Below are positions 1 through 64,000 of a stretch of DNA of 64,000 nucleotides, piece by piece (the first letter of the stretch is position 1; each line of letters starts with the position of its first letter). The stretch is taken from the IMG/VR virus record IMGVR_UViG_3300045120_000462. One strand, 5' to 3'. The DNA comes from a virus. The notes beneath the pieces are model-generated. The model saw only the letters and a list, made by a program, of their open reading frames with translations. It was not told where the DNA came from and made no database searches. A program made the translations under genes and the position numbers.

Positions 1-50
1 TCACCCAGGAGTGGGTGCTCACCGAGGCCGGCAAGGCGGTGACGCTGTGA
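1..50 (+). CDS. 3' end of upstream hypothetical gene (partial at window edge)
   Basis: Open in frame 3 from window edge to TGA 48-50 (..TQEWVLTEAGKAVTL*), G/C-rich third positions; stop overlaps next start (GTGA). Confidence 0.45.
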   Translation, partial: TQEWVLTEAGKAVTL

Positions 51-379
51 GCGATCGCACACACCGCGTCGAGACGTTGCACGAGGTCGTGCGCGGCGAG
101 GACGTGTACTACGGACGCTGCGCCACCTGCGGGTGGCGCGGCACGAACTGGAAGGGACGTGACCTCGCCCAGGCGAGCGCCAACGGCCACTTCGTCTTCC
201 CCGAGATGGTGGTGCCGAGCAAGCTGCGTATCACTCTCGAACCTCAACCCACAGGCGTGGCCTGGAAGGTGTGGCGGGGGATCACCGAGCAGTACGAGCT
301 GCTGGGCGAGGGCGAGGCGTTCACCTGGGCCGCGGCCACGCACCAGGCGGGCACGCTGATTACGGAGTTGATGTCGTGA
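47..379 (+). CDS. hypothetical protein
   Basis: Frame of ORF 11..379; GTG 47 overlaps upstream TGA (GTGA coupling); CATCGW CxxC motif; high GC3. Confidence 0.6.
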   Translation: MSDRTHRVETLHEVVRGEDVYYGRCATCGWRGTNWKGRDLAQASANGHFVFPEMVVPSKLRITLEPQPTGVAWKVWRGITEQYELLGEGEAFTWAAATHQAGTLITELMS

Positions 380-696
380 GCTACACCAACTACACCAACA
401 TCGACAGCCACTTCATGCGTGCGTACGAGCCGGGCGACCGGCTCGTACGTGGGTGGACGAGTGAGCTGCCGTTCGTCGTGACGCCCGAGCTGTTGATGGA
501 GACAGCCGAGGTGCTGTTCATGCTCCACAACCGCGACGATCGCCCCGACGGCCAGCTCTGCCCGAGCATGAGCGTCGGCGACGTCATCGTCATCGGTGAG
601 ACGGCAGTGTCCGTTGCCTCGTTCGGGTTCAAGCTCGTGCAGCTCGACGCCACCGACATCATCAACGACAGAACATGGAAGGAAGTCATCGCATGA
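376..696 (+). CDS. hypothetical protein
   Basis: Frame of ORF 271..696; GTG 376 overlaps TGA 377-379; product VSYTNYTNIDSHF... Confidence 0.6.
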   Translation: MSYTNYTNIDSHFMRAYEPGDRLVRGWTSELPFVVTPELLMETAEVLFMLHNRDDRPDGQLCPSMSVGDVIVIGETAVSVASFGFKLVQLDATDIINDRTWKEVIA

Positions 697-1142
697 TCAC
701 CGCACGCATGACCATCGGCACACGCATCCGCGAGGAGCACGGTGATGCCGTGTGGACCATCGCCGGCATCGATGCCAACCGACAGCTCGTGCTCCTCGAA
801 TGCCACGACGTCAACACGGCCAGTGCCGGCATCGTGCCGCCAGTGGCCCCTGTGGTGCCCGTAGAGACACGCAACGACGTTGAACCACTCTCAGTGCTCA
901 CAGGCGCTCAGGCGCACGCACAGGGCCGTGAGGGACGTCTAGAACAGGCGCTCAGGTCACAACGGCCTACAGTGCCCGAGCTGCGCCGGCTGGCACAGAT
1001 GGTCGCCGAGGACGATCAGGTCATCACCTGTGTCCGTTGTGGGCGCACGTGGACCGATGTCGATCTGTGTGATCCCGAGGCTGGCACTGGCCGCATCTTC
1101 TGCGACGAGTGCTGGCCGCATCGTGCCGAGGAGGACGCATGA
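693..1142 (+). CDS. hypothetical protein with C-terminal CxxC..CxxC zinc-ribbon-like motif
   Basis: ATG 693 overlaps stop 694-696 (ATGA); CVRCG...CDEC near C-terminus. Confidence 0.6.
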   Translation: MITARMTIGTRIREEHGDAVWTIAGIDANRQLVLLECHDVNTASAGIVPPVAPVVPVETRNDVEPLSVLTGAQAHAQGREGRLEQALRSQRPTVPELRRLAQMVAEDDQVITCVRCGRTWTDVDLCDPEAGTGRIFCDECWPHRAEEDA

Positions 1143-1462
1143 CCACACGCAACCCGAAGATCGACTGGATGATGTACGAGTGCATCCTCACTCGTGAGCC
1201 GTTCAGCTCGGACGAGGTGACGCAGTTCGGCAAGCTCGTGGCTGTCGACGGCAACACGACGGGCAACTCGACACAGAACACGATCGGCCCGCTGTTCAGC
1301 ACCATGGTGCGCCGCGGCTGCATCGATGATCTCCATCGCACGGTCAAGTCGAAGAACCCACGGCGCAAGTCGAGCAAGGTCGCCGTGTACATCGGCACCG
1401 AGGCCGGCGCCACAGCGGCTGTCGAGTACTTCCGCACGCACGAGAACCCGTGGGCGACGTGA
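1139..1462 (+). CDS. hypothetical protein
   Basis: ATG 1139 overlaps stop 1140-1142 (ATGA); frame of ORF 1109..1462; high GC3. Confidence 0.6.
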   Translation: MTTRNPKIDWMMYECILTREPFSSDEVTQFGKLVAVDGNTTGNSTQNTIGPLFSTMVRRGCIDDLHRTVKSKNPRRKSSKVAVYIGTEAGATAAVEYFRTHENPWAT

Positions 1463-2157
1463 GTGACGACGTGGCGCCCGAGCGCCACGAGCTGCCCCAT
1501 GGTGACCCCGAGTTCGTCGTCGAGACAGCTCGGGGCATCGTCACGAACGAGCTGATGATCGTCGACATCGAACGCCACGAGTGGCAGATCTCGTTGGCAC
1601 TGATGATGAACAAGCTCGCCGAGATCTCGAACCTTGGTCTCATCCTCGTGCCACGTGGCCCACACATCGGTCTGCACTGGATCAACAACACAGCGCCCGG
1701 CTGCACGCTCTCGTGTCAGCTCGTGGCGTCACAGGACATCGAGGCACTGACCAACGAGTGCGCTCGCATGTACGCAGCTCTGCATCCCCTACTACCACCG
1801 GAGGCCAACATGACCACACCCACCAACATCACGTTCAACGGCATCAAGCTCGACCCAGGCATCATCGTCGATGGTGACATCCACGGCCAGTACGCCGAGG
1901 ACCACCTCGCCGAGTTCGCCGCCGCCTACAACATCGAGCTGCACGACGACATCGACCCTCGCGTCTGGCGCGCCCGTGCATCCGAGTCCGAGGAGAACGA
2001 CGACGGCATGGCCGGCAACCATCGCGAGTCGATGGACGAGGCGACCACCAAGCTCATCGAGACGATGAACGAGCACACCGAGGGTGGCTCGTTCGAGTGG
2101 GAGGACGGCAGCGTCTTCCTCACTGTGGATGGTGATGACGATGCCGGCGAAGACTGA
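1459..2157 (+). CDS. hypothetical protein, acidic C-terminus
   Basis: GTG 1459 overlaps stop 1460-1462 (GTGA); frame of ORF 1450..2157. Confidence 0.6.
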   Translation: MSDDVAPERHELPHGDPEFVVETARGIVTNELMIVDIERHEWQISLALMMNKLAEISNLGLILVPRGPHIGLHWINNTAPGCTLSCQLVASQDIEALTNECARMYAALHPLLPPEANMTTPTNITFNGIKLDPGIIVDGDIHGQYAEDHLAEFAAAYNIELHDDIDPRVWRARASESEENDDGMAGNHRESMDEATTKLIETMNEHTEGGSFEWEDGSVFLTVDGDDDAGED

Positions 2158-2347
2158 CCACCACACACGTGGCCCAGGCCCGTGGTGCGGCACGGCCGGC
2201 GGCTACAGCAACCACGGTTGCCGCTGCGATGCGTGCAAGCTCGCATGGCGTGATGCACGTCGTGACTACATGGCACGCAACCCCGAGCAACGACAGGCGC
2301 ACCGCGCCCGCAACGCACGCACACAACCACAGGAGGCAACAGCATGA
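2129..2347 (+). CDS. small Cys/His-motif protein (GYxxHGCRCxxC, putative zinc/DNA-binding motif)
   Basis: Frame of ORF 2084..2347; in-frame ATGs at 2129/2135/2141 so the start is ambiguous; motif WCGTAGGYSNHGCRCDACKLAW. Confidence 0.5.
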   Translation: MVMTMPAKTDHHTRGPGPWCGTAGGYSNHGCRCDACKLAWRDARRDYMARNPEQRQAHRARNARTQPQEATA

Positions 2348-2697
2348 TCATCAGCACCGTGACCTACTACGTCATCGAGCGCGACGAGGAGGACCGATTC
2401 AACCGTCGCTTCGATCGACTGGTCAACAAGGCGTTCTCGTGGTGGCCCGAGGCGTGGTCGATGCACCTCGAAGAGTGGGACCGCGGACGCTCGGCGATAC
2501 GCACACTGGCACAGGGCGACGCCATCAGCCCCGAGCGCATGGCCTATGCGATCGCCTTCATACGTGACTGCATCGCCTTCTACGAGAACGAGCCGTGGGG
2601 AGGTGTCGAGCCGTACGAGGGGCGCAATAAGCTCGCCGCCGATGACTTCCGCAACGTGCTTGACGAGATCGATGTGACGGTGACCAGTGACCAGTGA
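2344..2697 (+). CDS. hypothetical protein
   Basis: ORF 2344..2697; ATG overlaps upstream stop (ATGA). Confidence 0.65.
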   Translation: MIISTVTYYVIERDEEDRFNRRFDRLVNKAFSWWPEAWSMHLEEWDRGRSAIRTLAQGDAISPERMAYAIAFIRDCIAFYENEPWGGVEPYEGRNKLAADDFRNVLDEIDVTVTSDQ

Positions 2698-2917
2698 GCA
2701 CACGCCCACAGCCAACGCCGCTGACACGTTCGGTGTGTGCATGTTCCGTTGGCATGCACCCCGCGTCGAGGATCTCGCCGATGGTGCTGTCACCGATCCC
2801 GAGATCATCACCACCGACGTCGAGCACGTGTGTGCGCGCCCGGCGTTGTTGCCGGCGCCAACCAATCACGAGGGTGGCCACATCTGCACGTGTGGCGCCG
2901 GCATGGAGTTGTCATGA
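2687..2917 (+). CDS. hypothetical protein
   Basis: ORF 2687..2917, GTG start, 11-nt overlap with upstream gene; the competing frame 2694..3035 is Arg/Pro-rich shadow. Confidence 0.5.
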   Translation: MTSEHTPTANAADTFGVCMFRWHAPRVEDLADGAVTDPEIITTDVEHVCARPALLPAPTNHEGGHICTCGAGMELS

Positions 2918-3081
2918 TCCCAGGCGTCGCCGCACTGATGCTCGCACGAGGCTGTCCCGAGGAGCGCCTCGACGAGTGCTTCCAGCTCATGGGAGAGTGG
3001 CCCACAGCCACCACGTGCGGCCAGGCCGTGCGTGACGTCGACCTGGCCATCTCACTGCTGCCACCTGATGCCGGCGACTGA
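2914..3081 (+). CDS. hypothetical small protein (55 aa)
   Basis: ATG 2914 overlaps stop 2915-2917 (ATGA); frame of ORF 2737..3081; product MIPGVAALMLARGCPEERLDE... Confidence 0.5.
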   Translation: MIPGVAALMLARGCPEERLDECFQLMGEWPTATTCGQAVRDVDLAISLLPPDAGD

Positions 3082-3083
3082 GC

Positions 3084-3356
3084 ATGAGTGACTACGTCAT
3101 CCCCGACCACTGCACGTTCTGCGACGAGCCGCCGACGTGTGGGTTCAACGACATCGTGGTCTGCGACGACCACGTACAAGAGGGCATCGCCGAGGCAGTG
3201 AAGGTCATCACAACGGCACGTGACATCAGGGATCCGCAACGACAGGCGGCGATCAAGGACGCACTGACACACGTCTTCGAGGAGCACGCCGACGAGATGA
3301 ACACGCCGGGTGACTCGATCGAGGTCAACACCGACTACGACCCGAGCGCTAACTGA
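3084..3356 (+). CDS. hypothetical protein (N-terminal Cys cluster)
   Basis: ORF 3084..3356; CTFCDEPPTCG...CDDH. Confidence 0.6.
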   Translation: MSDYVIPDHCTFCDEPPTCGFNDIVVCDDHVQEGIAEAVKVITTARDIRDPQRQAAIKDALTHVFEEHADEMNTPGDSIEVNTDYDPSAN

Positions 3357-3616
3357 TGGACTGCCCACTGTGCACCGAGCCGGTCGCCACTGATGACACG
3401 GTCACGCTGTACACCGAGGACGGCCCGCGCCAGGCGCATCGTGAGTGCATGCTGCGCGACGTGCTCGGGGGCATCGGCCACCTGATCGCTCACGAGTACT
3501 GGTGCACACAGCGTCACGATCCTGACGCCGGCCTCACACGCAGACAGTCGTCACTGCTCGTGCACGCCTACACGCTGTTCGTCGGCATCGACCAAGCAGC
3601 GGCCATCCAACCATGA
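3356..3616 (+). CDS. hypothetical protein (CPLC...HREC zinc-finger-like)
   Basis: ORF 3356..3616; start overlaps upstream stop by 1 nt. Confidence 0.6.
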   Translation: MDCPLCTEPVATDDTVTLYTEDGPRQAHRECMLRDVLGGIGHLIAHEYWCTQRHDPDAGLTRRQSSLLVHAYTLFVGIDQAAAIQP

Positions 3617-3858
3617 CACGTGACGAGCAGCTCACCTGGATGCTGTTCTTCGCACGACGTGGCTACGACGAGATCCGCACGTGCCAGCTCATGCGCCTAC
3701 TCGAAGAGGAGTCACAGCTCGTGCACCCCGACTCGGTACTGCACGCCGGCCCACCACAAAGGAGCTACGCACCATGGAAGAGCACCGCAGCTTCGACTCA
3801 GCCGTCGAGCACTACGAGCGATGGAACAGCGGCCCGTACAGCCACGCCGAGCACGTAG
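3613..3858 (+). CDS. hypothetical protein; the 3' third overlaps the next gene
   Basis: ORF 3613..3858, ATGA coupling to upstream gene; the last ~28 codons are S/T/A/P-rich (off-frame look) and overlap 3774..4181. Confidence 0.45.
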   Translation: MTRDEQLTWMLFFARRGYDEIRTCQLMRLLEEESQLVHPDSVLHAGPPQRSYAPWKSTAASTQPSSTTSDGTAARTATPST

Positions 3859-4181
3859 CTCACGTACGTGACGTGTCACTGAAGGGACAGCGCCTACTGC
3901 ATGCGCTCGGAGCGGAGCCTGCGCACTACAAGCTGCCGCCGCCAGCGGACAACGCCCAGCTCGACGCACTACGTGAGGCGTCACTGTGGGCACTGCAGTA
4001 CTTCGCCCACTACGACGAGGCCAACGCCGCCATCCACTGTGCACCAGTGAGGTACTCACCGATCACGTTCCGCCTGGCGCGAGCACTCAACGAGGTGTGG
4101 CCCGAGGGCGAGGAGCCGACGCCCAAGCTGTTCGACGTGCTCAACCACGACGGCGCCTACCCCGAAGACACTGGTCGGTGA
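3774..4181 (+). CDS. hypothetical protein
   Basis: ATG 3774 preceded by AAAGGAG (3758-3764); frame of ORF 3681..4181. Confidence 0.65.
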   Translation: MEEHRSFDSAVEHYERWNSGPYSHAEHVAHVRDVSLKGQRLLHALGAEPAHYKLPPPADNAQLDALREASLWALQYFAHYDEANAAIHCAPVRYSPITFRLARALNEVWPEGEEPTPKLFDVLNHDGAYPEDTGR

Positions 4182-4282
4182 GCTGGCGTGCACTGCACCT
4201 CGTAGCTGCAGGCTTGCTACTGCTCGTGCTCATCATCGTGGTGAGCATCCTCTACGACATCGTGCGTAGCTGGTTCGACTGA
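4178..4282 (+). CDS. small single-pass membrane peptide (34 aa)
   Basis: GTG 4178 overlaps stop 4179-4181 (GTGA); hydrophobic core LVAAGLLLLVLIIVVSILY; high GC3. Confidence 0.45.
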   Translation: MSWRALHLVAAGLLLLVLIIVVSILYDIVRSWFD

Positions 4283-4483
4283 GCGCTCGACGTCGAACGT
4301 CACTACGCACGCACCCAGCCTCTGAGCTTCGGACAGCCGGCGCCCACTACCCAATGCGGTGGTCAGCCCGCGCCCACGTAACCAACGCACCATCACCGAC
4401 CCCGCCTCCGATGCAGTGCAGTAGTCACCCAGCTCGTACTCGACGCCGCCAACGTGCACGCTGATGTAGTAACGCTCCTCCAT
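4217..4483 (-). CDS. possible hypothetical protein (weak call)
   Basis: Internal ATG 4483 of ORF 4217..4603(-); fairly high GC3 but no SD, and antisense overlap with 4178..4282. Confidence 0.3.
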   Translation of the reverse strand: MEERYYISVHVGGVEYELGDYCTASEAGSVMVRWLRGRGLTTALGSGRRLSEAQRLGACVVTFDVERSVEPATHDVVEDAHHDDEHEQ

Positions 4484-4878
4484 GTAGAGGAGGGTGATGG
4501 TGGTGGTAGGTAGTGCTCTCACACTCAGTACAAGGAACGCTGCGCACGTAAGTGTCAACGCAACACCGTGAACTGCGTGAACCCCGTGACGCCTAGGGCG
4601 CACAGGCGGCGCCCACTAACAGCTCCACCGTCTACGTGTACCACCACCACGTGTGTGTGCCGTAGCTCGTGCACGTACTGCGTGCTCGCGTAGTTAGTAG
4701 CTCACGCATGCATGAGTACAGCAGCACGTAGTAACTACGCGCAGCTCGACGCGGTAGCAAGCAGCTCACCAAGCTCCTTGCCGTGTACAGCAGCCGACCG
4801 GAGCGCTCCAACCGGCTCCGCCGCTTGGCCGCTCATACCGCCACACAGCTCCGCTTACGCTCGCTGCGAGTGCAACAG

Positions 4879-4913
4879 CTACTAACTGAGCGGCTGCGCC
4901 GCTGAGTTAGTAG
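4879..4913. other. stem-loop, 16-bp arms with one G.G mismatch, 3-nt loop
   Basis: CTACTAACTGAGCGGC tgc GCCGCTGAGTTAGTAG. Confidence 0.8.
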
Positions 4914-4924
4914 TAGCTCGGCGC

Positions 4925-4949
4925 TAGTTAGTAGCTCCGCTACTAACTA
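4925..4949. other. perfect 10-bp stem-loop
   Basis: TAGTTAGTAG ctccg CTACTAACTA. Confidence 0.85.
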
Positions 4950-4970
4950 ACGACGTACAACGACGTTGAA

Positions 4971-5008
4971 CAATAGAGACTAACGAGCTGCGCTCGTTAG
5001 CTCTATTG
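4971..5008. other. stem-loop, 17 bp with one bulged A
   Basis: CAATAGAGaCTAACGAGC tgc GCTCGTTAGCTCTATTG. Confidence 0.8.
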
Positions 5009-5028
5009 GAGTTACTGCGGCTCGCCGC

Positions 5029-5159
5029 AGCATAGGCTGTAGATGTGCAACGTCGTTGCACATCTGCTGGCGTGCACAGGCTCTGCAGAGGCTAGTACGC
5101 AGTACTAGGCTCCGCAGAGGTAGGGGTGCGGGGAGCATAGGCTCCGCAGGAGCATAGGC
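5029..5159. repeat. second short-repeat family: AGCATAGGC x3 and (T/C)AGGCTC(C/T)GCAG(A)GG x3
   Basis: AGCATAGGC at 5029, 5134, 5151; AGGCTCTGCAGAGG 5078-5091; TAGGCTCCGCAG at 5106 and 5138. Confidence 0.7.
5041..5065. other. perfect 12-bp-arm palindrome
   Basis: AGATGTGCAACG t CGTTGCACATCT. Confidence 0.85.
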
Positions 5160-5273
5160 CCCCCCACCCTTAAGCCGCCTGCGACGCAGGAGTCGGCGGC
5201 TGCACCCATGCGCTTCTCACAGCCACAACCCCATTACGCCATACCCCCAAGTACTGCAGTACCGTGCGTAGCG

Positions 5274-5336
5274 GCGACCCGGCCGCACCGAGGGTCAGAT
5301 CTCATCCATCTAGTCCGGTAAGTCGAGCCGGGTCGC
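5274..5336. other. long-range 10-bp inverted repeat enclosing 43 nt
   Basis: GCGACCCGGC (5274-5283) / GCCGGGTCGC (5327-5336). Confidence 0.7.
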
Positions 5337-5346
5337 TCACACAGAG

Positions 5347-5378
5347 TTGTGGAATCTCACATAGCTGTGTGGTACGTT
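5347..5378 (+). promoter_or_regulatory. candidate promoter for a leaderless transcript
   Basis: GAGTTGTGG (-35-like TTGTGG 5347-5352), TACGTT 5373-5378, then 7 nt to ATG 5386; no SD; the 20-nt spacer is long. Confidence 0.4.
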
Positions 5379-5385
5379 GTTGAAC

Positions 5386-5688
5386 ATGTACACGAACCAT
5401 GACACGCTCAACGTCCCCTGTCCGCAGTGCGAGGCCGAGGTCGGCAAGTGGTGCGTGCCGGCGCACAAGCGCTACAAGTACGACCCCCGTTACTACGTGC
5501 ACGGCAAGCGCCAGGTGGCGTTCGAGATCTACCTGACGGGCGTCAAGCAGGGCGCCGACAAGGTGGTGCGGCTGACGTTCTCCGACCCGAGCTACGGGAC
5601 CGATCCGACTCTTGTGAAGGACGTGCAGGCGGACATCAAGGCGGTGCTGCTCATCCTGCGCAAGTACGGGTCGGCGTCGGCGGCGTGA
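5386..5688 (+). CDS. zinc-finger protein (CPxCxAxxGxxC...H..R motif)
   Basis: Frame of ORF 5377..5688; ATG 5386; VPCPQCEAEVGKWCVPAHKRY..YYVHGKR. Confidence 0.65.
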   Translation: MYTNHDTLNVPCPQCEAEVGKWCVPAHKRYKYDPRYYVHGKRQVAFEIYLTGVKQGADKVVRLTFSDPSYGTDPTLVKDVQADIKAVLLILRKYGSASAA

Positions 5689-5704
5689 GAGCTACCGTGG
5701 GAGC

Positions 5705-5808
5705 GGAGCAGTTCCTTCGTCGGTCTGCTCCTGGGAGGGGATGGCTGGGCGCCCGGCCCCCCTCCCTCGAATCGATCCGGTAGCACTATGGGATCATTCG
5801 ATGATCCC
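5705..5808. terminator. cluster of three stem-loops between convergent genes (bidirectional terminator candidate)
   Basis: GGAGCAG/CTGCTCC 5705-5731; GGGAGGGG/CCCCTCCC 5733-5766; GGGATCA ttcga TGATCCC 5790-5808. Confidence 0.6.
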
Positions 5809-5812
5809 CTAA

Positions 5813-6013
5813 CTACTCCTCCCACCACCTGACCATCCACTTGCCGCCGATCAGCTCGGGGAAGAAGGTACGTGAGTGGAAGGTGAGCTTGGCGCCGACC
5901 GGGAGCGGCCCGTAGCAGTCCTCGTCGAGGAAGTTCAGCTCGAAGGCTGCTTTGCCGGCGACCTCGAACTCCACCCCGTCGAGTGGGCCACCTAACCACG
6001 TAACGAGCAACAC
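5813..6013 (-). CDS. hypothetical protein
   Basis: ORF 5813..6013(-); last gene of the leftward operon. Confidence 0.65.
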   Translation of the reverse strand: MLLVTWLGGPLDGVEFEVAGKAAFELNFLDEDCYGPLPVGAKLTFHSRTFFPELIGGKWMVRWWEE

Positions 6014-6022
6014 AGCGCCAAC

Positions 6023-6481
6023 CTAATCGTCGTAGCCCATCAGCTCTCGGTAGTTGAAGTTCTTGCCGAGCGCTTGGTAGATGTGCCACAGGGGGCCGGT
6101 GAGGTAGTGGCACTCGCCGTTGTAGACCATTGCGTACTTGGGGATGAACAGGCGCCCGAGGACGAACAGCCGGCCTTCACGGGTGAGGCGCCACATGCCG
6201 GTGCGTGAGGAACCGTCGTCGCGCACACCGGGCTGCTTCTCGATCAGTCCCCACAGGTGGGGCTTGACGTTGTCGCCGCCGCCCCTCTGCTGCCCGACGA
6301 TGCTGTTGTAGATCTTCGGGACGTCCATGTAACCGAAGGGATCCTTGCGGTACATCTGGATCAGCATGCGCGCTGGCACGTCGTAGATCGAGCGATCGTA
6401 GAGATGCACGAGCTGGTGGCAGCGTGGGCAGAACGTGTCCTGCGGTAGCTGGGTCGTGGGGACGATCCCGGTGAACTTCAC
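6023..6481 (-). CDS. hypothetical protein (N-terminal CPRC; possible winged-helix region)
   Basis: ORF 6023..6481(-); high GC3. Confidence 0.65.
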   Translation of the reverse strand: MKFTGIVPTTQLPQDTFCPRCHQLVHLYDRSIYDVPARMLIQMYRKDPFGYMDVPKIYNSIVGQQRGGGDNVKPHLWGLIEKQPGVRDDGSSRTGMWRLTREGRLFVLGRLFIPKYAMVYNGECHYLTGPLWHIYQALGKNFNYRELMGYDD

Positions 6482-6876
6482 GTACTGAGCTGCGTTGGGT
6501 GCTTCGTCGCTACGTGGCGGGCGACATCGACGAAGGAACGGTGGCAGTGCTGACAGACACCTCGATCCGCACGCTTGCGTGCCTTCGTCAGTTGGCCCTT
6601 GGTGGCGATGTGCGATGCACGCTCGGCGCGCACGTCCTCTTCTCGTGATGCGAGCTGGCGCGCCAGGCGCTCGGCGCGCTCACGCTCCTCGTCCAGCTTG
6701 CTCTTGCCGGTGTACTCCCAGGTGTGACCGAGCGGGCAGTACGTGTCGGTCTGGCGCTCGTTGTTGTCACGCTGGCGGAGCATGTGAGTGGCGATCTTCT
6801 CGGGGATGGCGTACGTCATGCCACACCAGCAGGTGACCACGGTCAGCTTGGTGGTGATCGTCATCGTGTCGCTCAT
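6478..6876 (-). CDS. hypothetical protein with Cys/His motifs and a coiled-coil segment
   Basis: Internal ATG 6876 of ORF 6478..6960(-) overlaps upstream stop 6873-6875 (ATGA); MSDTMTITTKL... Confidence 0.6.
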   Translation of the reverse strand: MSDTMTITTKLTVVTCWCGMTYAIPEKIATHMLRQRDNNERQTDTYCPLGHTWEYTGKSKLDEERERAERLARQLASREEDVRAERASHIATKGQLTKARKRADRGVCQHCHRSFVDVARHVATKHPTQLST

Positions 6877-7229
6877 GAGGCGTCCTTTCGGATCGGTGTG
6901 ACGTTGTCGTTGGCGTTGATGAGCATGTCGGTGACGGTCTCCAAGTAGGCGGCGCGCCACCAGGCGCTGTTGTGCTTGCCGACGTCCTTGTAGCCGGGCG
7001 GCATGTCGTACTGCGGCGGGCCGAGGCGGTCGCCCGTTATACGAGACACCTTGTCGTAGCGGAGGCCACCGCAGAAGATGCAGCGGTACGTGATCAGGTC
7101 GCCGAAGAGCGGCTTACGTTGGCCTCCGCCGATCGGCTCCCAGGCATGACGAAGAGAACGGCAGCGTGCGTACGCCTCGCCGGCCTCGTTGCGCTGCTCT
7201 CGTGACAGGTTGGGGTGCTTGGGTGGCAT
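6873..7229 (-). CDS. hypothetical protein
   Basis: ORF 6873..7229(-). Confidence 0.65.
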   Translation of the reverse strand: MPPKHPNLSREQRNEAGEAYARCRSLRHAWEPIGGGQRKPLFGDLITYRCIFCGGLRYDKVSRITGDRLGPPQYDMPPGYKDVGKHNSAWWRAAYLETVTDMLINANDNVTPIRKDAS

Positions 7230-7237
7230 GGTGTTCC

Positions 7238-7303
7238 TTACTGGTAGTGGCCGGCGAGCAGAGTTACGTCGAAGATGATCGTGATCATGGCGAGCCAGAG
7301 CAT
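7238..7303 (-). CDS. possible 21-aa hydrophobic peptide
   Basis: MLWLAMITIIFDVTLLAGHYQ, in the gap between two operon genes; very short. Confidence 0.25.
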   Translation of the reverse strand: MLWLAMITIIFDVTLLAGHYQ

Positions 7304-7313
7304 CACGTGGTGC

Positions 7314-7595
7314 CTAGTCTCCACGTTGGTTCTCCTCCGGCCAGCTCGGTGGTGGGTTCTCCACGAAGACCTTGCGGGCGAGATCCATGCGCTGCTGGGT
7401 CGCCAGCGGGAGGTTGTCGACGGCGTAGCCGTACATCTGGCGTAGTTGCTCGACCTTGCGGGCGGCGGCGCCGTGCCACTCGGTGTGCGTCTCCTGGTCG
7501 ATCTCGGCAACCAACGCAGCGCACTCGCCGCAGCGGGTGAACAGCCACTTGACGCCGTTGTCGCCGGTCATCCGGTAAGCGTTGAAGTACCTCAC
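7314..7595 (-). CDS. hypothetical protein (CGEC motif)
   Basis: Frame of ORF 7314..7715(-); GTG 7595 overlaps upstream stop (GTGA); alternative ATG at 7571. Confidence 0.55.
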   Translation of the reverse strand: MRYFNAYRMTGDNGVKWLFTRCGECAALVAEIDQETHTEWHGAAARKVEQLRQMYGYAVDNLPLATQQRMDLARKVFVENPPPSWPEENQRGD

Positions 7596-7813
7596 TGCGC
7601 CACGATGATCTTGGTGGGCGTCAGCAGCCCGTGCTGCGCCGCAATCTGGTCGACCTCGCCCAGGATGCTCGTGCGCTGTTCCTCGGGTAGCTCGTTGAGC
7701 CGGTCGAGCGCCCATTGGGGCACCACCAGCTCGGCCTGGCGAGGCGGCTGGTGCTTGTACAGCTCGATGTACTCAGACAGCACCTCGTTGTAGCGCATCG
7801 TCTCGTCGGTCAT
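7592..7813 (-). CDS. hypothetical protein
   Basis: ORF 7592..7813(-); ATGA coupling upstream. Confidence 0.65.
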   Translation of the reverse strand: MTDETMRYNEVLSEYIELYKHQPPRQAELVVPQWALDRLNELPEEQRTSILGEVDQIAAQHGLLTPTKIIVAQ

Positions 7814-8103
7814 GGAGCCTCCGCTCGTATCTCGTCACCCAGGTCGCAGAACAGCGAGTACTCGATGTAGTCGTCAGGGTCGTCCTCGTAGACACGGGCG
7901 ATCACGCCGTCGTAGAAGTAGGAGAACAGGAACGTGCCCACCCGCCAGCGGCCAAGACGGCCGCTGCGGTCGTTGGCCTTGCGGAACCAGCAGCGGTCGT
8001 TGCGATCCAGCGTCGAGGCCACCCACTCGCCCTCGTTGCAGCGGTAGCCCTCACCGATGGGGCCGATGAAGTCGGGCGGGTAGGCGGTGAGACGGCCGCT
8101 CAC
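7810..8103 (-). CDS. hypothetical protein
   Basis: ORF 7810..8103(-); GTG start overlapping upstream stop. Confidence 0.6.
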   Translation of the reverse strand: MSGRLTAYPPDFIGPIGEGYRCNEGEWVASTLDRNDRCWFRKANDRSGRLGRWRVGTFLFSYFYDGVIARVYEDDPDDYIEYSLFCDLGDEIRAEAP

Positions 8104-8258
8104 TCGTACCTCCTCACAAGACGGATGGCCGCTGCGTACATAGCCTTCATGCTCAGGTCACCTCTCGCTTCCTCTTCGACCAACCGACACCACTCGCACA
8201 GGTAGATGCCGTCCCCGGGTGACGGAGTACCGCAGGAATCACACTCCCACTCGTTCAT
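8100..8258 (-). CDS. 52-aa zinc-ribbon protein (CxxC..CxxC)
   Basis: Below the ORF-track cutoff; MNEWECDSCGTPSPGDGIYLCEWCRLVEEE...; ATGA overlap at 8255-8258 and GTGA overlap at 8100-8103 link it to both neighbours. Confidence 0.55.
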   Translation of the reverse strand: MNEWECDSCGTPSPGDGIYLCEWCRLVEEEARGDLSMKAMYAAAIRLVRRYE

Positions 8259-8506
8259 GCCCTCGCCTTCCGGTAGCTGGTCAACGCCCCAAACAGGCCA
8301 CCCATGGCCCGCCAGAAGTCATCGCTCAGGTCGTTGCGCTCCTGCACGTCCTCGGCGTCCCATGCAGCCGTCGCTGTGGCGATCTTGGTGGCCAGGTCGT
8401 CGGCCAGCGCCCTCCCGGCCTCTAGGGCGTCAGCGGCCTCATCGAGCAGGTCGCCGTCAGGCACCGCACGCCGCAGGCTTGCGATGATCTCATCAGTCGT
8501 CGTCAT
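8255..8506 (-). CDS. hypothetical protein
   Basis: Internal ATG 8506 of ORF 8255..8593(-), preceded by AAGGACGAGGA; MTTTDEIIASL... Confidence 0.6.
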   Translation of the reverse strand: MTTTDEIIASLRRAVPDGDLLDEAADALEAGRALADDLATKIATATAAWDAEDVQERNDLSDDFWRAMGGLFGALTSYRKARA

Positions 8507-8606
8507 AGTCCTCGTCCTTGCTCTTGCCGCCCTGCTCCAACCACGCCCCGATCCCGAAGGCGGCGACGAGCAGAGCACCAACGATGAACACACCGATGCC
8601 GATCAC
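8493..8606 (-). CDS. 37-aa membrane peptide with acidic tail
   Basis: GTG 8606 overlaps upstream stop (GTGA); VIGIGVFIVGALLVAAFGIGAWLEQGGKSKDEDYDDD. Confidence 0.45.
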   Translation of the reverse strand: MIGIGVFIVGALLVAAFGIGAWLEQGGKSKDEDYDDD

Positions 8607-8884
8607 GACACCCACTCCACCACGCCCATCGACACCGCCAGGCGCAGCACGTAGCCGGCGTGGCGATCGTAGAAGCCTCTGCACACCGGCTCGACCGGCT
8701 CGCCTTGGTAGAGATGGTGGTGGCACACGATGCTGCCGGCCTCGTCGGCGGTGGCGCCGGCCACCATCTCGTCGCGGCGCTCGGCGCCGACCGGCGAGCG
8801 TGGCCCGAAGATGCACGTGTGGCACTGAGTGGCGCGGATGTGGACTCGTCCGTCCACGAAGACCTTGTGCCGGCGCCGGCTCAC
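8603..8884 (-). CDS. hypothetical Cys/His-rich protein
   Basis: ORF 8603..8884(-); CHTC...CHHH...C. Confidence 0.6.
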   Translation of the reverse strand: MSRRRHKVFVDGRVHIRATQCHTCIFGPRSPVGAERRDEMVAGATADEAGSIVCHHHLYQGEPVEPVCRGFYDRHAGYVLRLAVSMGVVEWVS

Positions 8885-9072
8885 TTCACGAGCTTCCGCA
8901 ACGACTCGACCAGCCGCATGCGCAGACCGATGATCTGCGTGTCGATCGCCTCGTACTGGCGCAGCAGCTCCCTGGTGACGCCGAGACGGTTCATCAACGT
9001 CATCAGGTCACGTCCCTCCCGTTCGAGGCGCGTCAGCTCGACACGCATGGAGGCCGAATCGAGCATCGTCAT
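8881..9072 (-). CDS. hypothetical coiled-coil protein
   Basis: ORF 8881..9072(-); ATGA coupling on both sides. Confidence 0.6.
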   Translation of the reverse strand: MTMLDSASMRVELTRLEREGRDLMTLMNRLGVTRELLRQYEAIDTQIIGLRMRLVESLRKLVK

Positions 9073-9497
9073 AGCGGTCGCACCTTTCCGATGTGGGTCC
9101 AGAACGTCTTGCCGGAGTGCCGGCGCAGCTCGATGTAGGCGGTGTGGCGCTGTGTCGGGCTGCCGGGGTCGTCATGCAGCTCACCGTCGACCACGAAGTA
9201 GGTGGTGTTCTTGGTGCCGGTCCACCGCACCTCCTGATTCGGCTGCAGGTTCTCCCAAAACGGCCAGTACGGCGACCGCGCCAGCGCTGCGCGCACCTCG
9301 ATCGACGGATCGGGGGTCGGCTCGGGCGGGTGGAGGCGCTTGTACTCGGCGTTGCACCACCAACGCAGGCGGTGAACGGTCTCGGGGTGGACGATCTCGC
9401 ACGTCTCGGCGGCGCCGAGGGCGAATCGGAACACGGCGATGACCTCGTCGACCTCGTTGTCGGTGCCATCGAGCGTCCACAGGTCGATTCCGGTCAT
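9069..9497 (-). CDS. hypothetical protein
   Basis: Internal ATG 9497 of ORF 9069..9812(-) overlaps upstream stop 9494-9496 (ATGA); MTGIDLWTLDG... Confidence 0.6.
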   Translation of the reverse strand: MTGIDLWTLDGTDNEVDEVIAVFRFALGAAETCEIVHPETVHRLRWWCNAEYKRLHPPEPTPDPSIEVRAALARSPYWPFWENLQPNQEVRWTGTKNTTYFVVDGELHDDPGSPTQRHTAYIELRRHSGKTFWTHIGKVRPL

Positions 9498-9841
9498 GTC
9501 CGCACCGGCTTGAAGCGGATGAACGACGTACCGTTGACGCAGAGCCAGATTCGGCCGTCCTGGGACACCTGAACGCCGACCTCGCACGACTGTTGATCCA
9601 TCGCGGCGACGATCGCGGCGTTCTCGATCGACAGATGGCCGTGTTGGTACACCGGGCCGTAGCCGGCGAGCGCCTTGGCGAGCTGTTCGACGTCCTGCGC
9701 CTCCCGAGTGGCCCTCGCCGCCTTCTTGCGACGTGCGACGTGGGTGAAACCGACCGACTTGCCGCCCTTCGAGCGGCACTGGTCGCCGCGGCGCGCCATG
9801 CAGTAGGGGCACGACACGCCGGCAGGCCCGATGAGGATCAT
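9494..9841 (-). CDS. zinc-finger protein (CPYCxARxGxxC...H..R motif)
   Basis: Internal ATG 9841 of ORF 9494..10207(-) overlaps upstream stop 9838-9840 (ATGA). Confidence 0.6.
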   Translation of the reverse strand: MILIGPAGVSCPYCMARRGDQCRSKGGKSVGFTHVARRKKAARATREAQDVEQLAKALAGYGPVYQHGHLSIENAAIVAAMDQQSCEVGVQVSQDGRIWLCVNGTSFIRFKPVRT

Positions 9842-10125
9842 TTCGGCGCCAACTTCCGGGCTGCGGCCTTCTTCACTGCCACTCGGGGCAGGGTCGGCTC
9901 GGGCAGGTTGGCCACGCCAACGATGATGATGCCGTAGTTGTGGTCTTTCGGCGCCGATTTCAGGTCGTTGGCCACCAGGAGCACCGCCGTGCGCAACCAC
10001 GAGTCGTCCTGTACCCCGCGGACGTCCATCGTGCTCCCGTCGGAGAGCAGGAAGCGGTAGGTCGTCCAGTGGTAGTCGACCTCGTAGCCCGTGGTGGTCG
10101 CCACGAGTCGAAGGATGTTGGTCAC
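9838..10125 (-). CDS. hypothetical protein, first gene of the leftward operon
   Basis: ORF 9838..10125(-); GTG start, no SD; TAGCCT lies 9 nt upstream on the minus strand. Confidence 0.6.
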   Translation of the reverse strand: MTNILRLVATTTGYEVDYHWTTYRFLLSDGSTMDVRGVQDDSWLRTAVLLVANDLKSAPKDHNYGIIIVGVANLPEPTLPRVAVKKAAARKLAPK

Positions 10126-10230
10126 AGTGCTGGGAGGCTACCAAACTTTCAACGATGTGTCCCACACGTTGACTCGTCACACTTTTGGTGGTTGAATGAC
10201 GCTCCACAACTCACCCAAGGAGTGTTCCAC
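10126..10230. promoter_or_regulatory. divergent intergenic control region
   Basis: Separates the leftward operon from rightward gene 10231; holds TTGACT(10169-10174)-17 nt-TTGAAT(10192-10197) for the + strand and TAGCCT (10135-10140, minus strand). Confidence 0.5.
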
Positions 10231-11082
10231 ATGCCATCACGTCAGTGGTCACTGATCGTGAGCGAGGCGGCGGTCATCGCCGACTCGTACACGACGCCAG
10301 TGACCCTCCGTCAGCTCCACTACCGGCTCGTCGCAGCCGGCACGGGGGGCTACGTCAACACGACGGCGTGCTACAAGCGCCTGTCGTCGTTGACGGCCGA
10401 GGCGCGCCGCGACGGCACGTTCCCGGCGCTGTCCGACCGTACCCGTGGTGTCCATCAGACGACGTCGTTCGCCGATCCGTCCGATGCGATCGAGTGGGTG
10501 ATCGACCGCTACTGGCGCAACCGCACCGAGGATCAGGACTACCAGATTTGGGTGCTGTACGAGAAGGCCACCCTCGGCGCTCAGATCGAGGATTGGGTTC
10601 GTCCGTACGGCCTGCCTTCCGCCGCCCTGCGCGGCTACAGCTCGGAGTCGTTGGAGCGCGAGGTGTTCGAGCAGATGGAGAACGAGCAGGAGGGCGAGCC
10701 GCGCCCGATCGTCGTGTTCTACCTCGGCGACCTCGACCCCGAGGGCGAGGACATCGAGCGCAACTTCGTCGCTCAGGCCGACCGCTGGGGGATCTCGTTC
10801 AAGCATTGGGAGCGCCTGACGGTGTTGCCGGCGCAGATCACCCCGCTCGGACTCGTCCCCAATCCGGGCAAGGCGACATCCAGCCGCGCCGCCGGCTTCG
10901 TGCGCAAGTACGGCGCCCTGTTCCAGATCGAGACCGAGGCCGTCGACCCCGCCACCCTGCGGACGCTGGTGATCAACGCCATCACCAGCAAGGCGTGGTT
11001 CAACAAGGCGCTGTGGACGGCGTCCAAGGATCAGGAGAAGACCGACACCGAGGCTCTCCGCCAGATCGCCAGCACGATCTGA
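10231..11082 (+). CDS. stand-alone Spo11/TopoVI-A-like protein (5Y-CAP + Toprim), 'Mini-A'-like
   Basis: AAGGAG SD 10218-10223; N-terminal TLRQLHYRLV (CAP Tyr motif); VLYEKATL (Toprim Glu); FYLGDLDPEGEDI (DxDPxGxxI Toprim motif). Confidence 0.6.
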   Translation: MPSRQWSLIVSEAAVIADSYTTPVTLRQLHYRLVAAGTGGYVNTTACYKRLSSLTAEARRDGTFPALSDRTRGVHQTTSFADPSDAIEWVIDRYWRNRTEDQDYQIWVLYEKATLGAQIEDWVRPYGLPSAALRGYSSESLEREVFEQMENEQEGEPRPIVVFYLGDLDPEGEDIERNFVAQADRWGISFKHWERLTVLPAQITPLGLVPNPGKATSSRAAGFVRKYGALFQIETEAVDPATLRTLVINAITSKAWFNKALWTASKDQEKTDTEALRQIASTI

Positions 11083-11213
11083 TGGATCTCGACGAGCTGG
11101 CGGAGTGGTTGGAGCGCCACCCGGAGATCGCCTCGATCACGATCACCGAGATCGTCGAGACGACCACTCCGCCGGCCGGTTCTCCACCCGAGTGGGGAAC
11201 CGACGAGTCGTGA
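11082..11213 (+). CDS. 43-aa acidic protein
   Basis: ATG 11082 overlaps stop by 1 nt (TGATG); MDLDELAEWLERHPEIASITITEIVE... Confidence 0.45.
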   Translation: MDLDELAEWLERHPEIASITITEIVETTTPPAGSPPEWGTDES

Positions 11214-11214
11214 T

Positions 11215-11242
11215 TTGACGTTGCGCAACATCGCTGTATTGT
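11215..11242 (+). promoter_or_regulatory. sigma70-like promoter driving a leaderless gene
   Basis: TTGACG 11215-11220, 16-nt spacer, TATTGT 11237-11242, 6 nt, ATG 11249. Confidence 0.55.
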
Positions 11243-11248
11243 GGTGCG

Positions 11249-11386
11249 ATGTTGTCGCAGGCGTCAGCCGACTCGAACACCATCGGGATGCTCGTGGTCG
11301 CCATTCTCGTGCTCGCCGGTCTGCTCATCGCAGACGTGGTCGCTGAGATCGTGCACATGCGTGAGCGACCCAAAGATCGCCACTGA
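11249..11386 (+). CDS. 45-aa single-pass membrane protein
   Basis: MLSQASADSNTIGMLVVAILVLAGLLIADVVAEIVHMRERPKDRH; below the ORF-track cutoff; followed by a terminator. Confidence 0.5.
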   Translation: MLSQASADSNTIGMLVVAILVLAGLLIADVVAEIVHMRERPKDRH

Positions 11387-11405
11387 TCGGCGGACAGTGG
11401 CCACC

Positions 11406-11449
11406 GGGAAGCCCCGTTCCTTCCAGGGGGGTAGGGACGGGGCTTCTCC
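11406..11449. terminator. stem-loop between convergent genes
   Basis: GAAGCCCCGT (11408-11417) / ACGGGGCTTC (11437-11446). Confidence 0.6.
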
Positions 11450-11452
11450 GCG

Positions 11453-11626
11453 TCACTCGTCGGGTTCGTCGGTCTCCTCGACCTCGAAGTACTCGGCCAG
11501 CTCAGCGTTGGCGGTCTCGACCGCTTCGGCGAGCGTTCCGATGATCACGAACGCACCCGAGGGGATCGCCCCCGAGTGCACGATGTGGCAATCGATGTGG
11601 GACTGGCTGAGATCGAGTCGGCTCAT
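11453..11626 (-). CDS. 57-aa acidic protein
   Basis: MSRLDLSQSHIDCHIVHSGAIPSG...EVEETDEPDE; high GC3; 16 nt downstream of the Thr-rich gene. Confidence 0.5.
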   Translation of the reverse strand: MSRLDLSQSHIDCHIVHSGAIPSGAFVIIGTLAEAVETANAELAEYFEVEETDEPDE

Positions 11627-11642
11627 GGTCGTTCAGTATTGC

Positions 11643-13355
11643 CTACACCGTCGGCGGCAGGAACGGCGGCAGGGTGATGGTCGTCGTCGGCCCTGGCGGG
11701 AACGGGCCGTTCGGGTTGGCGCAGGCGCTGCTCTCGGGCGGGTACGTCACTAGCACTGGCCCGGCCGTTGGGTTGACGGTGTACGTCAGGAAGATCCCCT
11801 GCCTCAGGAAGGCGTCGCTGGGATCCTGCACCCAAAAGCCGTCGCTGTTCAGGTTCCACCCCGGCACGTCAGCGATGGACCCGTCGGAGTTCACCACCGT
11901 GCCGGGGTAGAGGATGTCCACCGTAGCCCCAGGCTCGTAGACGAGCGACTGCACCGACACGACTTCGCCGGTCGCGGCGGCGGTCATGGTGAGGGTTCCC
12001 GTGCGCCCAGCGAGCGACGGGAACTGGTTCTGGAACTCGATGCGGATCGTAGGCACCTCGCGCACGCACACGGTGCCGGCGGCGCCGAACGTGAACGTGT
12101 CAGGGAGGGTTGTCGAGCTTGTAGTCGTCGAACCCGATGGGGAGGTCGTTGAGGTCGAGGACGGGCTGGTCGGCCCACTTGTCGTCGTCGTAGAACCGGG
12201 GATCGTCGTCGAAGACGTAGTCGTCGGGGTCGTAGTGGGCGTGCTCGTCGATGTCGTCGTCTCCTCTGGCGGGCAGTTCTCGGGCAGCGTCACGACGGCC
12301 GTGGCCGTCTCGCCCGAGTTGGCGTAGGTCAGGGTGAGCGGGGTCGTGAGGCTCGCAGGGTAGGGGAAGGTGACCGTCTGGCCCGACTGGAAGACCAGCG
12401 GGTTGTTGGAATAGTCGGTGCCGTCCGAGAAGGTCAGCAGGCCGGGGACGCCGTTGAGGTCGGGCCGGTTGCCGAAGGTGATCGAGATCTCGGGGAGGTT
12501 GTCGTCGCCGCAGAAGGCGAAGTCGTCAATACCCAGGAGACTCGGTCGAGGAATGGTCGTTGTAGTGGTCGACGGCGCGGTCGATGAGGTGGTCGAACTT
12601 GTCGTCGTAGATCCCGGGACGGTCGAGCTTGTCGTGGTCGTCTGCTGGGGCTGGGTAGTGGTCGTCGAGGTGCTCGTCGTCGTTGAGGAGGTCGTGGAGG
12701 TCGATGTCGTAGATGTGGACGTAGGCGGCACGGTGGAGGTGGTCGTGCTTGGCGCGGTGGTCGAACTGGTCGTGGTGCTTGACGATGTCGTGGTTGTACC
12801 ACCATCAGGGAGGCACTCAGACACGTCCGGTTCGGGCTGGCCGACGTCGAAGGCGATCACCTTGGAGCGGCCCTGAGCGTCGGCGAAGAACGAGCCGATC
12901 ACGCCGTCCCAATCGGGGATCGCATTGACGCTGACCGAGATCGGGTTCTGACCCGTCTGCAGCCGCTCGTCAACTCCCGGCGTCCCCACGAACTTGCAGA
13001 CGAAGACCTTCTTGCTCGGCTCCGTCGTAGTTGTCGAGGTCGAAGAGGTCGTACTCGTGGATGACGTCGTTGTGGATGTCGAGGTAGAAGTCGGAGTAGA
13101 GGACGTAGTGGTAGGTGCGACCGTCGTAGTGGTGCTCGTGGTGGGCACCGTCTGCGGGTTCGTCGTCACGATCGTCGTCGTGGTAGCGCCGGCCGTCGTC
13201 GTGGTGTACGACGGGTGTGTCGTCGAGGTGGCCTGATGGGTCGTGGTCGTGTACCCGTACCCCGTCGGGATCGCCCCGCTCCCCCACCCGGCAACCACCG
13301 GGGTGCCCACCAGGACACCGCCCACTATCAGGAGCGCCGCAACCCTTGACTTCAT
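11643..13355 (-). CDS. secreted Thr/Ser-rich (mucin-like) multi-domain protein
   Basis: ORF 11643..13367(-); ATG 13355 preceded by GGAGGG; signal-peptide-like MKSRVAALLIVGGVLVGTPVVAGW; long poly-T/S linkers between globular segments. Confidence 0.75.
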   Translation of the reverse strand: MKSRVAALLIVGGVLVGTPVVAGWGSGAIPTGYGYTTTTHQATSTTHPSYTTTTAGATTTTIVTTNPQTVPTTSTTTTVAPTTTSSTPTSTSTSTTTSSTSTTSSTSTTTTEPSKKVFVCKFVGTPGVDERLQTGQNPISVSVNAIPDWDGVIGSFFADAQGRSKVIAFDVGQPEPDVSECLPDGGTTTTSSSTTTSSTTAPSTTTSTVPPTSTSTTSTSTTSSTTTSTSTTTTQPQQTTTTSSTVPGSTTTSSTTSSTAPSTTTTTIPRPSLLGIDDFAFCGDDNLPEISITFGNRPDLNGVPGLLTFSDGTDYSNNPLVFQSGQTVTFPYPASLTTPLTLTYANSGETATAVVTLPENCPPEETTTSTSTPTTTPTTTSSTTIPGSTTTTSGPTSPSSTSTTSPSGSTTTSSTTLPDTFTFGAAGTVCVREVPTIRIEFQNQFPSLAGRTGTLTMTAAATGEVVSVQSLVYEPGATVDILYPGTVVNSDGSIADVPGWNLNSDGFWVQDPSDAFLRQGIFLTYTVNPTAGPVLVTYPPESSACANPNGPFPPGPTTTITLPPFLPPTV

Positions 13356-13415
13356 CCCGCCCTCCACATCTCAGTTGGTCGGCCCACCCTAGTTCCGAGC
13401 CGGCGTTGAGTGGAG

Positions 13416-13446
13416 TTGTGCAACGGGGTTGAATATCTCCTAGACT
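13416..13446 (+). promoter_or_regulatory. candidate promoter for a leaderless transcript
   Basis: GAGTTGTGC (TTGTGC 13416-13421), TAGACT 13441-13446, 8 nt, ATG 13455; no SD. Confidence 0.45.
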
Positions 13447-13454
13447 AGCTAGTC

Positions 13455-13769
13455 ATGCAGGACGTGAACGCCCCGATCGACATCTTCCACCGGATCTCCC
13501 TGACCCTGATCGCCGACATCCGCAAGAAGCTGATCGAGCTGCACGACCCCGAGTGGGAGCCGGCGCCGATGGACCCCGAATGGGAACCGTCCCATCGTGA
13601 CTGTTTGCACCCCCGTCCGTACAGCGGCGGCTACCGTTCGCTGCTGGGGGAGCCGGCCCCACCCCTTCACCATGGTGACGAGGTGTTCTTCTACGATTAC
13701 GCCCTCGGCCGGGGAAGACACCCTTGTATCCTTGAACGTACCGATCGCACAGGAGTTATACGACGATGA
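13455..13769 (+). CDS. hypothetical protein
   Basis: ORF 13455..13769; high GC3 in the 5' part; ATGA coupling to the next gene. Confidence 0.55.
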   Translation: MQDVNAPIDIFHRISLTLIADIRKKLIELHDPEWEPAPMDPEWEPSHRDCLHPRPYSGGYRSLLGEPAPPLHHGDEVFFYDYALGRGRHPCILERTDRTGVIRR

Positions 13770-14224
13770 CCGAGCCGAACAAGACCGCCCCCGACGCGCA
13801 GCCGCTCGTCGGTGCAAGCGAGGCTGCCGAGATGATGGGCGTCGAGCTGTCGACGTTCTCGCACCTTCGTCGCCGGGAGGCGGCGACCGAGAACTCGAAG
13901 TTCCCACTGCCGATCGCCATCCTCCGCTGTGGCCCGATCTGGAAGACGTCGGAGATCAAGCGGTTCTCCAACAAGTACGTGAAGCCCCGCCCCGGCCCGA
14001 AGCCGGTCGGCGAGCAGGTCAAGCCGAAGCGGGCCGTCAAGCAGACGCTGACCAAGTCGCCGGAGGACGCTGCGGTGGCCGGCAACGGCCACGCCAAGAA
14101 GGCTCCGGCGAAGAAGGCACCCGCCGCCAAGGTCGTCGCCAAGAAGGCGCCGGCCAAGGCTGTCGCTGTGCCGGCCAAGCCGTTGAAGCGTGCGCCGCGG
14201 AAGGCCGTACCCGCAGCGGTCTAA
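13766..14224 (+). CDS. HTH (excisionase/MerR-like) protein with Lys/Ala/Pro-rich histone-H1-like tail
   Basis: ORF 13766..14224; N-terminal LVGASEAAEMMGVELSTFSHLRR; C-terminal AKKAPAKKAPAAKVVAKKAPAKAV repeats. Confidence 0.65.
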   Translation: MTEPNKTAPDAQPLVGASEAAEMMGVELSTFSHLRRREAATENSKFPLPIAILRCGPIWKTSEIKRFSNKYVKPRPGPKPVGEQVKPKRAVKQTLTKSPEDAAVAGNGHAKKAPAKKAPAAKVVAKKAPAKAVAVPAKPLKRAPRKAVPAAV

Positions 14225-14244
14225 CCTCTCGGTAGGAGGCAGCC

Positions 14245-14607
14245 ATGGCGTCGAACAGTGACCGCAGGCACCTGACAACGCCGGGTGATGGGTCACGTCC
14301 CGGCGTCTGGCTGCCAATGGCCGGCCAGCGTGTCAGCGTGGCCCGCTACGACTCCGGCCTCAACCAGATCCACGTCATCTTCCAACGTGACGGCACGCCG
14401 TGGGTGTACGACCAAGTGCCCCGCAACATCTGGCGGAACTTCCGGCGCGCCCAATCGCCTGGCAAGTACATCAACCGTGTGCTCAACGACTACCCGTACT
14501 TCGAGGGGTCGTTCAGCTACGCCGGCCACCGCGACACCAACGACGCCGAGGAAGTGGATACCGGCCAGAACGAGCCGCCCGTCAACCGCTCTCAGATGAA
14601 CTGGTGA
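14245..14607 (+). CDS. KTSC-domain protein
   Basis: TAGGAGG SD at 14231-14237; VARYDSGLNQIHVIFQRDGTPWVYDQVPRNIWRNFRRAQSPGKYINRVL fits the KTSC pattern. Confidence 0.65.
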   Translation: MASNSDRRHLTTPGDGSRPGVWLPMAGQRVSVARYDSGLNQIHVIFQRDGTPWVYDQVPRNIWRNFRRAQSPGKYINRVLNDYPYFEGSFSYAGHRDTNDAEEVDTGQNEPPVNRSQMNW

Positions 14608-14906
14608 AGGTCTGGCTGCACACCTACTGGGCGGGTTGGGGTCCGGTGGTCCCGTCGTCACAGTCGGTCACGACGAAGCAGCCGCGCCTGCAGCGGTCAT
14701 GGATGCGCTCGGTCAACCCGCCCTACTACAACGGCGTCGGCCTGGCGATCCGCTGTGGGCGTAACACGCTCATGTTCGGGGTCTGCTATCCGATAGGACG
14801 GTTGACTCGTCCCGACACCGACGCCGAGATCTTCGAGGCGTTGTTCAGTCGTCCTGTCGACAAGGAGCACGAAGGGCTATGGGGTTCCGAAGAGAGAAGC
14901 GCCTGA
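14604..14906 (+). CDS. hypothetical protein
   Basis: GTG 14604 overlaps stop (GTGA); frame of ORF 14400..14906. Confidence 0.5.
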   Translation: MKVWLHTYWAGWGPVVPSSQSVTTKQPRLQRSWMRSVNPPYYNGVGLAIRCGRNTLMFGVCYPIGRLTRPDTDAEIFEALFSRPVDKEHEGLWGSEERSA

Positions 14907-15142
14907 CCGACCTTCCTCTCCCCGAGGCGTTGGAGATGTCGTTCGAGCGCTCGAAGGCGATGTCCAGCACCGAGCTGGGCATCTGGATCGAGTCGACGGC
15001 GATGAACGTCGATCGGCTGCTCTCGGCGTACCGCCACGGCCCCACGATCAACATCGCCTGGGACATGCACCACCACGCCCTGCAGCTCGTCGGGATGACC
15101 CGTGCCCTCACCGAGAGCACCCAGCTACCTGCGGAGTTGTGA
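14879..15142 (+). CDS. hypothetical protein
   Basis: ORF 14879..15142; 28-nt overlap with upstream gene; alternative ATG at 14936. Confidence 0.5.
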   Translation: MGFRREKRLTDLPLPEALEMSFERSKAMSSTELGIWIESTAMNVDRLLSAYRHGPTINIAWDMHHHALQLVGMTRALTESTQLPAEL

Positions 15143-15165
15143 GTTATTCAACGAAGGCGTACGAT
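15137..15165 (+). promoter_or_regulatory. candidate promoter for a leaderless transcript
   Basis: GAGTTGTGA (TTGTGA 15137-15142), 17-nt spacer, TACGAT 15160-15165, 7 nt, ATG 15173. Confidence 0.55.
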
Positions 15166-15172
15166 CTCCATC

Positions 15173-15397
15173 ATGAACGCACCGTTGATCGCCACCCAGC
15201 TCGTCGAAGCACTCGGCAAGGTCTCCCCCGGCCTGCGCGCCACGTCGAGCGCCTCGTCCGTCCACAAGGGCCAGATCGTCGTGTTGATCGACGCCGACGA
15301 CGCACTGCGGGTGATCGACTTCATCAACGACAACACGCAGACAGTGACGACGGTTGACCCTCGCCAGGGTCAGCTCTTCGACCCCGCCGGCTACTGA
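15173..15397 (+). CDS. hypothetical protein
   Basis: ORF 15173..15397. Confidence 0.6.
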   Translation: MNAPLIATQLVEALGKVSPGLRATSSASSVHKGQIVVLIDADDALRVIDFINDNTQTVTTVDPRQGQLFDPAGY

Positions 15398-15399
15398 CG

Positions 15400-15405
15400 T
15401 AGCCT
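15400..15405 (+). promoter_or_regulatory. -10-like hexamer 6 nt upstream of the terminase start
   Basis: TAGCCT ggccgt GTG(15412); no SD. Confidence 0.35.
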
Positions 15406-15411
15406 GGCCGT

Positions 15412-16998
15412 GTGACGGCCACTGTTCGCGAGATCGCCGAGGAACCGTATGAGGAGATCTACGACGATCCCGACGACGGCGAGGAGTTCATCGAGGTAGA
15501 TCCCGAGAGCGCCGAGTTCATCCATGAGCTGACCATGCGTTGCATGGTCTTCATGGAGGCGTTGTCCGAGATCGAGATGTACCCGTACCAGAAGGATCTC
15601 GCCTACCGCACGATCCAGTCGGTACTGCTCAACGACGGCGCCGAGATCACCGCCCTGTGGGCGCGCCAGTCGGGCAAGTCGACGGCGCTCGCCGCCATCA
15701 TCGCCACGCTGATGGTGCTGCTGCCCAAGCTGGCCGCTGCCTACCCCGATCAGTTCGGTCAGTTCAAGCGTGGCTTTTGGGTCGGCGTGTTCGCCCCCAC
15801 CGAGGAACAGGCGTACACGATCTGGTCGAAGATCTACGACATCCTGTCGTGCAAGCACGGCCGCGAGATCCTCTCCGACGAGGACATCGAGGACGTGCCG
15901 CAGAAGGAAGGCTCGAAGGTCAAGGTCGTCAAGCTCGTCAACAGCCAGTCGATCTGCCGCATGCAGACGGCCAACCCGAAGGCGCAGATCGAGTCGAAGA
16001 CGTACCACTTCGTACTCCTCGACGAGAGCCAGGACTGCGACTCGGAGAAGGCCAAGAAGTCGATCTTCCCGATGCTCGCCTCGACCAACGGCACCAAGGT
16101 GTTCACCGGCACCTGTTCAAGGAAGCGCAACTTCTTCTACGACGCCATCCAGGCCAACAAGCGTCGCGCCACCCGGCGCGGTGGCCGGCAGGATCACTTC
16201 CAGTACGACTGGAAGGTCGTCGTCAAGTTCAACAACTTCTACAAGAAGTACATCGCTGGTGAGAAGGAGCGCATCGGCGAGGACTCCGACGAGTTCCGCC
16301 TGAGCTACGCCTGCCAGTGGCTGCTCGAACAAGGAATGTTCGTGACCGAGGAGAGCTTCGACTTCCTCGGCGATCCCAACATGGACATCATCCCGTGGTT
16401 CGTGATCGACAAGTGCGTCGCCGGCATCGACCCGGCGCGCACGAAGGACTCGACCGTGGTGACGGTGATGTGGGTCGACTGGAACAACCCCGACCCGTAC
16501 GGGTACTGCCAGCACCGCATCCTCAACTGGTTGGAGATCCAGAACAAGCCGTGGGAAGAGCAGTACGCCCGCATCATCGACTTCCTCTCTCACTACAACG
16601 TGGCGATCATCGGCGTGGACGGTCAGGGTCTCGGTGGGCCGATCGCCGAGCGCCTCGCCCACGAGATGCCGTGGGTCGATGTGCGCTCGCTCGGGTCCAA
16701 CCCGGCCGACCAGGAGAAGCGGTGGAAGCGGTTGAAGGCGCTGATCGAGCGCCGGATGTTCATCTACCCGGCCAGCCGGCAGTGCAAGAAGCGCCGCTCC
16801 TACAAGCGCTTCCGTCTGCAGTTCGAGGAGTTGGAGACGATCTACAGCGGCAAGTTCATGCTCGCTGCGGCGCCCGAGGTCGTGAACAGCTACGACGACT
16901 ACTGCGACTCGTCCGCATTAGCGGTGGCGGTCACCGAGGATGAGGACTTCGGCGTGATCGCTCAGATCGACTCGCCGTTCCATGGTCGACGTCGGTAA
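15412..16998 (+). CDS. terL: terminase large subunit
   Basis: 528 aa; Walker A ARQSGKST; Walker B HFVLLDESQD; C-terminal nuclease-like GIDPARTKDSTVVTV. Confidence 0.9.
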   Translation: MTATVREIAEEPYEEIYDDPDDGEEFIEVDPESAEFIHELTMRCMVFMEALSEIEMYPYQKDLAYRTIQSVLLNDGAEITALWARQSGKSTALAAIIATLMVLLPKLAAAYPDQFGQFKRGFWVGVFAPTEEQAYTIWSKIYDILSCKHGREILSDEDIEDVPQKEGSKVKVVKLVNSQSICRMQTANPKAQIESKTYHFVLLDESQDCDSEKAKKSIFPMLASTNGTKVFTGTCSRKRNFFYDAIQANKRRATRRGGRQDHFQYDWKVVVKFNNFYKKYIAGEKERIGEDSDEFRLSYACQWLLEQGMFVTEESFDFLGDPNMDIIPWFVIDKCVAGIDPARTKDSTVVTVMWVDWNNPDPYGYCQHRILNWLEIQNKPWEEQYARIIDFLSHYNVAIIGVDGQGLGGPIAERLAHEMPWVDVRSLGSNPADQEKRWKRLKALIERRMFIYPASRQCKKRRSYKRFRLQFEELETIYSGKFMLAAAPEVVNSYDDYCDSSALAVAVTEDEDFGVIAQIDSPFHGRRR

Positions 16999-17010
16999 CG
17001 GGCAGCGAAC

Positions 17011-17016
17011 TACGCT
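17011..17016 (+). promoter_or_regulatory. -10-like hexamer, leaderless architecture
   Basis: AACTACGCT gagacc ATG(17023). Confidence 0.45.
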
Positions 17017-17022
17017 GAGACC

Positions 17023-17424
17023 ATGACGATTGCACCCAATCCGTTGTACCCCGAGCGGGCCAACCAGGCGTTCGAGCTGGCCTTCGCCGCCAACCCTGCG
17101 GGCAACCGTGGGGACATGCGGTTCGAGGAGGGCATCGGCACCGACACTGACGTTCCCAACGACTTCGTTCGTGGGGCGTTCGTCGACCCGACCGCCGCTC
17201 CGGGGCGCATCAACCACAACAACCCCGAGATGGTCTACAAGCACGCCGACGAGACGATGCAGGAGCGCGCCCACGTCGGCAGCGCATCGTGGATCGAGGC
17301 GCCGGCCATGCTCTCCGACTTCGTGGCAGGAGCCAGCGCCGGCCAGACGCCGCCGCAGTTCGAGATGATCGTGGTGCCTGGCGGCTACATGTACCGGCGA
17401 GCGCCAACGGTCATCGACGACTGA
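17023..17424 (+). CDS. hypothetical protein
   Basis: ORF 17023..17424. Confidence 0.65.
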   Translation: MTIAPNPLYPERANQAFELAFAANPAGNRGDMRFEEGIGTDTDVPNDFVRGAFVDPTAAPGRINHNNPEMVYKHADETMQERAHVGSASWIEAPAMLSDFVAGASAGQTPPQFEMIVVPGGYMYRRAPTVIDD

Positions 17425-17430
17425 GCTGTC

Positions 17431-17604
17431 ATGCTCAACCCCACCCAGTTCGGTCAGTACGGCCTGAGCCAGTACATCGAGGCGCACGAGTCGGGTGGCA
17501 CCGACACCGTGTACTTGAAGGGTGAGTCGACCCCCCGCCGAGTGTGGAAGGGACACCCGACCGAGCGGCCTGAGGGCTGGGTCCAAGCAGAGCTACCGAG
17601 GTAA
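17431..17604 (+). CDS. 57-aa hypothetical protein
   Basis: MLNPTQFGQYGLSQYIEAHESGG...; fills the gap between flanking genes; high GC3. Confidence 0.5.
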   Translation: MLNPTQFGQYGLSQYIEAHESGGTDTVYLKGESTPRRVWKGHPTERPEGWVQAELPR

Positions 17605-17607
17605 CAC

Positions 17608-18192
17608 GTGGCCCGTTCATACAAGTCAGCACTGCCGACATGGTCGACGTACACGCCTCACGTTGCTCCGATCGGCGGCATCCAGCCGGCGATGAACCAA
17701 GAGGTGCTGTGGCGTAACCGTGCTCGGCAGTGGACGCCGCCGTCGACCGCCGGCCAGTACCAGCGGTTCGCTGCCGAGGCTGCCAGCATGGTTCGAGGGA
17801 CCGGGTCGGCCGGTGCTGTCGCCGGGTTCCTGACTCACCGGCCGCTCTTCAACGCTGCGCTCGGAGCGATTCAACAGCGCGGCGCCAACAGGCGGCAGTT
17901 GGCGCAGCAGACGCAGCAGGCGATCAACCAACAGCAGGTGGTTCAGCAAGCGACCGGTCAGCCGCAGCAGCCGCAGCAGCCGGCCGGCGCGCAAGCTCCC
18001 CGCTCTGCTCCCCCGACGGTCAGCCCGACTGCGGTAGCAACTCGACAGGCGGCGCAGAGCAAGATCAGCATCCTCGCCGGCCAGGCTGTTGCATCGCCCA
18101 AGGCTGGACAGTCGACCGGACCAGCGAGCCTGATCACCGATGAGTGGCGCGATCGGTTGAACCAGAGCTTCACTCCCATCACCAACCCGTAA
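17608..18192 (+). CDS. hypothetical Gln-rich protein
   Basis: ORF 17608..18192; QQTQQAINQQQVVQQATGQPQQPQQP. Confidence 0.65.
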   Translation: MARSYKSALPTWSTYTPHVAPIGGIQPAMNQEVLWRNRARQWTPPSTAGQYQRFAAEAASMVRGTGSAGAVAGFLTHRPLFNAALGAIQQRGANRRQLAQQTQQAINQQQVVQQATGQPQQPQQPAGAQAPRSAPPTVSPTAVATRQAAQSKISILAGQAVASPKAGQSTGPASLITDEWRDRLNQSFTPITNP

Positions 18193-18202
18193 GGAAGAGA
18201 CC

Positions 18203-18361
18203 ATGGCAGAGCAGCAGGATTACACCGGGCAGTTGGCTCCTGGGCCGGAGGCAGCGGGCGCTCCCATCGATGAGCCGTACCAGGGCTTCGCGCCCTTCAT
18301 GCACGTCGGCTACTCGATGAACGCAGCGTTCGCCGAGGGCGTGCAGGCCGGCCGCTACTGA
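18203..18361 (+). CDS. 52-aa hypothetical protein
   Basis: AAGGAAGAG SD; MAEQQDYTGQLAPG... Confidence 0.5.
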   Translation: MAEQQDYTGQLAPGPEAAGAPIDEPYQGFAPFMHVGYSMNAAFAEGVQAGRY

Positions 18362-18363
18362 CC

Positions 18364-18744
18364 ATGCCTGAGCCGGTCCCACCCGGCCACATGCGGATGA
18401 AGCGCGGCGACATACGCAAGGTCGCCAACTCACCGCACTGGGATCGCAAGGCCCAGGAAGGCAAAGAGGTGATGGACCCGGGCTTCCCGGCCCAGCACAC
18501 ATGGTCGACAGCGAGAGACCTGATCCAAGGGGACGGCTTCTTTCACCAGGGGCAGTCCTGGGTGGTCAAGGATCTTCGTGATCACAACCTCGGACGCACT
18601 GTCGTGGTCGAGCCGCGCAAGGGGATGGTCGGGCGCACAGTGATGAGCCAGATGCAGTTCGGGACGCCGGGGATCACGATGGAGGACACCGACGAGCGCG
18701 CCTTCACGTTCCATCCCGACGAGATGATCGCCCGCCGCGGATAG
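18364..18744 (+). CDS. hypothetical protein
   Basis: ORF 18364..18744. Confidence 0.65.
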   Translation: MPEPVPPGHMRMKRGDIRKVANSPHWDRKAQEGKEVMDPGFPAQHTWSTARDLIQGDGFFHQGQSWVVKDLRDHNLGRTVVVEPRKGMVGRTVMSQMQFGTPGITMEDTDERAFTFHPDEMIARRG

Positions 18745-18768
18745 CCCCGGCCCTTCCAGGCCGTCGCT

Positions 18769-18774
18769 TACGCT
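18769..18774 (+). promoter_or_regulatory. -10-like hexamer
   Basis: CTTACGCT ggg GTG(18778) GTG(18781); the 6-nt spacing favours 18781 as the start. Confidence 0.35.
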
Positions 18775-18777
18775 GGG

Positions 18778-19260
18778 GTGGTGGACACCAACTGGCGAAT
18801 CAGCGTCGTCCGTAGCGTTGTTGCTCCGCTCATCATCGGGGTGGGCGTGTTGATGTTGATTCGTCTCGGTGGCGGCTCTCCCTTGTCCTCCATTGCGGGA
18901 GTCGCCACCATCTTCGCGATCGCCGTGGCGTGGTACATCGGCGCCCGTCTGGCCCAGCGCTCTCATCCGCAGCTCGGCTTCCTCCTCGGGGTATCGGTTC
19001 GACCTCGGTATGGAGAGGACGGTGAGAGCGAGCTAGCGCCGTCCCTGCGACGCACGCTCGTGCCGCTCGCCGTCGCCACGGCGGTCGGTTGCTTGGTTGG
19101 GGCGTTCATCGGGGGCGTCACGCCTGCACTGACCGTCGTGGCGACGGCACTTGCCTACTACGGGATCCTTCGCGCCGTCGAGGAACGTTCGGCGCCCGAC
19201 TCGACAGCTCGCAATGTCACCGGGCTGCTGCTCGGTGGGCGCGCCGTTCTGTACTACTGA
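18778..19260 (+). CDS. multi-pass membrane protein
   Basis: ORF 18778..19260; about 4 hydrophobic helices. Confidence 0.65.
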   Translation: MVDTNWRISVVRSVVAPLIIGVGVLMLIRLGGGSPLSSIAGVATIFAIAVAWYIGARLAQRSHPQLGFLLGVSVRPRYGEDGESELAPSLRRTLVPLAVATAVGCLVGAFIGGVTPALTVVATALAYYGILRAVEERSAPDSTARNVTGLLLGGRAVLYY

Positions 19261-19270
19261 GGAGCGTGGG

Positions 19271-20644
19271 GTGCCCAAGGAAGTCCGCCAGTACGGCAAG
19301 AAGGCACTGACGAAGCAGGCCGGCACGGGGTTGGAGGGGACCGCCACCAACTACACGCCCGAGCACATGGAGTCTCCCGATGTGCAGCGGACGATGGGCG
19401 AGATGCACGCTCGCCGGCTGTCGTTCGAGAACTCCCCCGGCAGTACTCGAATGCACTCACCGCTGCGCGGTGTCGGTGATCTCGACGTTGCGTACGAGAG
19501 CCGTGGCTGGCACGACATCGAGCGTCAGCACGGCGCCGCCGGCCCCTCGATGGGTGATTACAAGGAGCTGGCCGAGTCAGGCCACAACCCGTTCCCACAG
19601 CCGACCCGCTTCGAGGATCTGCCCGATGAAGAGCAGGCCCGCGCCCACGCTGGCTTGAAGGCGCACGGCACGTCGTACCGGCGCCTCGTCAACGACCTCG
19701 GGCGGGGACTAGACCGCGCCTACTCACGATCCAGTGAGATGGGCGGGATCCCGGTTGCCTCGAACTTCTACGAGCCGGAGGGTTTCCCTCGCCTGGTGAT
19801 CGCCCATCACATGCCCGAGGCGCCGGCCGAGCATGCTGCTGCGGCGATCGCCATGACGTCACCGAAGAACAAGTTCCTCCACGTGACGAACAAGGGTGCC
19901 GTGAACATGCCCAACATCAACTCCGCTGTGGCAGCGGGGTCGATCGCAACCAGTGGGCGCTACACGACGTCGGACCAGTTCAAGAAGATCCCCGGGCCGG
20001 AACTCAACAAGATCGGGCGCACGGTCAGTGGTGGTGGTGTCGGTCTCCACGGCAACGTGCGCAAGGCCGGCTACGCACTGCACCAGGGAGCCGAGGGCGG
20101 CGACATCTCCGAGTGGCGTGGCTTCCCGACGAAGGCCGCTCCGGCGGGCAGTAAGAAGGGTGGCGAACTCGGCGGCAGCCTCATCTTCGGAGGGTCGCCG
20201 AAGGCATCACCGTTTGCTTCATCGTTCATCGACGAGGCAGCGCCGTTCCATGTCACCGACGTGCACATGGCGTCGTTGGCGTTCCCGCACCTCTCGTCGA
20301 TCAAGGGTTCGGGCAAGAACATCAACCCGAGCGGCGCCAGTACCGGCACCAAGACCGAGCGCGAGCTGGCCGTCGAGCGTGTCCCCCACGCCCACGCCAT
20401 CATCGACCACGCCATGCGTACCGCCATGGGTGAGCGTGGCTTGAACAAGATCCGCTTCCAGCAGGGCGCCGCCTGGGGCGAGGAGCAGATCCACCGCACG
20501 ATCATGCCCGAGCCTGGTGGTCGGCGACTCGGGTTCCGTCCCGACACCGTCTACCAGTGGCAGGCAGCGACCATGCCGCACACGAACCTGAACTTCCGGG
20601 CACGTACCAAGGCGGGTGTTGGCACCCTCCACTTGCCAGACTAG
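19271..20644 (+). CDS. hypothetical protein (457 aa)
   Basis: GTG 19271 after GAGGAG; frame of ORF 19151..20644; no motif recognised. Confidence 0.65.
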   Translation: MPKEVRQYGKKALTKQAGTGLEGTATNYTPEHMESPDVQRTMGEMHARRLSFENSPGSTRMHSPLRGVGDLDVAYESRGWHDIERQHGAAGPSMGDYKELAESGHNPFPQPTRFEDLPDEEQARAHAGLKAHGTSYRRLVNDLGRGLDRAYSRSSEMGGIPVASNFYEPEGFPRLVIAHHMPEAPAEHAAAAIAMTSPKNKFLHVTNKGAVNMPNINSAVAAGSIATSGRYTTSDQFKKIPGPELNKIGRTVSGGGVGLHGNVRKAGYALHQGAEGGDISEWRGFPTKAAPAGSKKGGELGGSLIFGGSPKASPFASSFIDEAAPFHVTDVHMASLAFPHLSSIKGSGKNINPSGASTGTKTERELAVERVPHAHAIIDHAMRTAMGERGLNKIRFQQGAAWGEEQIHRTIMPEPGGRRLGFRPDTVYQWQAATMPHTNLNFRARTKAGVGTLHLPD

Positions 20645-20647
20645 AGT
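20642..20647 (+). promoter_or_regulatory. -10-like hexamer overlapping the upstream stop
   Basis: TAGAGT tatgac ATG(20654). Confidence 0.4.
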
Positions 20648-20653
20648 TATGAC

Positions 20654-20971
20654 ATGACATTGAATGACTCTGATCAGCCCCAGGACGACGTGTACTGGAA
20701 GCTCTCGTACAACATCAACCTGCCGCGCCCCAAGGTCAAGGTGCACCGGGTGGAGTGGGACGAGACGCAGGGCGTGCTGTTCGTCTACGTCTCGACGAGC
20801 AAGAACAAGCACCCCCGCGACGAGTACATCGACGGGATCCCGTTGTACGCCCCCGACGAGGACGGTGTCGACGTGCTCGTGGGCATGAACCCGGTGGCGC
20901 TCGGCGACCCGCCGCAGACGTTGGTCAAGGGGTGGCACCTCGACATGACTGAACGACTACTCGGGAGCTAG
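20654..20971 (+). CDS. hypothetical protein
   Basis: ORF 20654..20971. Confidence 0.65.
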   Translation: MTLNDSDQPQDDVYWKLSYNINLPRPKVKVHRVEWDETQGVLFVYVSTSKNKHPRDEYIDGIPLYAPDEDGVDVLVGMNPVALGDPPQTLVKGWHLDMTERLLGS

Positions 20972-20974
20972 CTG

Positions 20975-21535
20975 ATGACCACTCAGGATTCGTTGAGCCG
21001 GGAGCAGATGGGGCACCTGTTGGCCAACAAGCCTGAGGGGTTCAGCGTTCGTGCCTTTGCCCCCGATGTAGGCGAGAACGCCCATCACGGCTACATGGTC
21101 GCCATCGAGGGCCACGGTCAGGACTACCACCCTTCGGCTTCGGTGGACGAGGGGATGGACTTCGTTGCCAGGCGAGAAGAGGCGTTGCGCAAGCCCGAGC
21201 ACTACTTCGGTGGGTATCAGGGGTCCGACCCCGAGCGGACGGCTCTCGATGTCGCTCGCAAGCACCCCGACACGTTCTCTGGTCACGTTGCCGCCGGCAC
21301 TCAGGCGATGAGACTCAACCAGGAGGCGTACGGGCTACTTGGCGAACCAGACGACTACACCGACATGCCCAACCCCTACTACGAGTCAGGGGCTGGGCAT
21401 CATGCGCGGACGGTGAACATGGAGCAGATGGGGACGGCGATCCATCTCGCCGGCAAGCATCACCCCGGTGGGGGGATCGACTCGCCGGTTCCGTCTCGAT
21501 CAGCAGAGCTAGATCCGCCATCGAGGTTGCGGTGA
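20975..21535 (+). CDS. hypothetical protein
   Basis: ORF 20975..21535; 3' end overlaps the convergent gene by 76 nt. Confidence 0.6.
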   Translation: MTTQDSLSREQMGHLLANKPEGFSVRAFAPDVGENAHHGYMVAIEGHGQDYHPSASVDEGMDFVARREEALRKPEHYFGGYQGSDPERTALDVARKHPDTFSGHVAAGTQAMRLNQEAYGLLGEPDDYTDMPNPYYESGAGHHARTVNMEQMGTAIHLAGKHHPGGGIDSPVPSRSAELDPPSRLR

Positions 21536-21834
21536 TCAGCGCAGACCCAGCCCTCATCCTCCACGGCGACCGACGTCTTGCCACAGACGTGGCAGGGGTG
21601 GTTGGTCGTGAACTGCTTCGACCAGTCAGACAGCCCGCGTTCGTTGCGGACGCCCATGGCGGTGGAGAGCACCTTGCCGGCCGACCAGCGGCCGAAGTCA
21701 GTCGACTGGGTGAGCATCACCTGCTGGTAGTAGGCGATCTGCTCGATCAGCTCGTGGTCGGTGAGCGCCCGCAGCATCTCGGGGAGCGAGCCGGAACCAC
21801 TGAGGTGGTCTGTGGGCGTGATCGTCTTGTTCAT
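21460..21834 (-). CDS. hypothetical protein on the opposite strand (CHVC motif)
   Basis: ORF 21460..21852(-); ATG 21834 (MNKTITPT..) or 21852; palindrome in its upstream region. Confidence 0.55.
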   Translation of the reverse strand: MNKTITPTDHLSGSGSLPEMLRALTDHELIEQIAYYQQVMLTQSTDFGRWSAGKVLSTAMGVRNERGLSDWSKQFTTNHPCHVCGKTSVAVEDEGWVCADHRNLDGGSSSADRDGTGESIPPPG

Positions 21835-21838
21835 GACG

Positions 21839-21865
21839 TAGTCACGATACATCGTGTCGTGACTA
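21839..21865. promoter_or_regulatory. perfect 9-bp inverted repeat, candidate operator
   Basis: TAGTCACGA tacatcgtg TCGTGACTA, in the 53-bp gap between divergent genes 21834(-) and 21888(+). Confidence 0.5.
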
Positions 21866-21887
21866 CCAGCAACCGGAGGGGCCAGCG

Positions 21888-22142
21888 ATGATCAGCGGTC
21901 AGAACATCCGTCACGTCGGACCTCATCCCGAGCTGGCCTACATCGCCGAGGACACAGCGATGACCCCGGGGCAGCATGCCCTCGCCCAGGCGGCTCGGGG
22001 CCGGCCGCTTACCAGTGACGCGATCGGGGAAACAACAGGTTCCGACTACAGCGCTTCCGTAGCTCGTGCTCGGGCCAACGTTGTCTTCGAGGGACAGGAA
22101 CGTCGAGAGGGCGCCAGTCGTGCTCACGACAAACGCTCGTAA
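21888..22142 (+). CDS. hypothetical protein
   Basis: ORF 21888..22142; GGAGGGG SD. Confidence 0.5.
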   Translation: MISGQNIRHVGPHPELAYIAEDTAMTPGQHALAQAARGRPLTSDAIGETTGSDYSASVARARANVVFEGQERREGASRAHDKRS

Positions 22143-22156
22143 CAGAGGAGAACAAC

Positions 22157-22357
22157 ATGCACAGCCTGATGCTCGCCGTCGATGACGGCCTCATCTCCGG
22201 CAACGCCAACTTCGCAGACATCTGCTTCATCATCGCCATCGTGGCGGCGGTGCTGTCGGCGGTCGGCCAGTTCGGCGCCAACCAACTCACCAAGCACGCC
22301 GGCTGGCTTCTCGCCACCGCCGTCGCCTTCGTCGCTCTCGGGTGGTTGGTGCTTTGA
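22157..22357 (+). CDS. small two-helix membrane protein
   Basis: ORF 22157..22357; AGAGGAG SD; hydrophobic segments. Confidence 0.65.
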   Translation: MHSLMLAVDDGLISGNANFADICFIIAIVAAVLSAVGQFGANQLTKHAGWLLATAVAFVALGWLVL

Positions 22358-22359
22358 CG

Positions 22360-22365
22360 TACCGT
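22360..22365 (+). promoter_or_regulatory. -10-like hexamer within a repeated 12-mer
   Basis: GTACCGTTGAGG 22359-22370 is identical to 30757-30768; followed by an SD-led gene at 22395. Confidence 0.35.
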
Positions 22366-22394
22366 TGAGGCGAACACTCACAAGGAGAACTGCC

Positions 22395-22541
22395 ATGACC
22401 GAACCCACTCCCGAAACGACCGAGGACGCCAGCCGCCGCGAGCAGGCCAAGGCCCAACTCGGCGAGGCCGTCGAAGGCTTGAAGGCCGAGCTGGCCACCC
22501 GGCTCGACCAGTTCCTCGACGAGGTCGGCGCTCTCATCTGA
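22395..22541 (+). CDS. 48-aa coiled-coil protein
   Basis: AAGGAG SD; MTEPTPETTEDASRREQAKAQLGEAVEGLK... Confidence 0.5.
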   Translation: MTEPTPETTEDASRREQAKAQLGEAVEGLKAELATRLDQFLDEVGALI

Positions 22542-22542
22542 C

Positions 22543-23322
22543 GTGGCCGCACGACAGCAACGTCTCCCGGGGGTCGACTGGCACGAGGGTGACCTTCGAC
22601 GAGAGGAGTCCCTGGCTCAGGGCGCCAAGGCGTACGCCCGCGGCCAAGGACTCCCCTACCGCCCCGGGAACATTGCTGCCGTGCGCGCTGACCCCAGCGT
22701 CATGCACGCTGTCGGTGGGATCGTGCAATCCCAGCAGGGCGCCCCTCCGCACATGTCCGAGCAGTTGGCCGGCTCGTATGCCGCACTGCACGAGGGGATC
22801 AACCGTCAGTACGCACACCTCACCTCGCCGGTCGAGGAAGGTGGCCTCGGCATCACCCACGAGGTCTCTGCCGAAGACCCGTATGCCAACATCGGAGAGG
22901 CGATGGCCGACGTGCGACAGAATCGCCGTCTGCGCACGTTGGCCACCGCCGTAACGCAGTCAGGTGAGGGGCGCGAGGGATCTCCCGCCTACGCCAACCC
23001 GATGATGCCGCCCGAGATGAACGACAAGTTCCGGGCCGTGCACGACGCCTTCGGCCACCTGGCCACCGGGCGCAGCTTCGATCGTCACGGTGAGGCGGCG
23101 TCGTTCCAACACCACGCAGCGATGTTCCCGCCCGAAGCTCACGCCGCTATGGCCTCCGAGCTGCGAGCGCAGAACTCGGCGTTGATCCGCATGGGCAACT
23201 TCCCCGAGAACAAGCCCTACGACCTGCCGGCGTGGGCGTCACAGGTCAAGGCCACGCTGCCCGGCGTCAAGCGCGTCAGGATGTCGCCGGCACCGACGCT
23301 GTTCGACCAGGAGGACGCATGA
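22543..23322 (+). CDS. hypothetical protein
   Basis: ORF 22543..23322, GTG start. Confidence 0.65.
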   Translation: MAARQQRLPGVDWHEGDLRREESLAQGAKAYARGQGLPYRPGNIAAVRADPSVMHAVGGIVQSQQGAPPHMSEQLAGSYAALHEGINRQYAHLTSPVEEGGLGITHEVSAEDPYANIGEAMADVRQNRRLRTLATAVTQSGEGREGSPAYANPMMPPEMNDKFRAVHDAFGHLATGRSFDRHGEAASFQHHAAMFPPEAHAAMASELRAQNSALIRMGNFPENKPYDLPAWASQVKATLPGVKRVRMSPAPTLFDQEDA

Positions 23323-23498
23323 CCATCCGTGGCCGACACCCGATGCACGCCAACGATCCACCGAAGCAGCCGAGCAAAGAGGTCGAGTTGTACACCGACC
23401 CGTACACGTGGAGTGAGGAACGGCTCGATGAGTGGGCGGCAAGCGAGCCGGTGACCAAGGCTGCTGCATGGTTGCGAGACCACAACGGCCCGTTCTAG
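23319..23498 (+). CDS. hypothetical protein
   Basis: ATG 23319 overlaps stop (ATGA); frame of ORF 23232..23498. Confidence 0.55.
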   Translation: MTIRGRHPMHANDPPKQPSKEVELYTDPYTWSEERLDEWAASEPVTKAAAWLRDHNGPF

Positions 23499-23507
23499 GG
23501 AGAGACC

Positions 23508-23681
23508 ATGGCGATCAGAGGTAAGAGCAACAAGAGGACGCCGCAGATCGGCGAGGAGTGGAACGACCCTCGTGTCGACGAGTACGGCGACCCCGGTGAC
23601 GAAGGGTTCGAGAAGCAGCTCTGGCGGGCCACCGCCAAGCCGCCACCCGGCCCCGTCAACCCCGTCAAGGATTGGGACTAG
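23508..23681 (+). CDS. 57-aa hypothetical protein (MAIRG N-terminus)
   Basis: GGGAGAG SD; MAIRGKSNKRTPQIGEEW... Confidence 0.5.
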   Translation: MAIRGKSNKRTPQIGEEWNDPRVDEYGDPGDEGFEKQLWRATAKPPPGPVNPVKDWD

Positions 23682-23683
23682 CA

Positions 23684-23899
23684 ATGGCCATCAGAGGACG
23701 AGTCCCACGCTTCGGTGTCGGTGACACCGTGCACGTGCCGAGTGTCGGCCCGGTCACCGTCAACAAGATGGGCAAGCGCTACTTCTCGGGCACGAACCGA
23801 GACACGGGCGACGCTGTCGGCGACACCGGCATCGAGTTGGCCGCTGGCCAGACGATGAAGGGCACCAATCCGTGGAAGGTCGAGAAGGGAGCTGAGTGA
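23684..23899 (+). CDS. hypothetical protein (MAIRG N-terminus)
   Basis: Frame of ORF 23672..23899; ATG 23684; MAIRGRVPRFGVGDTV... Confidence 0.55.
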   Translation: MAIRGRVPRFGVGDTVHVPSVGPVTVNKMGKRYFSGTNRDTGDAVGDTGIELAAGQTMKGTNPWKVEKGAE

Positions 23900-24033
23900 T
23901 GCCAGGAGGCAAGGATCCCGGTCCTTCGATCAAGAAGCCCGCTGAGTACGAGGCGTTGAAGAAGAAGGGGATGTCGAAGTCGAAGGCGGCTGCCATCTCC
24001 AACGCCGACGCCAAGAAGGAGAAGAAGAAGTAG
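23899..24033 (+). CDS. 44-aa basic Lys-rich protein (GPSIKKPxxYEALKKKGMSK type)
   Basis: ATG overlaps stop by 1 nt; MPGGKDPGPSIKKPAEYEALKKKGMSKSKAAAISNADAKKEKKK, resembles a small conserved actinobacterial family. Confidence 0.5.
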   Translation: MPGGKDPGPSIKKPAEYEALKKKGMSKSKAAAISNADAKKEKKK

Positions 24034-24173
24034 TGGCCACGCTCCTGTGGATCTTGGCGGTGCTGTGCATCGTCTTCGGTGTGGTGCGCCTCATCCAGGG
24101 AGCGATCCTGTGGGGTCTCGTGCTGATCGTCGTCGGACTGATCCTCGGCGGCGGAGGCATCGGAGTCCACTAA
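24033..24173 (+). CDS. 46-aa two-helix membrane peptide
   Basis: GTG overlaps TAG by 1 nt; VATLLWILAVLCIVFGVVRLIQGAILWGLVLIVVGLILGGGGIGVH. Confidence 0.5.
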   Translation: MATLLWILAVLCIVFGVVRLIQGAILWGLVLIVVGLILGGGGIGVH

Positions 24174-24973
24174 TGGTTGCTCTCCACCAGCGCATCTACC
24201 GGGGCGAGATCCGTGGGGCGTTCCCGACGTACGAGCACCCGGACCCGGCGGCACACGCCGCCGAGGATCCCGAGGGCTTCCTGCACAAGTGGATGCAGCC
24301 GCACTACCCGTTCCCCAAGGGTTGGACCGGCGACGCCCCCACCGTCGGTCAACACTGGACGCGCTCGCCGCAGGCCATCCCCGAGCGGTTCGTGGAGCCG
24401 ATGCTCCACCAGGCGCAGCCGGGCGTGCCGATGGGCAAGCGCGAGCAGACCGCCGTGATGCGCCGGGAGGCGACCGAGCAGGACACAGGTGGCCCGGGCT
24501 ACGGCATGCCCGGCCACGAAGAGCACCGGGCGATGATGGACAAGTTCCACTCGTACGCCGAGCGCGCCGAGCGCGAGGGCATCAACACGTACCACGATCT
24601 CTCCGGCGGTGACCCCGATCGCCCGGGCAAGGCGCGCAAGTACAACATGGCCGTGGTGTGGGAGGGCCAGCAGCACGAGCGTGGCGAGACCGGCACCAAC
24701 TACGAGGACGAGACGAACATCCCCTTCGGCGAGCACGTCACCGTTACCGGGGCGCGTCTCTACGTACCGAAGTCAGGTTCGGTGCACGACTTCGGCCAAC
24801 GGCACCCGTCGCCGTTCACGTCCGAGGAGCGTGCGTTCGCCCATCACGAGACGATGAACCGCTCGGGCTACAGCGCCATCAACCCGTCGTCGTCCGTCCC
24901 GTGGAGCCGCATACAGTTCGCCAACGCCGTGGAGTTGAAGGTCGGCCGTAACCCTGGTCAGTGGAGTCGGTGA
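24173..24973 (+). CDS. hypothetical protein with possible R-S-ExE ADP-ribosyltransferase-like motifs
   Basis: ATG 24173 overlaps TAA by 1 nt; frame of ORF 24047..24973; IYRGE, HWTRSP, YEDETNIPFGEHVTVTG. Confidence 0.55.
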   Translation: MVALHQRIYRGEIRGAFPTYEHPDPAAHAAEDPEGFLHKWMQPHYPFPKGWTGDAPTVGQHWTRSPQAIPERFVEPMLHQAQPGVPMGKREQTAVMRREATEQDTGGPGYGMPGHEEHRAMMDKFHSYAERAEREGINTYHDLSGGDPDRPGKARKYNMAVVWEGQQHERGETGTNYEDETNIPFGEHVTVTGARLYVPKSGSVHDFGQRHPSPFTSEERAFAHHETMNRSGYSAINPSSSVPWSRIQFANAVELKVGRNPGQWSR

Positions 24974-25003
24974 CTTCTAACCCGGCCGGCGACCCCTGCG
25001 AAC

Positions 25004-25009
25004 TACGGT
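25004..25009 (+). promoter_or_regulatory. -10-like hexamer, leaderless architecture
   Basis: AACTACGGT tggttc ATG(25016). Confidence 0.45.
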
Positions 25010-25015
25010 TGGTTC

Positions 25016-25414
25016 ATGGCTAAGCACGAGCACATGTCGGCTGCATCAGCGCTGACCCATGCGGCGCTGATCGGTCACGTCATTCGAGGCACGGTGTTGG
25101 AGGGCAAGTCGTTCGGCGACGCCCACGCTGATGCGCGCAGCGCTGTTGGGGATGCTTCTGACGCCTTCCAGCGTCAGCCCTACCAAGACCCGTCCTCACA
25201 GGCCACCGGGCCGATGATCGATGAAGCGTTCTACCCAGTCCCCGCAGGGAGCCTCGACATCAACTCGGGGGATCTCTTCGACACCAGCGGCAAGCCGCTG
25301 GTCGGCCCAGCCGCCAACCGGGTGAACCAGGAAGCAAGGCTCGCCGAACAGGATCGATCGTGGAGAGCGTTCCATTCCGTCCACTCCCCAGGAGCGCGCA
25401 TAGCTCCACCGTGA
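25016..25414 (+). CDS. hypothetical protein
   Basis: ORF 25016..25414. Confidence 0.6.
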   Translation: MAKHEHMSAASALTHAALIGHVIRGTVLEGKSFGDAHADARSAVGDASDAFQRQPYQDPSSQATGPMIDEAFYPVPAGSLDINSGDLFDTSGKPLVGPAANRVNQEARLAEQDRSWRAFHSVHSPGARIAPP

Positions 25415-25427
25415 TCAGGGGCGTAAC

Positions 25428-25433
25428 TACGCT
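25428..25433 (+). promoter_or_regulatory. -10-like hexamer, leaderless architecture
   Basis: AACTACGCT gggtcc ATG(25440). Confidence 0.45.
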
Positions 25434-25439
25434 GGGTCC

Positions 25440-25901
25440 ATGGCAGCCCCCGCACCCGTACTCACGATCACGCCTGGCACGGCGACGCTGACGATGGCGA
25501 ACCTCGCCCCGACTGTGCAGCTCGCCGACACCGGCACCCACTCCCCCGTCGCTGACAGCCGCGCCTTCAAGATGGACGGCGCCACGGTGAAGTCGACGGT
25601 GGGGCCATCGGGCGCCGGCATCAGCACCGCCGTGCCGTACCCAGTCGCCCTCACAGGAGGAACGCATCAGGGCACGGTGACCACCGTCAGTGCCGGCGGC
25701 TCGACCACGAGCGCCAACGTGCCGATCGTTGTCACTGACTCGGTCGCCGCCGCCAACACGCTGTACACCGACAGCAATGGCAACGCCGTGCGCATGCACC
25801 CCAGCCTGCTTTCCAACGAGTACCGCGACCCGACGATGTGCACGCCGGGACCGCAGACGGCGTCGGGGATCTACAACGCACGTACCCGCGGCTCGATCTA
25901 G
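25440..25901 (+). CDS. Ig-like (Big_2-like) domain protein
   Basis: ORF 25440..25901; VLTITPGTATLTMANLAPTVQLADTG pattern; beta-rich T/S/V composition. Confidence 0.55.
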   Translation: MAAPAPVLTITPGTATLTMANLAPTVQLADTGTHSPVADSRAFKMDGATVKSTVGPSGAGISTAVPYPVALTGGTHQGTVTTVSAGGSTTSANVPIVVTDSVAAANTLYTDSNGNAVRMHPSLLSNEYRDPTMCTPGPQTASGIYNARTRGSI

Positions 25902-26098
25902 TGCCGAGGGTGGCGGACCCACCCGGGCCTGGTGAGCGTGAGACATCGGCCCGGCTCCGCTTCGACGAGCGGCGCGCCCTGATCGAGGCTGCCGGCGATC
26001 CGCACAAGGGTGTCGATGTGATCACGCCACGCATGGAGCGCATCCGAACCGAGCTGTCGCACCTCTTCAAGAAGGCGGCGACCGATGCCAGCCGATGA
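25901..26098 (+). CDS. 65-aa hypothetical protein
   Basis: GTG 25901 overlaps TAG by 1 nt; frame of ORF 25838..26098. Confidence 0.45.
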   Translation: MPRVADPPGPGERETSARLRFDERRALIEAAGDPHKGVDVITPRMERIRTELSHLFKKAATDASR

Positions 26099-26546
26099 GC
26101 ATCTCGGCAAGCAGTTCAAGGTGTACCACGGCACGCAGTATCCATGGGAGGGACCGCCGAGCGCATCGCCCGAGCACCCGCTCCACGTCGCCAGCAACAC
26201 CGACCTCCCCGGCGACTACGCCTTCCCCGTCGGGGGTTACGACCCCGCCGAAGACTACGAGTCGATGACTCGTGGTCGCATCAGGGAGTACGCCGTCGAC
26301 CCCGCCGCCAAGATCCATCACACCGAGGAAGGTCACTTCGACGGCATCCTCTCGCCAGAGGGGCAGGAGCAAGCCAAGGGCCACGACATGACGATGTTCA
26401 AGGAAGGTCTCGGCATCGTCTACAACCCGGCCGTGCTCCATCACGTTCGCGACATTGGCTACAAGGAGCACATGCACTCCGATCCAGAGGACGAGATGGA
26501 GTACATGCACGGCGAGGACTGGCGCCACCACCTGCGCAGGCGATGA
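26085..26546 (+). CDS. Arr-like (ADP-ribosyltransferase fold) protein, divergent paralogue
   Basis: ORF 26085..26546; ADEHLGKQFKVYHGTQY..HVASNTDLPGDYA..GRIREYAVDP. Confidence 0.5.
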   Translation: MPADEHLGKQFKVYHGTQYPWEGPPSASPEHPLHVASNTDLPGDYAFPVGGYDPAEDYESMTRGRIREYAVDPAAKIHHTEEGHFDGILSPEGQEQAKGHDMTMFKEGLGIVYNPAVLHHVRDIGYKEHMHSDPEDEMEYMHGEDWRHHLRRR

Positions 26547-26857
26547 CTGCCACCGACCACCTCAACCGTGAGCTGTTCCACGCCACGACGCACCCGTTTC
26601 AAATCGGCGACGTGGTCAACCCCACCGACACCGAGCACAGCGAGACACCGATGGCGTTTGCCACGCCCGACTTGGGCCTCGCCAACTCGATCGCCCGTGG
26701 CAAGGCCCGCTGGCACAACAAGCGCAACCCTGATGACCAGAGGACCGGACACGTCTTCGCTGTCGAGCACATGAGTGAGCCGGCCGATCTGTGGATGCCG
26801 AGCAGGTACGTCGCAGACCCCGCTGGGTTCCGAGTCGTACGTAAGGTTGAGCAGTGA
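26543..26857 (+). CDS. Arr-like (rifampin ADP-ribosyltransferase fold) small protein
   Basis: ATG 26543 overlaps stop (ATGA); LFHATTHPFQIGDVVNP / MAFATPDLGLANSIA / GHVFAVEHMSEP / SRYVADPAGFRVVRKVE parallel the Arr blocks FYHGTKANLAIGDLL / IYFSAL..AVWGAELA / YIYIVEPTGPFE / SYRTCEPLRIVGVVE (Arr sequence recalled from memory). Confidence 0.55.
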   Translation: MTATDHLNRELFHATTHPFQIGDVVNPTDTEHSETPMAFATPDLGLANSIARGKARWHNKRNPDDQRTGHVFAVEHMSEPADLWMPSRYVADPAGFRVVRKVEQ

Positions 26858-28554
26858 GCGTTGCCTTCTGGCCCCCGAGCTACCGCGCCGGTACCTCCGA
26901 CCTCTCGATCCAGATCTCCCCTCTCGGGCTGGTCGACCTCTCCAACGAGGAGATGGACGTCCACGGGATCCGGCTGTCTCGGTACTCGCTGTATTGGGCG
27001 CACTACCTCGGCCACCACTGGGCGTACCGACGAGAGATCGGCGAGCCGCAGTTCACGTTCAACTACGTGCGCGCTCTGTCGGACTACCTCACCAACTTCA
27101 CCTTCGGCCGCGGCGTGACCTTCCAGTCGCCGCCGGCTACCTCGGCCATCATCCCGGCGATCTTGAAGCGGGTGTGGGAGCAGGACAACCGCAAGGCATC
27201 GATCCTGTGGGAGATGGGCCAGATCGCCTCGGTGACCGGTGACCTCTTCGTCAAGGTGGCGTACGAAGATCCCTTCGTCGACTCGGCGGGCCGGCTACAT
27301 CCTGGCCGTGTCCGCATCCTCCCTCTGAACCCGGCCAACTGCTTCCCACAGTGGCACGAGCACGACCGACAGCGGATGCTCTCGTTCAAGTTGAAGTACC
27401 GGTTCTTCTCGACCGACCAGACCGGCACCCGCATCGTCAACACGTACATCGAGCGGATCACCGACACGGGCATCGAGGAGTACGTCAACGACGAGCTGAT
27501 CTCGGCGCGGCCGAACCCGCTCGGCGTGATCCCGATCGTCTACGTCCCCAACATCCTGATCTCAGGATCGCCGTGGGGGATGAGCGACATCGCCGAGATC
27601 ATCCCGCTCAATCGCGAGTACAACGAGAAGGCCGTCGAGATCTCCGACATCGTCAACTACCACTCCGCTCCCGTCACGGTGATCACCGGGGCCAAGGTGC
27701 CGCAGTTGGAGAAGGGTGCGCGCAAGACGTGGTTCCTGCCCAAGGACGCCAAGGTCGAGACCCTGCAGTCCACGTGGCAGCTAGAGCACATGCTCGGCTA
27801 CATGGACGTCGTCAAACGAGGGATGCACGAGATGACCGGCGTGCCCGAGCAGGCGCTCGGTCAGGTGCAGCCGATCAGCAACACGAGCGGCGTGGCGCTG
27901 GCGATCCAGTACGCCCCGACGATGCAGCGCTTCCGCATGAAGAAGAACAACTTCGAGTCGGGCTTCCAGCAGATCAACGAGCTGGTGATCCTCACGCTGT
28001 TCCAGAAGGAACCGCAGTCGATGATGTTCAACCCCATGGAGGACACGGCGCCCAAGCCGGGCCAGCTCACACAGCTCGACCCCGCTGACCCCAACAGCTA
28101 CGAGACGTCGACCTACTGGCCCGAGCCGTTGCCGGTCGATATCCTCGTCAAGCTCAACGAGATCACGCAGAAGATGCAGCTCGGGTTGGAGTCCAAGCGC
28201 GGTGCGCTCGCCGACCTTGGTGAGGAGTTCCCCGACGACAAGCTCGCCGAGATCTTCGCCGAGATCCTCGAAGACGCCAAGGATCAGGGTGCGTTGCAGT
28301 TGCAGACCTCGGCGATCCAGGCGGCGATCGTCGCCCTCACCGGAATGGTCCCGGCTACTGGCGAGCCGGCCGACCCCGGTGGGGGCGGTGGCGATGGCCA
28401 GGGCGTCAACAAGCCCGATGCTGGTGGTACCGGCACAATGCCCGGTCTCGTGCTCGACCAGAACACGATGAACCTGATGAATGAGCTGACCACTCGTGCC
28501 TACATGCCGCGCATGGGACAGTTCCGTAACCCGGCCAACACCAGTAACGAGTAG
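26854..28554 (+). CDS. portal protein
   Basis: 566 aa; GTG overlaps stop (GTGA); LYWAHYLGHHW motif near the N-terminus, size, and position upstream of scaffold and capsid. Confidence 0.85.
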   Translation: MSVAFWPPSYRAGTSDLSIQISPLGLVDLSNEEMDVHGIRLSRYSLYWAHYLGHHWAYRREIGEPQFTFNYVRALSDYLTNFTFGRGVTFQSPPATSAIIPAILKRVWEQDNRKASILWEMGQIASVTGDLFVKVAYEDPFVDSAGRLHPGRVRILPLNPANCFPQWHEHDRQRMLSFKLKYRFFSTDQTGTRIVNTYIERITDTGIEEYVNDELISARPNPLGVIPIVYVPNILISGSPWGMSDIAEIIPLNREYNEKAVEISDIVNYHSAPVTVITGAKVPQLEKGARKTWFLPKDAKVETLQSTWQLEHMLGYMDVVKRGMHEMTGVPEQALGQVQPISNTSGVALAIQYAPTMQRFRMKKNNFESGFQQINELVILTLFQKEPQSMMFNPMEDTAPKPGQLTQLDPADPNSYETSTYWPEPLPVDILVKLNEITQKMQLGLESKRGALADLGEEFPDDKLAEIFAEILEDAKDQGALQLQTSAIQAAIVALTGMVPATGEPADPGGGGGDGQGVNKPDAGGTGTMPGLVLDQNTMNLMNELTTRAYMPRMGQFRNPANTSNE

Positions 28555-28621
28555 GTTCGACCTCTTCACGCTGCGTAGATAACCTCTACGGCACAACGTC
28601 GCACCACTGCGGAGGCATTCA

Positions 28622-29494
28622 ATGACGGACAGCATCACGGTTACACCCGACCCCGCCGACAACAACGGTCAGATCGCCTTCAACACCTCGTCGTCGACCT
28701 CCACCTTCGATCCCAACCTCGGCAACACCGGTACCGGGTTCCTCGTCGGCACGCAGCCGGCGCCGGCAACGCAGCGCACCACTGCTCCGCAGGGCCACAC
28801 GCTCACTCCCGAAGAGATCGCAGCGCTCGGTGCGCAAGGAGTTGCTCCGCAACTGCAGCAGATCACCAGTTCACAGCAGACGATGGAGCAGCGCATGGCG
28901 GCGATGCAGGCCGAGATCGATCTGGCCAAGTCCGAGCGCGAGGCCGCACAGACCGCCGCTGCCGATGCCGAGGCCGCTCGTCTCGCTGCCGAGACCGCCG
29001 CTGCCGAACAGGAGATGTCGGCGACCGAGTTGGTCGGCAAGGTCCGCGAGGAGATGCAGCAGCAGTTCGAGCAGCTTCGTGCTGCCGCTGATGCGAGCAA
29101 CGCCATCCTCGAACAGGAGCGCCACTTCCAGGCGCTGCAGGAGTACAAGAACAACCGGCTCGCCGAGCCGGAGATCGCCGCCGCCGTGATGCCGCACCTC
29201 CACCAGTACATCGTCGGCAACACCGAGCAGGAGATCGAGGAGGCCATCGCCCGGGCCGCTGCCACATCCAGCAACATCCTTGGCGAGTTCCAGTCGTACC
29301 AGCAGTCGTATCGCCAGCAAGCTCCTGGCGTCTCCACCGCCGTACCGACCGCCGGCCCGATGGAAGCTCAGGCATCGCAGCAGACGATGTCGGCCCAGCA
29401 GATCGCCGCACTGCCGCCGGCCGAGTACGCACGTCTGCGCCCGCAGTTGCTGCGTGCCGCTGGTGACGCCTACCGCGCCCAGCAGGGTCGATAG
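28622..29494 (+). CDS. scaffolding protein
   Basis: GCGGAGG SD; Ala/Glu/Gln-rich coiled coil; lies between portal and major capsid. Confidence 0.75.
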   Translation: MTDSITVTPDPADNNGQIAFNTSSSTSTFDPNLGNTGTGFLVGTQPAPATQRTTAPQGHTLTPEEIAALGAQGVAPQLQQITSSQQTMEQRMAAMQAEIDLAKSEREAAQTAAADAEAARLAAETAAAEQEMSATELVGKVREEMQQQFEQLRAAADASNAILEQERHFQALQEYKNNRLAEPEIAAAVMPHLHQYIVGNTEQEIEEAIARAAATSSNILGEFQSYQQSYRQQAPGVSTAVPTAGPMEAQASQQTMSAQQIAALPPAEYARLRPQLLRAAGDAYRAQQGR

Positions 29495-29512
29495 CTCCCG
29501 TCGCTCGGAAGG

Positions 29513-29540
29513 GCTGACCTACTATCTGTTGTAGGTCAGC
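29513..29540 (+). terminator. perfect 10-bp stem-loop
   Basis: GCTGACCTAC tatctgtt GTAGGTCAGC, just after the scaffold stop. Confidence 0.55.
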
Positions 29541-29575
29541 ACTGGCCTGATCTTCCGACCTTCAAGGAGTAACAC

Positions 29576-30703
29576 ATGCCCGATATCTCAGGTGGCATCT
29601 CGGGTACTGGCAACCTGTACTCGGGCGTGTCCGGTGGTTCCAACCCGGCTGCCGTGCCGGTTGGTGGTGCCTTCCTCGGTGTGCAAGCGCCGCCAGCGCC
29701 GTCTGGCCTCGTCACTCAGGGCTACCCGCAGGGCACTGCGATCACCGGCTCGACCTCGCTCACCCCGGCGATCCAGACGGTGTGGAGCCGGGAGATCCTC
29801 TTCCAGGCGATGCCCATTCTGCGCTTCGAGCAGTTCGCCGTGAAGAAGACCGAGCTGGGAGTCACTCCCGGTTTGACCATCAACTTCATGAAGTACAACA
29901 ACCTCGACGTGGACTCCGTCAACGGCGCAGCCCTCACCGAAGGTGTGCGCATGAGCACTCGGGCGCTGTCGGCGTTCCAGTACCGCATCCTCGTCGGCGA
30001 GCAGGGAACGGCCGTCGCCGTCTCCGAGCTGCTCCTCCACGCTTCGTTCGATGACGTGATGGCTTCGGCCTCGCGTCTGCTCGGGCGCCACATGGCGCAG
30101 AGCATGGACTACCAGGCCCGCAACACGCTGATGCTGGCGCCCGGGTCCGAGGTCTACGGGTACGACAAGGCGGCTCCCTACCAGGGCAGCTCGACCAACA
30201 TCTATGACCCCGGTACCAAGGCAGCCAGCGCTGCCGGCGTGACCGGCGCCGTCGCCGCCACCAACCGCTACCTGCTCACTCCTCATACCGTGAAGGACGC
30301 TGTGCAGGCGCTCGCCTCGCTCAACATCCCCCGGCTCGGCGAGACGTACGTGCAGTTCGTGCACCCGGCCCAGGCCCGTCGTCTTCGTGACACGCCCGAG
30401 TGGATCGAGGTGACCAAGTACGCCGCTCCCGGGAACTTCATGCTTGGCGAGATCGGCCGCATCAACGACGTCGTGTTCATCGAGACCACGCAGGTCAACT
30501 TCGCTGCGGCCGGCGCCGGCAACAACTACTACGACGGCCTGATGATCGGCGACAACGCCTTCGGGCACGCCGTGTCGCTCCCTGTCGAGCTGCGTGACGG
30601 CGGAGTCCTCGACTTCGGCCGGGAGCACGCCCTCGCCTGGTACGCCATTTGGGGTTGGGGTTCGATCACGCCGCAGGCCGTGGTCCGCACGCTCACCAAC
30701 TGA
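29576..30703 (+). CDS. major capsid protein (HK97-fold type)
   Basis: AAGGAG SD; 375 aa; position after scaffold; strong terminator downstream. Confidence 0.85.
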   Translation: MPDISGGISGTGNLYSGVSGGSNPAAVPVGGAFLGVQAPPAPSGLVTQGYPQGTAITGSTSLTPAIQTVWSREILFQAMPILRFEQFAVKKTELGVTPGLTINFMKYNNLDVDSVNGAALTEGVRMSTRALSAFQYRILVGEQGTAVAVSELLLHASFDDVMASASRLLGRHMAQSMDYQARNTLMLAPGSEVYGYDKAAPYQGSSTNIYDPGTKAASAAGVTGAVAATNRYLLTPHTVKDAVQALASLNIPRLGETYVQFVHPAQARRLRDTPEWIEVTKYAAPGNFMLGEIGRINDVVFIETTQVNFAAAGAGNNYYDGLMIGDNAFGHAVSLPVELRDGGVLDFGREHALAWYAIWGWGSITPQAVVRTLTN

Positions 30704-30727
30704 TCCCCCTCCCTCGTGGGAGCGATG

Positions 30728-30751
30728 GAAGCGCCCCGGCGGGGGCGCTTC
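30728..30751 (+). terminator. perfect 10-bp GC-rich stem-loop followed by TTC
   Basis: GAAGCGCCCC ggcg GGGGCGCTTC. Confidence 0.7.
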
Positions 30752-30757
30752 TTCGCG

Positions 30758-30763
30758 TACCGT
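30758..30763 (+). promoter_or_regulatory. -10-like hexamer, leaderless architecture
   Basis: TACCGT tgaggt GTG(30770); lies within the 12-mer shared with 22359-22370. Confidence 0.4.
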
Positions 30764-30769
30764 TGAGGT

Positions 30770-31105
30770 GTGGCTGCAGACGAGCACCTCGGGCTGCAGT
30801 TCGAGTACGAGCACTTCCCGCCGTCCGAGAGTGGTGTCTCGTTCGATCAGCACCGGATCTACGCCAACGTCGGTGACACCGAGGTCGGCCACATGTCGTG
30901 GAGCCAGAAGGGCATCCACTACATCGAAGCGCGCCGACCTCGACAGGGCATCGCTACAGCGTTGTGGAACGAAGGCCATCGACTGGCTGCGGAGAACCCG
31001 AGCATCGTCAAGCCGGCGCACACTGCCGACCGCACCGACTCCGGTGACGCCTGGGCGCGAGCGGTCGGTGGGCGCCTTCCCCGGCGCAAGAGGGACGAAG
31101 GTTAG
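30770..31105 (+). CDS. hypothetical protein (N-terminus ADEHLGLQF shared with 26085 product)
   Basis: ORF 30770..31105; IHYIEARRPRQGIATALWNEGHRLA is weakly GNAT-like. Confidence 0.55.
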   Translation: MAADEHLGLQFEYEHFPPSESGVSFDQHRIYANVGDTEVGHMSWSQKGIHYIEARRPRQGIATALWNEGHRLAAENPSIVKPAHTADRTDSGDAWARAVGGRLPRRKRDEG

Positions 31106-31108
31106 AGT
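31103..31108 (+). promoter_or_regulatory. -10-like hexamer overlapping the upstream stop
   Basis: TAGAGT tggcctg ATG(31116). Confidence 0.4.
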
Positions 31109-31115
31109 TGGCCTG

Positions 31116-31508
31116 ATGGCAACACGCAGAACCGCAACAACCGAAGTCGTCGAGGAACCAGTGGGGGATCTCGGTCCATCGGGTGTGCGCAGCTTGGAAC
31201 CAGAGCCTGACCCCGGCCCCGACTTCCAAGGTGTCGACGAGGTCGAGATGCCCGACCCTCGTGACGACATGACCACGACGCAGAACTTCTACACCACGCC
31301 TGGCGTCGTCACCGAGGTGATCGAGTTCGAGCCGGAGATCGTCGAGGGTGACGAGCCGACGTATCGCGTTCGCCTGACTGCGGATCTCGAACCGATCTAC
31401 ATCGGTATCGACTTCCCGATCCCGGCGATGCGCAAGGACGTCCTCTACGAGGTCAACCAGCGTGTGTACGACTACCTCTTGCCGAAGGGCTTGATCCAAG
31501 GGAAGTGA
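31116..31508 (+). CDS. hypothetical head-module protein
   Basis: ATG 31116 in frame of ORF 30594..31508; MATRRTATTEVVEEP... Confidence 0.6.
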   Translation: MATRRTATTEVVEEPVGDLGPSGVRSLEPEPDPGPDFQGVDEVEMPDPRDDMTTTQNFYTTPGVVTEVIEFEPEIVEGDEPTYRVRLTADLEPIYIGIDFPIPAMRKDVLYEVNQRVYDYLLPKGLIQGK

Positions 31509-31511
31509 ACC

Positions 31512-31829
31512 ATGGCCACCAGTAAGTCATCCTCGACGGCAGAGACGCCGGAGCAAGTCACCACTGACGTTCCGCCAGACGAGAACGCTCCGGCCGAACC
31601 GGAGCAGGTGGAGACCACGCCGGAGGAGAACGTTCCCGTCCTCCCGCCGACGTTGGCGGAGGCCGGCCTCGTCGGTGTCGTCGGCGTCACCGCCGGCCAG
31701 TACTCGACCCCGAGCGGATCGTTCTACGCCGTCTCGCCGGGGCAGTCGTATGTCGTGTCGAGTGACGACGCCGACTCTCTCGTCGAGCAGGGCGCAGCGG
31801 TCAAGATCGACAACGCCTCCGCTGGCTGA
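31512..31829 (+). CDS. hypothetical protein, acidic Pro/Glu-rich N-terminus
   Basis: ORF 31512..31829. Confidence 0.6.
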   Translation: MATSKSSSTAETPEQVTTDVPPDENAPAEPEQVETTPEENVPVLPPTLAEAGLVGVVGVTAGQYSTPSGSFYAVSPGQSYVVSSDDADSLVEQGAAVKIDNASAG

Positions 31830-33277
31830 TGCCGTACAACGTCCCCAATTCGGCGGACGTTCCCGCCATCGACCTTGCCGAACCGGACAACGCTGACTTC
31901 CTAGCTCTCGGGTTCCAACGGACAGGAGTCGTCTCCGGCGGGGCTGTCACGCAGTCGGGCACGCCGGCCATGTCGGTGCTGGTCGCCGCCGCCGAGATCA
32001 TCATCGACGGAGCGCCCTACACCAAGTCCTCGGCCACGGTCGTGCTCGACCCGGCGACGTCCTCGCCGCGCTTCGACATCATCGGGTGGAACCTCTCCGG
32101 CAACCCGGTGGCGATCAAGGGGACACCGAGCGGCACCAACGCAGTGGTGCCGGCGTTCGACCCGACGATCTTCTGCATGACAGCGATCGTCTACATCGGC
32201 GCCAGCGCCGTCTCGATCACCAACGCCTACATCGTCCAGAAGCAGGTCTCCCCGAGGATCAGCCTGAGGCACAACTACGTCGCCGACACCGACGTGGTGC
32301 TCGACTGGTCGACGCCGACGAAGGCGAGTGGGTTGAGGGCGTTCGCCAACGGAACCCTGCAATGGGTCTCGTCCACTCTCTCCCGTACCACCGACACGGC
32401 AATGGAGTGGGCGACGTCGTTGCTCATCCGGCAGAACGCCTCGGGCACGCCGAGCTTGATCTTGAAGTCGGCGACGCCGAGCGGGTTGAAGGGCGACTAC
32501 ATCCTGCAGGTGCAGCCGCAGACGACGACGAACACGATCGCCGGCATCGACACCACCGGGCGCCTCTCCGGCCTGAACATGCGAGCCGGCGCCGGCTCCC
32601 CCGAGGGAGCGGTCACCGCCGACCGCGGCACGCTCTACCTCAACGAGACAGCCACAGGCGGCAACGACGCTCTGTACGTGAAGACGACCGACAGTGTTCC
32701 CACCGGGTGGGTGGCGCTCGGTGCCTACGTCTCTTCGGCGCAAGCGATCCCGGTCGGTGGTGTGGTGGCGTGGCCGGGCATCATCGGCGCCGACACCGTC
32801 CCGTCGGGCTACCTGTGGTGCGACGGCAGCGAGCAGTCGCAGGCGACCTACCCGGCGCTGTCAGGATTCTGCGGGACGAAGTTCGGCACGGCCGCTGTCG
32901 GCAACTTCAAGCTGCCCGACTACCGCGGGCGCACGCTGTTCGGTGTCGACGGCACGCTCGCCACGACGCCCGGTGTCAACATCGGCGCCGACTCGTTGAC
33001 GCTGTCGATCGACCAGATGCCGGTGCACTCTCACGTTGTCCAAGACCCACAGCACGAGCACCCACAGCCGGGCTACTACCCATACGTCGTAGCGCAGGCG
33101 TACCTGCCGCGCTTCGCCATGTTGAAGAACACCGGCTCCGGTATCGGCATCGACACCGTGGATGGCACTACCTCGCACCTGGCTTCCACCGGGGTCACGG
33201 TGGCGCCGGCTGGCAACTCGCAGCCCTTCTCGACCTACCAGCCGTCGCAGTCGACCAACTTCATCATCAAGACGTGA
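31829..33277 (+). CDS. fibre-like protein with C-terminal phage tail-collar domain
   Basis: 482 aa; PVGGVVAWPG..VPSGYLWCDGSEQSQATYPALSGFCGTKFG..GNFKLPDYRGRTLFG matches the tail-collar pattern. Confidence 0.75.
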   Translation: MPYNVPNSADVPAIDLAEPDNADFLALGFQRTGVVSGGAVTQSGTPAMSVLVAAAEIIIDGAPYTKSSATVVLDPATSSPRFDIIGWNLSGNPVAIKGTPSGTNAVVPAFDPTIFCMTAIVYIGASAVSITNAYIVQKQVSPRISLRHNYVADTDVVLDWSTPTKASGLRAFANGTLQWVSSTLSRTTDTAMEWATSLLIRQNASGTPSLILKSATPSGLKGDYILQVQPQTTTNTIAGIDTTGRLSGLNMRAGAGSPEGAVTADRGTLYLNETATGGNDALYVKTTDSVPTGWVALGAYVSSAQAIPVGGVVAWPGIIGADTVPSGYLWCDGSEQSQATYPALSGFCGTKFGTAAVGNFKLPDYRGRTLFGVDGTLATTPGVNIGADSLTLSIDQMPVHSHVVQDPQHEHPQPGYYPYVVAQAYLPRFAMLKNTGSGIGIDTVDGTTSHLASTGVTVAPAGNSQPFSTYQPSQSTNFIIKT

Positions 33278-33278
33278 G

Positions 33279-33722
33279 ATGGCTGCTCGGCAGAAGATCT
33301 CCGTCGACCAGTTCGGAGACCTCTTCCACGGCACCTCTTCGGCGGCTGACGCCACTGACGAGTTGGCCCAGCACGTTGGTGGTCATCGCTACAGCGCCAT
33401 GCAGAAGTCCTTCGGCTGGAACTACGCCACCACCAGCAAGCACGAGGCGTGGCAGTACGCCGACGACGCAGCACAGAGCGACACCCGGCGCACTGGCGTC
33501 CAGCACCATCCACGGGTGTTCCAGGTGCAGCCGAAGCGGCGCAGCGAGACGTGGGGACCGGATCCCGACAGCGGCCCCAACGGCTTCAATGACGGTCCTG
33601 CCAACAAGCGTGATGCGCTCGACTACGCCGAGAACGGCAGCCCTGTGTCCCTGAGGTTCAGGTCACCACTGAGGGTGGTCGGTGGACTGGTTCGTAACCC
33701 GGAAGGAGACTTCGACTCATGA
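33279..33722 (+). CDS. Arr-like (ADP-ribosyltransferase fold) protein
   Basis: ATG 33279 in frame of ORF 33162..33722; DLFHGTSS / WNYATTSKHEAWQYADDAA / RVFQVQPKRRSETWGPDPD / SLRFRSPLRVVGGLV parallel the Arr blocks. Confidence 0.5.
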   Translation: MAARQKISVDQFGDLFHGTSSAADATDELAQHVGGHRYSAMQKSFGWNYATTSKHEAWQYADDAAQSDTRRTGVQHHPRVFQVQPKRRSETWGPDPDSGPNGFNDGPANKRDALDYAENGSPVSLRFRSPLRVVGGLVRNPEGDFDS

Positions 33723-33880
33723 GCCTCGAACGCTTCTACGGCAGTCGCGACGCGAAGGACGGTGTGATCTTCACCGGCCGCAGCGACGACCCGATCGACA
33801 CCGCCGTCGACAACTACGAGCCGGGCATGTACGAGTTCATCGAGGTCGCTCAGACGGACGACCTGTTCGACCGCGACTGA
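33719..33880 (+). CDS. 53-aa hypothetical protein
   Basis: ATG overlaps stop (ATGA); MSLERFYGSRDAKDGVIFTGRSDDP... Confidence 0.45.
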   Translation: MSLERFYGSRDAKDGVIFTGRSDDPIDTAVDNYEPGMYEFIEVAQTDDLFDRD

Positions 33881-33882
33881 TC

Positions 33883-33888
33883 TACGCT
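33883..33888 (+). promoter_or_regulatory. -10-like hexamer, leaderless architecture
   Basis: ATCTACGCT ggcatc ATG(33895). Confidence 0.45.
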
Positions 33889-33894
33889 GGCATC

Positions 33895-34755
33895 ATGGGT
33901 CGCAGCGTCGAGTCCCTGATGTACGACGCCCGCACGTGGCTGCGTGACTTCCCGACCTTCTTCACTGCCAGCTCTCCTGCGGTCTCGATCGCCAACCGCA
34001 CGATCAACCTGCCGCACATGAACATCGCCGTCGGTGGTCTCGTCGCATGGGCCACCGACGGCACCAACACGTGGAACGGGGTGCTCGACGACCACGAGAC
34101 GGTGGTGGCCGGCGCTCAGTTCGGCTACCTGCTCGATCAACGCAATGGCCTGATGCAGGTCGGCACCGTACCGACGACGCCGGCCTTCACCAGCGGCGCC
34201 CACATCAACGTCGAGGGCTTCTACACCGACTGGGTGGCCGACCAGGACTTGAAGTTCCACACCACCAACGTCATCGCCGAGTACAGCTACGGCCAGCCGA
34301 CGTGGACACTCGACACGATCGGCGATGTCGAGGCCGACCTCGTCTCACTGCGCACTGCGTGTGACGTGCTCTTCGCTCTGCTCGTGCAGTACTCCCGTGA
34401 CATCGACGTGTCGACGCCACAGGCGATGAGCATCCCGGCGACACAGCGTTTCCATCAGGTGAACACGTTGTTGTTCGGGCCGGGTGGCCTCATGGACAAG
34501 TTGAAGACCAAGGAGGACATGCTCGGTGTGGGCCTCGGGCGCGCCGAGATCGGCACGTTGCGCCGGGTGAGCAAGACGACCAACCGGCTCGTACCGGTGT
34601 ACGTGGTGCGTGAGTACGACGACATCTCCAAGCCACGCCGGCTGTTCACCGAGCCAGACACCATGGGCCAGTTCTCGCCGCCGACCGGCTTCACTCCTGG
34701 CCGCGAGCTGATCGAGGCGCAGGGCGGCACCATCCCGACGGAACCGAACCCGTGA
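33895..34755 (+). CDS. hypothetical structural protein (head/neck module)
   Basis: ATG 33895 in frame of ORF 33682..34755; 286 aa. Confidence 0.6.
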   Translation: MGRSVESLMYDARTWLRDFPTFFTASSPAVSIANRTINLPHMNIAVGGLVAWATDGTNTWNGVLDDHETVVAGAQFGYLLDQRNGLMQVGTVPTTPAFTSGAHINVEGFYTDWVADQDLKFHTTNVIAEYSYGQPTWTLDTIGDVEADLVSLRTACDVLFALLVQYSRDIDVSTPQAMSIPATQRFHQVNTLLFGPGGLMDKLKTKEDMLGVGLGRAEIGTLRRVSKTTNRLVPVYVVREYDDISKPRRLFTEPDTMGQFSPPTGFTPGRELIEAQGGTIPTEPNP

Positions 34756-34756
34756 G

Positions 34757-35419
34757 ATGGCTGACCCCCGTGTCGAGCTAGCCGCAGTCAACCGCCACCT
34801 CGGCTGGTGGCAGCACACCCACGGCGAGGTCGTGCTGTGGTACGAGCTGGACGGCAAGGCGTCGGTGTACAACCCCGTCTTCAACGTGCGCAACAAGGTG
34901 TACCGCGAGCCGATCGCCGTACCGGTGCTGTGGGTGATCTCGACCGAGGACACGCAGGAGAACACGCCCGAGGGCAGCAGGATGGTCACCACCCTGCAGC
35001 TCGCCATCACCATGAACCAGTTCCGCCGGCTCGGGATCTCGGACCCCTACGACTACGAGCGCCATCTGCTCGACCTCATCGTCTACTCCGGCGAGTACTA
35101 CTCCGTCGGCGAGTACAGCTTGCTCGGGCGGCTGTGGCGTGACGACGTGATCATCGCCATCAACGCCATCCACGTCTTCCCCGAGGAGGAGCTGGTCGGC
35201 TCCGAGGTGCCCGACGCTGCGTTCGTCGCCGAGTCGGTACGGCCGTCGCTCGGTGTCAACGACTCGGAGCCACAGACGTGGCTCCACTACCCGCCGCCGG
35301 CACTGCAGGCGGTCGCCACCGGCACCATCTCCGGTGGCTACTCGTGGTCGATGGCTGGTGCGCCGGCCGGCTACGGCGTCGGTCTCTACGGCGCCGGCCC
35401 ATACGGAGGTACACCATGA
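34757..35419 (+). CDS. hypothetical structural protein (neck module)
   Basis: ORF 34757..35419. Confidence 0.6.
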   Translation: MADPRVELAAVNRHLGWWQHTHGEVVLWYELDGKASVYNPVFNVRNKVYREPIAVPVLWVISTEDTQENTPEGSRMVTTLQLAITMNQFRRLGISDPYDYERHLLDLIVYSGEYYSVGEYSLLGRLWRDDVIIAINAIHVFPEEELVGSEVPDAAFVAESVRPSLGVNDSEPQTWLHYPPPALQAVATGTISGGYSWSMAGAPAGYGVGLYGAGPYGGTP

Positions 35420-35982
35420 CCGACACACCCACTCCTCCCGATCCGGGGCAGCCGCTGTGGGGTGACGACCTCAACAACTACCTGCTCTCGTTGGAGGCGC
35501 GCATCGCCGCCAACGAGGCGTTGTTCGCCACTGAGGGCGGGCGTATCTCTGCCGTCGAGACGACGGTCGCCGAGCAGGGAGAGTGGATTGCCTCCATCGA
35601 TGGACGGGTGGCAGCGGTCGAGTCCAAGCCCGAGTACGTCTACAACAGCTACGCCTGGATGTACTCCAACCAAGCGCCGCCGCCCTCTGGCAACCAAGTG
35701 CGCTTCGACAACACCGACCTCTCCCTCGCTACCGTCGCGGTCTTCCGGTTGCTCGACAGCGATAGCGCTGACCGCACGCCCGTGTTCCAGAAGCTGGCTG
35801 ACGGATCGCAGATCCGCATCAGCGATTGGGATGACGCCACCGTCCTCCACCTCTACCGCGTCACGGGGCCGGCCACCATCGGCCCATCCGACGTCACCGT
35901 ACCGATCGAGTGGATCTCCGGCAGCGGCACGATCCCCAACGCCAAGGCCAACGTCGGCTTCCTCGTTGCGATCTCCCCGTAG
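35416..35982 (+). CDS. hypothetical structural protein with coiled-coil N-terminal part
   Basis: ATG 35416 overlaps stop (ATGA); frame of ORF 35278..35982. Confidence 0.6.
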   Translation: MTDTPTPPDPGQPLWGDDLNNYLLSLEARIAANEALFATEGGRISAVETTVAEQGEWIASIDGRVAAVESKPEYVYNSYAWMYSNQAPPPSGNQVRFDNTDLSLATVAVFRLLDSDSADRTPVFQKLADGSQIRISDWDDATVLHLYRVTGPATIGPSDVTVPIEWISGSGTIPNAKANVGFLVAISP

Positions 35983-35995
35983 CTCGGAGGCCCGC

Positions 35996-36046
35996 AACTA
36001 CTGTTGGGCATGAGACCGGATTGCGCCCGGCTCCCCAACAGTTAGT
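35996..36046 (+). terminator. imperfect stem-loop
   Basis: CTGTTGGG (36001-36008) / CCCAACAG (36034-36041) with partial extension; right arm contains GTTAGTAG, as in the 4.7-4.95 kb iterons. Confidence 0.3.
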
Positions 36047-36059
36047 AGGTGCGTCAGCA

Positions 36060-36365
36060 GTGACAAGGCCACTGTTCGAGTTCAACACGTCCGTCGTCGA
36101 GGCGTTCAGTGGTGACCTCATGCTGCAGCACCTCACTCAGGCCCAGGACGCCGTCGAGCACGAGATCCGCGAGTCGCTACGCAAGCAGGCGCCGGATGAG
36201 GAGTTCGACATCTACTGGGAGGACGACCAGATCGTTGTCGGTCTGACGGCGGAGCAAGCACAGCGTGAGTTCGGCGAACCCGGTACTCCGCTGACCGCTA
36301 CGGTACGCACCGCTCTGGCCGGCGCTGCCGAGCGCCTTCGCCCCAAGTTGGCCATCCGTGAGTGA
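36060..36365 (+). CDS. hypothetical protein
   Basis: GTG 36060 in frame of ORF 35910..36365; alternative ATG 36120. Confidence 0.5.
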   Translation: MTRPLFEFNTSVVEAFSGDLMLQHLTQAQDAVEHEIRESLRKQAPDEEFDIYWEDDQIVVGLTAEQAQREFGEPGTPLTATVRTALAGAAERLRPKLAIRE

Positions 36366-37092
36366 CACCGCCACCCGTGTCGACCAGCTCAACCGTGGTC
36401 TGATCCTCGCCGAGTCGGCGGCGTTGAAGGCCAAGCTCTCGGGGATCTCAGTACCACGACCCGGCGCCGAGGCCCGCCGGGTGCGCACGTACTTCCGATA
36501 CCCCGACGAGCAGACCGAGCGGATCTACCCGTTCATCACCATCGAGTTCATGACGATGCAGTTCGCCCGCGACCGGGCGCACTCGGTGCACATGATCCCG
36601 ATCAACTACTGGCCGAGCGAGTACCCGACGTTTCAGGAGTACGCCGATGCGCACAACCTGACGCAGTGGACCGGCCGGGTCGGCAGCGCCGAGGTTCTCT
36701 ACTGGCACCCGTACAACATGCTGTTTCAGATCTCGGTCCACAGCCGAGACCCTCTCGACGCTTTGTACATCGAGGGCGTGCTGATCGGCACGCACTACAT
36801 CCCCGACCGCTGGGGCTACCTGACGATCCCCGAGGACGGCTCGATCCGTTGGCTCGATCGCATGGAGCAGCGCACCGCCAACTACCTCGAAGGCAACCCG
36901 CAGGGGATGAACCAGACCGTGTTCCGCACGATCTACACCGTCTCGGTCAACGCCTACGTACCGCCGGATGATCCCGCCATCTACCTCCAAGCGCTGCAGA
37001 TCATGGGCGTCATCATCAGGATCTCGCAGACCCCGGGCGCCGAACCCGAAGTCATCTCGTCTTGGATCAACGAAGCCCCGACCACGCCTTAA
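36358..37092 (+). CDS. hypothetical structural protein upstream of sheath (tail terminator/completion candidate)
   Basis: ORF 36358..37092; position only. Confidence 0.55.
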   Translation: MSDTATRVDQLNRGLILAESAALKAKLSGISVPRPGAEARRVRTYFRYPDEQTERIYPFITIEFMTMQFARDRAHSVHMIPINYWPSEYPTFQEYADAHNLTQWTGRVGSAEVLYWHPYNMLFQISVHSRDPLDALYIEGVLIGTHYIPDRWGYLTIPEDGSIRWLDRMEQRTANYLEGNPQGMNQTVFRTIYTVSVNAYVPPDDPAIYLQALQIMGVIIRISQTPGAEPEVISSWINEAPTTP

Positions 37093-37107
37093 CAAAGGAC
37101 CACGTCT

Positions 37108-38724
37108 ATGCCCGCTGCAACAACCATCACCGACACCTACTTCCCCGGCGTCCACGTGGTCGAGCGCCCGTTCCAGCCGGGCATCGCCAGTACCGCTGAC
37201 GTCACTGCCTTCGGGGCGTTCATCGGCCAGTCGGCTCAGGGGCCGGGTGTGCCCACCGAGGTGCGCTCGTGGCCCGAGTTCACCCAGCAGTTCGGGACCA
37301 TCTACACCGACCTGCACAACGCTGTCTACGACTTCTTCACCAACGGTGGCCGGCGCGCCTTCGTGACGCGTCTCGCTGCGACCGGTGGGGCGCCGGCCTC
37401 ACTGGTCGTCTACGACTCGTTGGTCACCACGCCGCCCGGTCCTCCGGGGGCGCTGTTGTTCACGGTGACGGCGACCAACAACGGCACGTGGGGGAACAAC
37501 CTCAACGTCGTCTGCTACACCCGCGACGCCGTCAACTACCGCTTCGACGTGGCGGTGTACAGCGTGCCCACCGGGACGACGTTCGACGCCACCAAGCGCA
37601 ACAGTGAGTACCTCGTCGCTCAGTGGAACGACGTCTCGCTGTTCCCCAACGACGACCGCTACCTCTACACGGTGACCAACCCGCCGTCCTCGACGAGCAC
37701 GCCGCTGGTCACCTTCATCCCCGGCGTGACGTACAACCCGAACCTGCCGAACACCGCAGCCAACCGGCCGATGCCCGGCACGGCCGGTGGCACGGCGCTG
37801 ACCGGTGGGTCCGACGGCACGTACACGCTCCCGCTCGACACGCAGTACGCCAACGCCGTTGCGGGCATGGCTGCCATCCCCGGGCCGTACGTGCTCAACC
37901 TGTGCAACCAGACGAAGAAGGAGATCATCACGGCGGCGATCAACGACGCCTCGGCCCGTGGTGATGTCTTCGTCGTCTGCGATCCGCCGCTCGGCAAGAC
38001 CGTGGCCGAGATCGTGCAGTACGCACAGAGCGATCTCGGGCTGAACGTGTACAACAACAAGGCCGGCAGCTTCGCTGCGCTCTACTACCCGGCGGTGTGG
38101 ATGCCAGCGATCGGTTCGGCCGTGCCGGGGCGCACCGTGTTGCGCCCCGGTGGTGGTGCGATCGTCGGCCAGTACATGGCGACCGACGACTCGCAGGGTC
38201 CATGGCGTGCGCCGGCCGGGCGCAACTACTTGGTCGGCGGTGCGCTGCAGGTCGAGCGCTCACTGACCGAGGCCGAGCTGACGACGCTCAACAACTCCAA
38301 CGTCAACGCTCTGCGTGTGGTCACCGGGGCGGGTGTGTCGATCATGGGCGCCCGTACCTTGAAGAAGACCGGCGCCGACATGTACATCAACGTGCGGCGC
38401 ACGATCATGGAGGTCACCCGCAGCCTGACATTGGCCACCGAGGTGTCGCTGTTCGACAACAACGACGAGCGGTTGTGGGAGCGCCTCGAAGGCACCTGCG
38501 AGGACTACCTCGGCAACATCTACGCACAGGGCGGGTTGAAGGGTGGCTCCCCCACCGATGCGTTCTACGTCCGCTGCGACGGCACCAACAACACCCCGAA
38601 CACCATCGCTCAGGGCGTGGTCAACATCGAGGTCGGCATCGCTCTGCTCACCCCGGCCGAGTTCATCATCATCACCATCGGACAGTTCGAGAGCGGCACG
38701 GTCGCCACGGCTGTGAACATCTGA
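37108..38724 (+). CDS. tail sheath protein
   Basis: 538 aa; N-terminal TYFPGVHVVERP.., C-terminal NALRVVTGAGVSIMGARTL; followed by the tube gene. Confidence 0.9.
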   Translation: MPAATTITDTYFPGVHVVERPFQPGIASTADVTAFGAFIGQSAQGPGVPTEVRSWPEFTQQFGTIYTDLHNAVYDFFTNGGRRAFVTRLAATGGAPASLVVYDSLVTTPPGPPGALLFTVTATNNGTWGNNLNVVCYTRDAVNYRFDVAVYSVPTGTTFDATKRNSEYLVAQWNDVSLFPNDDRYLYTVTNPPSSTSTPLVTFIPGVTYNPNLPNTAANRPMPGTAGGTALTGGSDGTYTLPLDTQYANAVAGMAAIPGPYVLNLCNQTKKEIITAAINDASARGDVFVVCDPPLGKTVAEIVQYAQSDLGLNVYNNKAGSFAALYYPAVWMPAIGSAVPGRTVLRPGGGAIVGQYMATDDSQGPWRAPAGRNYLVGGALQVERSLTEAELTTLNNSNVNALRVVTGAGVSIMGARTLKKTGADMYINVRRTIMEVTRSLTLATEVSLFDNNDERLWERLEGTCEDYLGNIYAQGGLKGGSPTDAFYVRCDGTNNTPNTIAQGVVNIEVGIALLTPAEFIIITIGQFESGTVATAVNI

Positions 38725-38734
38725 GGAGACAACC

Positions 38735-39355
38735 ATGGCAGCTCTTACGTTCCCCATCAACGCTGTGCCGGCGGATCGAGATCCGCTGCGCAACTTCGTC
38801 TTCCGCGTCAGCTTCCTCGGTCAGGCGCTCATCGCCCGGTCGTTCGCCGACATGGGGTTCATCTCCGTCTCCGGCCAGGGGATCCAGACCGAGATGATCC
38901 CCTACCGCGAGGGCGGCGACAACACGATCACCCGCAAGATGCCAGGGCAGTCCGACGTCGGGCCGCTGCAACTCATCCGCGGCGTGTTCATCAACACCAA
39001 CAACTCACCGCAGTACGACTGGGTCCGTCGTGTCTTCTCGGTGCAGTGGGGCAAGGGCTTCACCGGATGGAGCAGCAACTTCCGCTGCGACATGATCGTG
39101 CGGGTGATCAAGCACCCGGTGACGAGTTGGCAGACGGGCCAGCAGGGCGACCCTCGTGGCAACCTGTCGGCCGGCATGATGACCCGCTACTACAACTGCT
39201 GGCCGGGGGCAATCCAGTGGAACGACCTCAACGCCGGGGACAACTCGGTGATGGTCGAGACGATGACGGTGCATCATGAGGGGTTCCAGGTCTACTACGG
39301 CTCCAACGCCACCGGGACCGGCGTCACTGCCGACCGGCCGGAGTTCGCCGGCTAG
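38735..39355 (+). CDS. tail tube protein (T4 gp19-like family)
   Basis: GAGGAG SD; FVFRVSF..FISVSGQGIQTEMIPYREGGDNTITRKMPGQSDVGPLQLIRG pattern. Confidence 0.85.
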   Translation: MAALTFPINAVPADRDPLRNFVFRVSFLGQALIARSFADMGFISVSGQGIQTEMIPYREGGDNTITRKMPGQSDVGPLQLIRGVFINTNNSPQYDWVRRVFSVQWGKGFTGWSSNFRCDMIVRVIKHPVTSWQTGQQGDPRGNLSAGMMTRYYNCWPGAIQWNDLNAGDNSVMVETMTVHHEGFQVYYGSNATGTGVTADRPEFAG

Positions 39356-39381
39356 ACCGAAGACCCCAAGGAGGACACCGC

Positions 39382-40341
39382 ATGACGAGTGAGCAGACCG
39401 ATCTCGAAGAGCTATCACCAGACGACTTCGATCCCGACAAGATCAACCCCGACGGGGAGATCTTCGACATGTCGCAGTGGTCGACCGAGCCACCCGGCAC
39501 CCAGCCCGAGCAGGAGATGCACCCCGGCGCCCTGACGCCGGATCACGTCAACGACTCTCTGGCGAGGATGCTCGAAGACACTCGCCCCGATGTGCCGCTG
39601 ATCGCCGACCCGCCGGCCGGGACGGTGGAGCTGCTGTGGGGGATCGAGCGCGACGGCCACCGATACAAGACGGCGATCGTGCGAGAGCTGAACGGTGGCG
39701 ACGAGGAAGCTCTGGCGCGGCTGCCAGCGGGCAACGTCAACTACAACGTCATGGTGGTCGACCTCCACCTGCGCTGTGGCGTCGTGCAGATCGGTGGGAT
39801 CGACATCGCCAAGGACCGCAACGCCCTCGGTGAGTTGCTGATCTTCGATCGGGACATCCTGTTCAAGGAGATCCTGCTGACGACCTACGGCAAGCAGCGG
39901 ACGTACCGCGACGTGCTGTGCCCCACGTGTGGCTTCGCCGTCGACCTGTACGTCGATGTCGAGGCGCTGGTCGAGATCCGTGACAATCGTGAGTTCAGCA
40001 GTGACCGCTTCGTCGCCGAGTTGCGCGACGGCAGGCAGGTGCTGATGCGCTACGTCAGCGGCAACGATCAGCTCGGGGTGTTCCAGTCCACGACCAGGCC
40101 GCTGACCACAGCGGAAGCGAACAGCGCCTTCCTCGCCTCGTGCGTCGAGAAGGTCGACGGCAAGGCCGTTGCCAACCCGCAGGAGTGGTCACGGGAGCTG
40201 GGTGCTGCCGACAGAGCGACGATCGTGGAAGCTCTGCTCGCCATCCCCTCCATCGGATTCAAGGAGGTTGAAGTGCCCTGTGAGAAGTGTGGAGAGAGGC
40301 TCCCCACGAAGATCACTTGGGCCGATCTTCTACCGAGTTAA
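39382..40341 (+). CDS. tail assembly chaperone candidate
   Basis: AAGGAGG SD; position between tube and tape measure; CPTCG and CEKCG motifs. Confidence 0.6.
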   Translation: MTSEQTDLEELSPDDFDPDKINPDGEIFDMSQWSTEPPGTQPEQEMHPGALTPDHVNDSLARMLEDTRPDVPLIADPPAGTVELLWGIERDGHRYKTAIVRELNGGDEEALARLPAGNVNYNVMVVDLHLRCGVVQIGGIDIAKDRNALGELLIFDRDILFKEILLTTYGKQRTYRDVLCPTCGFAVDLYVDVEALVEIRDNREFSSDRFVAELRDGRQVLMRYVSGNDQLGVFQSTTRPLTTAEANSAFLASCVEKVDGKAVANPQEWSRELGAADRATIVEALLAIPSIGFKEVEVPCEKCGERLPTKITWADLLPS

Positions 40342-40513
40342 CTACCAGGCCGTCTACGCCCACTACACCCGGCTGGTCGAGACGTTCGGCTGGAACCCGA
40401 CGATCTGCAAGGCGTTGACGATTCGTGAGCGGAATTACTGGATCGAGTACATGGACTACAAGTCACGCATGGACCGCTATCGCAAGATGATGATCCCGAT
40501 CAAGGCGTCGTAG
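40280..40513 (+). CDS. chaperone extension frame: either a frameshift (+1/-2) product or an overlapping small gene
   Basis: Frame of ORF 40169..40513 overlaps the chaperone 3' end; no start after stop 40341; in-frame GTG 40280 lies 12 nt after AAGGAGG; ends 1 nt before the tape measure start. Confidence 0.45.
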   Translation: MRSVERGSPRRSLGPIFYRVNYQAVYAHYTRLVETFGWNPTICKALTIRERNYWIEYMDYKSRMDRYRKMMIPIKAS

Positions 40514-40514
40514 G

Positions 40515-43500
40515 ATGCCGCCGCCCAACGAGCCGGCGGTCGGCCTGGGGGCGGCGTCGGGTACATCGAGCCGTTCGGGGAGAGGTCCATCGACCACCTC
40601 GCCCACGCCGACGACCACGCTCTCCGCCAAGCTGAGCTGGGACGGCTTGAAGGGGATGGCGTCCTCGTGGAAGGAGGTCGCCACCGCCACCAGGGAGGTG
40701 CTCGCCAACCTCGGCGGGATCATCTCGTTGGCGCGTACCGGCGGCTCGGTACTCAACAACCTCGGCAAGACCGGTACCGGTATCGGTGGCAGCACCGGCA
40801 GCACGCAGACCAGCAACCACTGGCTCAACAACGTGCCGTCGGTGGCGGCGCGTCAGTCGAACGGCCCCGTCAACGGTGGTCTCCGTCCGGTCTCCGGGCC
40901 GGGCGGCAGCATGACGCCGTTCGTGAACAACGTGAACCGTGGGCCGGGTGCCACCGGCCCAGCAGCGGCACCATCTGCTGCCGCTCAGACAACGACAGCG
41001 GCGCCCACCGTCTCGTCTCTCGGCACTCCCTCGGCTCGTACTGCTGCGGCTGCTGTTGCCAACGCTGTCGGTGGCGGCGGCGGCGGTACGACAGGGACGG
41101 GAACGCCTGCGCCTTCCGGCGGTACCTCGATGCCGTGGATGAGCCGGCTCAACGTTGGGCTGAACATGGCGATGGTGGCGACTGCCGGCGTCGCCAACAT
41201 GGCTTCCGATCGCCTCCACCGCAACATCGTCGAGAGCATCCCGCTCTCGGCGCAGGCGACGTTCGCTGCCTCGATGTACGGGGGCAACCCCAACCAGATC
41301 GAGATGGATCGCTTCCGCATGCTCGGTCAGTTCGCCGGGTCACGACAGGACGTTGCACAGACTGCAGCGCTGTCGTTCCGCATGGGTCAGACGCCGACCC
41401 AGGCAGCGCAGTACATGCAGGGTCTCGGCACAGCCACCCAGGCGTTCGGTGGTACGGCCACGACCACGCAGCTCGCTCAGGCCAATGCAGGGTTCCTCGA
41501 TCCGATGGTGCTGCGCCGGCAGCGGTCGATGGGGATCCAGTACGCCCGTGTCGGCGGGCAGGTGCGCCAGCCATTCGACGTCGCCAAGGACTACATCCGC
41601 AACTACGAGCAGCGGTTCAACGGCGGGCGCAAGCTCAACCAGTTCGACTTCATCAACCTCGGCACGCCTGGCTCCGGCATCCGCATCCGCTTCCAGCAGT
41701 TGTACATGCTCGACGACGAGACGATCGACACCTGGATCGTCACCGCCGGTCTGCAGCAGGCGCAAGCCGGCGGGAACATCGACTACAACTCGTCGGCGGC
41801 GCTGTCGGCTGCCGGGCTGAACAAGAACCAGCTCGGCCTGCAGGCACTGAGCACGCAGACGGCTGGCTCCCGGCGCGAGGCGAGCTTCGCCCAGCAGAAC
41901 CAGACGGGCGAGGTCAGCAACCTCCGCACCGAGGAGTCGATCCAGAACGCACTGGCCGGCGTCGAGGATGCCGCCAGTGGTCTGACCAACACGTTCGCCT
42001 CGCTCGAACGAGTGGTCAAGACGCTCACCGCCGGCCTCGGTCTCCTCGGCGGAGTGGGTCTCGCCCGCAGCATGTTGGGTGGTGGTGGTGGTGGCGGTGG
42101 CGGTGGCGGTCTGCTCGGTGGTCTGCTCCGCGGCGGCGGTTCTGCGGCCGAAGGTGAGGTGTCAGCCGGTGCCGGCGGGTTGAGTGCCGGCGGATCGTTC
42201 GCGCTGGGCACCATCGGAGCAGTAGGCGTAGGCATGGGCATCCAGCAGGCTGTCAACGCCAAGGATTGGGGTGACATCTTCCAGAGCACCGCCATGACCA
42301 CGGCCGGCGGTGCTGCGCTCGGCGGGGCGGTTGGTGGCCCCCCCGGTGCGGTGATCGGTGCCGCTGGTGGGTTGGCGGTCGGTGTGGCTGCCAACATTTG
42401 GGGCCACTTCGTCGGCAGCGATGGGTTCACCGAGGAGGAGCAACGGGCAACGCAGGGCGCTCAGATCCAGGCCGCTGACATGTCCGACAAGCAGATCATC
42501 AACGCCTACCGGCACTGGTACATGACCGAAGGCCCGGGACATGGGATGAAGAAGAATCCTGACGGGACGTACCAGTCAGGTACCGGGTTGGCGCGTCCAC
42601 AGGAACCGAGGCTCACCGACTTCAACTCTCTTCGTGTCGACCCGTACAAGTACCCGGTGATCTCCGGGTACATCGACATGTACCAGCGGCGCCGAGCGCA
42701 GTTGATTGTCGCCTGGATGGACGCCGCAAAGTCCCGCAACCCCGAGACCTTCAACAAGGCTGCCGAGTTCGGTGGAATGCAGGATGAGTTCACCGGGACG
42801 GCTCACTGGCTCGGCGAGTGGCAGGACGTCCGCGAGAAGTTCAACACGTTCGCTACGACCGGCGGCATGATCGACGACGACGACTTCCACGATGCCGGCG
42901 ACAGGCTCATCTCTGTCACGAAGGCCGTGCGCGCCCCGACGTACTACAAGAGGTATGAGGGCGGGGCGGATGAGCGTGCGATCTACGACGAGTTCTTCCC
43001 CGGACTCACGAACCCGATGCAGATCAAGCCCGACTACAGCGAGGCCGCTACAGCGGTAGCCAACCTGTACTCGACGCCGCTCAACGGACAGACCGGCGAT
43101 CCCACCGATCCGGCCGCTACCGCCACCTCCACCGACACCAGTGGGCAGTACGCCTTCGTCAACCGGATGCCGATGGCCCCGGAACCGCACGATGCTTCGT
43201 GGAACGGGATGCACCCGATCATGAAGAAGCGGATCCTGGCGATGATCGCAGGGTCCAAGGGCAAGGTGCACTGGGAGGCCGGCGGCGGTACCCGTTCGAC
43301 CGAGCAGCAGCGGGCGATGTTCCTCGACCGCTATCGGCCCGGCCCCGGGCGCGGCGAGGTCACCTGGAACGGGCAGAAGTGGCACCACGTCAGTGGTGCT
43401 GCTGCCGCTCCGCCAGGTCGCTCGATGCACGAGATCGGTCTCGCCGCCGACATGGGTGGCGACATGGGCTGGATCGTGGCGCACTCCAAGGCGTACGGCC

Positions 43501-44603
43501 TGCGGAGCTTCTTCGACGTCAACGACGAGCCGTGGCACGTGCAGCCGGCCGAGCTGCCCGGTAGCCGCTCTGCGTACGAGAAGCAAGGGCTGGACAAGGT
43601 GTGGGGCACGTCGGCGGCGTCCAATGGCGCTGCTACCGACACCACCGCGACCGCTGGTGACAGTGGTAGTGGCGGCGGCGGTGGTGGAGGCGGCGGCGGC
43701 GCCAGCATCTCCTCTGGCCTCGGTGGTAGCAGTGCAGGTCTCCTCAGTCAGGGCACGTCGAGCCTGGCGACGTTGCAGGGCGGCGCCGGCTTCATGGGCG
43801 GCGGTGGTGGCGGTGGTGGCGACACCAGCACGGTGACCGACGCAGCAGCGCCCGACACGACGAGCACGTACACGGGCGGCAAGATGACCGGCGACGATGT
43901 CGCCAAGATGGCCTACGAGGTCGGCTTCCGCGGCCAGGGTCTGATCAACGTCATCGGCATCACCAACCGTGAGTCGGATTGGGATCCGTCGGCGCACAAC
44001 ACCAACCGCGGTACCGGCGACAACAGCTACGGCCTGGGCCAGATCAACATGCTCGGCAGCCTCGGCCCCGAGCGCGCCCGCCTGTTCGGGATCACCAACT
44101 ACGACGACCTGCTCAACCCGAAGACGAACCTGATGGCCATGTACAAGCTGTCGGGCAACGGCCAGAACTTCGGTCCATGGCTCTCGTACCGCCCCGGCCT
44201 CGAACTGAGCCAGAAGCGCATCCAGATCGCCACCGAGATCGTCAAGCGACTGCACCTCGGTGATGCAGCGTTCGATCATGGTGATGACGGTCGGCGGGGC
44301 AGCGTCCTGTCTGCTCGCGAGGAGAGCGAGGCGCGCCGTATCATCGCCAGCGCTCACCTCGGCGATCCGATCTCAGAGTCGGGGATGGGAGCCAGCTCGT
44401 TCGGCGGGGCCGCTCTCCCGCCCGGCAGAACCGTCGGGGGCTTCTCTCGTTCGATGAGGAGTGCGGTCGGCGGCGGTGTCACCGTCAACGTCACGATCCA
44501 GTCGCAAGGCAACTACGCCTACGACGCACAACGATTGGCCAAGGCGGTGCGCCCGGCGATCGAGGCCGAGTACGCCGAGGTCACAGCGAAGAGGAGCACG
44601 TAA
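40515..44603 (+). CDS. tape measure protein with embedded M15-type peptidase and lytic transglycosylase domains
   Basis: 1362 aa after the chaperone; GRSMHEIGLAAD...DEPWHVQP (~43200-43560); ITNRESDWDPSAHN..SYGLGQINM (~43880-44200); poly-Gly linkers. Confidence 0.9.
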   Translation: MPPPNEPAVGLGAASGTSSRSGRGPSTTSPTPTTTLSAKLSWDGLKGMASSWKEVATATREVLANLGGIISLARTGGSVLNNLGKTGTGIGGSTGSTQTSNHWLNNVPSVAARQSNGPVNGGLRPVSGPGGSMTPFVNNVNRGPGATGPAAAPSAAAQTTTAAPTVSSLGTPSARTAAAAVANAVGGGGGGTTGTGTPAPSGGTSMPWMSRLNVGLNMAMVATAGVANMASDRLHRNIVESIPLSAQATFAASMYGGNPNQIEMDRFRMLGQFAGSRQDVAQTAALSFRMGQTPTQAAQYMQGLGTATQAFGGTATTTQLAQANAGFLDPMVLRRQRSMGIQYARVGGQVRQPFDVAKDYIRNYEQRFNGGRKLNQFDFINLGTPGSGIRIRFQQLYMLDDETIDTWIVTAGLQQAQAGGNIDYNSSAALSAAGLNKNQLGLQALSTQTAGSRREASFAQQNQTGEVSNLRTEESIQNALAGVEDAASGLTNTFASLERVVKTLTAGLGLLGGVGLARSMLGGGGGGGGGGGLLGGLLRGGGSAAEGEVSAGAGGLSAGGSFALGTIGAVGVGMGIQQAVNAKDWGDIFQSTAMTTAGGAALGGAVGGPPGAVIGAAGGLAVGVAANIWGHFVGSDGFTEEEQRATQGAQIQAADMSDKQIINAYRHWYMTEGPGHGMKKNPDGTYQSGTGLARPQEPRLTDFNSLRVDPYKYPVISGYIDMYQRRRAQLIVAWMDAAKSRNPETFNKAAEFGGMQDEFTGTAHWLGEWQDVREKFNTFATTGGMIDDDDFHDAGDRLISVTKAVRAPTYYKRYEGGADERAIYDEFFPGLTNPMQIKPDYSEAATAVANLYSTPLNGQTGDPTDPAATATSTDTSGQYAFVNRMPMAPEPHDASWNGMHPIMKKRILAMIAGSKGKVHWEAGGGTRSTEQQRAMFLDRYRPGPGRGEVTWNGQKWHHVSGAAAAPPGRSMHEIGLAADMGGDMGWIVAHSKAYGLRSFFDVNDEPWHVQPAELPGSRSAYEKQGLDKVWGTSAASNGAATDTTATAGDSGSGGGGGGGGGGASISSGLGGSSAGLLSQGTSSLATLQGGAGFMGGGGGGGGDTSTVTDAAAPDTTSTYTGGKMTGDDVAKMAYEVGFRGQGLINVIGITNRESDWDPSAHNTNRGTGDNSYGLGQINMLGSLGPERARLFGITNYDDLLNPKTNLMAMYKLSGNGQNFGPWLSYRPGLELSQKRIQIATEIVKRLHLGDAAFDHGDDGRRGSVLSAREESEARRIIASAHLGDPISESGMGASSFGGAALPPGRTVGGFSRSMRSAVGGGVTVNVTIQSQGNYAYDAQRLAKAVRPAIEAEYAEVTAKRST

Positions 44604-45775
44604 TGGGGACGACAGGTACCGCCGGAGCAGCTCAGCCGTCACAGTTGCCGGTTGGCAGCACCGCCATCAACACCACGTACAGCATCAACAACGACTACCT
44701 CTACCCCCGCTACGTAGCTCCTCCGATGCTGGACGGGCTGTTCCAGAACAGTACGTGGTGGACGAGGCTGTGGGGGACCGGTCTGGTCCGCGGCTGGATC
44801 TACCCGTGCGACATCGACCCCGAGCTGATCACGGCAGCAGCAGCAACCGACCCATCCACTGCGGCCTCCACCGTGGTGTCGGCGCGGATGGCGTTGGAGC
44901 AAGGCACCACGACCACGACGACCACCGACGCCAACCCTCAGGGCCACTTTGCTGTTGGTCCTGGCGCAACGTTGCAGACCGGTGAGAAGAAGACGAAGCC
45001 GAAGCGGATTCGCTTCTCGCAGGGCAAGCAGTTCCAGTTCAATCCTTTCTCGGCCAGCCTGACGATCGACTTCCAGCACGCCTCGGCGCCGGCCGAGACG
45101 TTGCAGACGAATGGCACAGCTTCGGAGTCACAGGTCGGCACGGCGACGACCGGCATCGAGATGTTCTTCGATCGCTCGATGGAGGTGGCTGCGGCCACCG
45201 CCGGGGTCAAGAAGGTAGACGGTCACACCATCGATCCGATCTTCGCCGACGTCGGCGTGCAGAAGGATCTGTGGGACGTCTACCGGGTCATCCTCGGCGG
45301 CGACCAGGACTACTTCGCCAAGATCGGATCCACCCTCGTCAACATCGACACCGTCTACGGGATGAAGGTCCAGCCCGGCAGCATCACCGACATGACGGGC
45401 CGGCTGTTCGACCTCGGGGCGCAGGGCATCTCGGCGTGGGGCCGTGGCGTGGCCGTCTACTACAACCCGAACATGGTGTTCATTGGCTGGGTCAGCTCGA
45501 TGGCGTTCACCTACGCCGAGTTCAACGCCAACTACATCCCGACGAAAGCGAAGATGGACATGGGACTGCAAGTGCTCTACTCGACCTCGGAGTCGGGCGG
45601 CGATGCGTTCGTCAATTCGACCGACACCACCACCGACCCCACTGTCGTCGCCACCACCGTCCAGAACCCCGACGGGACCACCACCCACACGCAGACCAAC
45701 CCGGCCACGTACACCGCCTCCGACTACAACCCGCCGACACAGACCACCTCCGCCGGCACCCACTACACGGTCTAG
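44603..45775 (+). CDS. baseplate hub / tube-initiator-like protein (FNP-motif CIS-tube-like domain)
   Basis: ATG overlaps TAA by 1 nt; KRIRFSQGKQFQFNPFSASLTIDF ... IEMFFDRS pattern; position after the tape measure. Confidence 0.6.
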   Translation: MGTTGTAGAAQPSQLPVGSTAINTTYSINNDYLYPRYVAPPMLDGLFQNSTWWTRLWGTGLVRGWIYPCDIDPELITAAAATDPSTAASTVVSARMALEQGTTTTTTTDANPQGHFAVGPGATLQTGEKKTKPKRIRFSQGKQFQFNPFSASLTIDFQHASAPAETLQTNGTASESQVGTATTGIEMFFDRSMEVAAATAGVKKVDGHTIDPIFADVGVQKDLWDVYRVILGGDQDYFAKIGSTLVNIDTVYGMKVQPGSITDMTGRLFDLGAQGISAWGRGVAVYYNPNMVFIGWVSSMAFTYAEFNANYIPTKAKMDMGLQVLYSTSESGGDAFVNSTDTTTDPTVVATTVQNPDGTTTHTQTNPATYTASDYNPPTQTTSAGTHYTV

Positions 45776-45778
45776 GGT
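45773..45778 (+). promoter_or_regulatory. -10-like hexamer overlapping the upstream stop
   Basis: TAGGGT cgaatc GTG(45785). Confidence 0.3.
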
Positions 45779-45784
45779 CGAATC

Positions 45785-46048
45785 GTGGACCGCTACGTCA
45801 ACCAGAAGACGGTGAGCATGCCGCACAGCAACGGCACGCAGGTCACCGTGGTACTGCGCCGGCCGATCTTCCCGTCGCGGCAGAAGTTCATGACGTACAC
45901 CGCCACTGCTGCTGATGCGATGTGGACGTTGGCCGATCGGTTCTACAAGAACACCTTCGACTGGTGGACGATCGCCGACATGAACCCACACGTCGAGTGC
46001 CCCGATGATCTCCACTACGGGACGCAGTTGCTGCTTCCGGTGACGTGA
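45785..46048 (+). CDS. LysM-like tail protein (P2 gpX-like)
   Basis: ORF 45785..46048; YTATAADAMWTLADRFYKNTFDWWTIADMNPH..LHYGTQLLLP. Confidence 0.7.
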   Translation: MDRYVNQKTVSMPHSNGTQVTVVLRRPIFPSRQKFMTYTATAADAMWTLADRFYKNTFDWWTIADMNPHVECPDDLHYGTQLLLPVT

Positions 46049-46049
46049 C

Positions 46050-47075
46050 ATGGCGGACGTCTTCGTTGTCGACAAGTACGCGCTCGACGTCCCCAACTAC
46101 ACCATCGAGGAACGCTGTGGGCAGCACGACCTGCTGACGGTGACCGGGGCGGGGGCGGCGGGCCTCTACAACTACGCCGGCAAGCCGGCGAGCTTGTCGA
46201 TCGACAGCGGGTCCAACTCTCGGGTCATCGTCGGGTACCTGGATACCGCAGTGACGACCACCGGGCAGAAGGACCAGTCGGTCGTCACGGCGTTCATGCT
46301 CGGGGCGTCGAGCGCCCTGCGCTCGGGCAGCGAGCGCAAGTGGAAGGACAAGCGCCCCTTCGAGATCGCCTCCGACGTCGTGCGTCCCTACGGGTTCTGC
46401 TTGGAGATGGACACCTACAAGTTCTCCATCCCGTTGTTCGTGCAGTCGGCTGAGAGCGACTGGCAGCTCCTCAACCGTCTGGCCGACGAGATCGGGATGC
46501 AGCTCATCGGCACCAACACCGTGATCCGCATGATCGACCCGATCATGGAGATCCGTCGGCGCAAGCTGCGCCCGCTGTTCACTCTCGACGTCACCAAGCT
46601 CATCAGCTACAGCAGCGCCCACAACTCCATCCCGCTCGGCTTCGAGGCGCGGGTGTTCTCCGGCATCGACAAGTTCGGGCAGACGTTCAGGGTCGTCGCC
46701 AACGAGGGAGCATCGATCACACTGCCGGCGGCAGAGACCGTGTCCTCGTTGGAGGAGGCGCTGCTCGCCAAGGAGCGCATCGAGCGGCGCCGTCACCGGA
46801 TGCGTCGAGCGCAATGCGTGTTGAAGTTCAACCCCATCCTGCGCTCCGGTACGACGATCGCACTGACCAACGGCACCGAGACCAACGTGTGGTTCATCAC
46901 CGAGTCCCAGCACATGATGGCCGCTCGTGGTGACTCGAAGACGATGCTGAGCCTGTACCGCGACGAGGATGACCAGAAGGCTGTCATCGATGCCTGGCGC
47001 CAGTCGATGTGGCCGCGGCCGGTCAAGTCACAGGACCATTGGGTCGGTACCGAGCGGTGGGAGCGCGAGCTGTGA
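46050..47075 (+). CDS. baseplate hub protein (late control gene D / gpD-like)
   Basis: 341 aa; VQSAESDWQLLNRLADEIGMQL motif; synteny after the LysM protein. Confidence 0.8.
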   Translation: MADVFVVDKYALDVPNYTIEERCGQHDLLTVTGAGAAGLYNYAGKPASLSIDSGSNSRVIVGYLDTAVTTTGQKDQSVVTAFMLGASSALRSGSERKWKDKRPFEIASDVVRPYGFCLEMDTYKFSIPLFVQSAESDWQLLNRLADEIGMQLIGTNTVIRMIDPIMEIRRRKLRPLFTLDVTKLISYSSAHNSIPLGFEARVFSGIDKFGQTFRVVANEGASITLPAAETVSSLEEALLAKERIERRRHRMRRAQCVLKFNPILRSGTTIALTNGTETNVWFITESQHMMAARGDSKTMLSLYRDEDDQKAVIDAWRQSMWPRPVKSQDHWVGTERWEREL

Positions 47076-50000
47076 GCGGCGAGCTGTCGGTCTACGAGGC
47101 GTTCGTACGTAGCTTCGACACGGCGACGAAGATCGCCACCGTCGTCATGCCCGGGCCGTACGGGATGGAGCCGATCGAGGCGGCGCCGTTCACCCGCAAC
47201 GGTGCTCCGCTGACGAGCCTCGACACCCTCACGTCCGGTGACCGAGTTGTTGTGGTGATGCACAACAACAACGTGCCCGAGTGGGTCTCGACGTACACCG
47301 ACTGGCCGGCGACAGCTAACGCTCTCTACGTCAACACCACCGGGGACACGATGACCGGGGCGTTGACGCTGTCTGGTCCGCCGTCGAGTGCACTGCACGC
47401 AGCGACCAAGGCGTACGTCGATGGCTCGGTGTTCGTGCCCGACGTGTACCAGGCGACGAGCCAGGCGCAGATGCTGGCGCTGCCGGCGACCAAGGGCGAC
47501 TACTGCATCCGCAACGACGTCGCCAAGACGTTCATCCTGCAGGCTGCTCCGCCGACCGTGCTGGCCAACTGGATCGAGCTGGCCACACCTGACGCTTCGG
47601 CCGCTGCTGCGGCCGCAGTGGCGGCGCACGTGGCGCTCGCCGACCCGCACACGCAGTACCTCACCAAGACGTTGGCAGCCTCGACCTACACCACGGTCAC
47701 CACGTACAACGCCCACGTCGCAGCGGCCGATCCCCACCCCGGCTACACCACGCCCACCGAGGTGACGGCACAGATCGCCACCGACATCGCCACCCACGTG
47801 GCAGCCGGCGACCCGCACCCTGTGTACACGACCGGCACCGAGCTGACAGCGGCGTTCACCGCCCACACCAGCCAGGCCGACCCGCACCCGGTGTACGCCA
47901 CCGATGGGGACTTGTCGCTGCACGTCTCTGCTGCCGACGCCCACCCGCAGTACCTCTCCGAGTCGGAGATGGATGCGGCGATCCTCGCCCACGTGCAGGC
48001 GCCCGACCCGCACCCGACCTACATGACGCAGACGGAGTCGGACCTCCTCTACCGCAACGCCAGCTACCTCAACACCGGCACGCTGAACAACGCCCTGCTG
48101 GCCAACCCGATCACCTCGAACACCACCGGCACCGCTGCAGCGTGGACGACGGCGCGCACGTTCACGCTCGCCGGCAACGTCACCGGTAGCGCCTCGGTCA
48201 AGGGCGACGCCAACGTCTCGCTGACGGCGACGGTCGTCAACGACAGCCACACCCACAACACGCAGTATTACGACAAGGCGACAAGCGACGCCCGCTACGT
48301 CGATGTCACGGGCGACGTGATCACCTCGGGCCTGCTTTCGTTCGGCTCGCGGCTCGGTCAGCACCTCGGTCTCAACTCGACGACGTTCGGCATCGGTGCG
48401 CAGACCAACAACACCTACTTCCGTACCGCCAGCGGCTTCCGCTTCTACCTCGGTGGTGTGCATTCCGACACCGCTGGTGCGCCAGGGGCCGGCGGCATCG
48501 AGCTGCTCAACATCACCACCAGCTCGGTGCAGTTCAAGGCGCGCAACCTCGCCACCGAGATGTACGTGCAGGCACGTGGGATGAACCTCGTCGCCAACGG
48601 CTCGGGCCTGACCGGCGACAACACCAACTTCTCGACCTTCAACTACAACAGCGTCGAGAGCTTTGCCGGTGGTGGCAGCTTCACCTACAACGGCCCCGAC
48701 GCCAACCGCGAGATCGACGAGTTCATCCCCGTCGATCCGAGCCGGCGCTACAAGTACTCGTACGCCATCAAGCTCCTGTCGTTCAGCCAGGCCGGCGAGA
48801 CACCGAACCACTACGGCCTCGTCGACAGCTACGACACCGACGGCCTGTCGATCCAGTCGTACCACGTGATGAAGCTGCCCGGCTCGGCGCTGACCACGCT
48901 GGCCGTCGCCCTCGCTCCCGGCGCCACCACGATCACGCTGACGTCGGCTGTTGGCTGGCACAACGGCGCCTCGACGGCGAGCAAGTACATCGCCTTCTAC
49001 CCGTACACCAACGCTCAGGGATACACGTATCCCTTCTACACGTACACCCGCAACGTCACTGCTGCGGACATGTGGGCGAGCGGTGCGATCTCGGGCAACG
49101 TCATCACACTGCGCACCCCGTGGGCCGGCTCCTCGTACGCCATCGGCACCCCGGTGGCCAACGCCATCGCTGGTGGCACCTACGACTACATCGCCGGCTC
49201 GAACGTGGCGACGCCGACAGTGTGGACGGTCTTCTCGGGATCGATCGGCAAGCTCGACAGCGAGACCTTCACCGATCCCTCGATCACTCCCGTGCCGGCG
49301 AGCACTGGTGCGTACCAGTCGCCGAGCGGCTTCCGTTGGGGCACCGCCTTCGTCAAGGTCGGCTGGCTGCTGAGCTACAACACGCCGGTCGGCACAGCCA
49401 ACACTGCTGTCGACGCTGTCACGTTCGAGACGATCTCCACCGGCAGCGACAGCATGACGTTCACCGGCTCGCCGCCGTTCGCTGTCACCTCGACGACGCT
49501 GGTGCCCAACCTCAACGCCGACATGGTCGACGGGCTGCACGCCGCCGCCTTCCTGCAGCTGACACCTGGCGGCACCGTGGTCGGCAACCTCGTCGTCAAC
49601 CCGGGCACGCTCAGCTTCGGCAGCAACCTCGGCCAGCGGCTCAACCTCTACGGCACGACGTTCGGAATCGGCGCACAGACCAACGCCGAGTACTTCCGTA
49701 CTCCCTCCGACTTCTACTGGTACTCGGGCGGTGTCCACTCCGACACTCAGGGTGCAGCCGGTGCCGGCGGCACGTCGTTGATGTCGCTGTCGTCGTCGGT
49801 GTTCAAGTACAAGACGTACGACGTCTGGCACAAGGGCAACATGGGCAGCGGCTCGACACTCGACGCCGACCTGCTCGACAACCACGACTCGATCTACTTC
49901 GCCAACCGCACCGAGATGGAGGCGCTGCTCGGCGACCTGATGTTCGTCGGCGTGTATGACGCCGCCAAGTACGTCGAGTCCAACCTCGCCACTTGGCCGC

Positions 50001-52930
50001 AACCGATCTGGACCGGGGGCACCTCGACGTATCGCCACGGGATGTATTGGGTCGCCGGCTCGTCCAAGGAACTCAACTTCATCGACGCCGACTACTCCGG
50101 CCGCTACGACGCCGCTCAGACCTACACCGTCAGCAACAGGGCGCTGACGTCCAACGTGGCCACGCTGACCACGTCAGCACCGCACGCCATCGTCGTCGGC
50201 AAGGAAGTGCTCGTCGAGGGCGTCGACCCGTTGTTCGACGGCAAGTTCATCGCCAAGGCGCCGCTCACCTCGACGACGTTCAGCTACGACAAGACCAACG
50301 CCAACGTATCGTCGACCGCCACCACCGCCGGTACGGCGACCCTCACCTTCGACGCAGCCGTCCCGGTGAACAGTGGTGACTGGATCATCGCCCTCGACCC
50401 CAACCGCTCGGCCAACGTCGCCGCCGGCAACTACCAGACCAACCTCACGCTGAGCCAGGTCGTCTTCCAGTACATCCCCTTCTCGACCGAGACGTACGTC
50501 AAGTCGGTGATGGAGCTGCACACCGACCCGCTGCGCTCGCCCGACCCGCACAGCCAGTACCTGCTGCCGGCCGAGGCCGACATCACCTACGCACAGATCA
50601 TCCACACCCACGAGTTCGACATCAACCAGTCGTTGATCAAGCACATGGGCTTCGACCCGTGGGCGGTGACGGGGTACTCGTGGGCGAACGGCGTCGTCAC
50701 GCTGACGGTGAACCCCGACCACAACCTGCTGGCCGGCGCTCACTTCGATCTCGTCGGTGTCCACGTCGAACTGAACGGCAATCAGCTCGTGCAGGAAGTC
50801 GACGCCCTCACACGGGTCGTGCGCTTCGAGCACGCCATGCCGACCGGGTACACCGTCCCGGTCACGCTCGCCTTCGCTGGCTCGGTCACCAACGATCCCC
50901 ACGCTCAGTACCTCGTCGAGAACGAGGGCAACGCTCTCTACGCCTTCAAGACGCACCCGCACAACTACGAGGTGGCCGGTGCGGTGGCCTTCCACGAAGG
51001 CAAGCCCGACCCCCACCCGCAGTACCTGACCGACGCCGATGCGCTCGTGCAGTACGCCAAGATCGATCACCTCCACGACGACCGGTACTCGCTACTCACC
51101 CACGTCCACCCGATCGTCAACGAGATCCACTCCACCGACGGCGCCAACTCGGCGGACATCTACATCGGTGCCAACCAGCCGGCGGCGCCGAGGATCGGCG
51201 ACCTCTGGATCGACACGGTCACCATCGCTCTACAGAAGCCGAGCGCCATCGTGAACTTCACTGCGGCACAGGCAACGACACCGCCACAGATGAAGCTCAC
51301 GTGGACAGCCTCGCCGGCAACCGAGGCCGTCACGAGCATCACGGTGTCGCGCTCGACTGCACAGGCTGGTCCGTGGACGAGCGTCTACACGGGCGTCCCC
51401 GTCACCACCGTGACTGACAACAGTGGGCTGCTCGTGGAGAACACCAACTACTACTACCGCATCTACGCCACCAACCTGCCGGGAGACGGAGCGCAGACGG
51501 TGATCGGCCCGGTGCTCTCGGGCAACATCATCCCCACCTTGCCGACTGGTGTGGCTGCATCGGTGCAGGGACCAGGCGCCGTCCGCCTGACATGGACACC
51601 TGTCGCCGGCCTCTCCTACGAGGTGTTCCTCAACGGTGTTTCACAAGGGATCAAGACGACGCCCTTCGACGCCACGTTGCTACCGGAGAACACCGACTAC
51701 GTGATCGGTGTGCGGGCGATCGATGCACCGCCGGTACCGAACCAGCCGGGCTACTCGGTGGTCGCCTATGCCACCAAGGTGACAACGCCGAATGTTGCCC
51801 CACCCGTGATCACAGGACTGGTCGCCAGCAACACCAACTACCAAGGGTTCGACCTCACCTGGAACTACCCAACGATCAACGACCTTCAAGACTTCCACGT
51901 CTCCACCGTTCCGGTGGTGGCGTACTTCACGCCGCTGGATGTGGGAGGCAACGGCTGCCAGGTCAATGGTCTCGATGCGCTGACCAACTACACGGTCAGC
52001 GTTGCTGCTCGTGACACAGCAGGTGTGCTCGGGCCGGCACAGAGCATCATCGTGGCGACGATCGCCGCCGACGGTACGACGTTGCCGCCGAACGTGGCGC
52101 TCACTGGTGGCACGACACAGACCAACGGCTTCAAGCCCGAGGGCGTCTACGGCAAGATGTGGGCGCGGTTCACCGTGCCGAGCGGCGTCACCGCATGGCG
52201 CCTCGACCGCTCGACCAACGGCGTCAACTGGACGCTCGACACGAACTGGGCGAACACCGGGACGCCAGGCGATCGCAGCGTGATCCTCAACGCCGGCACC
52301 GCCTATGCCTCGGGCACGACGGTGTACTGCCGGGTGTACACGAGGAACGCCGCCAACCACGTCAACTACACCGACTTCCCTCCGTACACGTTGATCGCTA
52401 CGCCCACCCTCATCTCTGCTGACGGCACCAACCACTGGCGCAACATCAACGGCGGGCAGTGGAACGGCTCGGGCAACCTGCGCCCGTTCCAGGGCTACTA
52501 CGACGCCAGCTACCCGAACGCCAAGGGGTGCTGGTTCTACGGTACGCAGATCAACACGAAGCTCTACTACAGCGGCCGGCGCACCGTCACCTCGTGCAAG
52601 ATGTGGTTCAGGCGTGAAGCGTGCGGCCTCGCTACCGGCGCCGTGCCGATCATCCAGATGCACAACATCGCCACCAACCCGGGGACGGTCACGGGTGGCT
52701 ACGGCGATCCCGCACTGACCGGCACGTCGACACCTATGGGCATAGCTGTCACGCCCGGCGGCGCCGCACTGCAGGGCACGATCCCGGCAGCGTTCATCAC
52801 CGATCTTCTCATCGGCACCGCCGCCAAGGGGATCGCCGTCTACGACTCCGACGGTGATCCGTACATGTGCTTCTCCACCATCTCCGAGTTCCCGACCTCG
52901 GGACAGCTCTCGTTCGATCACCTGGGGTAG
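47072..52930 (+). CDS. giant spike-fibre protein (1952 aa): OB-fold-like N-terminus, DPHPxY repeats, three FN3-like domains
   Basis: GTG 47072 overlaps stop (GTGA); frame of ORF 47009..52930; nine (A/G)DPH(P/T/S)xY motifs; FN3-like segments ~51238-52060. Confidence 0.85.
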   Translation: MSGELSVYEAFVRSFDTATKIATVVMPGPYGMEPIEAAPFTRNGAPLTSLDTLTSGDRVVVVMHNNNVPEWVSTYTDWPATANALYVNTTGDTMTGALTLSGPPSSALHAATKAYVDGSVFVPDVYQATSQAQMLALPATKGDYCIRNDVAKTFILQAAPPTVLANWIELATPDASAAAAAAVAAHVALADPHTQYLTKTLAASTYTTVTTYNAHVAAADPHPGYTTPTEVTAQIATDIATHVAAGDPHPVYTTGTELTAAFTAHTSQADPHPVYATDGDLSLHVSAADAHPQYLSESEMDAAILAHVQAPDPHPTYMTQTESDLLYRNASYLNTGTLNNALLANPITSNTTGTAAAWTTARTFTLAGNVTGSASVKGDANVSLTATVVNDSHTHNTQYYDKATSDARYVDVTGDVITSGLLSFGSRLGQHLGLNSTTFGIGAQTNNTYFRTASGFRFYLGGVHSDTAGAPGAGGIELLNITTSSVQFKARNLATEMYVQARGMNLVANGSGLTGDNTNFSTFNYNSVESFAGGGSFTYNGPDANREIDEFIPVDPSRRYKYSYAIKLLSFSQAGETPNHYGLVDSYDTDGLSIQSYHVMKLPGSALTTLAVALAPGATTITLTSAVGWHNGASTASKYIAFYPYTNAQGYTYPFYTYTRNVTAADMWASGAISGNVITLRTPWAGSSYAIGTPVANAIAGGTYDYIAGSNVATPTVWTVFSGSIGKLDSETFTDPSITPVPASTGAYQSPSGFRWGTAFVKVGWLLSYNTPVGTANTAVDAVTFETISTGSDSMTFTGSPPFAVTSTTLVPNLNADMVDGLHAAAFLQLTPGGTVVGNLVVNPGTLSFGSNLGQRLNLYGTTFGIGAQTNAEYFRTPSDFYWYSGGVHSDTQGAAGAGGTSLMSLSSSVFKYKTYDVWHKGNMGSGSTLDADLLDNHDSIYFANRTEMEALLGDLMFVGVYDAAKYVESNLATWPQPIWTGGTSTYRHGMYWVAGSSKELNFIDADYSGRYDAAQTYTVSNRALTSNVATLTTSAPHAIVVGKEVLVEGVDPLFDGKFIAKAPLTSTTFSYDKTNANVSSTATTAGTATLTFDAAVPVNSGDWIIALDPNRSANVAAGNYQTNLTLSQVVFQYIPFSTETYVKSVMELHTDPLRSPDPHSQYLLPAEADITYAQIIHTHEFDINQSLIKHMGFDPWAVTGYSWANGVVTLTVNPDHNLLAGAHFDLVGVHVELNGNQLVQEVDALTRVVRFEHAMPTGYTVPVTLAFAGSVTNDPHAQYLVENEGNALYAFKTHPHNYEVAGAVAFHEGKPDPHPQYLTDADALVQYAKIDHLHDDRYSLLTHVHPIVNEIHSTDGANSADIYIGANQPAAPRIGDLWIDTVTIALQKPSAIVNFTAAQATTPPQMKLTWTASPATEAVTSITVSRSTAQAGPWTSVYTGVPVTTVTDNSGLLVENTNYYYRIYATNLPGDGAQTVIGPVLSGNIIPTLPTGVAASVQGPGAVRLTWTPVAGLSYEVFLNGVSQGIKTTPFDATLLPENTDYVIGVRAIDAPPVPNQPGYSVVAYATKVTTPNVAPPVITGLVASNTNYQGFDLTWNYPTINDLQDFHVSTVPVVAYFTPLDVGGNGCQVNGLDALTNYTVSVAARDTAGVLGPAQSIIVATIAADGTTLPPNVALTGGTTQTNGFKPEGVYGKMWARFTVPSGVTAWRLDRSTNGVNWTLDTNWANTGTPGDRSVILNAGTAYASGTTVYCRVYTRNAANHVNYTDFPPYTLIATPTLISADGTNHWRNINGGQWNGSGNLRPFQGYYDASYPNAKGCWFYGTQINTKLYYSGRRTVTSCKMWFRREACGLATGAVPIIQMHNIATNPGTVTGGYGDPALTGTSTPMGIAVTPGGAALQGTIPAAFITDLLIGTAAKGIAVYDSDGDPYMCFSTISEFPTSGQLSFDHLG

Positions 52931-52933
52931 CTG

Positions 52934-54730
52934 ATGGTCAACACGATCAAGAGATGGAACGGCACGACGTGGGATGTCGTCTACGACAAGAGCGTCTTCC
53001 TGCCGCTCGATGGAACGCTGCCGATGAGTGGCGATCTGACGTTGTTCCGCGATCCGACGGTCGCCATGCACGCCACCACCAAGCAGTACGTCGATGCGCT
53101 CGCTCAGGGGATCGCTTGGAAGGACGCTGTCGTCCTGGCAACGACAGCCAACATCACGCTCTCCGGTAATCAGTCGGTCGACGGCTTCACGACGCCGCCT
53201 GGTAACCGCATCCTCGTCAAGAACCAGACGACCGCCTCGCAGAACGGCATCTACGTCGCCGCGACCGGCGCCTGGACACGAGCTACCGACGCTGATTCTC
53301 AGGCCGATCTCGCTAACGCCGCAGTCTTCATCTCCTTGGGCAACGTCAACGCTGACACAGCGTGGGTCTGCACCACCGACTACCCGACCATCGACACCAC
53401 CGCACTGACGTGGGTGCAGTTCGGTGGCAGCAACTTCACGCAGGGGATGGCCGACGCCCTCTACCTCCGCCGTACCAGCGACACTCTGACCGGGCAGCTA
53501 ACGATCGACTACCTCGCCGCACCGGGTGGTGATCCCACGCCGCTGCAGTTGATCGGCAAGAACCAAGCGGTCGTCCTGTTCAGCACCGACCGCGCCAGCA
53601 ACAACATCGTGACGCAGCGTGGGCAGATCGGCATCGATGCCTACGAGAACATCGACATCCAGTCGTACACCAACACGGGTGGCACCGGATGGATCACGCT
53701 CACCCCACGAGGTGCAACGACATTCCTCGCCACCTCGGGCTACTGCGTCGGCATGGCTCAGTTCCGCGCCGTATCGACCAACTCGCAGGCGATGATCGTC
53801 TCGGCACGAACTGTTGCCGACGTCGCTGGTGGCTACATCGGGTACTACGGCAGCAGCGATGGTTACAGCAGCAGCCTCGGCACCCGCCAGGGGTACATCG
53901 GCTATCCCTCCTCGTCCACCATGTACATGCGCAACGAGGACGTTGGCAGCATCAACATCACCGCCCTCAACGGATCGGTCACGATCCTCGGCAACTCGGG
54001 CAACGCCCTGCTGCAGTCGGCGACGAGCACAGCCATCGTCGATGGCGGCGGTGGCGCCAGCATCAACGTCAACGCCGGCATCTCGATCATCACCGCCACC
54101 TCGCAGCCCGTCACGTGGCTCCAAGGGTCGGTCGAGCGCATGCGCATGGATTCTGGTGGGAACTTCATGCTCAACCAGTCGGACGTCAATAACTACGACA
54201 CCGACCAGGGGTTCCAGATCCGCCAGGACGGGCGGTTCATCAACACACAGACGACCAACAGCGCCTACAACTGGATGCTCCACCTAGGCACTGGTACCGG
54301 TGGTGGCAGCACAGCCGGCGCCATCTTCTGCACCTTCCGAGCCATCACCGTCACCAGCCCGATCACGATCGGTCAGGTCGGAACGATCACCCAGGTCGGC
54401 AACCCGGCGACCGGCGTGCTCTACAACCAGACGTCGGACAAGCGGTTGAAGACGTTCATCCGTGACTACGACGACGACTGGATCATGGGCAGGATCCGAG
54501 CCGGCCGGCCGATGCACTTCTTCTGGAACGCCGTTCCCAACGAGGAGAAGTTCAGCTTCTTCGCTCAGGATCTCTTCGAGGTCGTACCCGAGGCCGTCGC
54601 CATCGGGGAAGGTGAGCCGGGCGAGAAGGACTTCGAGCCGTGGGGGAACGACCTCGGCGCTCTGACGCCTACTCTGTGGGCGGCGGTGCAGATCCTTGAA
54701 CGACGATTGACAGCATTGGAGAACAGATGA
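52934..54730 (+). CDS. tail fibre with C-terminal S74-type intramolecular chaperone domain
   Basis: 598 aa; LPMSGDLTLFRDPTVAMHATTKQYVD; C-terminal SDKRLKTFIRDYDDDW...LWAAVQILERRLTALE. Confidence 0.8.
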   Translation: MVNTIKRWNGTTWDVVYDKSVFLPLDGTLPMSGDLTLFRDPTVAMHATTKQYVDALAQGIAWKDAVVLATTANITLSGNQSVDGFTTPPGNRILVKNQTTASQNGIYVAATGAWTRATDADSQADLANAAVFISLGNVNADTAWVCTTDYPTIDTTALTWVQFGGSNFTQGMADALYLRRTSDTLTGQLTIDYLAAPGGDPTPLQLIGKNQAVVLFSTDRASNNIVTQRGQIGIDAYENIDIQSYTNTGGTGWITLTPRGATTFLATSGYCVGMAQFRAVSTNSQAMIVSARTVADVAGGYIGYYGSSDGYSSSLGTRQGYIGYPSSSTMYMRNEDVGSINITALNGSVTILGNSGNALLQSATSTAIVDGGGGASINVNAGISIITATSQPVTWLQGSVERMRMDSGGNFMLNQSDVNNYDTDQGFQIRQDGRFINTQTTNSAYNWMLHLGTGTGGGSTAGAIFCTFRAITVTSPITIGQVGTITQVGNPATGVLYNQTSDKRLKTFIRDYDDDWIMGRIRAGRPMHFFWNAVPNEEKFSFFAQDLFEVVPEAVAIGEGEPGEKDFEPWGNDLGALTPTLWAAVQILERRLTALENR

Positions 54731-54993
54731 GCAACACCAACATCGATGATCTCACCCGTGAGGATCTCCTGACGATGTTCCGCCGCGAGCGGTTCGTGCG
54801 TGGTCAGATGGAGCAGCGGGTCGGGAGCCTGATCGCCGAGAACATCGAGATGGTTGGGATCATCCAAGACATGCAGAACGATCTGACGTTGGCTCGTCAG
54901 CAGGTGCTCGCCCACGGTCACGATCACTCTCACGAGGCCAATGGCGAGGTAACGACGCCGGCCGAGGTCGCCCCCTCGCAGAGCAGCTCGTAA
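54727..54993 (+). CDS. hypothetical coiled-coil protein
   Basis: ORF 54727..54993; ATGA coupling. Confidence 0.55.
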   Translation: MSNTNIDDLTREDLLTMFRRERFVRGQMEQRVGSLIAENIEMVGIIQDMQNDLTLARQQVLAHGHDHSHEANGEVTTPAEVAPSQSSS

Positions 54994-55007
54994 CTAAGCT
55001 CGGCTCC

Positions 55008-55091
55008 ATGAGCGATGCACCAGACGACGACGACACCATCCCCGAGAACCCCGAGCAGGAATCGGACGAAGCGGACGCTGACGACGAGTGA
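55008..55091 (+). CDS. possible 27-aa acidic peptide
   Basis: MSDAPDDDDTIPENPEQESDEADADDE; stop overlaps the endolysin GTG (GTGA); very short. Confidence 0.25.
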   Translation: MSDAPDDDDTIPENPEQESDEADADDE

Positions 55092-56761
55092 CCCTCTTCG
55101 GACCCGATGTCTCGCAGTACCAGCAGGGGCTTGTCCCTCCTGATCCTCACGGCATCGGGTTCGGCATCTGTCGCGCCTCCATCGGTCAGATGGTCGACAC
55201 GACGGCTGTCGGCCCCATCAACTGGTGTCGCACACACAACGTCCCGGTAGCGGCGTACCACTTCGTCTACCCGACGAAGACGCACCCGGCCTCGACTCAG
55301 GCCGAGGCGTTCCATCGCGCCGTCGGTGGCGACAGTCGGATCAACGCCATGATCGATTGGGAGTCGGACACCAACGACAACTGCCACCCCGATGGCGGGC
55401 CGCAGAAGCCAGCGTGGTCCGACGTGACAGCGGTGGCGAACGCGATCCGCAACCTCGGCCACAAGGTGGCGTTGCTCTACGCTCCCGACTGGTACTGGTC
55501 GGAGATGGGTGCGCCGTCGATGGCCGGCGCCGGCTTCGATCTCGTCGCCGCCGAGTACGGCAAGAAGCCGTGGCCCACCGGCTCGGCCACCCAGGTGTAC
55601 GCCGCCCGCGGCGGCGACGCCAGCCCCGACTGGAAGGCGTACGGAGGACTCACCCCCGTGCTGTTGCAGTTCTCCTGCCAGACCACGTGGGGCAACAAGC
55701 AGCTCGACATGAACGCCTACCGGGGCGACCCTGCCGTCCTGAACAAGTGGTTCACGATCTGGAACAAGGAGACGACAGTGGCGACCTACCCCTACGCCTA
55801 CCAGGGCACGATGGTGTCGATGGAGCAGATGGAGGCGAAGAAGACCGTCAAGAACCTCCACCCCGAGTTCTGGCGGCGCTTCAAGGCGCTGATGGAGTTC
55901 GGTGCCGCCAACGGCGTGCAGATCGGCGTCGGCACTGGCTGGCGCATCCAGCCGACCAACCCTGACGGCTCGACCAAGAACGGCTTCGCCGCACCAGGCA
56001 ACAGCAACCACGAGGGGTTCCCCGCTGACGGCGTGTCCGCTGGCGCTGTGGCGATAGACGCCGTCATCTCGGCGTCGTTCGCCTGGATGGAGAAGAACCT
56101 CGCTCGCTACGGCCTGCGCTCGTTCAACCAGCCATCGACCAACGGGTACAAGGGCAGTGATGAGCCGTGGCACGTCCAGCCCTACGAGATCCCGGCCAGC
56201 CGCCTGCACCGCACCTCGCCTTGGAAGCTCAACGCCTTCCCGTTGCCGACCGACCCGGCGCCGACGCCCATCCCGCCGCCCACGACAGGTAGCTGGGCCA
56301 CCGACCTGATGAAGGCGATGCCGGTGCTCGTCAAGGGAGCCAAGGGCACGCCGGTCTTGCGCCTGCAGCACTTCCTCGCTCTGGCCGGCGAGTTCGACGC
56401 CACCAACATGGCCAACTTCGACGGCGTGTTCGGCTCGGGCACCGAGAACGCCGTGAAGAAGTTCGAGACCAGCCACAAGCAGGCCACCGACGGCAAGGTC
56501 GACAGCGTCCTGTGGGACTTGTTCATGGCAGCCGGCGACGGCATCCCCAACCTCGTCAAGGGCAACGCCGGGGTGGACGTGCAGCGCATGCAGCGCATGC
56601 TCGCGGCCAATGGCCAGATGGACCCTGCCAACCAGAGCAACTTCGACGGGCAGTTCGGTAGCGGTACCGAGAGCGCCTTGAAGAAGTTCCAGACGGCCAA
56701 GAAGCTGACTGCCGACGGCAAGTGCGGGCAGAAGACGTGGACGAGTCTGCTCAACGGCTGA
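55088..56761 (+). CDS. endolysin: GH25 muramidase + M15-type peptidase + two PG_binding_1 repeats
   Basis: LFGPDVSQYQQG N-terminus; NSNHEG..AVAID..DEPWHVQP; two copies of the LVKG..G..V..LQ..L....DG.FGSGTE.A.KKFQ pattern. Confidence 0.85.
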   Translation: MTLFGPDVSQYQQGLVPPDPHGIGFGICRASIGQMVDTTAVGPINWCRTHNVPVAAYHFVYPTKTHPASTQAEAFHRAVGGDSRINAMIDWESDTNDNCHPDGGPQKPAWSDVTAVANAIRNLGHKVALLYAPDWYWSEMGAPSMAGAGFDLVAAEYGKKPWPTGSATQVYAARGGDASPDWKAYGGLTPVLLQFSCQTTWGNKQLDMNAYRGDPAVLNKWFTIWNKETTVATYPYAYQGTMVSMEQMEAKKTVKNLHPEFWRRFKALMEFGAANGVQIGVGTGWRIQPTNPDGSTKNGFAAPGNSNHEGFPADGVSAGAVAIDAVISASFAWMEKNLARYGLRSFNQPSTNGYKGSDEPWHVQPYEIPASRLHRTSPWKLNAFPLPTDPAPTPIPPPTTGSWATDLMKAMPVLVKGAKGTPVLRLQHFLALAGEFDATNMANFDGVFGSGTENAVKKFETSHKQATDGKVDSVLWDLFMAAGDGIPNLVKGNAGVDVQRMQRMLAANGQMDPANQSNFDGQFGSGTESALKKFQTAKKLTADGKCGQKTWTSLLNG

Positions 56762-56973
56762 GCGACACGATCGAGGTCGTCTTCACGTTCGTCCGCCGGC
56801 TCACCGTCTTCGGCCTCGGCTGCTGGGTGATCGGCAACGCACTCGTCAACCCCGAGGAGCGCGCCACTCAACTCATCATCGGCATGGTGATGGTCGGCGT
56901 GCTGCCGATCGAGAACTTCTTCCGGTGGCGACGGGGTACAGCGGCCGAGGACGACAGGGCACCGCCGAACTAG
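56737..56973 (+). CDS. holin-like two-helix membrane protein
   Basis: Frame of ORF 56722..56973 (GTG 56722 or 56737); overlaps the endolysin 3' end; TM segments VVFTFVRRLTVFGLGCWVIGNALV and LIIGMVMVGVLPI. Confidence 0.55.
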   Translation: MDESAQRLSDTIEVVFTFVRRLTVFGLGCWVIGNALVNPEERATQLIIGMVMVGVLPIENFFRWRRGTAAEDDRAPPN

Positions 56974-56995
56974 AGCTGCGTGGGAAACTGGCATC

Positions 56996-57523
56996 GTGAC
57001 GATGCCGGCTGTCTTCGGTCCTGGTACGTGGTCGCTCGACTACCTCGTGACTGGTGGCTGGGCCTACGCGCCCATGGGCGACATCTACCCGCTCGAACCG
57101 GTGTGGTCGGAGAGCCACAGCACCACGGGCGAGGCGATCAACCCCGAGGACGAGCAGAACTACTACTCGATGGTCTGCCCGTACTACGCAGACACCGACC
57201 CGTTCTTCGTCGTCAAGGTGACCGAGGATCTACTCACCACCGACGAGGTCGAGGAGATCGTTCCCGCTGACCCGGTGATGACGTCGGCGTGGATCTGGTC
57301 GCCGTACGGGTTCTCCCAGGAGTACCAAGTGCTCGTCGAGAAGATCATGACCGGCGTCGCCCCCGACGAGACATGGACCGGCAAGTTCAAGGTCACCTTC
57401 ACGCAAGCTGTGCGCAAGGCGATCGGCCCCAACACGCTCGCCAAGTTCGCCTTCGACTTCTGGATCTCTGGTGACATGGAGCGCATCCGGTTGGCCTTCG
57501 GCGACGTGGTGTTCCGCAAGTGA
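56996..57523 (+). CDS. hypothetical structural protein
   Basis: ORF 56996..57523 (alternative ATG 57002). Confidence 0.6.
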   Translation: MTMPAVFGPGTWSLDYLVTGGWAYAPMGDIYPLEPVWSESHSTTGEAINPEDEQNYYSMVCPYYADTDPFFVVKVTEDLLTTDEVEEIVPADPVMTSAWIWSPYGFSQEYQVLVEKIMTGVAPDETWTGKFKVTFTQAVRKAIGPNTLAKFAFDFWISGDMERIRLAFGDVVFRK

Positions 57524-57966
57524 GCGTCAACGAGTCCGACCTGCCACGCTCGCGACGGTTCAAGGTCGAGGGCGAGCCGACAGCACAGTCCGTCGCTACG
57601 ACACAGCAGTCGACGACCGTGCCGGCCGGTGCGCGCAAGTTCAACGTCGAGGTCGGGTTCCCTCAGTCACGGGTGACGACGGGGAAGTCGACGGACGTCG
57701 AGTTCGTCTTCGGCGCACCCGGCACGCCGGGCGCTCCCGGCCCGCCTGGGCCACCAGGGGAGTCGGCCGAGGCGCTCGGGTTCGTCTTCCACCAGGGGAC
57801 GCCCAATGACACCTGGGTGATCCACCACAACCTGGCCTACTACCCCAGCATCATGGTCATCGACTCGACCGGCGCCGAGGTCGAGGGGGACATCGTCTTC
57901 ACCAACCCAACCACCGTGACGGTGACGTTCAGCAATGCCTTCGCCGGCACTGCCTATCTCAGCTAG
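57520..57966 (+). CDS. short collagen-like-repeat protein
   Basis: GTG overlaps stop (GTGA); GAPGTPGAPGPPGPPGES G-X-Y run, then a beta-rich C-terminal domain. Confidence 0.65.
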   Translation: MSVNESDLPRSRRFKVEGEPTAQSVATTQQSTTVPAGARKFNVEVGFPQSRVTTGKSTDVEFVFGAPGTPGAPGPPGPPGESAEALGFVFHQGTPNDTWVIHHNLAYYPSIMVIDSTGAEVEGDIVFTNPTTVTVTFSNAFAGTAYLS

Positions 57967-57974
57967 GAGCCGCC

Positions 57975-59510
57975 ATGGCCAAGAAGTTCCTCACCCCCAT
58001 CGACTTGGTTCAGAACGAGCTGCAGAACGCTCGGGTGCAGAACCTCGCCGCTGCTCCTGGTGCGCCGACGCCCGTCAAGGGTCAGATGTACTTCAACACC
58101 AGCGACAACACGATGTACTGGTACGACGGTTCATCGTGGGTGGCTGCCAAGGCGCCGGCCACGTCGGGCATCGACCAGACCTTCGCCGACGGTCGCTACG
58201 TGCAGCTCAGCGGTGCCACCCCGATGACGGGACTGCTGACTCTCTCGGCCGACCCGTCGTCCGCTCTCCACGCAGCTACCAAGCAGTACGTCGACAACCT
58301 GTCGGCTGGGCTGTCGTGGAAGACCTCAGTGCGTGTGGCGACCACGGTCAACGGCACGATCGGTACGGCGTTCGCCAACGGTCAGGTGGTCGACGGCGTC
58401 ACGCTCGTCACCGGCAACCGCATCCTGTTGAAGAACCAGACGACGGCGTCTGAGAACGGCATCTACACCGTCAACGCATCGAGCACCCCGACCCGGGCCA
58501 CCGACTCCGACACCGGTACCGAACTGGTGGGTGCTGCTGTCCTCGCTACGGAAGGCACGACGCAGGCTGACACGGCGTGGGTCAACAGCACCAACGCTCC
58601 GATCACCATCGGCTCGACGTCAACGGTGTGGGTGCAGTTCGGCGCCGGCCAGACCTACATCGGCGGCGCCGGCTTGTTGCTGACCGCCAACACGTTCGAC
58701 GTCGGTGCCGGCCCCGGCATCACCGTCAACGCCGACACGATCCAGATCACCAACGCTGGCGTCACCAACGCCATGTTGGCGACGATGCCCACGGTCACGA
58801 TCAAGGGCAACGTCACGGGTGGTACTGCGGCGCCGGTCGACCTCACCGCCGCCCAGGTGAAGTCGATGCTGGCGATCACCAACGCCGACATCACCGGCCT
58901 CGGCACGCTCGCTACCAAGAGCACGATCGCATCGGCCGACATCACCGATGGCGCCGTTGCCAACGTCGACTTGGCGACGATGGTGGCACACACCTTCAAG
59001 GGCAACAACACCGCCGCCACGGCAGCTCCACTCGATCTCACGATCGCACAGATGCAGGCCGAGCTGGTGGTCCCAGCCTTGCCGGTGACGGTGGCCAACG
59101 GTGGCTCGGGGCGCGCCTCGGGCGTTACTGCGTACGGACTGCTCGCTGTGGGGACCACGCCGACCGGTGCCGAGCAGACGGTCAACCCTGCTGCCTCTGG
59201 TTGGTTGAAGACGACGAGCACCTCGGCACTGCCGGCGTGGACGGCGATCACTACCGCTGACGTCACCGGTCTCGATACCGCACTGCTGGCGCGGCCGTCA
59301 AAGTACGCCAGCGCTACCGTGGGTGGCGCCACCTCCCAGGTGATCACGCACAGCCTCAACACCAAGGACGTGATCGTGAACGTGTACCGCACGGCCACGC
59401 CGTGGGACACCATCGAGTGCGACATCGAGCGCACCTCGACGACCACCCTCACGTTGCGCTTCGCCGTCGCCCCGGCGACCAACGAGTACACCGTGGTGGT
59501 TGTTGGGTGA
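57975..59510 (+). CDS. tail fibre protein
   Basis: AGGAG SD; TPMTGLLTLSADPSSALHAATKQYVDN; a central ~130-aa block is paralogous to the 52934 product. Confidence 0.75.
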   Translation: MAKKFLTPIDLVQNELQNARVQNLAAAPGAPTPVKGQMYFNTSDNTMYWYDGSSWVAAKAPATSGIDQTFADGRYVQLSGATPMTGLLTLSADPSSALHAATKQYVDNLSAGLSWKTSVRVATTVNGTIGTAFANGQVVDGVTLVTGNRILLKNQTTASENGIYTVNASSTPTRATDSDTGTELVGAAVLATEGTTQADTAWVNSTNAPITIGSTSTVWVQFGAGQTYIGGAGLLLTANTFDVGAGPGITVNADTIQITNAGVTNAMLATMPTVTIKGNVTGGTAAPVDLTAAQVKSMLAITNADITGLGTLATKSTIASADITDGAVANVDLATMVAHTFKGNNTAATAAPLDLTIAQMQAELVVPALPVTVANGGSGRASGVTAYGLLAVGTTPTGAEQTVNPAASGWLKTTSTSALPAWTAITTADVTGLDTALLARPSKYASATVGGATSQVITHSLNTKDVIVNVYRTATPWDTIECDIERTSTTTLTLRFAVAPATNEYTVVVVG

Positions 59511-60916
59511 GCATCAAGTCCCTCACTCCGATCGCCCTCCCGGCCGACCCGACCAACGCTCTAGAGGCTGCCACCAAGCAGTACACCGACCTGCGCGTCG
59601 CCAAGGTGGGCGATGCGATGACCGGCCCGCTGACGATGAGGGGCGACTCGTCGTCGACAGCGCCGATCATCATGACCTCGGCCGACGGCTTGACCGAGCA
59701 CGGGCGCATCGCCTTCTACACGGGTGGCATCTCGGTGCGGGAGAACGCCGGCAAGCAGTTCGAGGTGATGGTCAACGGCGGGCAGAAGTTCATCGTTCAG
59801 GAGACCCTCACCACCCTCGCCAACCTCATGAACTTCCAGGCCGGTGCTCAGATTTCGGGAGCCTTCGACCTCACGCTGTCCCGTGACCCGTCGAGCAACC
59901 TTCAAGCGGCAACGAAGCAGTACGTCGACAACAAGACGTTCACTCCTGCTGCTGGCTCCGTCACCTTGGCGATGATGGCGAACCTCACCCAGGACCAGTT
60001 CATCGGTCGGGTCACTGCCTCGACCGGTGTGCCCGAGACCGCCACCATCACAGCGGCAGCGCGCACCGTGCTCGATGACACGACCACCGCCGCCATGTTG
60101 ACGACGCTCGGTGCTCAGCCGGTCGACTCGGACCTCACCACCATCGCCGCACTCACCGCCACCACTGGCAACATGATCTTGTCAGCCGGTTCGGCGTGGA
60201 CCTCGGCCAACCCTGCCACCGTGAAGACGGCGCTCGGTCTGACCATTGGCACCAACGTGCAGGCATGGGACGCCGACCTCGACACCCTTGCTGGCCTCAC
60301 CGCCACCACCAACAACGTGATCCAGTCGGTTGGTTCAGCGTGGGCGTCGCGCACTCCCACTCAGCTCACCGCCACGCTCGACACGTTCACGGCGACGCTC
60401 AAAGGGCTTGTCCCGCCACCGACGACGGCGACCGGCAAGTTCTTGAAAGACGATGCCACGTGGGCTGTGGCCGGCGGTGCTACCGACGTGATGTGGGTCG
60501 GCACGAGCGCCCCCTCCGATTCGACGATCGAGGTCTGGTACGACACCGATGAGGTCGCCGGCATCTCGTTGGACAAGGCGACTGGTGACGCCAGCTACTT
60601 CCCCATCCGAGCCACGATCTCGGCGTCAGCGGCCACGAGCTACACCCTGGTTGCCACCGACGAGAACAAGCTGCTCACGTTCTCTGCTTCGACCGCCATC
60701 ACCATCACCGTGCCACCCAACTCGTCGGTGGCGTACTCGCTCGGTGCGCGCATCGACATCGCTCAGGTTGGCACTGGCCAGATCACCATCGCCCCAGGAG
60801 CCGGCGTCACGATCATCCGTTCACCGTCGTTGCTGTTCCGTACGCAAGGCTCGGCTGCCTCGCTCATCAAGGTGGCCGCCACCGATACCTGGCTCCTGAC
60901 GGGTGACCTTGCCTGA
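59507..60916 (+). CDS. tail fibre protein
   Basis: GTG 59507 overlaps stop (GTGA); two AATKQY(T/V)D modules; C-terminal domain paralogous to the 61912 product. Confidence 0.7.
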   Translation: MSIKSLTPIALPADPTNALEAATKQYTDLRVAKVGDAMTGPLTMRGDSSSTAPIIMTSADGLTEHGRIAFYTGGISVRENAGKQFEVMVNGGQKFIVQETLTTLANLMNFQAGAQISGAFDLTLSRDPSSNLQAATKQYVDNKTFTPAAGSVTLAMMANLTQDQFIGRVTASTGVPETATITAAARTVLDDTTTAAMLTTLGAQPVDSDLTTIAALTATTGNMILSAGSAWTSANPATVKTALGLTIGTNVQAWDADLDTLAGLTATTNNVIQSVGSAWASRTPTQLTATLDTFTATLKGLVPPPTTATGKFLKDDATWAVAGGATDVMWVGTSAPSDSTIEVWYDTDEVAGISLDKATGDASYFPIRATISASAATSYTLVATDENKLLTFSASTAITITVPPNSSVAYSLGARIDIAQVGTGQITIAPGAGVTIIRSPSLLFRTQGSAASLIKVAATDTWLLTGDLA

Positions 60917-61629
60917 TGCCAGGACCACTGCCCCTCGGGTGTATTGCCGCTTCGCACATCTTCGCTCCGCCGCTCGGGTACATCGACGTCCCTGTCACGT
61001 CGTCCAACAACCTGATGTCGACGCCCAACGACACCCCGACGATCGACGACCTCACCCTCACCGCTCGGGTGACGCTGAACGCCGTGCCAGGTTCAGGCAG
61101 CCGCACGATCTGTGAACGCTGGGTCACGCAGTCGATAGGACTCAACCGCTTCATCTGGCGCTTCGACGCCACCGCCAAGCCCAACCTCATCTACGGGTCC
61201 GCTGCTGCCACGCTCACCCGAGCGTCGACCGTGGCCTGGCCGTTCCCCGCTAATCAGTGGGGCTGGTTGAAGACGTTCCTCGATGTCGACAACGGTGCCA
61301 GCCAGAACGTCTGCTACTTCTGGACGAGCGGCGACGGGGTCTCCTGGTCACTGCTCGACACCGTCACCACCGCCGGAGTGACACCCATTGACACAGGTAC
61401 CGCTGGGTACCTCGCTATCGGGGGGCGCACCGGCTCGACGTTGGGCCTCACCGGCAAGATCAGCGACTTGAAGATCGAGAACGCCACGTCCACCTTGTTC
61501 GAGATGCACACCGATGCCAACCTCTCTGGTGTGGCGGTGGGAGCGGCCAGCATCACCGTCACCTCGGGCCAGACGATGACTGTGCAACGCTCTGGATCAC
61601 CGGCTCTCGTTCTGGTCCCATCACCATGA
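60916..61629 (+). CDS. LamG/concanavalin-A-like lectin-fold protein
   Basis: ORF 60916..61629; LTLTARVTL..RTICERW...FIWRF...GWLKTFLDVDNG...CYFWTSGDGVSW pattern. Confidence 0.55.
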   Translation: MPGPLPLGCIAASHIFAPPLGYIDVPVTSSNNLMSTPNDTPTIDDLTLTARVTLNAVPGSGSRTICERWVTQSIGLNRFIWRFDATAKPNLIYGSAAATLTRASTVAWPFPANQWGWLKTFLDVDNGASQNVCYFWTSGDGVSWSLLDTVTTAGVTPIDTGTAGYLAIGGRTGSTLGLTGKISDLKIENATSTLFEMHTDANLSGVAVGAASITVTSGQTMTVQRSGSPALVLVPSP

Positions 61630-61639
61630 AAGGTCCACC

Positions 61640-61909
61640 ATGAGCTATTCATCACAAGCGATGTTGAGCACCGACGCCGACTTCATTGTGCGTATCGCAG
61701 CCGCCGCCGCTGTCGAGGTGCCCAAGACTCACCAGCCTCGGCAGTGGGCCGATGATCACATCTGGTGGATCTCTGCCTCGCCAGGCTTCGCCGACTCCTA
61801 CGAGTACGCCCTCAACACCAACGTCGAGCGTCCCGGTAACGATCCTGCCGTGATCACCGATGGCCAGATCCTGGCGGCAGTGCAGGCACTGGTCTCCACA
61901 GGGGCGTAA
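61640..61909 (+). CDS. hypothetical protein
   Basis: ORF 61640..61909; AAAGG SD. Confidence 0.6.
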   Translation: MSYSSQAMLSTDADFIVRIAAAAAVEVPKTHQPRQWADDHIWWISASPGFADSYEYALNTNVERPGNDPAVITDGQILAAVQALVSTGA

Positions 61910-61911
61910 CC

Positions 61912-62976
61912 GTGGCCGGCGCTCTCAAAGTTCGCACGGCCGTCGGCCCGGACGTCTGGACGACCATCGGCGGATCCGTGCCTGTGGTCGAGCTGACCCA
62001 GGCTGCGTATGACGCTCTCGGGACCAAGGATCCGGGCACCTTCTACGTCATCGTTGATGGCGCTGATCGCACGCTGCTCACCGGTACGACGGCGCCGGCT
62101 GCAGGCACCGGCATCGACGGCGACTTCTACATCAACACCACGACGTGGATGATCTACGGGCCGAAGGCGGCAGGAGCGTGGCCGACCGGTGTGGTGCTCG
62201 CCGCCAGCACCAGTAGCAGCGGAGCGTTCTTCAAGTTCGACTGGTCATCGACCACCACGGCGCCGCCGGCCACGAGCGGGGTGCGCTACAACAATGCCGC
62301 TGCCGCCTCGGTGACAAACATCTACCTGAGCTACACGGCCAAAGACAGCACCGACATCAAGACCCGCCTGCTGCAGGGCACAGCCGGCGACCGTCTGTAC
62401 ATCCAGGCTCGGACCAACTCAGCGAAGTACGCCATCTATTACCTCTCGGGCGTGCCGACCGACAACGGCACCTACGCCACCATCCCGGTGACGTACTCGA
62501 TCGCCGGGACGGCGATGGCTGATGCCGACGAGGTCATGGTCGGGTTCATCGAGGCGCCGTCCTCGGAGACGTACGCCGGCATCGTCGAGCTGGCCACGGC
62601 AGCCGAGACGCTGACCGGCACCGACAATGTTCGTGCTGTCCACCCGGCCGGGGCGTTCGCCACCTTCGCTCCCAAGACCCTCGTCATCAACGCCCAAGTC
62701 GGCACGACGTACACGCCTGTGCTCGCTGATGCGGGCAAGCTGATCACGCTCAACAACGCCAGTGCGATCACCTTCACTCTGCCGCTCAATGCGTCAGTTG
62801 CCTATCCCATCGGCACGCAGCTCAACCTCATGCAGATCGGCGCTGGTGCTGTCACCGTTGCCAGCGGTGGTACCACTCTTGGCGGCACGCCCTCGCTCAT
62901 CTTCCGGGCGCAGTACTCGATGGTGACGTTGTTCAAGATCAACACAGACTTTTGGGTCTGCGTCGGAGACACCTGA
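61912..62976 (+). CDS. minor tail/fibre protein
   Basis: ORF 61912..62976, GTG start; C-terminal ~90 aa paralogous to the 59507 product. Confidence 0.65.
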   Translation: MAGALKVRTAVGPDVWTTIGGSVPVVELTQAAYDALGTKDPGTFYVIVDGADRTLLTGTTAPAAGTGIDGDFYINTTTWMIYGPKAAGAWPTGVVLAASTSSSGAFFKFDWSSTTTAPPATSGVRYNNAAAASVTNIYLSYTAKDSTDIKTRLLQGTAGDRLYIQARTNSAKYAIYYLSGVPTDNGTYATIPVTYSIAGTAMADADEVMVGFIEAPSSETYAGIVELATAAETLTGTDNVRAVHPAGAFATFAPKTLVINAQVGTTYTPVLADAGKLITLNNASAITFTLPLNASVAYPIGTQLNLMQIGAGAVTVASGGTTLGGTPSLIFRAQYSMVTLFKINTDFWVCVGDT

Positions 62977-63851
62977 TGCCGTTCGGTGGAGTCGTCGCCC
63001 AGCAGTACGTGCCGAACAAGATGATCGGCGGTTCGTTCGCCCAGTCGGGCGGCTTCAACATCCACATCTTCGGTAGCAGCGGCTCGCTCACCAAGCTCCG
63101 CACTGGTGCTCTCTCATGTGACATTCTCGCCGTTGGTAGTGGTGGCGGCGGTGGCAAGGGACCATCGGCGGGTGCTGGCGGTGGCGGTGGTGCTGGCGAA
63201 CTGGTGACGGGTGCTGCTACCTCGGTCACTTCATCGTTGACGATCACGGTCGCAACTGGTGGTGCGGGAGCGACGGTGGCCTCGACCAACGGCACGGCCG
63301 GTGGGCAGTCTGGTGCTGTCGGCAACCTCGTAGCGGTGCAAGCTGATGGCGGTGGCGGTGGCGGTGGTGGCACCGTTGTCAACCAGACACTCGGTGGTGG
63401 TGGCGGTGGTGGGGTGGCTGGTATCACCGCAGTGACCGCCCCTGGTGGTACGGCGACCGCCCCAGGCAAAGCGGGCGGAACGGGTAATGGCTCGACCACG
63501 GCCTCGCAGCGCAACGCTGGGGGCGGCGGCGGTCAAGGTGCAGTCGGCACTGCTGGTGGGACGACGACAGCCGGTGGTGGCGGTACTGGTGTGTCCAACA
63601 GCTACTCCGGTGCTGCGGTCACCTACGGCGGTGGTGGTGCTGGTGGAGCCAGCGTGGCCGGTGGTGCGCTCGGTGGTTCGGGTGGTGGTGGCGCAGGCGG
63701 CAACACCGGCACCACGGCTGGTGGAGCTGGTGGCAACAACACAGGTGGTGGTGGTGGCGGGTCGACAGCAGCGGGCAACGCCGGCCTCGGCGGCTCGGGC
63801 ATCGTCATCGTTCGCTACACCACGCCAGTCAAGAAGGGCACGCCGGGCTGA
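62976..63851 (+). CDS. glycine-rich minor tail protein
   Basis: ATG 62976 overlaps TGA by 1 nt; frame of ORF 62952..63851; long GGGGG/GAGG tracts ending in GGSGIVIVRY. Confidence 0.7.
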   Translation: MPFGGVVAQQYVPNKMIGGSFAQSGGFNIHIFGSSGSLTKLRTGALSCDILAVGSGGGGGKGPSAGAGGGGGAGELVTGAATSVTSSLTITVATGGAGATVASTNGTAGGQSGAVGNLVAVQADGGGGGGGGTVVNQTLGGGGGGGVAGITAVTAPGGTATAPGKAGGTGNGSTTASQRNAGGGGGQGAVGTAGGTTTAGGGGTGVSNSYSGAAVTYGGGGAGGASVAGGALGGSGGGGAGGNTGTTAGGAGGNNTGGGGGGSTAAGNAGLGGSGIVIVRYTTPVKKGTPG

Positions 63852-63853
63852 CG

Positions 63854-64000
63854 ATGGCGCTTATCAAGCCGACCTCGCGCATCTACCACGGCACCAACCC
63901 GGTAGGTGCGACCTACAAGGGCACGCACAAGGTGTGGGAGCCGTTCTCCCCTCTGTCGATCCCGTGGGCCGTCGCACATTGGGCGGGAGACCCCGCCTGG
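63854..64000 (+). CDS. hypothetical protein (5' partial, runs off the window)
   Basis: ATG 63854; MALIKPTSRIYHGTNPVGATYKG...; open to the window end. Confidence 0.5.
   Translation, partial: MALIKPTSRIYHGTNPVGATYKGTHKVWEPFSPLSIPWAVAHWAGDPAW

Follow-up and report, generated by a model that had tools for sequence, protein, structure and literature searches.

Background

Junctions of small ORFans with their own promoters, which turn over rapidly between close relatives, are familiar from the hyperplastic regions of T4-type phages and from the morons of lambdoid phages. The former usually lie among early genes and the latter at the ends of late operons, whereas the gene array described here splits the large terminase (TerL)-portal pair, which is normally adjacent.

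The internal proteins (IPs) of T-even phages are diverse defence proteins which have in common only a capsid targeting sequence (PMC3012670). They enter the cell together with the injected DNA and act against host defences; the ADP-ribosyltransferase (ART) Alt is packaged likewise (PMC3012670; PMC9503650). The array resembles the T-even IP locus in that small, polymorphic and unrelated proteins have only a short N-terminal peptide in common (PMC3012670) and in that the genes appear to be part of a late, head-associated programme. There are however clear differences: the sequences are not related, the N-terminal tag is another one (M-x-A-x-D/E-H-L...), neither a prohead protease nor a scaffolding core was recognised and packaging is a prediction, and the array is found in a phage of actinobacteria, between TerL and portal and with leaderless-looking starts.

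The second group of comparable systems are the polyvalent and MuF-fused effectors and the head-proximal ARTs (Iyer et al. 2017, PMC5512222; 2022, PMC9503650). Genes for ARTs are frequent neighbours of terminase, portal and capsid genes, and head packaging has been predicted for their products (PMC9503650), and the late structural genes of mycobacteriophages include solo domains of polyvalent proteins (PMC5512222). The domain repertoire overlaps that of the array, namely in the ART, in the domain of gene g14, which also occurs in MuF, ART-PolyVal and LPD proteins, and in the HExxH-motif proteins found in the corresponding gaps of relatives. In both cases the genes lie beside terminase and portal, and head packaging is predicted in both Iyer papers. 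Unlike in the polyvalent proteins, the domains are found here in separate small genes (104–259 aa) instead of one giant polypeptide, and no MuF protein was found; in addition, its ART, g25, is of the small Arr-like kind, whereas the commonest viral ARTs named are of the ART-PolyVal, Alt and N4 kinds.

Results and discussion

The gap between terminase and portal

The window, by which we mean the whole stretch of 64,000 nucleotides that was analysed, belongs to an uncultured soil phage of actinobacteria of about 111 kb. The two anchors were identified by Pfam (Terminase_6C, 5e-7; SPP1_portal, 4e-24), and TerL also by tblastn to BRock-like terminases. Identity to the proteins of the Streptomyces phages BRock, Alone3 and GiJojo is 44% for TerL and 52–56% for the portal. 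Between the anchors lie 9,855 bp with 25 genes, 24 forward and one reverse, according to GC3 frame analysis and inspection of start sites, which agrees with the original prediction that about 25 genes of no known function separate the pair. The features are as follows.

15412..16998, + strand: TerL, large terminase, left anchor
17023..17424, + strand: g1, 133 aa, acidic; lineage-core gene outside the variable set, homologs in 67 loci
17431..18744, + strand: g2 (57 aa), g3 (194 aa), g4 (52 aa) and g5 (126 aa), small ORFans
18778..19260, + strand: g6, membrane protein by hydrophobicity, 159–160 aa, 3–4 hydrophobic spans
19271..20644, + strand: g7, 457 aa, largest gene of the island
20654..20971, + strand: g8, 105 aa
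20975..21535, + strand: g9, 186 aa
21460..21852, - strand: g10, 130 aa, C-terminal CxxC...CxxH; GC3 favours the minus frame
21838..21866: palindrome GTAGTCACGATAC-ATC-GTGTCGTGACTAC with 13-bp arms
21888..22541, + strand: g11 (84 aa), g12 (66 aa, two hydrophobic spans) and g13 (48 aa, acidic coil)
22543..23322, + strand: g14, 259 aa, stand-alone domain (phrog_3170 at 1e-29)
23319..23899, + strand: g15 (59 aa), g16 (57 aa) and g17 (71 aa), consecutive, N-termini M-(A/T)-I-R-G-(R/K), tag B
23899..24173, + strand: g18 (44 aa, Lys-rich; Pfam) and g19 (46 aa, membrane protein by hydrophobicity)
24173..24973, + strand: g20, 266 aa
25016..25901, + strand: g21 (132 aa) and g22 (153 aa, Thr/Ala/Gly/Val-rich)
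25901..26546, + strand: g23 (65 aa) and g24 (153 aa)
26543..26857, + strand: g25, 104 aa, tag A, predicted ART (fold, profile, conserved positions)
26854..28554, + strand: portal, SPP1-type, right anchor

All but one of the gap genes lie on the strand of the head genes, tightly packed or overlapping, and an independent caller found 23 gap genes, mostly of equal length, in the sister contig L086, which is 96–98% identical. Between window and sister, 103 of the 151 differences in island genes fall on codon position 3, and 92 codon changes are synonymous as compared to 32 non-synonymous ones (about 3 to 1); this positional bias and the synonymous excess indicate that the called frames are under purifying selection. 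Matches in Pfam or PHROG were limited to g18 (DUF7218) and g14 (phrog_3170, function not known), and no gap gene matched a head-assembly family in either collection, as expected from the predicted lack of virion-assembly motifs. Neither a MuF protein nor a prohead protease was recognised in the window. The suggestion of an inserted island, understood as a single event, has to be given up because g1 is a core gene present in 41 of 48 gaps, the GC content is like that of the flanks, and genes for an integrase, a transposase or a homing endonuclease were not detected.

Variability among relatives

The census comprised 48 distinct TerL-to-portal gaps of 0.75–9.9 kb plus that of contig L087 at 10.7 kb; over 50 related gaps the distance ranges from 0.75 to 10.7 kb, which is 14-fold. 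The 237 ORFs of the census fall into 120 families, 94 of which (78%) occur in one locus only. For 12 of the 25 genes of the gap, even contigs with 88–89% portal identity lack a counterpart, and in L006 and L008 the central 4.4 kb of the gap are replaced. The predicted accessory and variable nature of the region is thus borne out, and close relatives do not share a conserved arrangement: g1, which each of the six BRock-like phage records contains as well, is the only island gene with clade-wide conservation. Even at 96–98% genome identity the approximately 24 other small genes undergo fast gain, loss and swapping. Judged from these comparisons, the gap is best explained as the expanded state of a plasticity zone which would be common to a whole clade of BRock-like myoviruses that infect actinobacteria and have genomes of about 110 kb.

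The genes of the left part illustrate this turnover. The g1 family profile has no match in PDB or PHROG. Of the small ORFans, g3 (Gln/Ala-rich, pI 11.8) and g4 also occur in L006, L008 and L087, and g2 and g5 have a counterpart in the sister L086 only. The membrane protein predicted at 18778 was recovered as g6, with three strong hydrophobic spans, and is common to L006 (80%) and L008 (73%). The 457-aa protein at 19271, g7, remains without recognisable function as first described; Pfam gave no match for 11 members of its family. Its homologs occur on further contigs of 110–123 kb, its slot is taken by a DUF7178 protein in L006 and L078, and hhalign gives no link between the two.

The convergent genes g9 and g10 overlap by 76 nt and form a cassette that distinguishes the sister genome: in L086, positions 20971–21840 are swapped for 668 bp with another forward ORF and, on the reverse strand, a CxxC ORF of 52 aa. 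The right breakpoint of the swap is marked by the palindrome, which overlaps the g10 start or immediately precedes it and is located 22 nt upstream of g11. Its predicted RNA fold has -19.6 kcal/mol (z = -3.1). The reverse-strand gene with an operator-like palindrome noted before is indeed present. The following g11, g12 and g13 are ORFans with counterparts in the sister genome only. Three small membrane proteins had been proposed; hydrophobicity supports those at 22157 and 24033 (g12 and g19), and a third was not found.

Genes g14 to g25

The g14 model is confident (AF2 pLDDT 92) and has no fold match in PDB. An alignment of 45 sequences shows the invariant motif NDKFRAVHDxFGH...RHGE...H...E...Q. 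In BFVD the domain is embedded in MuF, ART-PolyVal and LPD proteins of 600–1477 aa, and it is also found in the "structural protein" gp205 of E3 and in gp99 of Alice; g14 encodes on its own what elsewhere forms part of large polyvalent virion proteins with MuF or ART domains. The Lys-rich 44-aa protein at 23899 corresponds to g18 and matches DUF7218 (PF23855, 5.7e-15). Gene g20 is 76% identical to a gene of L008; it had been considered as an R-S-E ART, and no ART signal was found in it. For g22, the proposed Ig-like protein at 25440, Pfam gave no match even at E<=10. In g24, tag A is accompanied by a YHGT motif, and hhalign against the ART family gives the protein a probability of 27% (E 7e-4); a PDB sequence search gave no match, and it is possibly a degenerate ART.

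Of the several ART-like proteins predicted in the gap, g25 stands and g20 is left without support. Foldseek placed the g25 model (AF2 pLDDT 78, one of five models confident) closest to the rifampin ADP-ribosyltransferase Arr (2hw2, Pfam PF12120; also 9iaf and 9iba; E 3e-4, prob 1.0, TMq 0.63), which was also the sole PDB match of the family profile (E 0.003). Of the 92 family members, 36 match Pfam Arr-ms and 75 retain E75; H13 does not vary, and position 39 holds an aromatic residue. These H, aromatic and acidic positions align with H19, Y49 and the V-E-P strand of Arr, which is of a similar size class. However, g25 is about 40 residues shorter with 18% identity, has Ala in the H-G-[ST] motif where 84 of the 92 relatives have Gly, and alone reaches no Pfam ART model. 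Fold, profile and the H/aromatic/E positions verify g25 as a predicted Arr-like mini ADP-ribosyltransferase, the likeness being one of fold and profile, not of rifamycin action. In contrast to Arr, g25 is phage-encoded and coupled to the portal, its stop overlapping the portal start (GTGA). Seven of the 50 gaps, among them those of L018 and L019, have an ART directly before the portal, a position kept in relatives down to 61–62% portal identity. An ART paralog is located at 33279–33722 (96% probability).

N-terminal tags

The decapeptide M-x-A-x-D/E-H-L-G/N-x-Q/E-F/L (tag A) opens at least 12 unrelated protein families and, like tag B (MxIRGR), is confined to the head-gene region. The ortholog of g17 in L008 carries tag A, not tag B. 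By analogy to the T-even phages, the shared peptide may direct proteins into the phage head. Proteins of the wider ART family, however, usually start with a relaxed form of tag A (60 of 92 members), so that instead of a portable signal it could be the mark of diverged paralogs or of 5' ends that were copied in recombination.

Promoter-like sites

In the leaderless mRNAs of actinobacteria, TANNNT followed by six nucleotides and the start codon is the expected layout. The predicted -10-like elements of individual genes were found in exactly this position at g1, g6, g8, g21 and g22, and also at TerL (TAGCCT before GTG) and portal (TAAGGT before GTG). The sites read AACTACGCT-N6-ATG for g1, TACGCT six nucleotides upstream of the GTG at 18781 for g6 and AACTACG(G/C)T-N6-ATG for both g21 and g22; upstream of g8 lies the region's one full sigma-70-type site (TTGGCA-17-TAGAGT, ending 6 nt before the ATG). 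Such sites precede 4 of 24 island starts as compared to a background of 0.48% (P = 5e-6), and among those opening ORFs of at least 40 aa in the 64 kb, 10 of 11 lie at or in frame with called starts, TerL and portal included. They are kept in L005–L008 despite diverging flanks; the g1 motif is kept in L006 and L008, and distant relatives have an SD sequence instead. This layout suggests leaderless transcripts. Expression with the head genes, as originally proposed, is plausible because of the common strand, the tight packing, the start sites of TerL and portal type and the g25-portal overlap. The promoters within the array could however also point towards early or independent rather than late expression.

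Possible role of the array

We lean slightly towards reading the array as a late-expressed, hypervariable set of effectors, possibly loaded into the head. An arsenal of effectors and counter-defence factors would be expressed late, alongside the head; part of it would be loaded into the capsid, the shared N-terminal peptide serving as signal, and be delivered with the DNA. The ART g25 would then use NAD+ to modify a macromolecule or small molecule of the host, and an arms race with the hosts would account for the variability. Head packaging, which had been predicted as well, is inferred here from context and analogy. Since about 20 island genes offer no functional clue, the arsenal, which we likewise consider just the better bet, rests on the two or three genes that could be placed, and for the membrane proteins g6, g12 and g19 superinfection exclusion or lysis timing fits better than packaging. 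These would agree with accessory genes that have their own promoters at an insertion-tolerant junction and act, unpackaged, in the producing cell, possibly in host takeover, anti-defence, superinfection exclusion or lysis timing. This explanation, which we regard as possible yet doubtful, draws on the three membrane proteins, on at least five internal promoter-like sites including the full site before g8, on the reverse-strand Zn-ribbon gene g10 with its regulatory-looking palindrome, and on the failure to find MuF or protease in the window. It has to contend with the fact that TerL and portal are served by the same promoter type, that the ART is translationally coupled to the portal in a position kept across distant relatives, that the g14 domain otherwise belongs to virion-module proteins, and that tags on otherwise unrelated proteins need some common handling.

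The high share of single-locus families, mostly without homolog or domain, and the 14-fold spread in gap length could also indicate a neutral dumping ground at a recombination-permissive junction, filled mostly with selfish or functionless passengers that have no common role. We consider this improbable given the threefold synonymous excess between the sister genomes, the conservation of promoter-like sites and tags, and the widespread g14 and g25 families with their conserved motif positions. Least probable of all, in our opinion very much so, are unrecognised head-assembly or structural genes (decoration, scaffolding, ejection-channel) whose layout is the structural norm of the lineage. The clade-wide core gene g1 would fit, as would the weak coiled-coil match of g13 to a scaffolding PHROG (E 0.0016) and the composition of g22, a gene that is conserved within the subclade and that differs more than any other between the sister genomes. 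However, g1 is alone in its clade-wide conservation, minimal relatives manage with two genes in 0.75–0.85 kb, and in the Bacillus phage BCD7 about 240 bp separate TerL from the portal.

Source phage and genes between TerL and portal

The window, with a GC content of 62–68%, carries the gene for a T4-type terminase large subunit (TerL) and that for an SPP1-type portal, and 3' of the portal follow a scaffold-like gene and the genes for the major capsid protein, the tail sheath, the tail tube and a baseplate protein. The closest cultured relatives are the Streptomyces phages BRock, Alone3, LuckySocke, GiJojo and pSt2308 (~113–116 kb), with amino-acid identities of 44–45% for TerL and 52–56% for the portal. 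A megablast search of the region against 50,697 phage records gave no match at the nucleotide level. Because the relatives are BRock-like at the protein level and nucleotide matches are absent from these phage records, the source phage is an uncultured BRock-like myovirus, the host of which is most likely an actinobacterium. The window's own proteins are encoded on a contig of 111,442 bp, and a sister contig of 110,829 bp (L086; contigs are referred to by L-numbers) is 96–98% identical to the window. No tRNA genes were found in the window and no canonical small terminase was recognised near TerL. Two small forward genes are located 5' of TerL, one (13766–14224) for a DNA-binding or excisionase-like protein (phrog_597, 4.5e-6) and one (14245–14607) for a small protein whose orthologs in L086 and L087 carry the Pfam domain KTSC.

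According to GC3 frame plots and inspection of start sites, the stretch between TerL and portal contains 25 genes (g1–g25), 24 forward and one reverse. The features referred to below are:

15412–16998, forward, TerL
17023–17424, forward, g1
18778–19260, forward, g6, membrane protein
19271–20644, forward, g7
20654–20971, forward, g8
20975–21852, g9 (forward) and g10 (reverse)
21838–21866, palindrome GTAGTCACGATAC/GTGTCGTGACTAC
within 21888–22541, forward, g12, membrane protein
22543–23322, forward, g14
23319–23899, forward, g15, g16 and g17
23899–24173, forward, g18 and g19 (the latter a membrane protein)
24173–24973, forward, g20
25016–25901, forward, g21 and g22
within 25901–26546, forward, g24
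26543–26857, forward, g25
26854–28554, forward, portal

In L086, an independent gene caller found 23 genes, most of which are of identical length to those of the window. Of the 151 differences between the two within island genes, 103 fall on codon position 3, and since synonymous codon changes exceed non-synonymous ones by 92 to 32, the called frames are under purifying selection. The island proteins are 44–457 aa long and single-domain in appearance, and all-against-all BLASTP found no paralogs among them. When all 25 products were scanned against Pfam and PHROG, matches were obtained only for g18 (DUF7218, PF23855; 55.7 bits against a gathering cut-off of 27, the domain being present in the L086 and L087 orthologs as well) and for g14 (phrog_3170, unknown function), and none was to a head-assembly family; relaxing Pfam to E ≤ 10 for ten of the products added nothing. 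The original prediction of about 25 ORFs without virion-assembly motifs is hence borne out, and so is a reverse-strand gene accompanied by a palindrome, the frame of g10 being backed by the frame plot. As to the proposed membrane proteins, hydrophobicity supports g6, g12 and g19, and no further one was found.

Variability of the gap

For comparison, 80 IMG/VR loci were fetched via the portal protein and more contigs via homologs of g7, and 50 distinct loci contained both anchors. In these, the distance between TerL and portal ranges from 754 bp (two genes) to 10.7 kb (L087) with a median of about 2 kb; the other long gaps are those of L008, L006 and L018 (7.2–8.2 kb) and of the window (9.9 kb). 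In Bacillus phage BCD7, the two genes are ~240 bp apart. Clustering of 237 gap ORFs resulted in 120 families, 94 of which were confined to a single locus. The sole general family is that of g1, found in 41 of 48 gaps, by tblastn in 67 loci, and in all cultured relatives; its profile had no match in PDB or PHROG. L006 and L008, despite portals that are 88–89% identical, lack counterparts of 12 of the 25 window genes, and at the DNA level positions 19264–23711 of the window are replaced in both.

The comparison of synteny agrees with an accessory, variable region, but not with the proposal of one inserted island, given that the variable gap is lineage-wide and g1 general. Insertion of a single mobile element was rejected given the lack of any Pfam or PHROG match to an integrase, transposase or homing endonuclease in the island and its flank-like GC content (0.64–0.67 versus 0.62–0.65 in the flanks).

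The sole break in collinearity with the sister contig lies at 20971–21840 and comprises g9 and g10. L086 has 668 bp instead, in which both the forward ORF and the reverse CxxC ORF (52 aa) are different ones, and homology restarts within the palindrome. Since this segment was swapped between two such close sisters, gene turnover in the gap is ongoing. Local peaks of divergence between the two contigs are g22 (25440–25901), with 49 differences in 462 nt and 15 amino-acid changes, and g17 (23684–23899), with 21 differences in 216 nt, while their neighbours differ at 0–2 positions, a pattern suggestive of recombination confined to these genes or of diversifying selection.

An Arr-like mini ADP-ribosyltransferase at the portal

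The last gene of the array, g25, encodes 104 aa and its TGA stop overlaps the GTG start of the portal. Close homologs number only eight, and neither the sequence nor the eight-sequence profile matched any PDB entry. An AlphaFold model built on the alignment of these homologs (pLDDT 78, one of five models confident) has the split beta-sheet core of ADP-ribosyltransferases (ARTs) and resembles Arr: Arr structures take the first three places among the Foldseek matches (E 3e-4 to 2e-3, prob 1.0, TMq 0.59–0.63), and the weaker matches, namely pertussis toxin S1, ParT, RES and KptA, are all ART folds. Against 1.84 billion representatives, the g25 profile found 133 clusters (50% identity) of proteins of 95–160 aa. 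A 92-sequence alignment of this family matched Arr alone in the PDB (E 0.003), with H19 and Y49 of Arr aligned to family positions 13 and 39 and its V-E-P strand to 74–76. Among the 92 members, 36 match Arr-ms in Pfam (best 8e-8), 8 ART-PolyVal and 8 DUF3990; the window's g25 itself has no match to the Pfam ART models, including Arr-ms (PF12120), even at E ≤ 10.

The NAD-binding His of the H-G-[ST] motif, at position 13, is invariant across the 92 members. In this motif, Gly follows at position 14 in 84 of them (g25 of the window belongs to the seven with Ala) and T or S at position 15 in 91; an aromatic residue (Y, F or W) occupies position 39 in 89 (F in g25), and 75 have the acidic E75 on the later strand. 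Because the modelled fold matches Arr and so do the family profile and some of its members, g25 is predicted, by fold and transitive homology, to be an Arr-like mini-ART of the H-Y-[EDQ] clade.

In each of the five contigs that make up the window's subclade, the portal is preceded by an ART gene of the g25 family that overlaps its start. The portals of L018 (at 12 nt) and L019 (at 382 nt), which are only 61–62% identical, also have such a gene in front of them. A 147-aa paralog (33279–33722, forward; hhalign 96%, E 1e-9), 94% identical in L006 and L007, is located outside the island among head and neck genes, and its strand Glu is replaced by Q (V-Q-P). The first ~70 residues of g24 align weakly with the ART family (hhalign prob 27%). 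The original suggestion of several ART-like proteins holds for g25 and is unsupported for g20, which as an R-S-E ART gave no Pfam match at E ≤ 10 and an hhalign probability of 0.2% against the ART family; homologs of g20 were not found in the phage database. A very small Arr-like ART family tied to the portal appears to be undescribed in the literature searched and constitutes a testable object.

A solo domain of polyvalent proteins

For g14, 61 homologs were found, and a 45-sequence alignment contains the invariant block NDKFRAVHDxFGH..G....RHGE......H..............E...Q. The highly confident AlphaFold model (pLDDT 92, pTM 0.87) has no counterpart in the PDB by Foldseek (best E about 1, TM ≤ 0.18), and a profile search of the PDB likewise found nothing. 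In a viral structure library, the fold was recovered with E 1e-13 to 1e-7 and TMq 0.4–0.7 (mostly 0.6–0.7), for the most part as one domain of phage proteins of 600–1477 aa which are annotated as 'Phage head morphogenesis domain-containing' (MuF), 'ART-PolyVal-like domain-containing' or 'Large polyvalent protein associated domain-containing' (LPD). By sequence, the domain is found in gp205 of Rhodococcus phage E3 (858 aa, 'structural protein'), fused to DUF7178, and in gp99 of Mycobacterium phage Alice, beside the DUF7178 protein gp98 in the head-gene block. A DUF7178 protein also occupies the slot of g7 in L006 and L078; the idea, based on this common slot, that g7 is a diverged DUF7178 was rejected, as neither Pfam nor hhalign supports it.

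The HDxFGH helix of g14 resembles the Fe-binding helix of Phe/Trp hydroxylases, which are among the weak Foldseek matches. An aromatic-amino-acid hydroxylase or HD-type enzyme was rejected for want of any fold relation (TM ≤ 0.18, E about 1–4). What g14 offers is a well-folding domain with an invariant His/Asp/Glu motif and without a solved relative, which recurs in polyvalent virion proteins and whose fold appears to be undescribed in the literature searched.

Short N-terminal peptides on unrelated proteins

Two short N-terminal peptides were defined, tag A as M-[PA]-A-x-[DE]-H-[LV]-[GSN]-x-[QED]-[FQL] and tag B as M-[AT]-I-R-G-[RK]. In the window, where both occur only between 23.3 and 31.1 kb, g24, g25 and the product of the gene at 30770 start with M-x-A-x-(D/E)-H-L (tag A), and g15, g16 and g17 with M-(A/T)-I-R-G-(R/K) (tag B). 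In all fetched DNA, 25 non-identical ORFs (≥ 60 aa) start with tag A; every one is on the gene strand and belongs to the window's subclade, and the opposite strand has none. When residues 1–12 are left out, BLAST divides the remaining bodies into 12 unrelated families, among them the ART, a 422-aa HExxH protein and four consecutive genes after the capsid gene in L006–L008. The 30770 product and a 209-aa protein of L006 have only the first ~10 residues in common with the ART profile, and the body of g17, headed by tag B in the window, is preceded by tag A in L008.

Because the DNA 5' of tag A shows no conservation, and conservation within the tag is highest at codon position 2 and lowest at position 3, selection acts on the tag peptide; a recombination linker at the DNA level or an RNA element was rejected on the same grounds. 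Members of the wider ART family, too, usually start with MAASD(H/N)L... (60 of 92 by a relaxed pattern), and tag A may have spread from the ART gene, or some of the proteins that bear it may be ART paralogs too diverged to be recognised. Residues 1–7 of the g25 model are of low confidence, consistent with a free tail. Above all, it is such family-independent N-terminal tags that appear to be undescribed in the literature searched.

A second accessory cluster lies directly after the major capsid gene, with one tag-A gene in the window (30770–31105, forward) and up to four consecutive ones in L006 (15608–17200), L007 (8819–10100) and L008 (13907–14740). L088 has a 121-aa tag-A gene (MTAEEHLGGQFFHV..., 7929–8294) exactly between TerL and g1, which is missing from the otherwise matching L087. 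Other subclades have shared N-termini of their own: in the gap of L019, MKKRGE.QF starts both a 134-aa ART and a 161-aa protein (ORFs at ~714–1200 and 2646–3051 of the gap), and several proteins in the gaps of L012, L014 and L055 have LNP.QF near the start.

Expression signals

At actinobacterial promoters of leaderless mRNAs, a spacing of 6 nt puts the transcript start on the start codon. The sequence AACTACG(C/G)T occurs three times in 64 kb (0.25 expected), once each ahead of g1, g21 and g22, with 6 nt between its TACG(C/G)T hexamer and the ATG. Start-like triplets seldom have TANNNT at precisely this distance of 6 nt (0.48%), as compared with 4 of the 24 starts in the island (P = 5e-6). 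Eleven TANNNT-N6 sites in the window open an ORF of at least 40 aa, and ten of them are at or in frame with called starts, five being outside the island:

15412, TerL, outside the island
g1
18781, g6
g8, with a full promoter match TTGGCA-17-TAGAGT
g21
g22
26854, portal, outside the island
30770, outside the island, TACCGT-N6-GTG
33895, outside the island, suggesting that the gene listed as 33682–34755 really starts here
45785, outside the island

The hexamers before g1, g6, g21 and g22 are kept in L005–L008 while adjacent sequence drifts; remoter g1 homologs have ordinary Shine-Dalgarno sequences in their place. An enrichment of terminators was not seen. Individual -10-like elements, as originally proposed for many island genes, are thus found at g1, g6, g8, g21 and g22, and at TerL and the portal as well. 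As the spacing would place the transcript start on the start codon, we infer leaderless transcripts from one promoter class common to island genes and core head genes. Dense hexamers of this kind would provide a simple model for how a phage expresses its late genes from leaderless transcripts.

Possible function of the array

Hypervariable accessory regions and head-proximal ARTs are of known kinds; a TerL-portal pair split by up to 10.7 kb appears to be undescribed in the literature searched. Genes for ARTs are frequently located next to those for terminase, portal and capsid, and packaging of ARTs in the head has been predicted (PMC9503650); the late structural genes of mycobacteriophages include solo versions of polyvalent-protein domains (PMC5512222), and T-even internal proteins are diverse anti-defence proteins with only a capsid targeting sequence (CTS) in common (PMC3012670). 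Taken together with this frame, a lineage-wide plasticity zone with real, selected genes, a promoter-like arrangement as at TerL and the portal, a portal-coupled ART fold, a solo polyvalent-protein domain and peptide tags on unrelated proteins lead us to favour the view that the array would be a late-made, rapidly exchanged arsenal of effectors with putative enzyme activities and targets, part of which may be packaged in the head, the tags being candidate signals for this. The chief alternative has the genes expressed from promoters of their own and acting within the producing cell, and both the membrane proteins and the unit of g10 and palindrome fit this better than a packaged arsenal.

The likeness of the predicted arsenal to the T4 internal proteins and their CTS is that unrelated proteins (12 families for tag A) have only a short N-terminal peptide in common; no prohead protease was recognised in the window. 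With polyvalent-protein systems (Iyer et al. 2017) it shares recurring domains beside portal and terminase genes, that is, the g14 fold inside MuF/head morphogenesis, ART-PolyVal-like and LPD proteins and the ART-PolyVal matches of the g25 family; it differs in that several effector domains are not fused here, so that domains are common and architecture is not. A far-reaching version of the arsenal, which we consider unlikely, takes tags A and B as portable signals for loading into the capsid. The actinobacterial myoviruses of this clade would then possess an 'unbundled polyvalent protein' system: small effectors (mini-ARTs, the HD..GH-motif domain, HExxH proteins and ORFans) that are interchangeable and bear a tag each, encoded in the TerL-portal gap and directly 3' of the capsid gene, would be packaged in the head and injected. 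Such a system would be a functional analogue of the T4 internal-protein/CTS system that arose independently.

In this clade, the junction between TerL and portal would be a well-delimited site at which to search for novel effectors and counter-defence proteins of actinobacterial phages. The short N-terminal peptide common to unrelated proteins is itself a testable object and may be a packaging signal; if so, it would be a handle for loading cargo into actinophage capsids, and if it were portable, ~11 added residues could send any protein into the capsid.

Other proteins encoded in the gaps of relatives

HExxH proteins are encoded in close relatives, at 5569–6837 in L006 and by the gene just before the ART in L006 and L008 (359 and 365 aa). 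Their motifs stand in the contexts LIHEMGHAHH and VLHEFGHNVDF, and these proteins, which had no match in Pfam, may be metallopeptidases. The gap of L018 contains a 1239-aa ORF with a long run of W(N/D)-containing repeats, and that of L055 encodes a 308-aa signal-peptide-bearing protein of the Exo_endo_phos (EEP) family (Pfam 2e-5). The gaps of Alone3, GiJojo and BRock (L001–L003) hold 2–3 tandem paralogs of ~100–124 aa (MA.K/R...G), in addition to which that of Alone3 contains an endonuclease VII gene.

Follow-up and report, generated by a model that had tools for sequence, protein, structure and literature searches.

What do two small overlapping genes lying directly upstream of a phage portal gene encode, and what could their products do for the phage? 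The question was raised by the first-pass annotation of the window analysed here, a stretch of 64,000 nucleotides of viral DNA (IMG/VR record IMGVR_UViG_3300045120_000462), in which a tandem pair of small Arr-like proteins with an ADP-ribosyltransferase (ART) fold had been proposed. Both genes were confirmed as real, overlapping reading frames on the + strand immediately before the portal gene. ORF A (26085..26546) encodes a protein of 153 aa for which an ART fold of the PolyVal/PARP-like kind was predicted from its homologues, its AF2 model and Foldseek. The 104-aa product of ORF B (26543..26857) is a candidate minimal Arr-clade ART, as judged from its family profile, Foldseek and column statistics.

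The TGA stop codon of ORF A overlaps the ATG of ORF B (gcgATGActg, 26543-26546), and the TGA of ORF B overlaps the GTG start codon of the portal gene (caGTGAgc, 26854-26857). The latter gene (26854..28554, + strand) is a 566-aa ORF that matched Pfam SPP1_portal (E 3.7e-24) and phrog_64 (E 3.3e-41). Because these start and stop codons overlap, ORF A, ORF B and the portal gene are likely translated as one coupled unit, and the ART proteins would thus be produced during head assembly. According to Pfam and PHROG matches, the + strand carries TerL, portal, scaffold, capsid, collar and sheath genes, with the scaffold gene at 28622-29494. Across 21-34 kb no promoter-like sites were detected, and terminator-like sites occurred at chance level. 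ORF A, ORF B and a third gene described below, ORF D, are accessory genes in this late virion operon, and the phage is an uncultured BRock-like myovirus of the Streptomyces type.

ORF B and its relation to Arr

The ORF B product had been likened block by block to rifampin ADP-ribosyltransferase (Arr). The peptide strings quoted for ORF A and ORF B were all found in those proteins, the Arr strings set against them turned out to be those of Arr-2 (chain 9iba_A), and the four blocks paired the same residues as our HMM alignment. Pairwise alignment alone did not rise above chance. The Smith-Waterman score of ORF B against Arr-2 was 32, which was reached by 58 of 500 shuffled sequences, and that of ORF A was 29, reached by 253 of 500. 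Nothing relevant was recovered when the single ORF A and ORF B sequences were compared with Pfam, PHROGs, NCBIfam and PDB sequences; ORF B alone had no Pfam or NCBIfam match at E <= 1 and was below the curated Arr threshold. Profiles built from close homologues only gave no match in the PDB either.

Close full-length relatives sharing 56-89% identity were found in metagenomes, eight for ORF B and six for ORF A, and the wider ORF B family comprised about 130 metagenomic cluster representatives. When the ORF B family profile was searched against the PDB, the sole matches were Arr (2hw2/9iaf, E 0.002) and Arr-2 (9iba, E 0.0047). Pfam Arr-ms (PF12120) was matched by 41 of 95 family members at a cut-off of E <= 1, with a best E of 7.9e-8; among the same 95 relatives, DUF3990 was matched in 12 and ART-PolyVal (PF18760) in 9. 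For the AF2 model of ORF B (pLDDT 78), the best three Foldseek matches were all Arr structures (E 2.9e-4, TM 0.63); after them came pertussis S1, RES, ParT and KptA, which are all ART folds, the RES and ParT matches being weak (E about 1 or more). The AF2 alignments were shallow for both ORF A and ORF B, and of the five models made for either protein only one was confident. Significance of the Arr relationship was reached only through the family profile and the predicted structures.

The agreement between profile, Pfam relatives and Foldseek supports homology of ORF B to Arr at the levels of profile and predicted fold. The structural comparison that had been suggested as a check on the ART fold likewise came out in its favour, with Arr as the best match for ORF B and PARP and PolyVal ARTs for ORF A. 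Like Arr (PF12120; PDB 2HW2, 9IAF, 9IBA), ORF B would be a small single-domain ART, and the two have a common order of elements: a beta-1 HG[TS], a G-D turn, a beta-2 aromatic-x-[ST], a helix, a [YF]xVE[PH] strand, an acidic loop and a final C-terminal G-F/L-R-V strand. They differ in length, Arr having 143-151 aa and ORF B 104 aa, and ORF B is without helix alpha-2, the C-terminal pocket residues and the SN[YF], DPN[VL] and [LV]TK[KR]P motifs. Furthermore, ORF B has an N-terminal leader that Arr does not have, and Arr genes are chromosomal or integron-borne whereas ORF B is encoded in a phage virion operon.

In Arr the catalytic residues are H19, Y49 and D84 (PMC6092378). The candidate active-site residues of ORF B are H13 (in FHAT), F39, E75 (in VEH) and D82. 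The beta-1 histidine was present in 95 of 95 family members, followed by G14 in 86 and T/S15 in 94. Position 39 was aromatic in 92 of 95 (Y 52, F 33, W 7; F in the protein of the window), and in the VE[P/H] strand V74 was found in 94 and E75 in 78 of 95. An acidic residue stood 4-10 positions past this strand in 82 of 87 relatives, and 'DP' was found in the post-strand loop of 30 of 87. D82 was invariant among the eight close homologues and was aligned to Arr D83/D84. At two positions of the pocket the protein of the window differs from the family consensus, with A for G14 and F for Y39; compared with the Arr motifs it has H-A-T for HGT, F39 for Y49, and D82 within 'PADLW' without the P-N of DPN[VL]. 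Of the H-Y-(D/E) arrangement looked for, the histidine and an acidic residue are kept in both ORF A and ORF B; at the tyrosine position ORF B has the aromatic F39, and ORF A has no tyrosine.

The main rifampin pocket of Arr is formed by helix alpha-2 (M126, L130, L133) together with A139 and I141 (PMC6092378). In the HMM alignment ORF B ends at about Arr-2 residue 121, and the SN[YF] loop, the [LV]TK[KR]P loop, the alpha-2 motif M[RK][DE]xL and A139/I141 were all absent from it. ORF B as a rifamycin-resistance enzyme was ruled out because it has neither the rifampin-binding loops nor the C-terminal helix. ORF B is Arr-like in fold and is not an Arr enzyme. At about 100 residues, the members of its family are among the smallest ART domains; they have a conserved pocket and offer a system for studying a non-rifamycin function of the Arr scaffold.

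ORF A, ORF D and their distribution among relatives

ORF A had been read as a degenerate version of the same Arr-like protein. The ART fold was borne out by Foldseek, while the kinship shifted: ORF A was nearer to PARP and PolyVal ARTs, and the tyrosine is replaced. Its AF2 model (pLDDT 74, from an alignment of 6 sequences) matched the catalytic domains of PARP2 and tankyrase in the PDB (E 5e-3, prob 0.96-0.98) and, in BFVD, proteins named 'PolyVal ADP-Ribosyltransferase' and 'PARP catalytic domain' (E 1.4e-5 to 1e-3). From this model we assigned ORF A a predicted ART fold that is nearer to those of PARP and phage PolyVal ARTs than to that of Arr. The active site of PolyVal ARTs consists of a strand-1 His, a strand-2 Tyr and a strand-5 Asp (PMC5512222). 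The candidate residues of ORF A are H15 (VYHGT) and D72 (AVDP), which were invariant with 59 further columns across the six full-length homologues; the Tyr is absent, and the beta-2 position is occupied by V/I35 beside an invariant H34. No match to Pfam, including PF18760, was obtained for six ORF A family members even at E <= 10, and ORF A had no PHROG or NCBIfam match. Its family consisted of about 8 sequences among 5.8 billion, and a second profile search gave only two extra fragments. Since hhalign of the ORF A family against the ORF B family aligned the first ~22 residues only (Prob 52%), full-length paralogy between the two is not shown by sequence. The ORF A model also had one weak match in BFVD to a Microbacterium phage protein in which a protease is fused to MuF and which presumably bears an ART domain.

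ORF D (33279..33722, + strand, 147 aa), located directly 3' of the collar/fibre gene, is a third Arr-like paralogue that was recovered by hmmsearch with the ORF B family profile (E 2.6e-9). Its score against NCBIfam rifampin_ARR was far below the cut-off (E 0.01, 15.6 bits vs 250). It contains the motifs LFHGT, NYATT, VFQVQP, GPDPD and PLRVVG, with Gln at the position of the family Glu (VFQVQP), and the full leader is absent. Given the missing Tyr of ORF A and the Gln in place of Glu in ORF D, both may have an altered chemistry or be inactive.

The tandem arrangement was not conserved. ORF A and ORF B need not occur together: relatives have either one, sometimes in the tail module. B was found without A in L001, L007 and L008 and A without B in L002, while in L003-L005 a HExxH-motif protein replaces ORF A upstream of ORF B. 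Adjacency to the portal gene was not conserved in more distant relatives. The ORF B family members were always in the structural module, often as tandem arrays. As to the proposed resemblance to MuF-associated toxins, Pfam and PHROG gave no MuF match for ORF A, for ORF B or for the genes around them.

Megablast of the region against GenBank phages gave no match. The same was true of tblastn with ORF B and its relatives P0027 and P0017 against 50,697 GenBank phage records, and with ORF A the only match was at chance level (Salmonella jumbo phages, E 0.1). In the corresponding region of the closest cultured phages (Streptomyces LuckySocke, BRock-like), neither a family member nor the leader was present. 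No ORF B relatives were detected in the GTDB genomes scanned, where the capsid protein matched one Nocardioidaceae MAG contig only, from which the ART genes were absent. The leader-bearing minimal ART subfamily is known from metagenomes only. Arr-family ARTs are already known in actinophages (Iyer et al. 2022, PMC9503650), and those of Microbacterium and Gordonia phages and Sinorhizobium phage PBC5 described there resemble ORF B as phage-borne members of the Arr clade with actinobacterial hosts. Because tblastn found nothing in the 50,697 records, the minimal subfamily is not close to those phage Arr genes.

The N-terminal leader

ORF A and ORF B have in common with unrelated small proteins of the structural operon a 12-residue N-terminal leader with the consensus M-[AP]-A-x-[DE]-H-[LVM]-[SGN]-x-x-Q-[FL]. 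In ORF A it reads MPADEHLGKQFK (26085..26120, + strand) and was recognised as a motif at the start codon; in ORF B it reads MTATDHLNRELF (26543..26578, + strand) and was recognised from the family columns, in which M1 was found in 94, A3 in 67, D/E5 in 75, H/N6 in 59 and L7 in 67 of the 95 members. The N-termini were disordered in both AF2 models, with pLDDT below 50 for residues 1-8 of ORF A and 1-7 of ORF B. The third bearer in the window is ORF C (30770..31105, + strand, 111 aa; VAADEHLGLQFE), a non-ART protein encoded 3' of the major capsid gene. It contains a GNAT-like R-x-x-G-x-A motif, and its orthologues are located 3' of the capsid gene in L003-L006; one orthologue matched GNAT below threshold (E 0.14-0.27). 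Three leader starts were observed in the window compared with 0.15 expected, and in the window and loci L001-L019 together at least 10 protein families had the leader at their start codon. Among leader bearers the synonymous codons differ and the upstream DNA is unrelated, by which a nucleotide-level element (shared promoter, RBS or recombination site) was ruled out.

For the other leader proteins, Pfam and PHROG scans yielded hints of GNAT below threshold and a single strong match to a PHROG, in which one leader-bearing family corresponded to the C-terminal domain of a ParB-fusion PHROG (E 1.5e-40). As all matches but this one were sub-threshold, the folds of these proteins rest mostly on motifs. 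Judged from such motifs and weak matches only, the possible cargo looks like mini-ARTs and GNAT-like, ParB-like, HExxH peptidase-like and Cys-rich proteins.

It is possible, though we hold this only tentatively, that the leader is a portable capsid-loading tag by which interchangeable stand-alone proteins are packed for co-injection in actinophage-type myoviruses and uncultured phages of 46-67% GC. The nearest parallel is phage T4, in which the ART Alt and the internal proteins IPI, IPII and IPIII carry a capsid-targeting sequence (CTS; PMC9026906). In both cases a late ART and unrelated small proteins have a common N-terminal peptide of ~10 residues, and their genes, which lie in or near a myovirus head module, form a set that differs from one related phage to another. 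In sequence, however, leader and CTS are unrelated, and Alt is an R-S-E ART of ~76 kDa, unlike ORF B, which is of the H-Y-[E/D] type. Packaging has been demonstrated for the T4 proteins, whereas we infer it for the leader proteins. Neither a prohead protease nor a cleavage site comparable to those of T4 was identified here: no known protease family was found among the genes scanned from TerL to tail. No HExxH protein was encoded in the TerL-to-tail part of the window, so that a HExxH peptidase as obligatory leader processor in this phage was ruled out. Since no prohead protease, MuF or HExxH peptidase was found, a cleaved targeting signal of the T4 kind would be without an identified processing enzyme here. 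If the loading tag is real, the CTS principle would have been invented a second time independently, perhaps with no protease removing the peptide.

Polyvalent proteins provide a second comparison. Like ORF A, the phage ARTs of the ART-PolyVal/Tox-ART-HYD2 group (PF18760; Iyer et al. 2017, PMC5512222) have a strand-1 His and a strand-5 Asp; their genes accompany late or virion genes, and packaging and injection of the products have been predicted (PMC5512222). They differ from ORF A in having the strand-2 Tyr, and neither ORF A nor ORF B matched the Pfam family directly. The hub domains of polyvalent proteins appear to be mirrored here by co-occurring ParB-like, HExxH and GNAT-like modules, as far as motifs and weak matches indicate. 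In polyvalent proteins, however, these are domains of one giant polypeptide, while here they would be separate proteins of 70-420 aa with the same short leader, which, if true, would make the leader system an 'unbundled' counterpart of polyvalent proteins. The leader provides a testable handle on possible capsid cargo loading in phages outside the T4 group and, if the reading is true, a tag useful for engineering protein delivery by actinophages.

Predicted function and alternative explanations

The reading we favour on balance, at slightly better than even chances, is that ORF B is a minimal NAD+-dependent ART of the Arr branch, with ORF A and ORF D as divergent paralogues, and that it is loaded into the capsid through its leader and injected. 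In this model ORF B would act as a stand-alone ADP-ribosyltransferase, placed in the Arr branch of the H-Y-[E/D] clade. Its NAD+ pocket would consist of the HG[TS] histidine of beta-1, the aromatic residue of beta-2 and the acidic E75 and D82, and the acceptor of ADP-ribose would be a host macromolecule or some other substrate that is not a rifamycin. The leader, acting as a loading tag, would bring ORF A, ORF B and other small proteins into the capsid, from which they would enter the next host with the DNA like T4 Alt and the CTS-tagged internal proteins. Delivery with the DNA is what we infer, with some independent support from the shared leader. About 44% of phage ARTs occur in head-packaging contexts, with enrichment in myoviruses (PMC9503650). 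As head-adjacent phage ARTs and Arr-clade enzymes of actinophages are already recognised, the present finding extends known biology; what is new here is the third paralogue ORF D, the non-obligate pairing of ORF A and ORF B and the N-terminal leader common to unrelated proteins.

Loss of catalysis was considered rather unlikely. ORF B and its paralogues would then be decoys or sponges for NAD+ or ADP-ribose, or else minor proteins with a role in head or neck structure or assembly that have kept no more than the ART fold. Such a role would be consistent with the missing beta-2 Tyr of ORF A, the Gln for Glu in ORF D, A14 and F39 in ORF B, and the location of the genes among structural genes in every relative. 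However, His in 95 of 95 members, HG[TS], the aromatic residue and VE[P/H] are retained at ~30% identity, a pattern typical of a maintained active site, and F at the aromatic position is found in 33 of 95 family members as well. An essential structural role is also difficult to reconcile with the absence of the genes from the closest cultured relatives and their shifting location between relatives. We gave a little less credence still to the proteins being Arr-type small-molecule modifiers which, by ADP-ribosylating rifamycin-like antibiotics or diffusible anti-phage metabolites of actinomycetes, would protect the infected cell or phage replication. Arr is the closest characterised relative of ORF B, the phage is related to Streptomyces phages and probably has hosts that live among rifamycin and anthracycline producers, and Iyer et al. 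2022 (PMC9503650) made the same proposal for the Arr-family ARTs in phages of Microbacterium and Gordonia. Nevertheless, ORF B ends where Arr helix alpha-2 would start and the rifampin motifs are absent; tandem paralogues and a leader on non-ART proteins are a better fit to macromolecular effectors, although some other small molecule could be the substrate.

That the proteins are NAD+ glycohydrolases, which would deplete NAD+ or destroy NAD+-derived immune signals, appeared very unlikely. Some ART-fold families, namely RES and other ART NADases, do degrade NAD+ (PMC9503650), and RES was among the weak Foldseek matches of ORF B; the nearest proteins by sequence and structure (Arr, PolyVal ART, PARP) are nevertheless transferases, and the RES and ParT matches have E values of about 1 or more. 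Judging by their ATGA overlap, ORF A and ORF B would be expressed in a coupled, stoichiometric manner, and ParT/ParS, RES/Xre and DarT/DarG are ART-fold toxin systems, ParT and RES again being among the weak matches; it could thus be asked whether one ART-fold protein neutralises the other in a toxin-immunity (toxin-antitoxin-like) module. We consider this hardly credible, because ORF A and ORF B are not co-conserved (L001-L005, L007, L008) and because the ORF A family, with ~8 sequences, is much smaller than that of ORF B, which has more than 130 representatives. The gene distribution largely refutes a toxin-antitoxin pair. The fast-diverging tandem ART paralogues in virion operons point to an arms race with host defences.

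ORF B and the Arr family

The product of ORF B (26543-26857, + strand, 104 aa) had been likened block by block, in the first-pass annotation, to the rifampin ADP-ribosyltransferase Arr. The Arr strings quoted there were those of Arr-2 (PDB chain 9iba_A), and the four blocks were the ones paired in the HMM alignment. Pairwise, the likeness does not rise above chance, since 58 of 500 shuffles reached the score that ORF B obtained against Arr-2 in a Smith-Waterman alignment. Single-sequence searches of Pfam, PHROG, NCBIfam and PDB were empty, as was a search of PDB with a profile from 8 close homologues. When 1.84 billion cluster representatives were searched exhaustively by profile, 133 relatives, mostly of 95-135 aa, were recovered. 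When the family profile (alignment A3, 95 sequences) was run against 177,635 PDB sequences at E <= 10, only three Arr entries were matched (2hw2 and 9iaf, E 0.002; 9iba, E 0.0047). Individual family members matched Pfam Arr-ms in 41 of 95 cases (best E 7.9e-8), DUF3990 in 12 and ART-PolyVal in 9. The AlphaFold2 model of ORF B (pLDDT 78) had Arr as its best structural match (2hw2, E 2.9e-4, probability 1.0, TM 0.63), followed by 9iaf and 9iba; the weaker matches, pertussis toxin S1, RES, ParT and KptA, were ADP-ribosyltransferase (ART) folds throughout. The likeness was thus confirmed by two independent tests, family profile and predicted structure, and ORF B is very probably an Arr-clade ART-fold protein.

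Active-site columns were counted over the 95 sequences, which are about 30% identical to ORF B. The beta-1 His (H13) was invariant (95/95), followed by T/S15, G22, V74 and G95 (94/95 each), the beta-2 aromatic residue 39 (92/95: 52 Tyr, 33 Phe and 7 Trp; Phe in the window's ORF B), A40 (91/95), G14 (86/95; Ala in the window's ORF B) and E75 (78/95). In Arr-ms, H19 (of HGT), Y49 and D84 are critical by mutagenesis (PMC6092378). V74-E75-H76 of ORF B aligns with V75-E76-P77 of Arr, and D82, invariant among close homologues, lies at +7 from the Glu; the Arr counterparts D83 and D84 lie at +7 and +8. An acidic residue 4-10 positions past the strand was present in 82 of 87 relatives, and 'DP', like the DPN of Arr, in 30 of 87. 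The His and the acidic residue on which the first-pass annotation had made its reading depend therefore both have candidates in ORF B, H13 for the former and E75 or D82 for the latter.

The ORF B sequence stops at the position that corresponds to Arr-2 residue ~121. Helix alpha-2 (M126, L130, L133) together with A139 and I141, the main rifampin pocket of Arr, is absent from ORF B, and so are the Arr motifs SN[YF], DPN[VL] and [LV]TK[KR]P (rifampin loop) from its sequence. By the membership test for the rifamycin-modifying Arr family, ORF B falls outside that family. The Arr-like description thus holds for the fold and not for the function, since the rifampin-binding elements are absent. ORF B resembles an Arr-type ART core in its predicted working, yet it is no Arr enzyme. 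We lean slightly towards an active transferase with a non-rifamycin target, for ORF B at the least.

ORF A, a third paralogue and the movement of ART genes

The family of ORF A (26085-26546, + strand, 153 aa) comprises 8 sequences in 5.8 billion, and ORF A had no Pfam match even at E <= 10. Its AlphaFold2 model (pLDDT 74), built on a 6-sequence alignment, matched the catalytic domains of PARP2, tankyrase and PARP1 in PDB (E 5e-3, probability 0.96-0.98) and phage proteins in BFVD (best E 1.4e-5), the latter named 'PolyVal ADP-Ribosyltransferase', 'PARP catalytic domain-containing protein' and 'ART-PolyVal-like domain'. The order of elements, beta-1 VYHGT (H15), beta-2 LHVAS, a helix, the strand IREYAV and D72-P73, is the same as in ORF B. 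PolyVal ARTs have a His, a Tyr and a strand-5 Asp (Iyer et al., PMC5512222); in ORF A, H15 and D72 are invariant and V/I35 stands where Tyr is expected. Profile-profile comparison with the ORF B family aligned residues 1-22 only (probability 52%; MpAdEHl..Q.kVyHGT with MaAsDhL...LFHGT). The model makes an ART fold of ORF A likely; the assignment is structural only, and the nearest folds are those of PARP and PolyVal ARTs rather than Arr. The models of both ORF A and ORF B had a weak Foldseek match in the pre-ejectosome of cyanophage A4 (9k3a_B, chain B; E 0.87 and 0.12), a hint that ART-like domains may occur in a virion protein that a different phage ejects.

A search of all window ORFs with the ORF B profile revealed a third paralogue, ORF D (33279-33722, + strand, 147 aa; E 2.6e-9), directly behind the collar/fibre gene. 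It has the motifs LFHGT, NYATT, VFQVQP and GPDPD, Gln replacing the conserved strand Glu in VFQVQP. Its strand PLRVVG is very close to PLRIVG of Arr, and it matched NCBIfam rifampin_ARR weakly (E 0.01).

In the closest phages (L003-L006, portal 88-94% identical), the ORF B orthologue again lies immediately upstream of the portal gene but is preceded by a ~330-aa HExxH-motif protein instead of ORF A. Such zincin-like proteins are encoded at ~1900-2910 of L003 and ~7100-7990 of L005, and at 3880-5148 of L004 as a leader-bearing protein of 422 aa; the window has no counterpart of them. Phages of a second group (portal ~61% identical) have an orthologue of ORF B (L001, L007, L008) or of ORF A (L002) within the tail module, between collar and sheath. 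These shifts of position between relatives mark the ART genes as mobile and accessory within virion operons. The position directly upstream of the portal, stressed in the first-pass annotation, applies to the window and L003-L006 and not to the second group, so it is a local, not a defining, feature. Nor is the pair that it described obligate, as the two genes are separate in relatives; a toxin-antitoxin reading of ORF A and ORF B is all but ruled out, since relatives carry either gene without the other. These ART genes are absent from the corresponding region of the cultured BRock-like phages, where terminase and portal are only 1.8 kb apart.

Distant ORF B members occur in tandem arrays: one contig (6 kb, 56% GC) bears 3 copies and other ART-like ORFs, and another (46% GC) bears 2 copies. 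The NCBI MAG contig JBJKNJ010005519.1 (L009, 6.2 kb) is densely packed with ART-like genes throughout, three of them ORF B-family copies and others with GYHAT, GAHGT or GRHIT motifs. Two different proteins on it share a duplicated 25-residue N-terminus, MAVDPGILRRNSIKLSESNQMTTGA, and 'QLSLGI' and PGQLSLDGENGV, which resemble clamp-binding or encapsulin cargo peptides, recur near C-termini.

A survey of viral NAD+/ADP-ribose systems reported that ARTs are enriched in myoviruses, that about 44% of phage ARTs have contexts suggestive of head packaging, and that phages of Microbacterium and Gordonia, as well as Sinorhizobium phage PBC5, encode members of the rifampin-ART family (Iyer et al. 2022, PMC9503650). 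Phage ARTs in such contexts, and Arr-family ARTs in phages, are therefore of a kind already known. The leader-bearing minimal ART subfamily, searched by tblastn with ORF B and two relatives, had no match among 50,697 GenBank phage records; this subfamily, its paralogue arrays and the leader itself are new. The overall observation of the first-pass annotation was confirmed, and its interpretation is supported with corrections to the function of ORF B, the basis for ORF A, the pair and the third paralogue.

A leader shared by unrelated small proteins

A 12-residue N-terminal leader begins ORF A (26085-26120, +, MPADEHLGKQF), ORF B (26543-26578, +, MTATDHLNREL) and ORF C (30770-30805, +, VAADEHLGLQF). 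The motif, M-[AP]-A-x-[DE]-H-[LVM]-[SGN]-x-x-Q-[FL], stands exactly at the start codon in at least 10 protein families of related loci (the window, L001, L003-L008, L011, L016 and L019), in virion operons of this phage group and in more distant uncultured phages. The bearers include ART families, two proteins with GNAT-like R-x-x-G-x-A motifs (sub-threshold Pfam support only), proteins with ParB-like (D/E)GHHR motifs, a 151-aa protein corresponding to the C-terminal domain of the ParB-fusion phrog_2579 (E 1.5e-40), a 422-aa HExxH protein, 209-aa and 71-aa proteins of unknown type, and, from another viral contig, a Cys-rich protein of 69 aa. ORF C (30770-31105, +, 111 aa) contains the GNAT-like motif RRPRQGIATALWNEG, and its position behind the capsid gene is conserved in L003-L006. 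In L003-L005 up to three further leader-bearing genes lie between the capsid gene and ORF C, and this interval is therefore a variable cassette region.

Among bearers the leader codons differ synonymously, and the DNA ahead of them shows no relationship. Of the 95 ART-family sequences, 94 are aligned from Met1 onwards, with the motif kept at 60-80% per position, and the first 7-8 residues are disordered in the models of both ORF A and ORF B. The leader is also modular, N-termini being swapped between orthologues: window ORF 23672-23899 (+) starts MAIRGRVPRFGVGDTVHV, and its L005 orthologue (4768-4983) starts MAAHDHLGAQFGVGDTVHV, with the leader MAAHDHLGAQF instead. Over all candidate start codons of the window, 3 leader starts were observed against 0.15 expected. 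Taken together, these features indicate that selection acts on the leader peptide and not on the DNA. MAIRG[KR] was found at or near the start of both of the adjacent ORFs 23508-23681 and 23672-23899 (+).

The T4 capsid-targeting sequence, a 10-residue N-terminal peptide common to otherwise unrelated internal proteins, loads these proteins, or foreign fusions, into the prohead, and the packaged ART of T4, Alt, has terminal propeptides that are cut off by the prohead protease (PMC9026906). As a short N-terminal peptide on unrelated proteins it is the closest precedent for the leader. The module types of the leader-bearing proteins, as assigned from motifs only, parallel the ART, MPTase, DdrB-ParB and GNAT domains that serve as hubs in polyvalent virion proteins (PMC5512222). 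On these two grounds we propose that the leader might be a capsid-loading tag. Scans of the window turned up neither a prohead protease nor a peptidase. That ORF A/ORF B-type proteins would be delivered in the virion via the leader is suggested by analogy, and we consider it possible but rather unlikely.

The phage and its late operon

The window (64% GC) carries the complete late operon of a contractile-tailed phage, all on the + strand: large terminase (15412-16998; phrog_2, E 1.6e-29), portal (26854-28554; Pfam SPP1_portal, E 3.7e-24; phrog_64, E 3.3e-41), a coiled-coil scaffold-like ORF (28622-29494), major capsid protein (29576-30703; phrog_1357, E 1.7e-61), collar/fibre protein (31829-33277) and tail sheath (37108-38724). 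The coordinates of ORF A and ORF B in the first-pass annotation were exact, and all its quoted peptide strings were found in them. The ORF A stop and ORF B start overlap as ATGA, and the ORF B stop and the GTG start of the portal gene as GTGA, with AAGG about 8-11 nt upstream. No promoter-like sites were found in 21-34 kb of the window, where terminator-like hairpins were no commoner than in shuffled sequence. The simplest reading of ORF A, ORF B and the portal gene is therefore a single co-transcribed unit, probably with translational coupling. Full-length metagenome relatives numbered eight for ORF B (61-89% identity) and six for ORF A (56-78%), and a JGI contig of 111,442 bp bears identical copies of both.

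The nearest cultured phages are the Streptomyces myoviruses BRock, LuckySocke, Alone3 and GiJojo (112-116 kb; capsid identity 62%), and a Nocardioidaceae MAG bin includes a contig whose capsid gene is 80% identical to that of the window, so the host is probably an actinobacterium. The terminase-portal spacing is about 10 kb in the window versus 1.8 kb in LuckySocke (L014), the closest cultured phage; the interval (16998-26854) consists of ~10 kb of small genes, most without annotation, and looks like an expanded accessory-gene zone. LuckySocke has a tRNA cluster just ahead of the terminase gene; the window (1-64000) yielded no tRNA genes. The major capsid protein exceeds the BRock-like capsids and the PHROG profile by ~55 residues at the N-terminus (29576-29740, +), many of them Gly, Ser, Pro or Ala, both alignments beginning at residue ~53-58. 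ORF 22543-23322 matched phrog_3170, of unknown function (E 1.1e-29).
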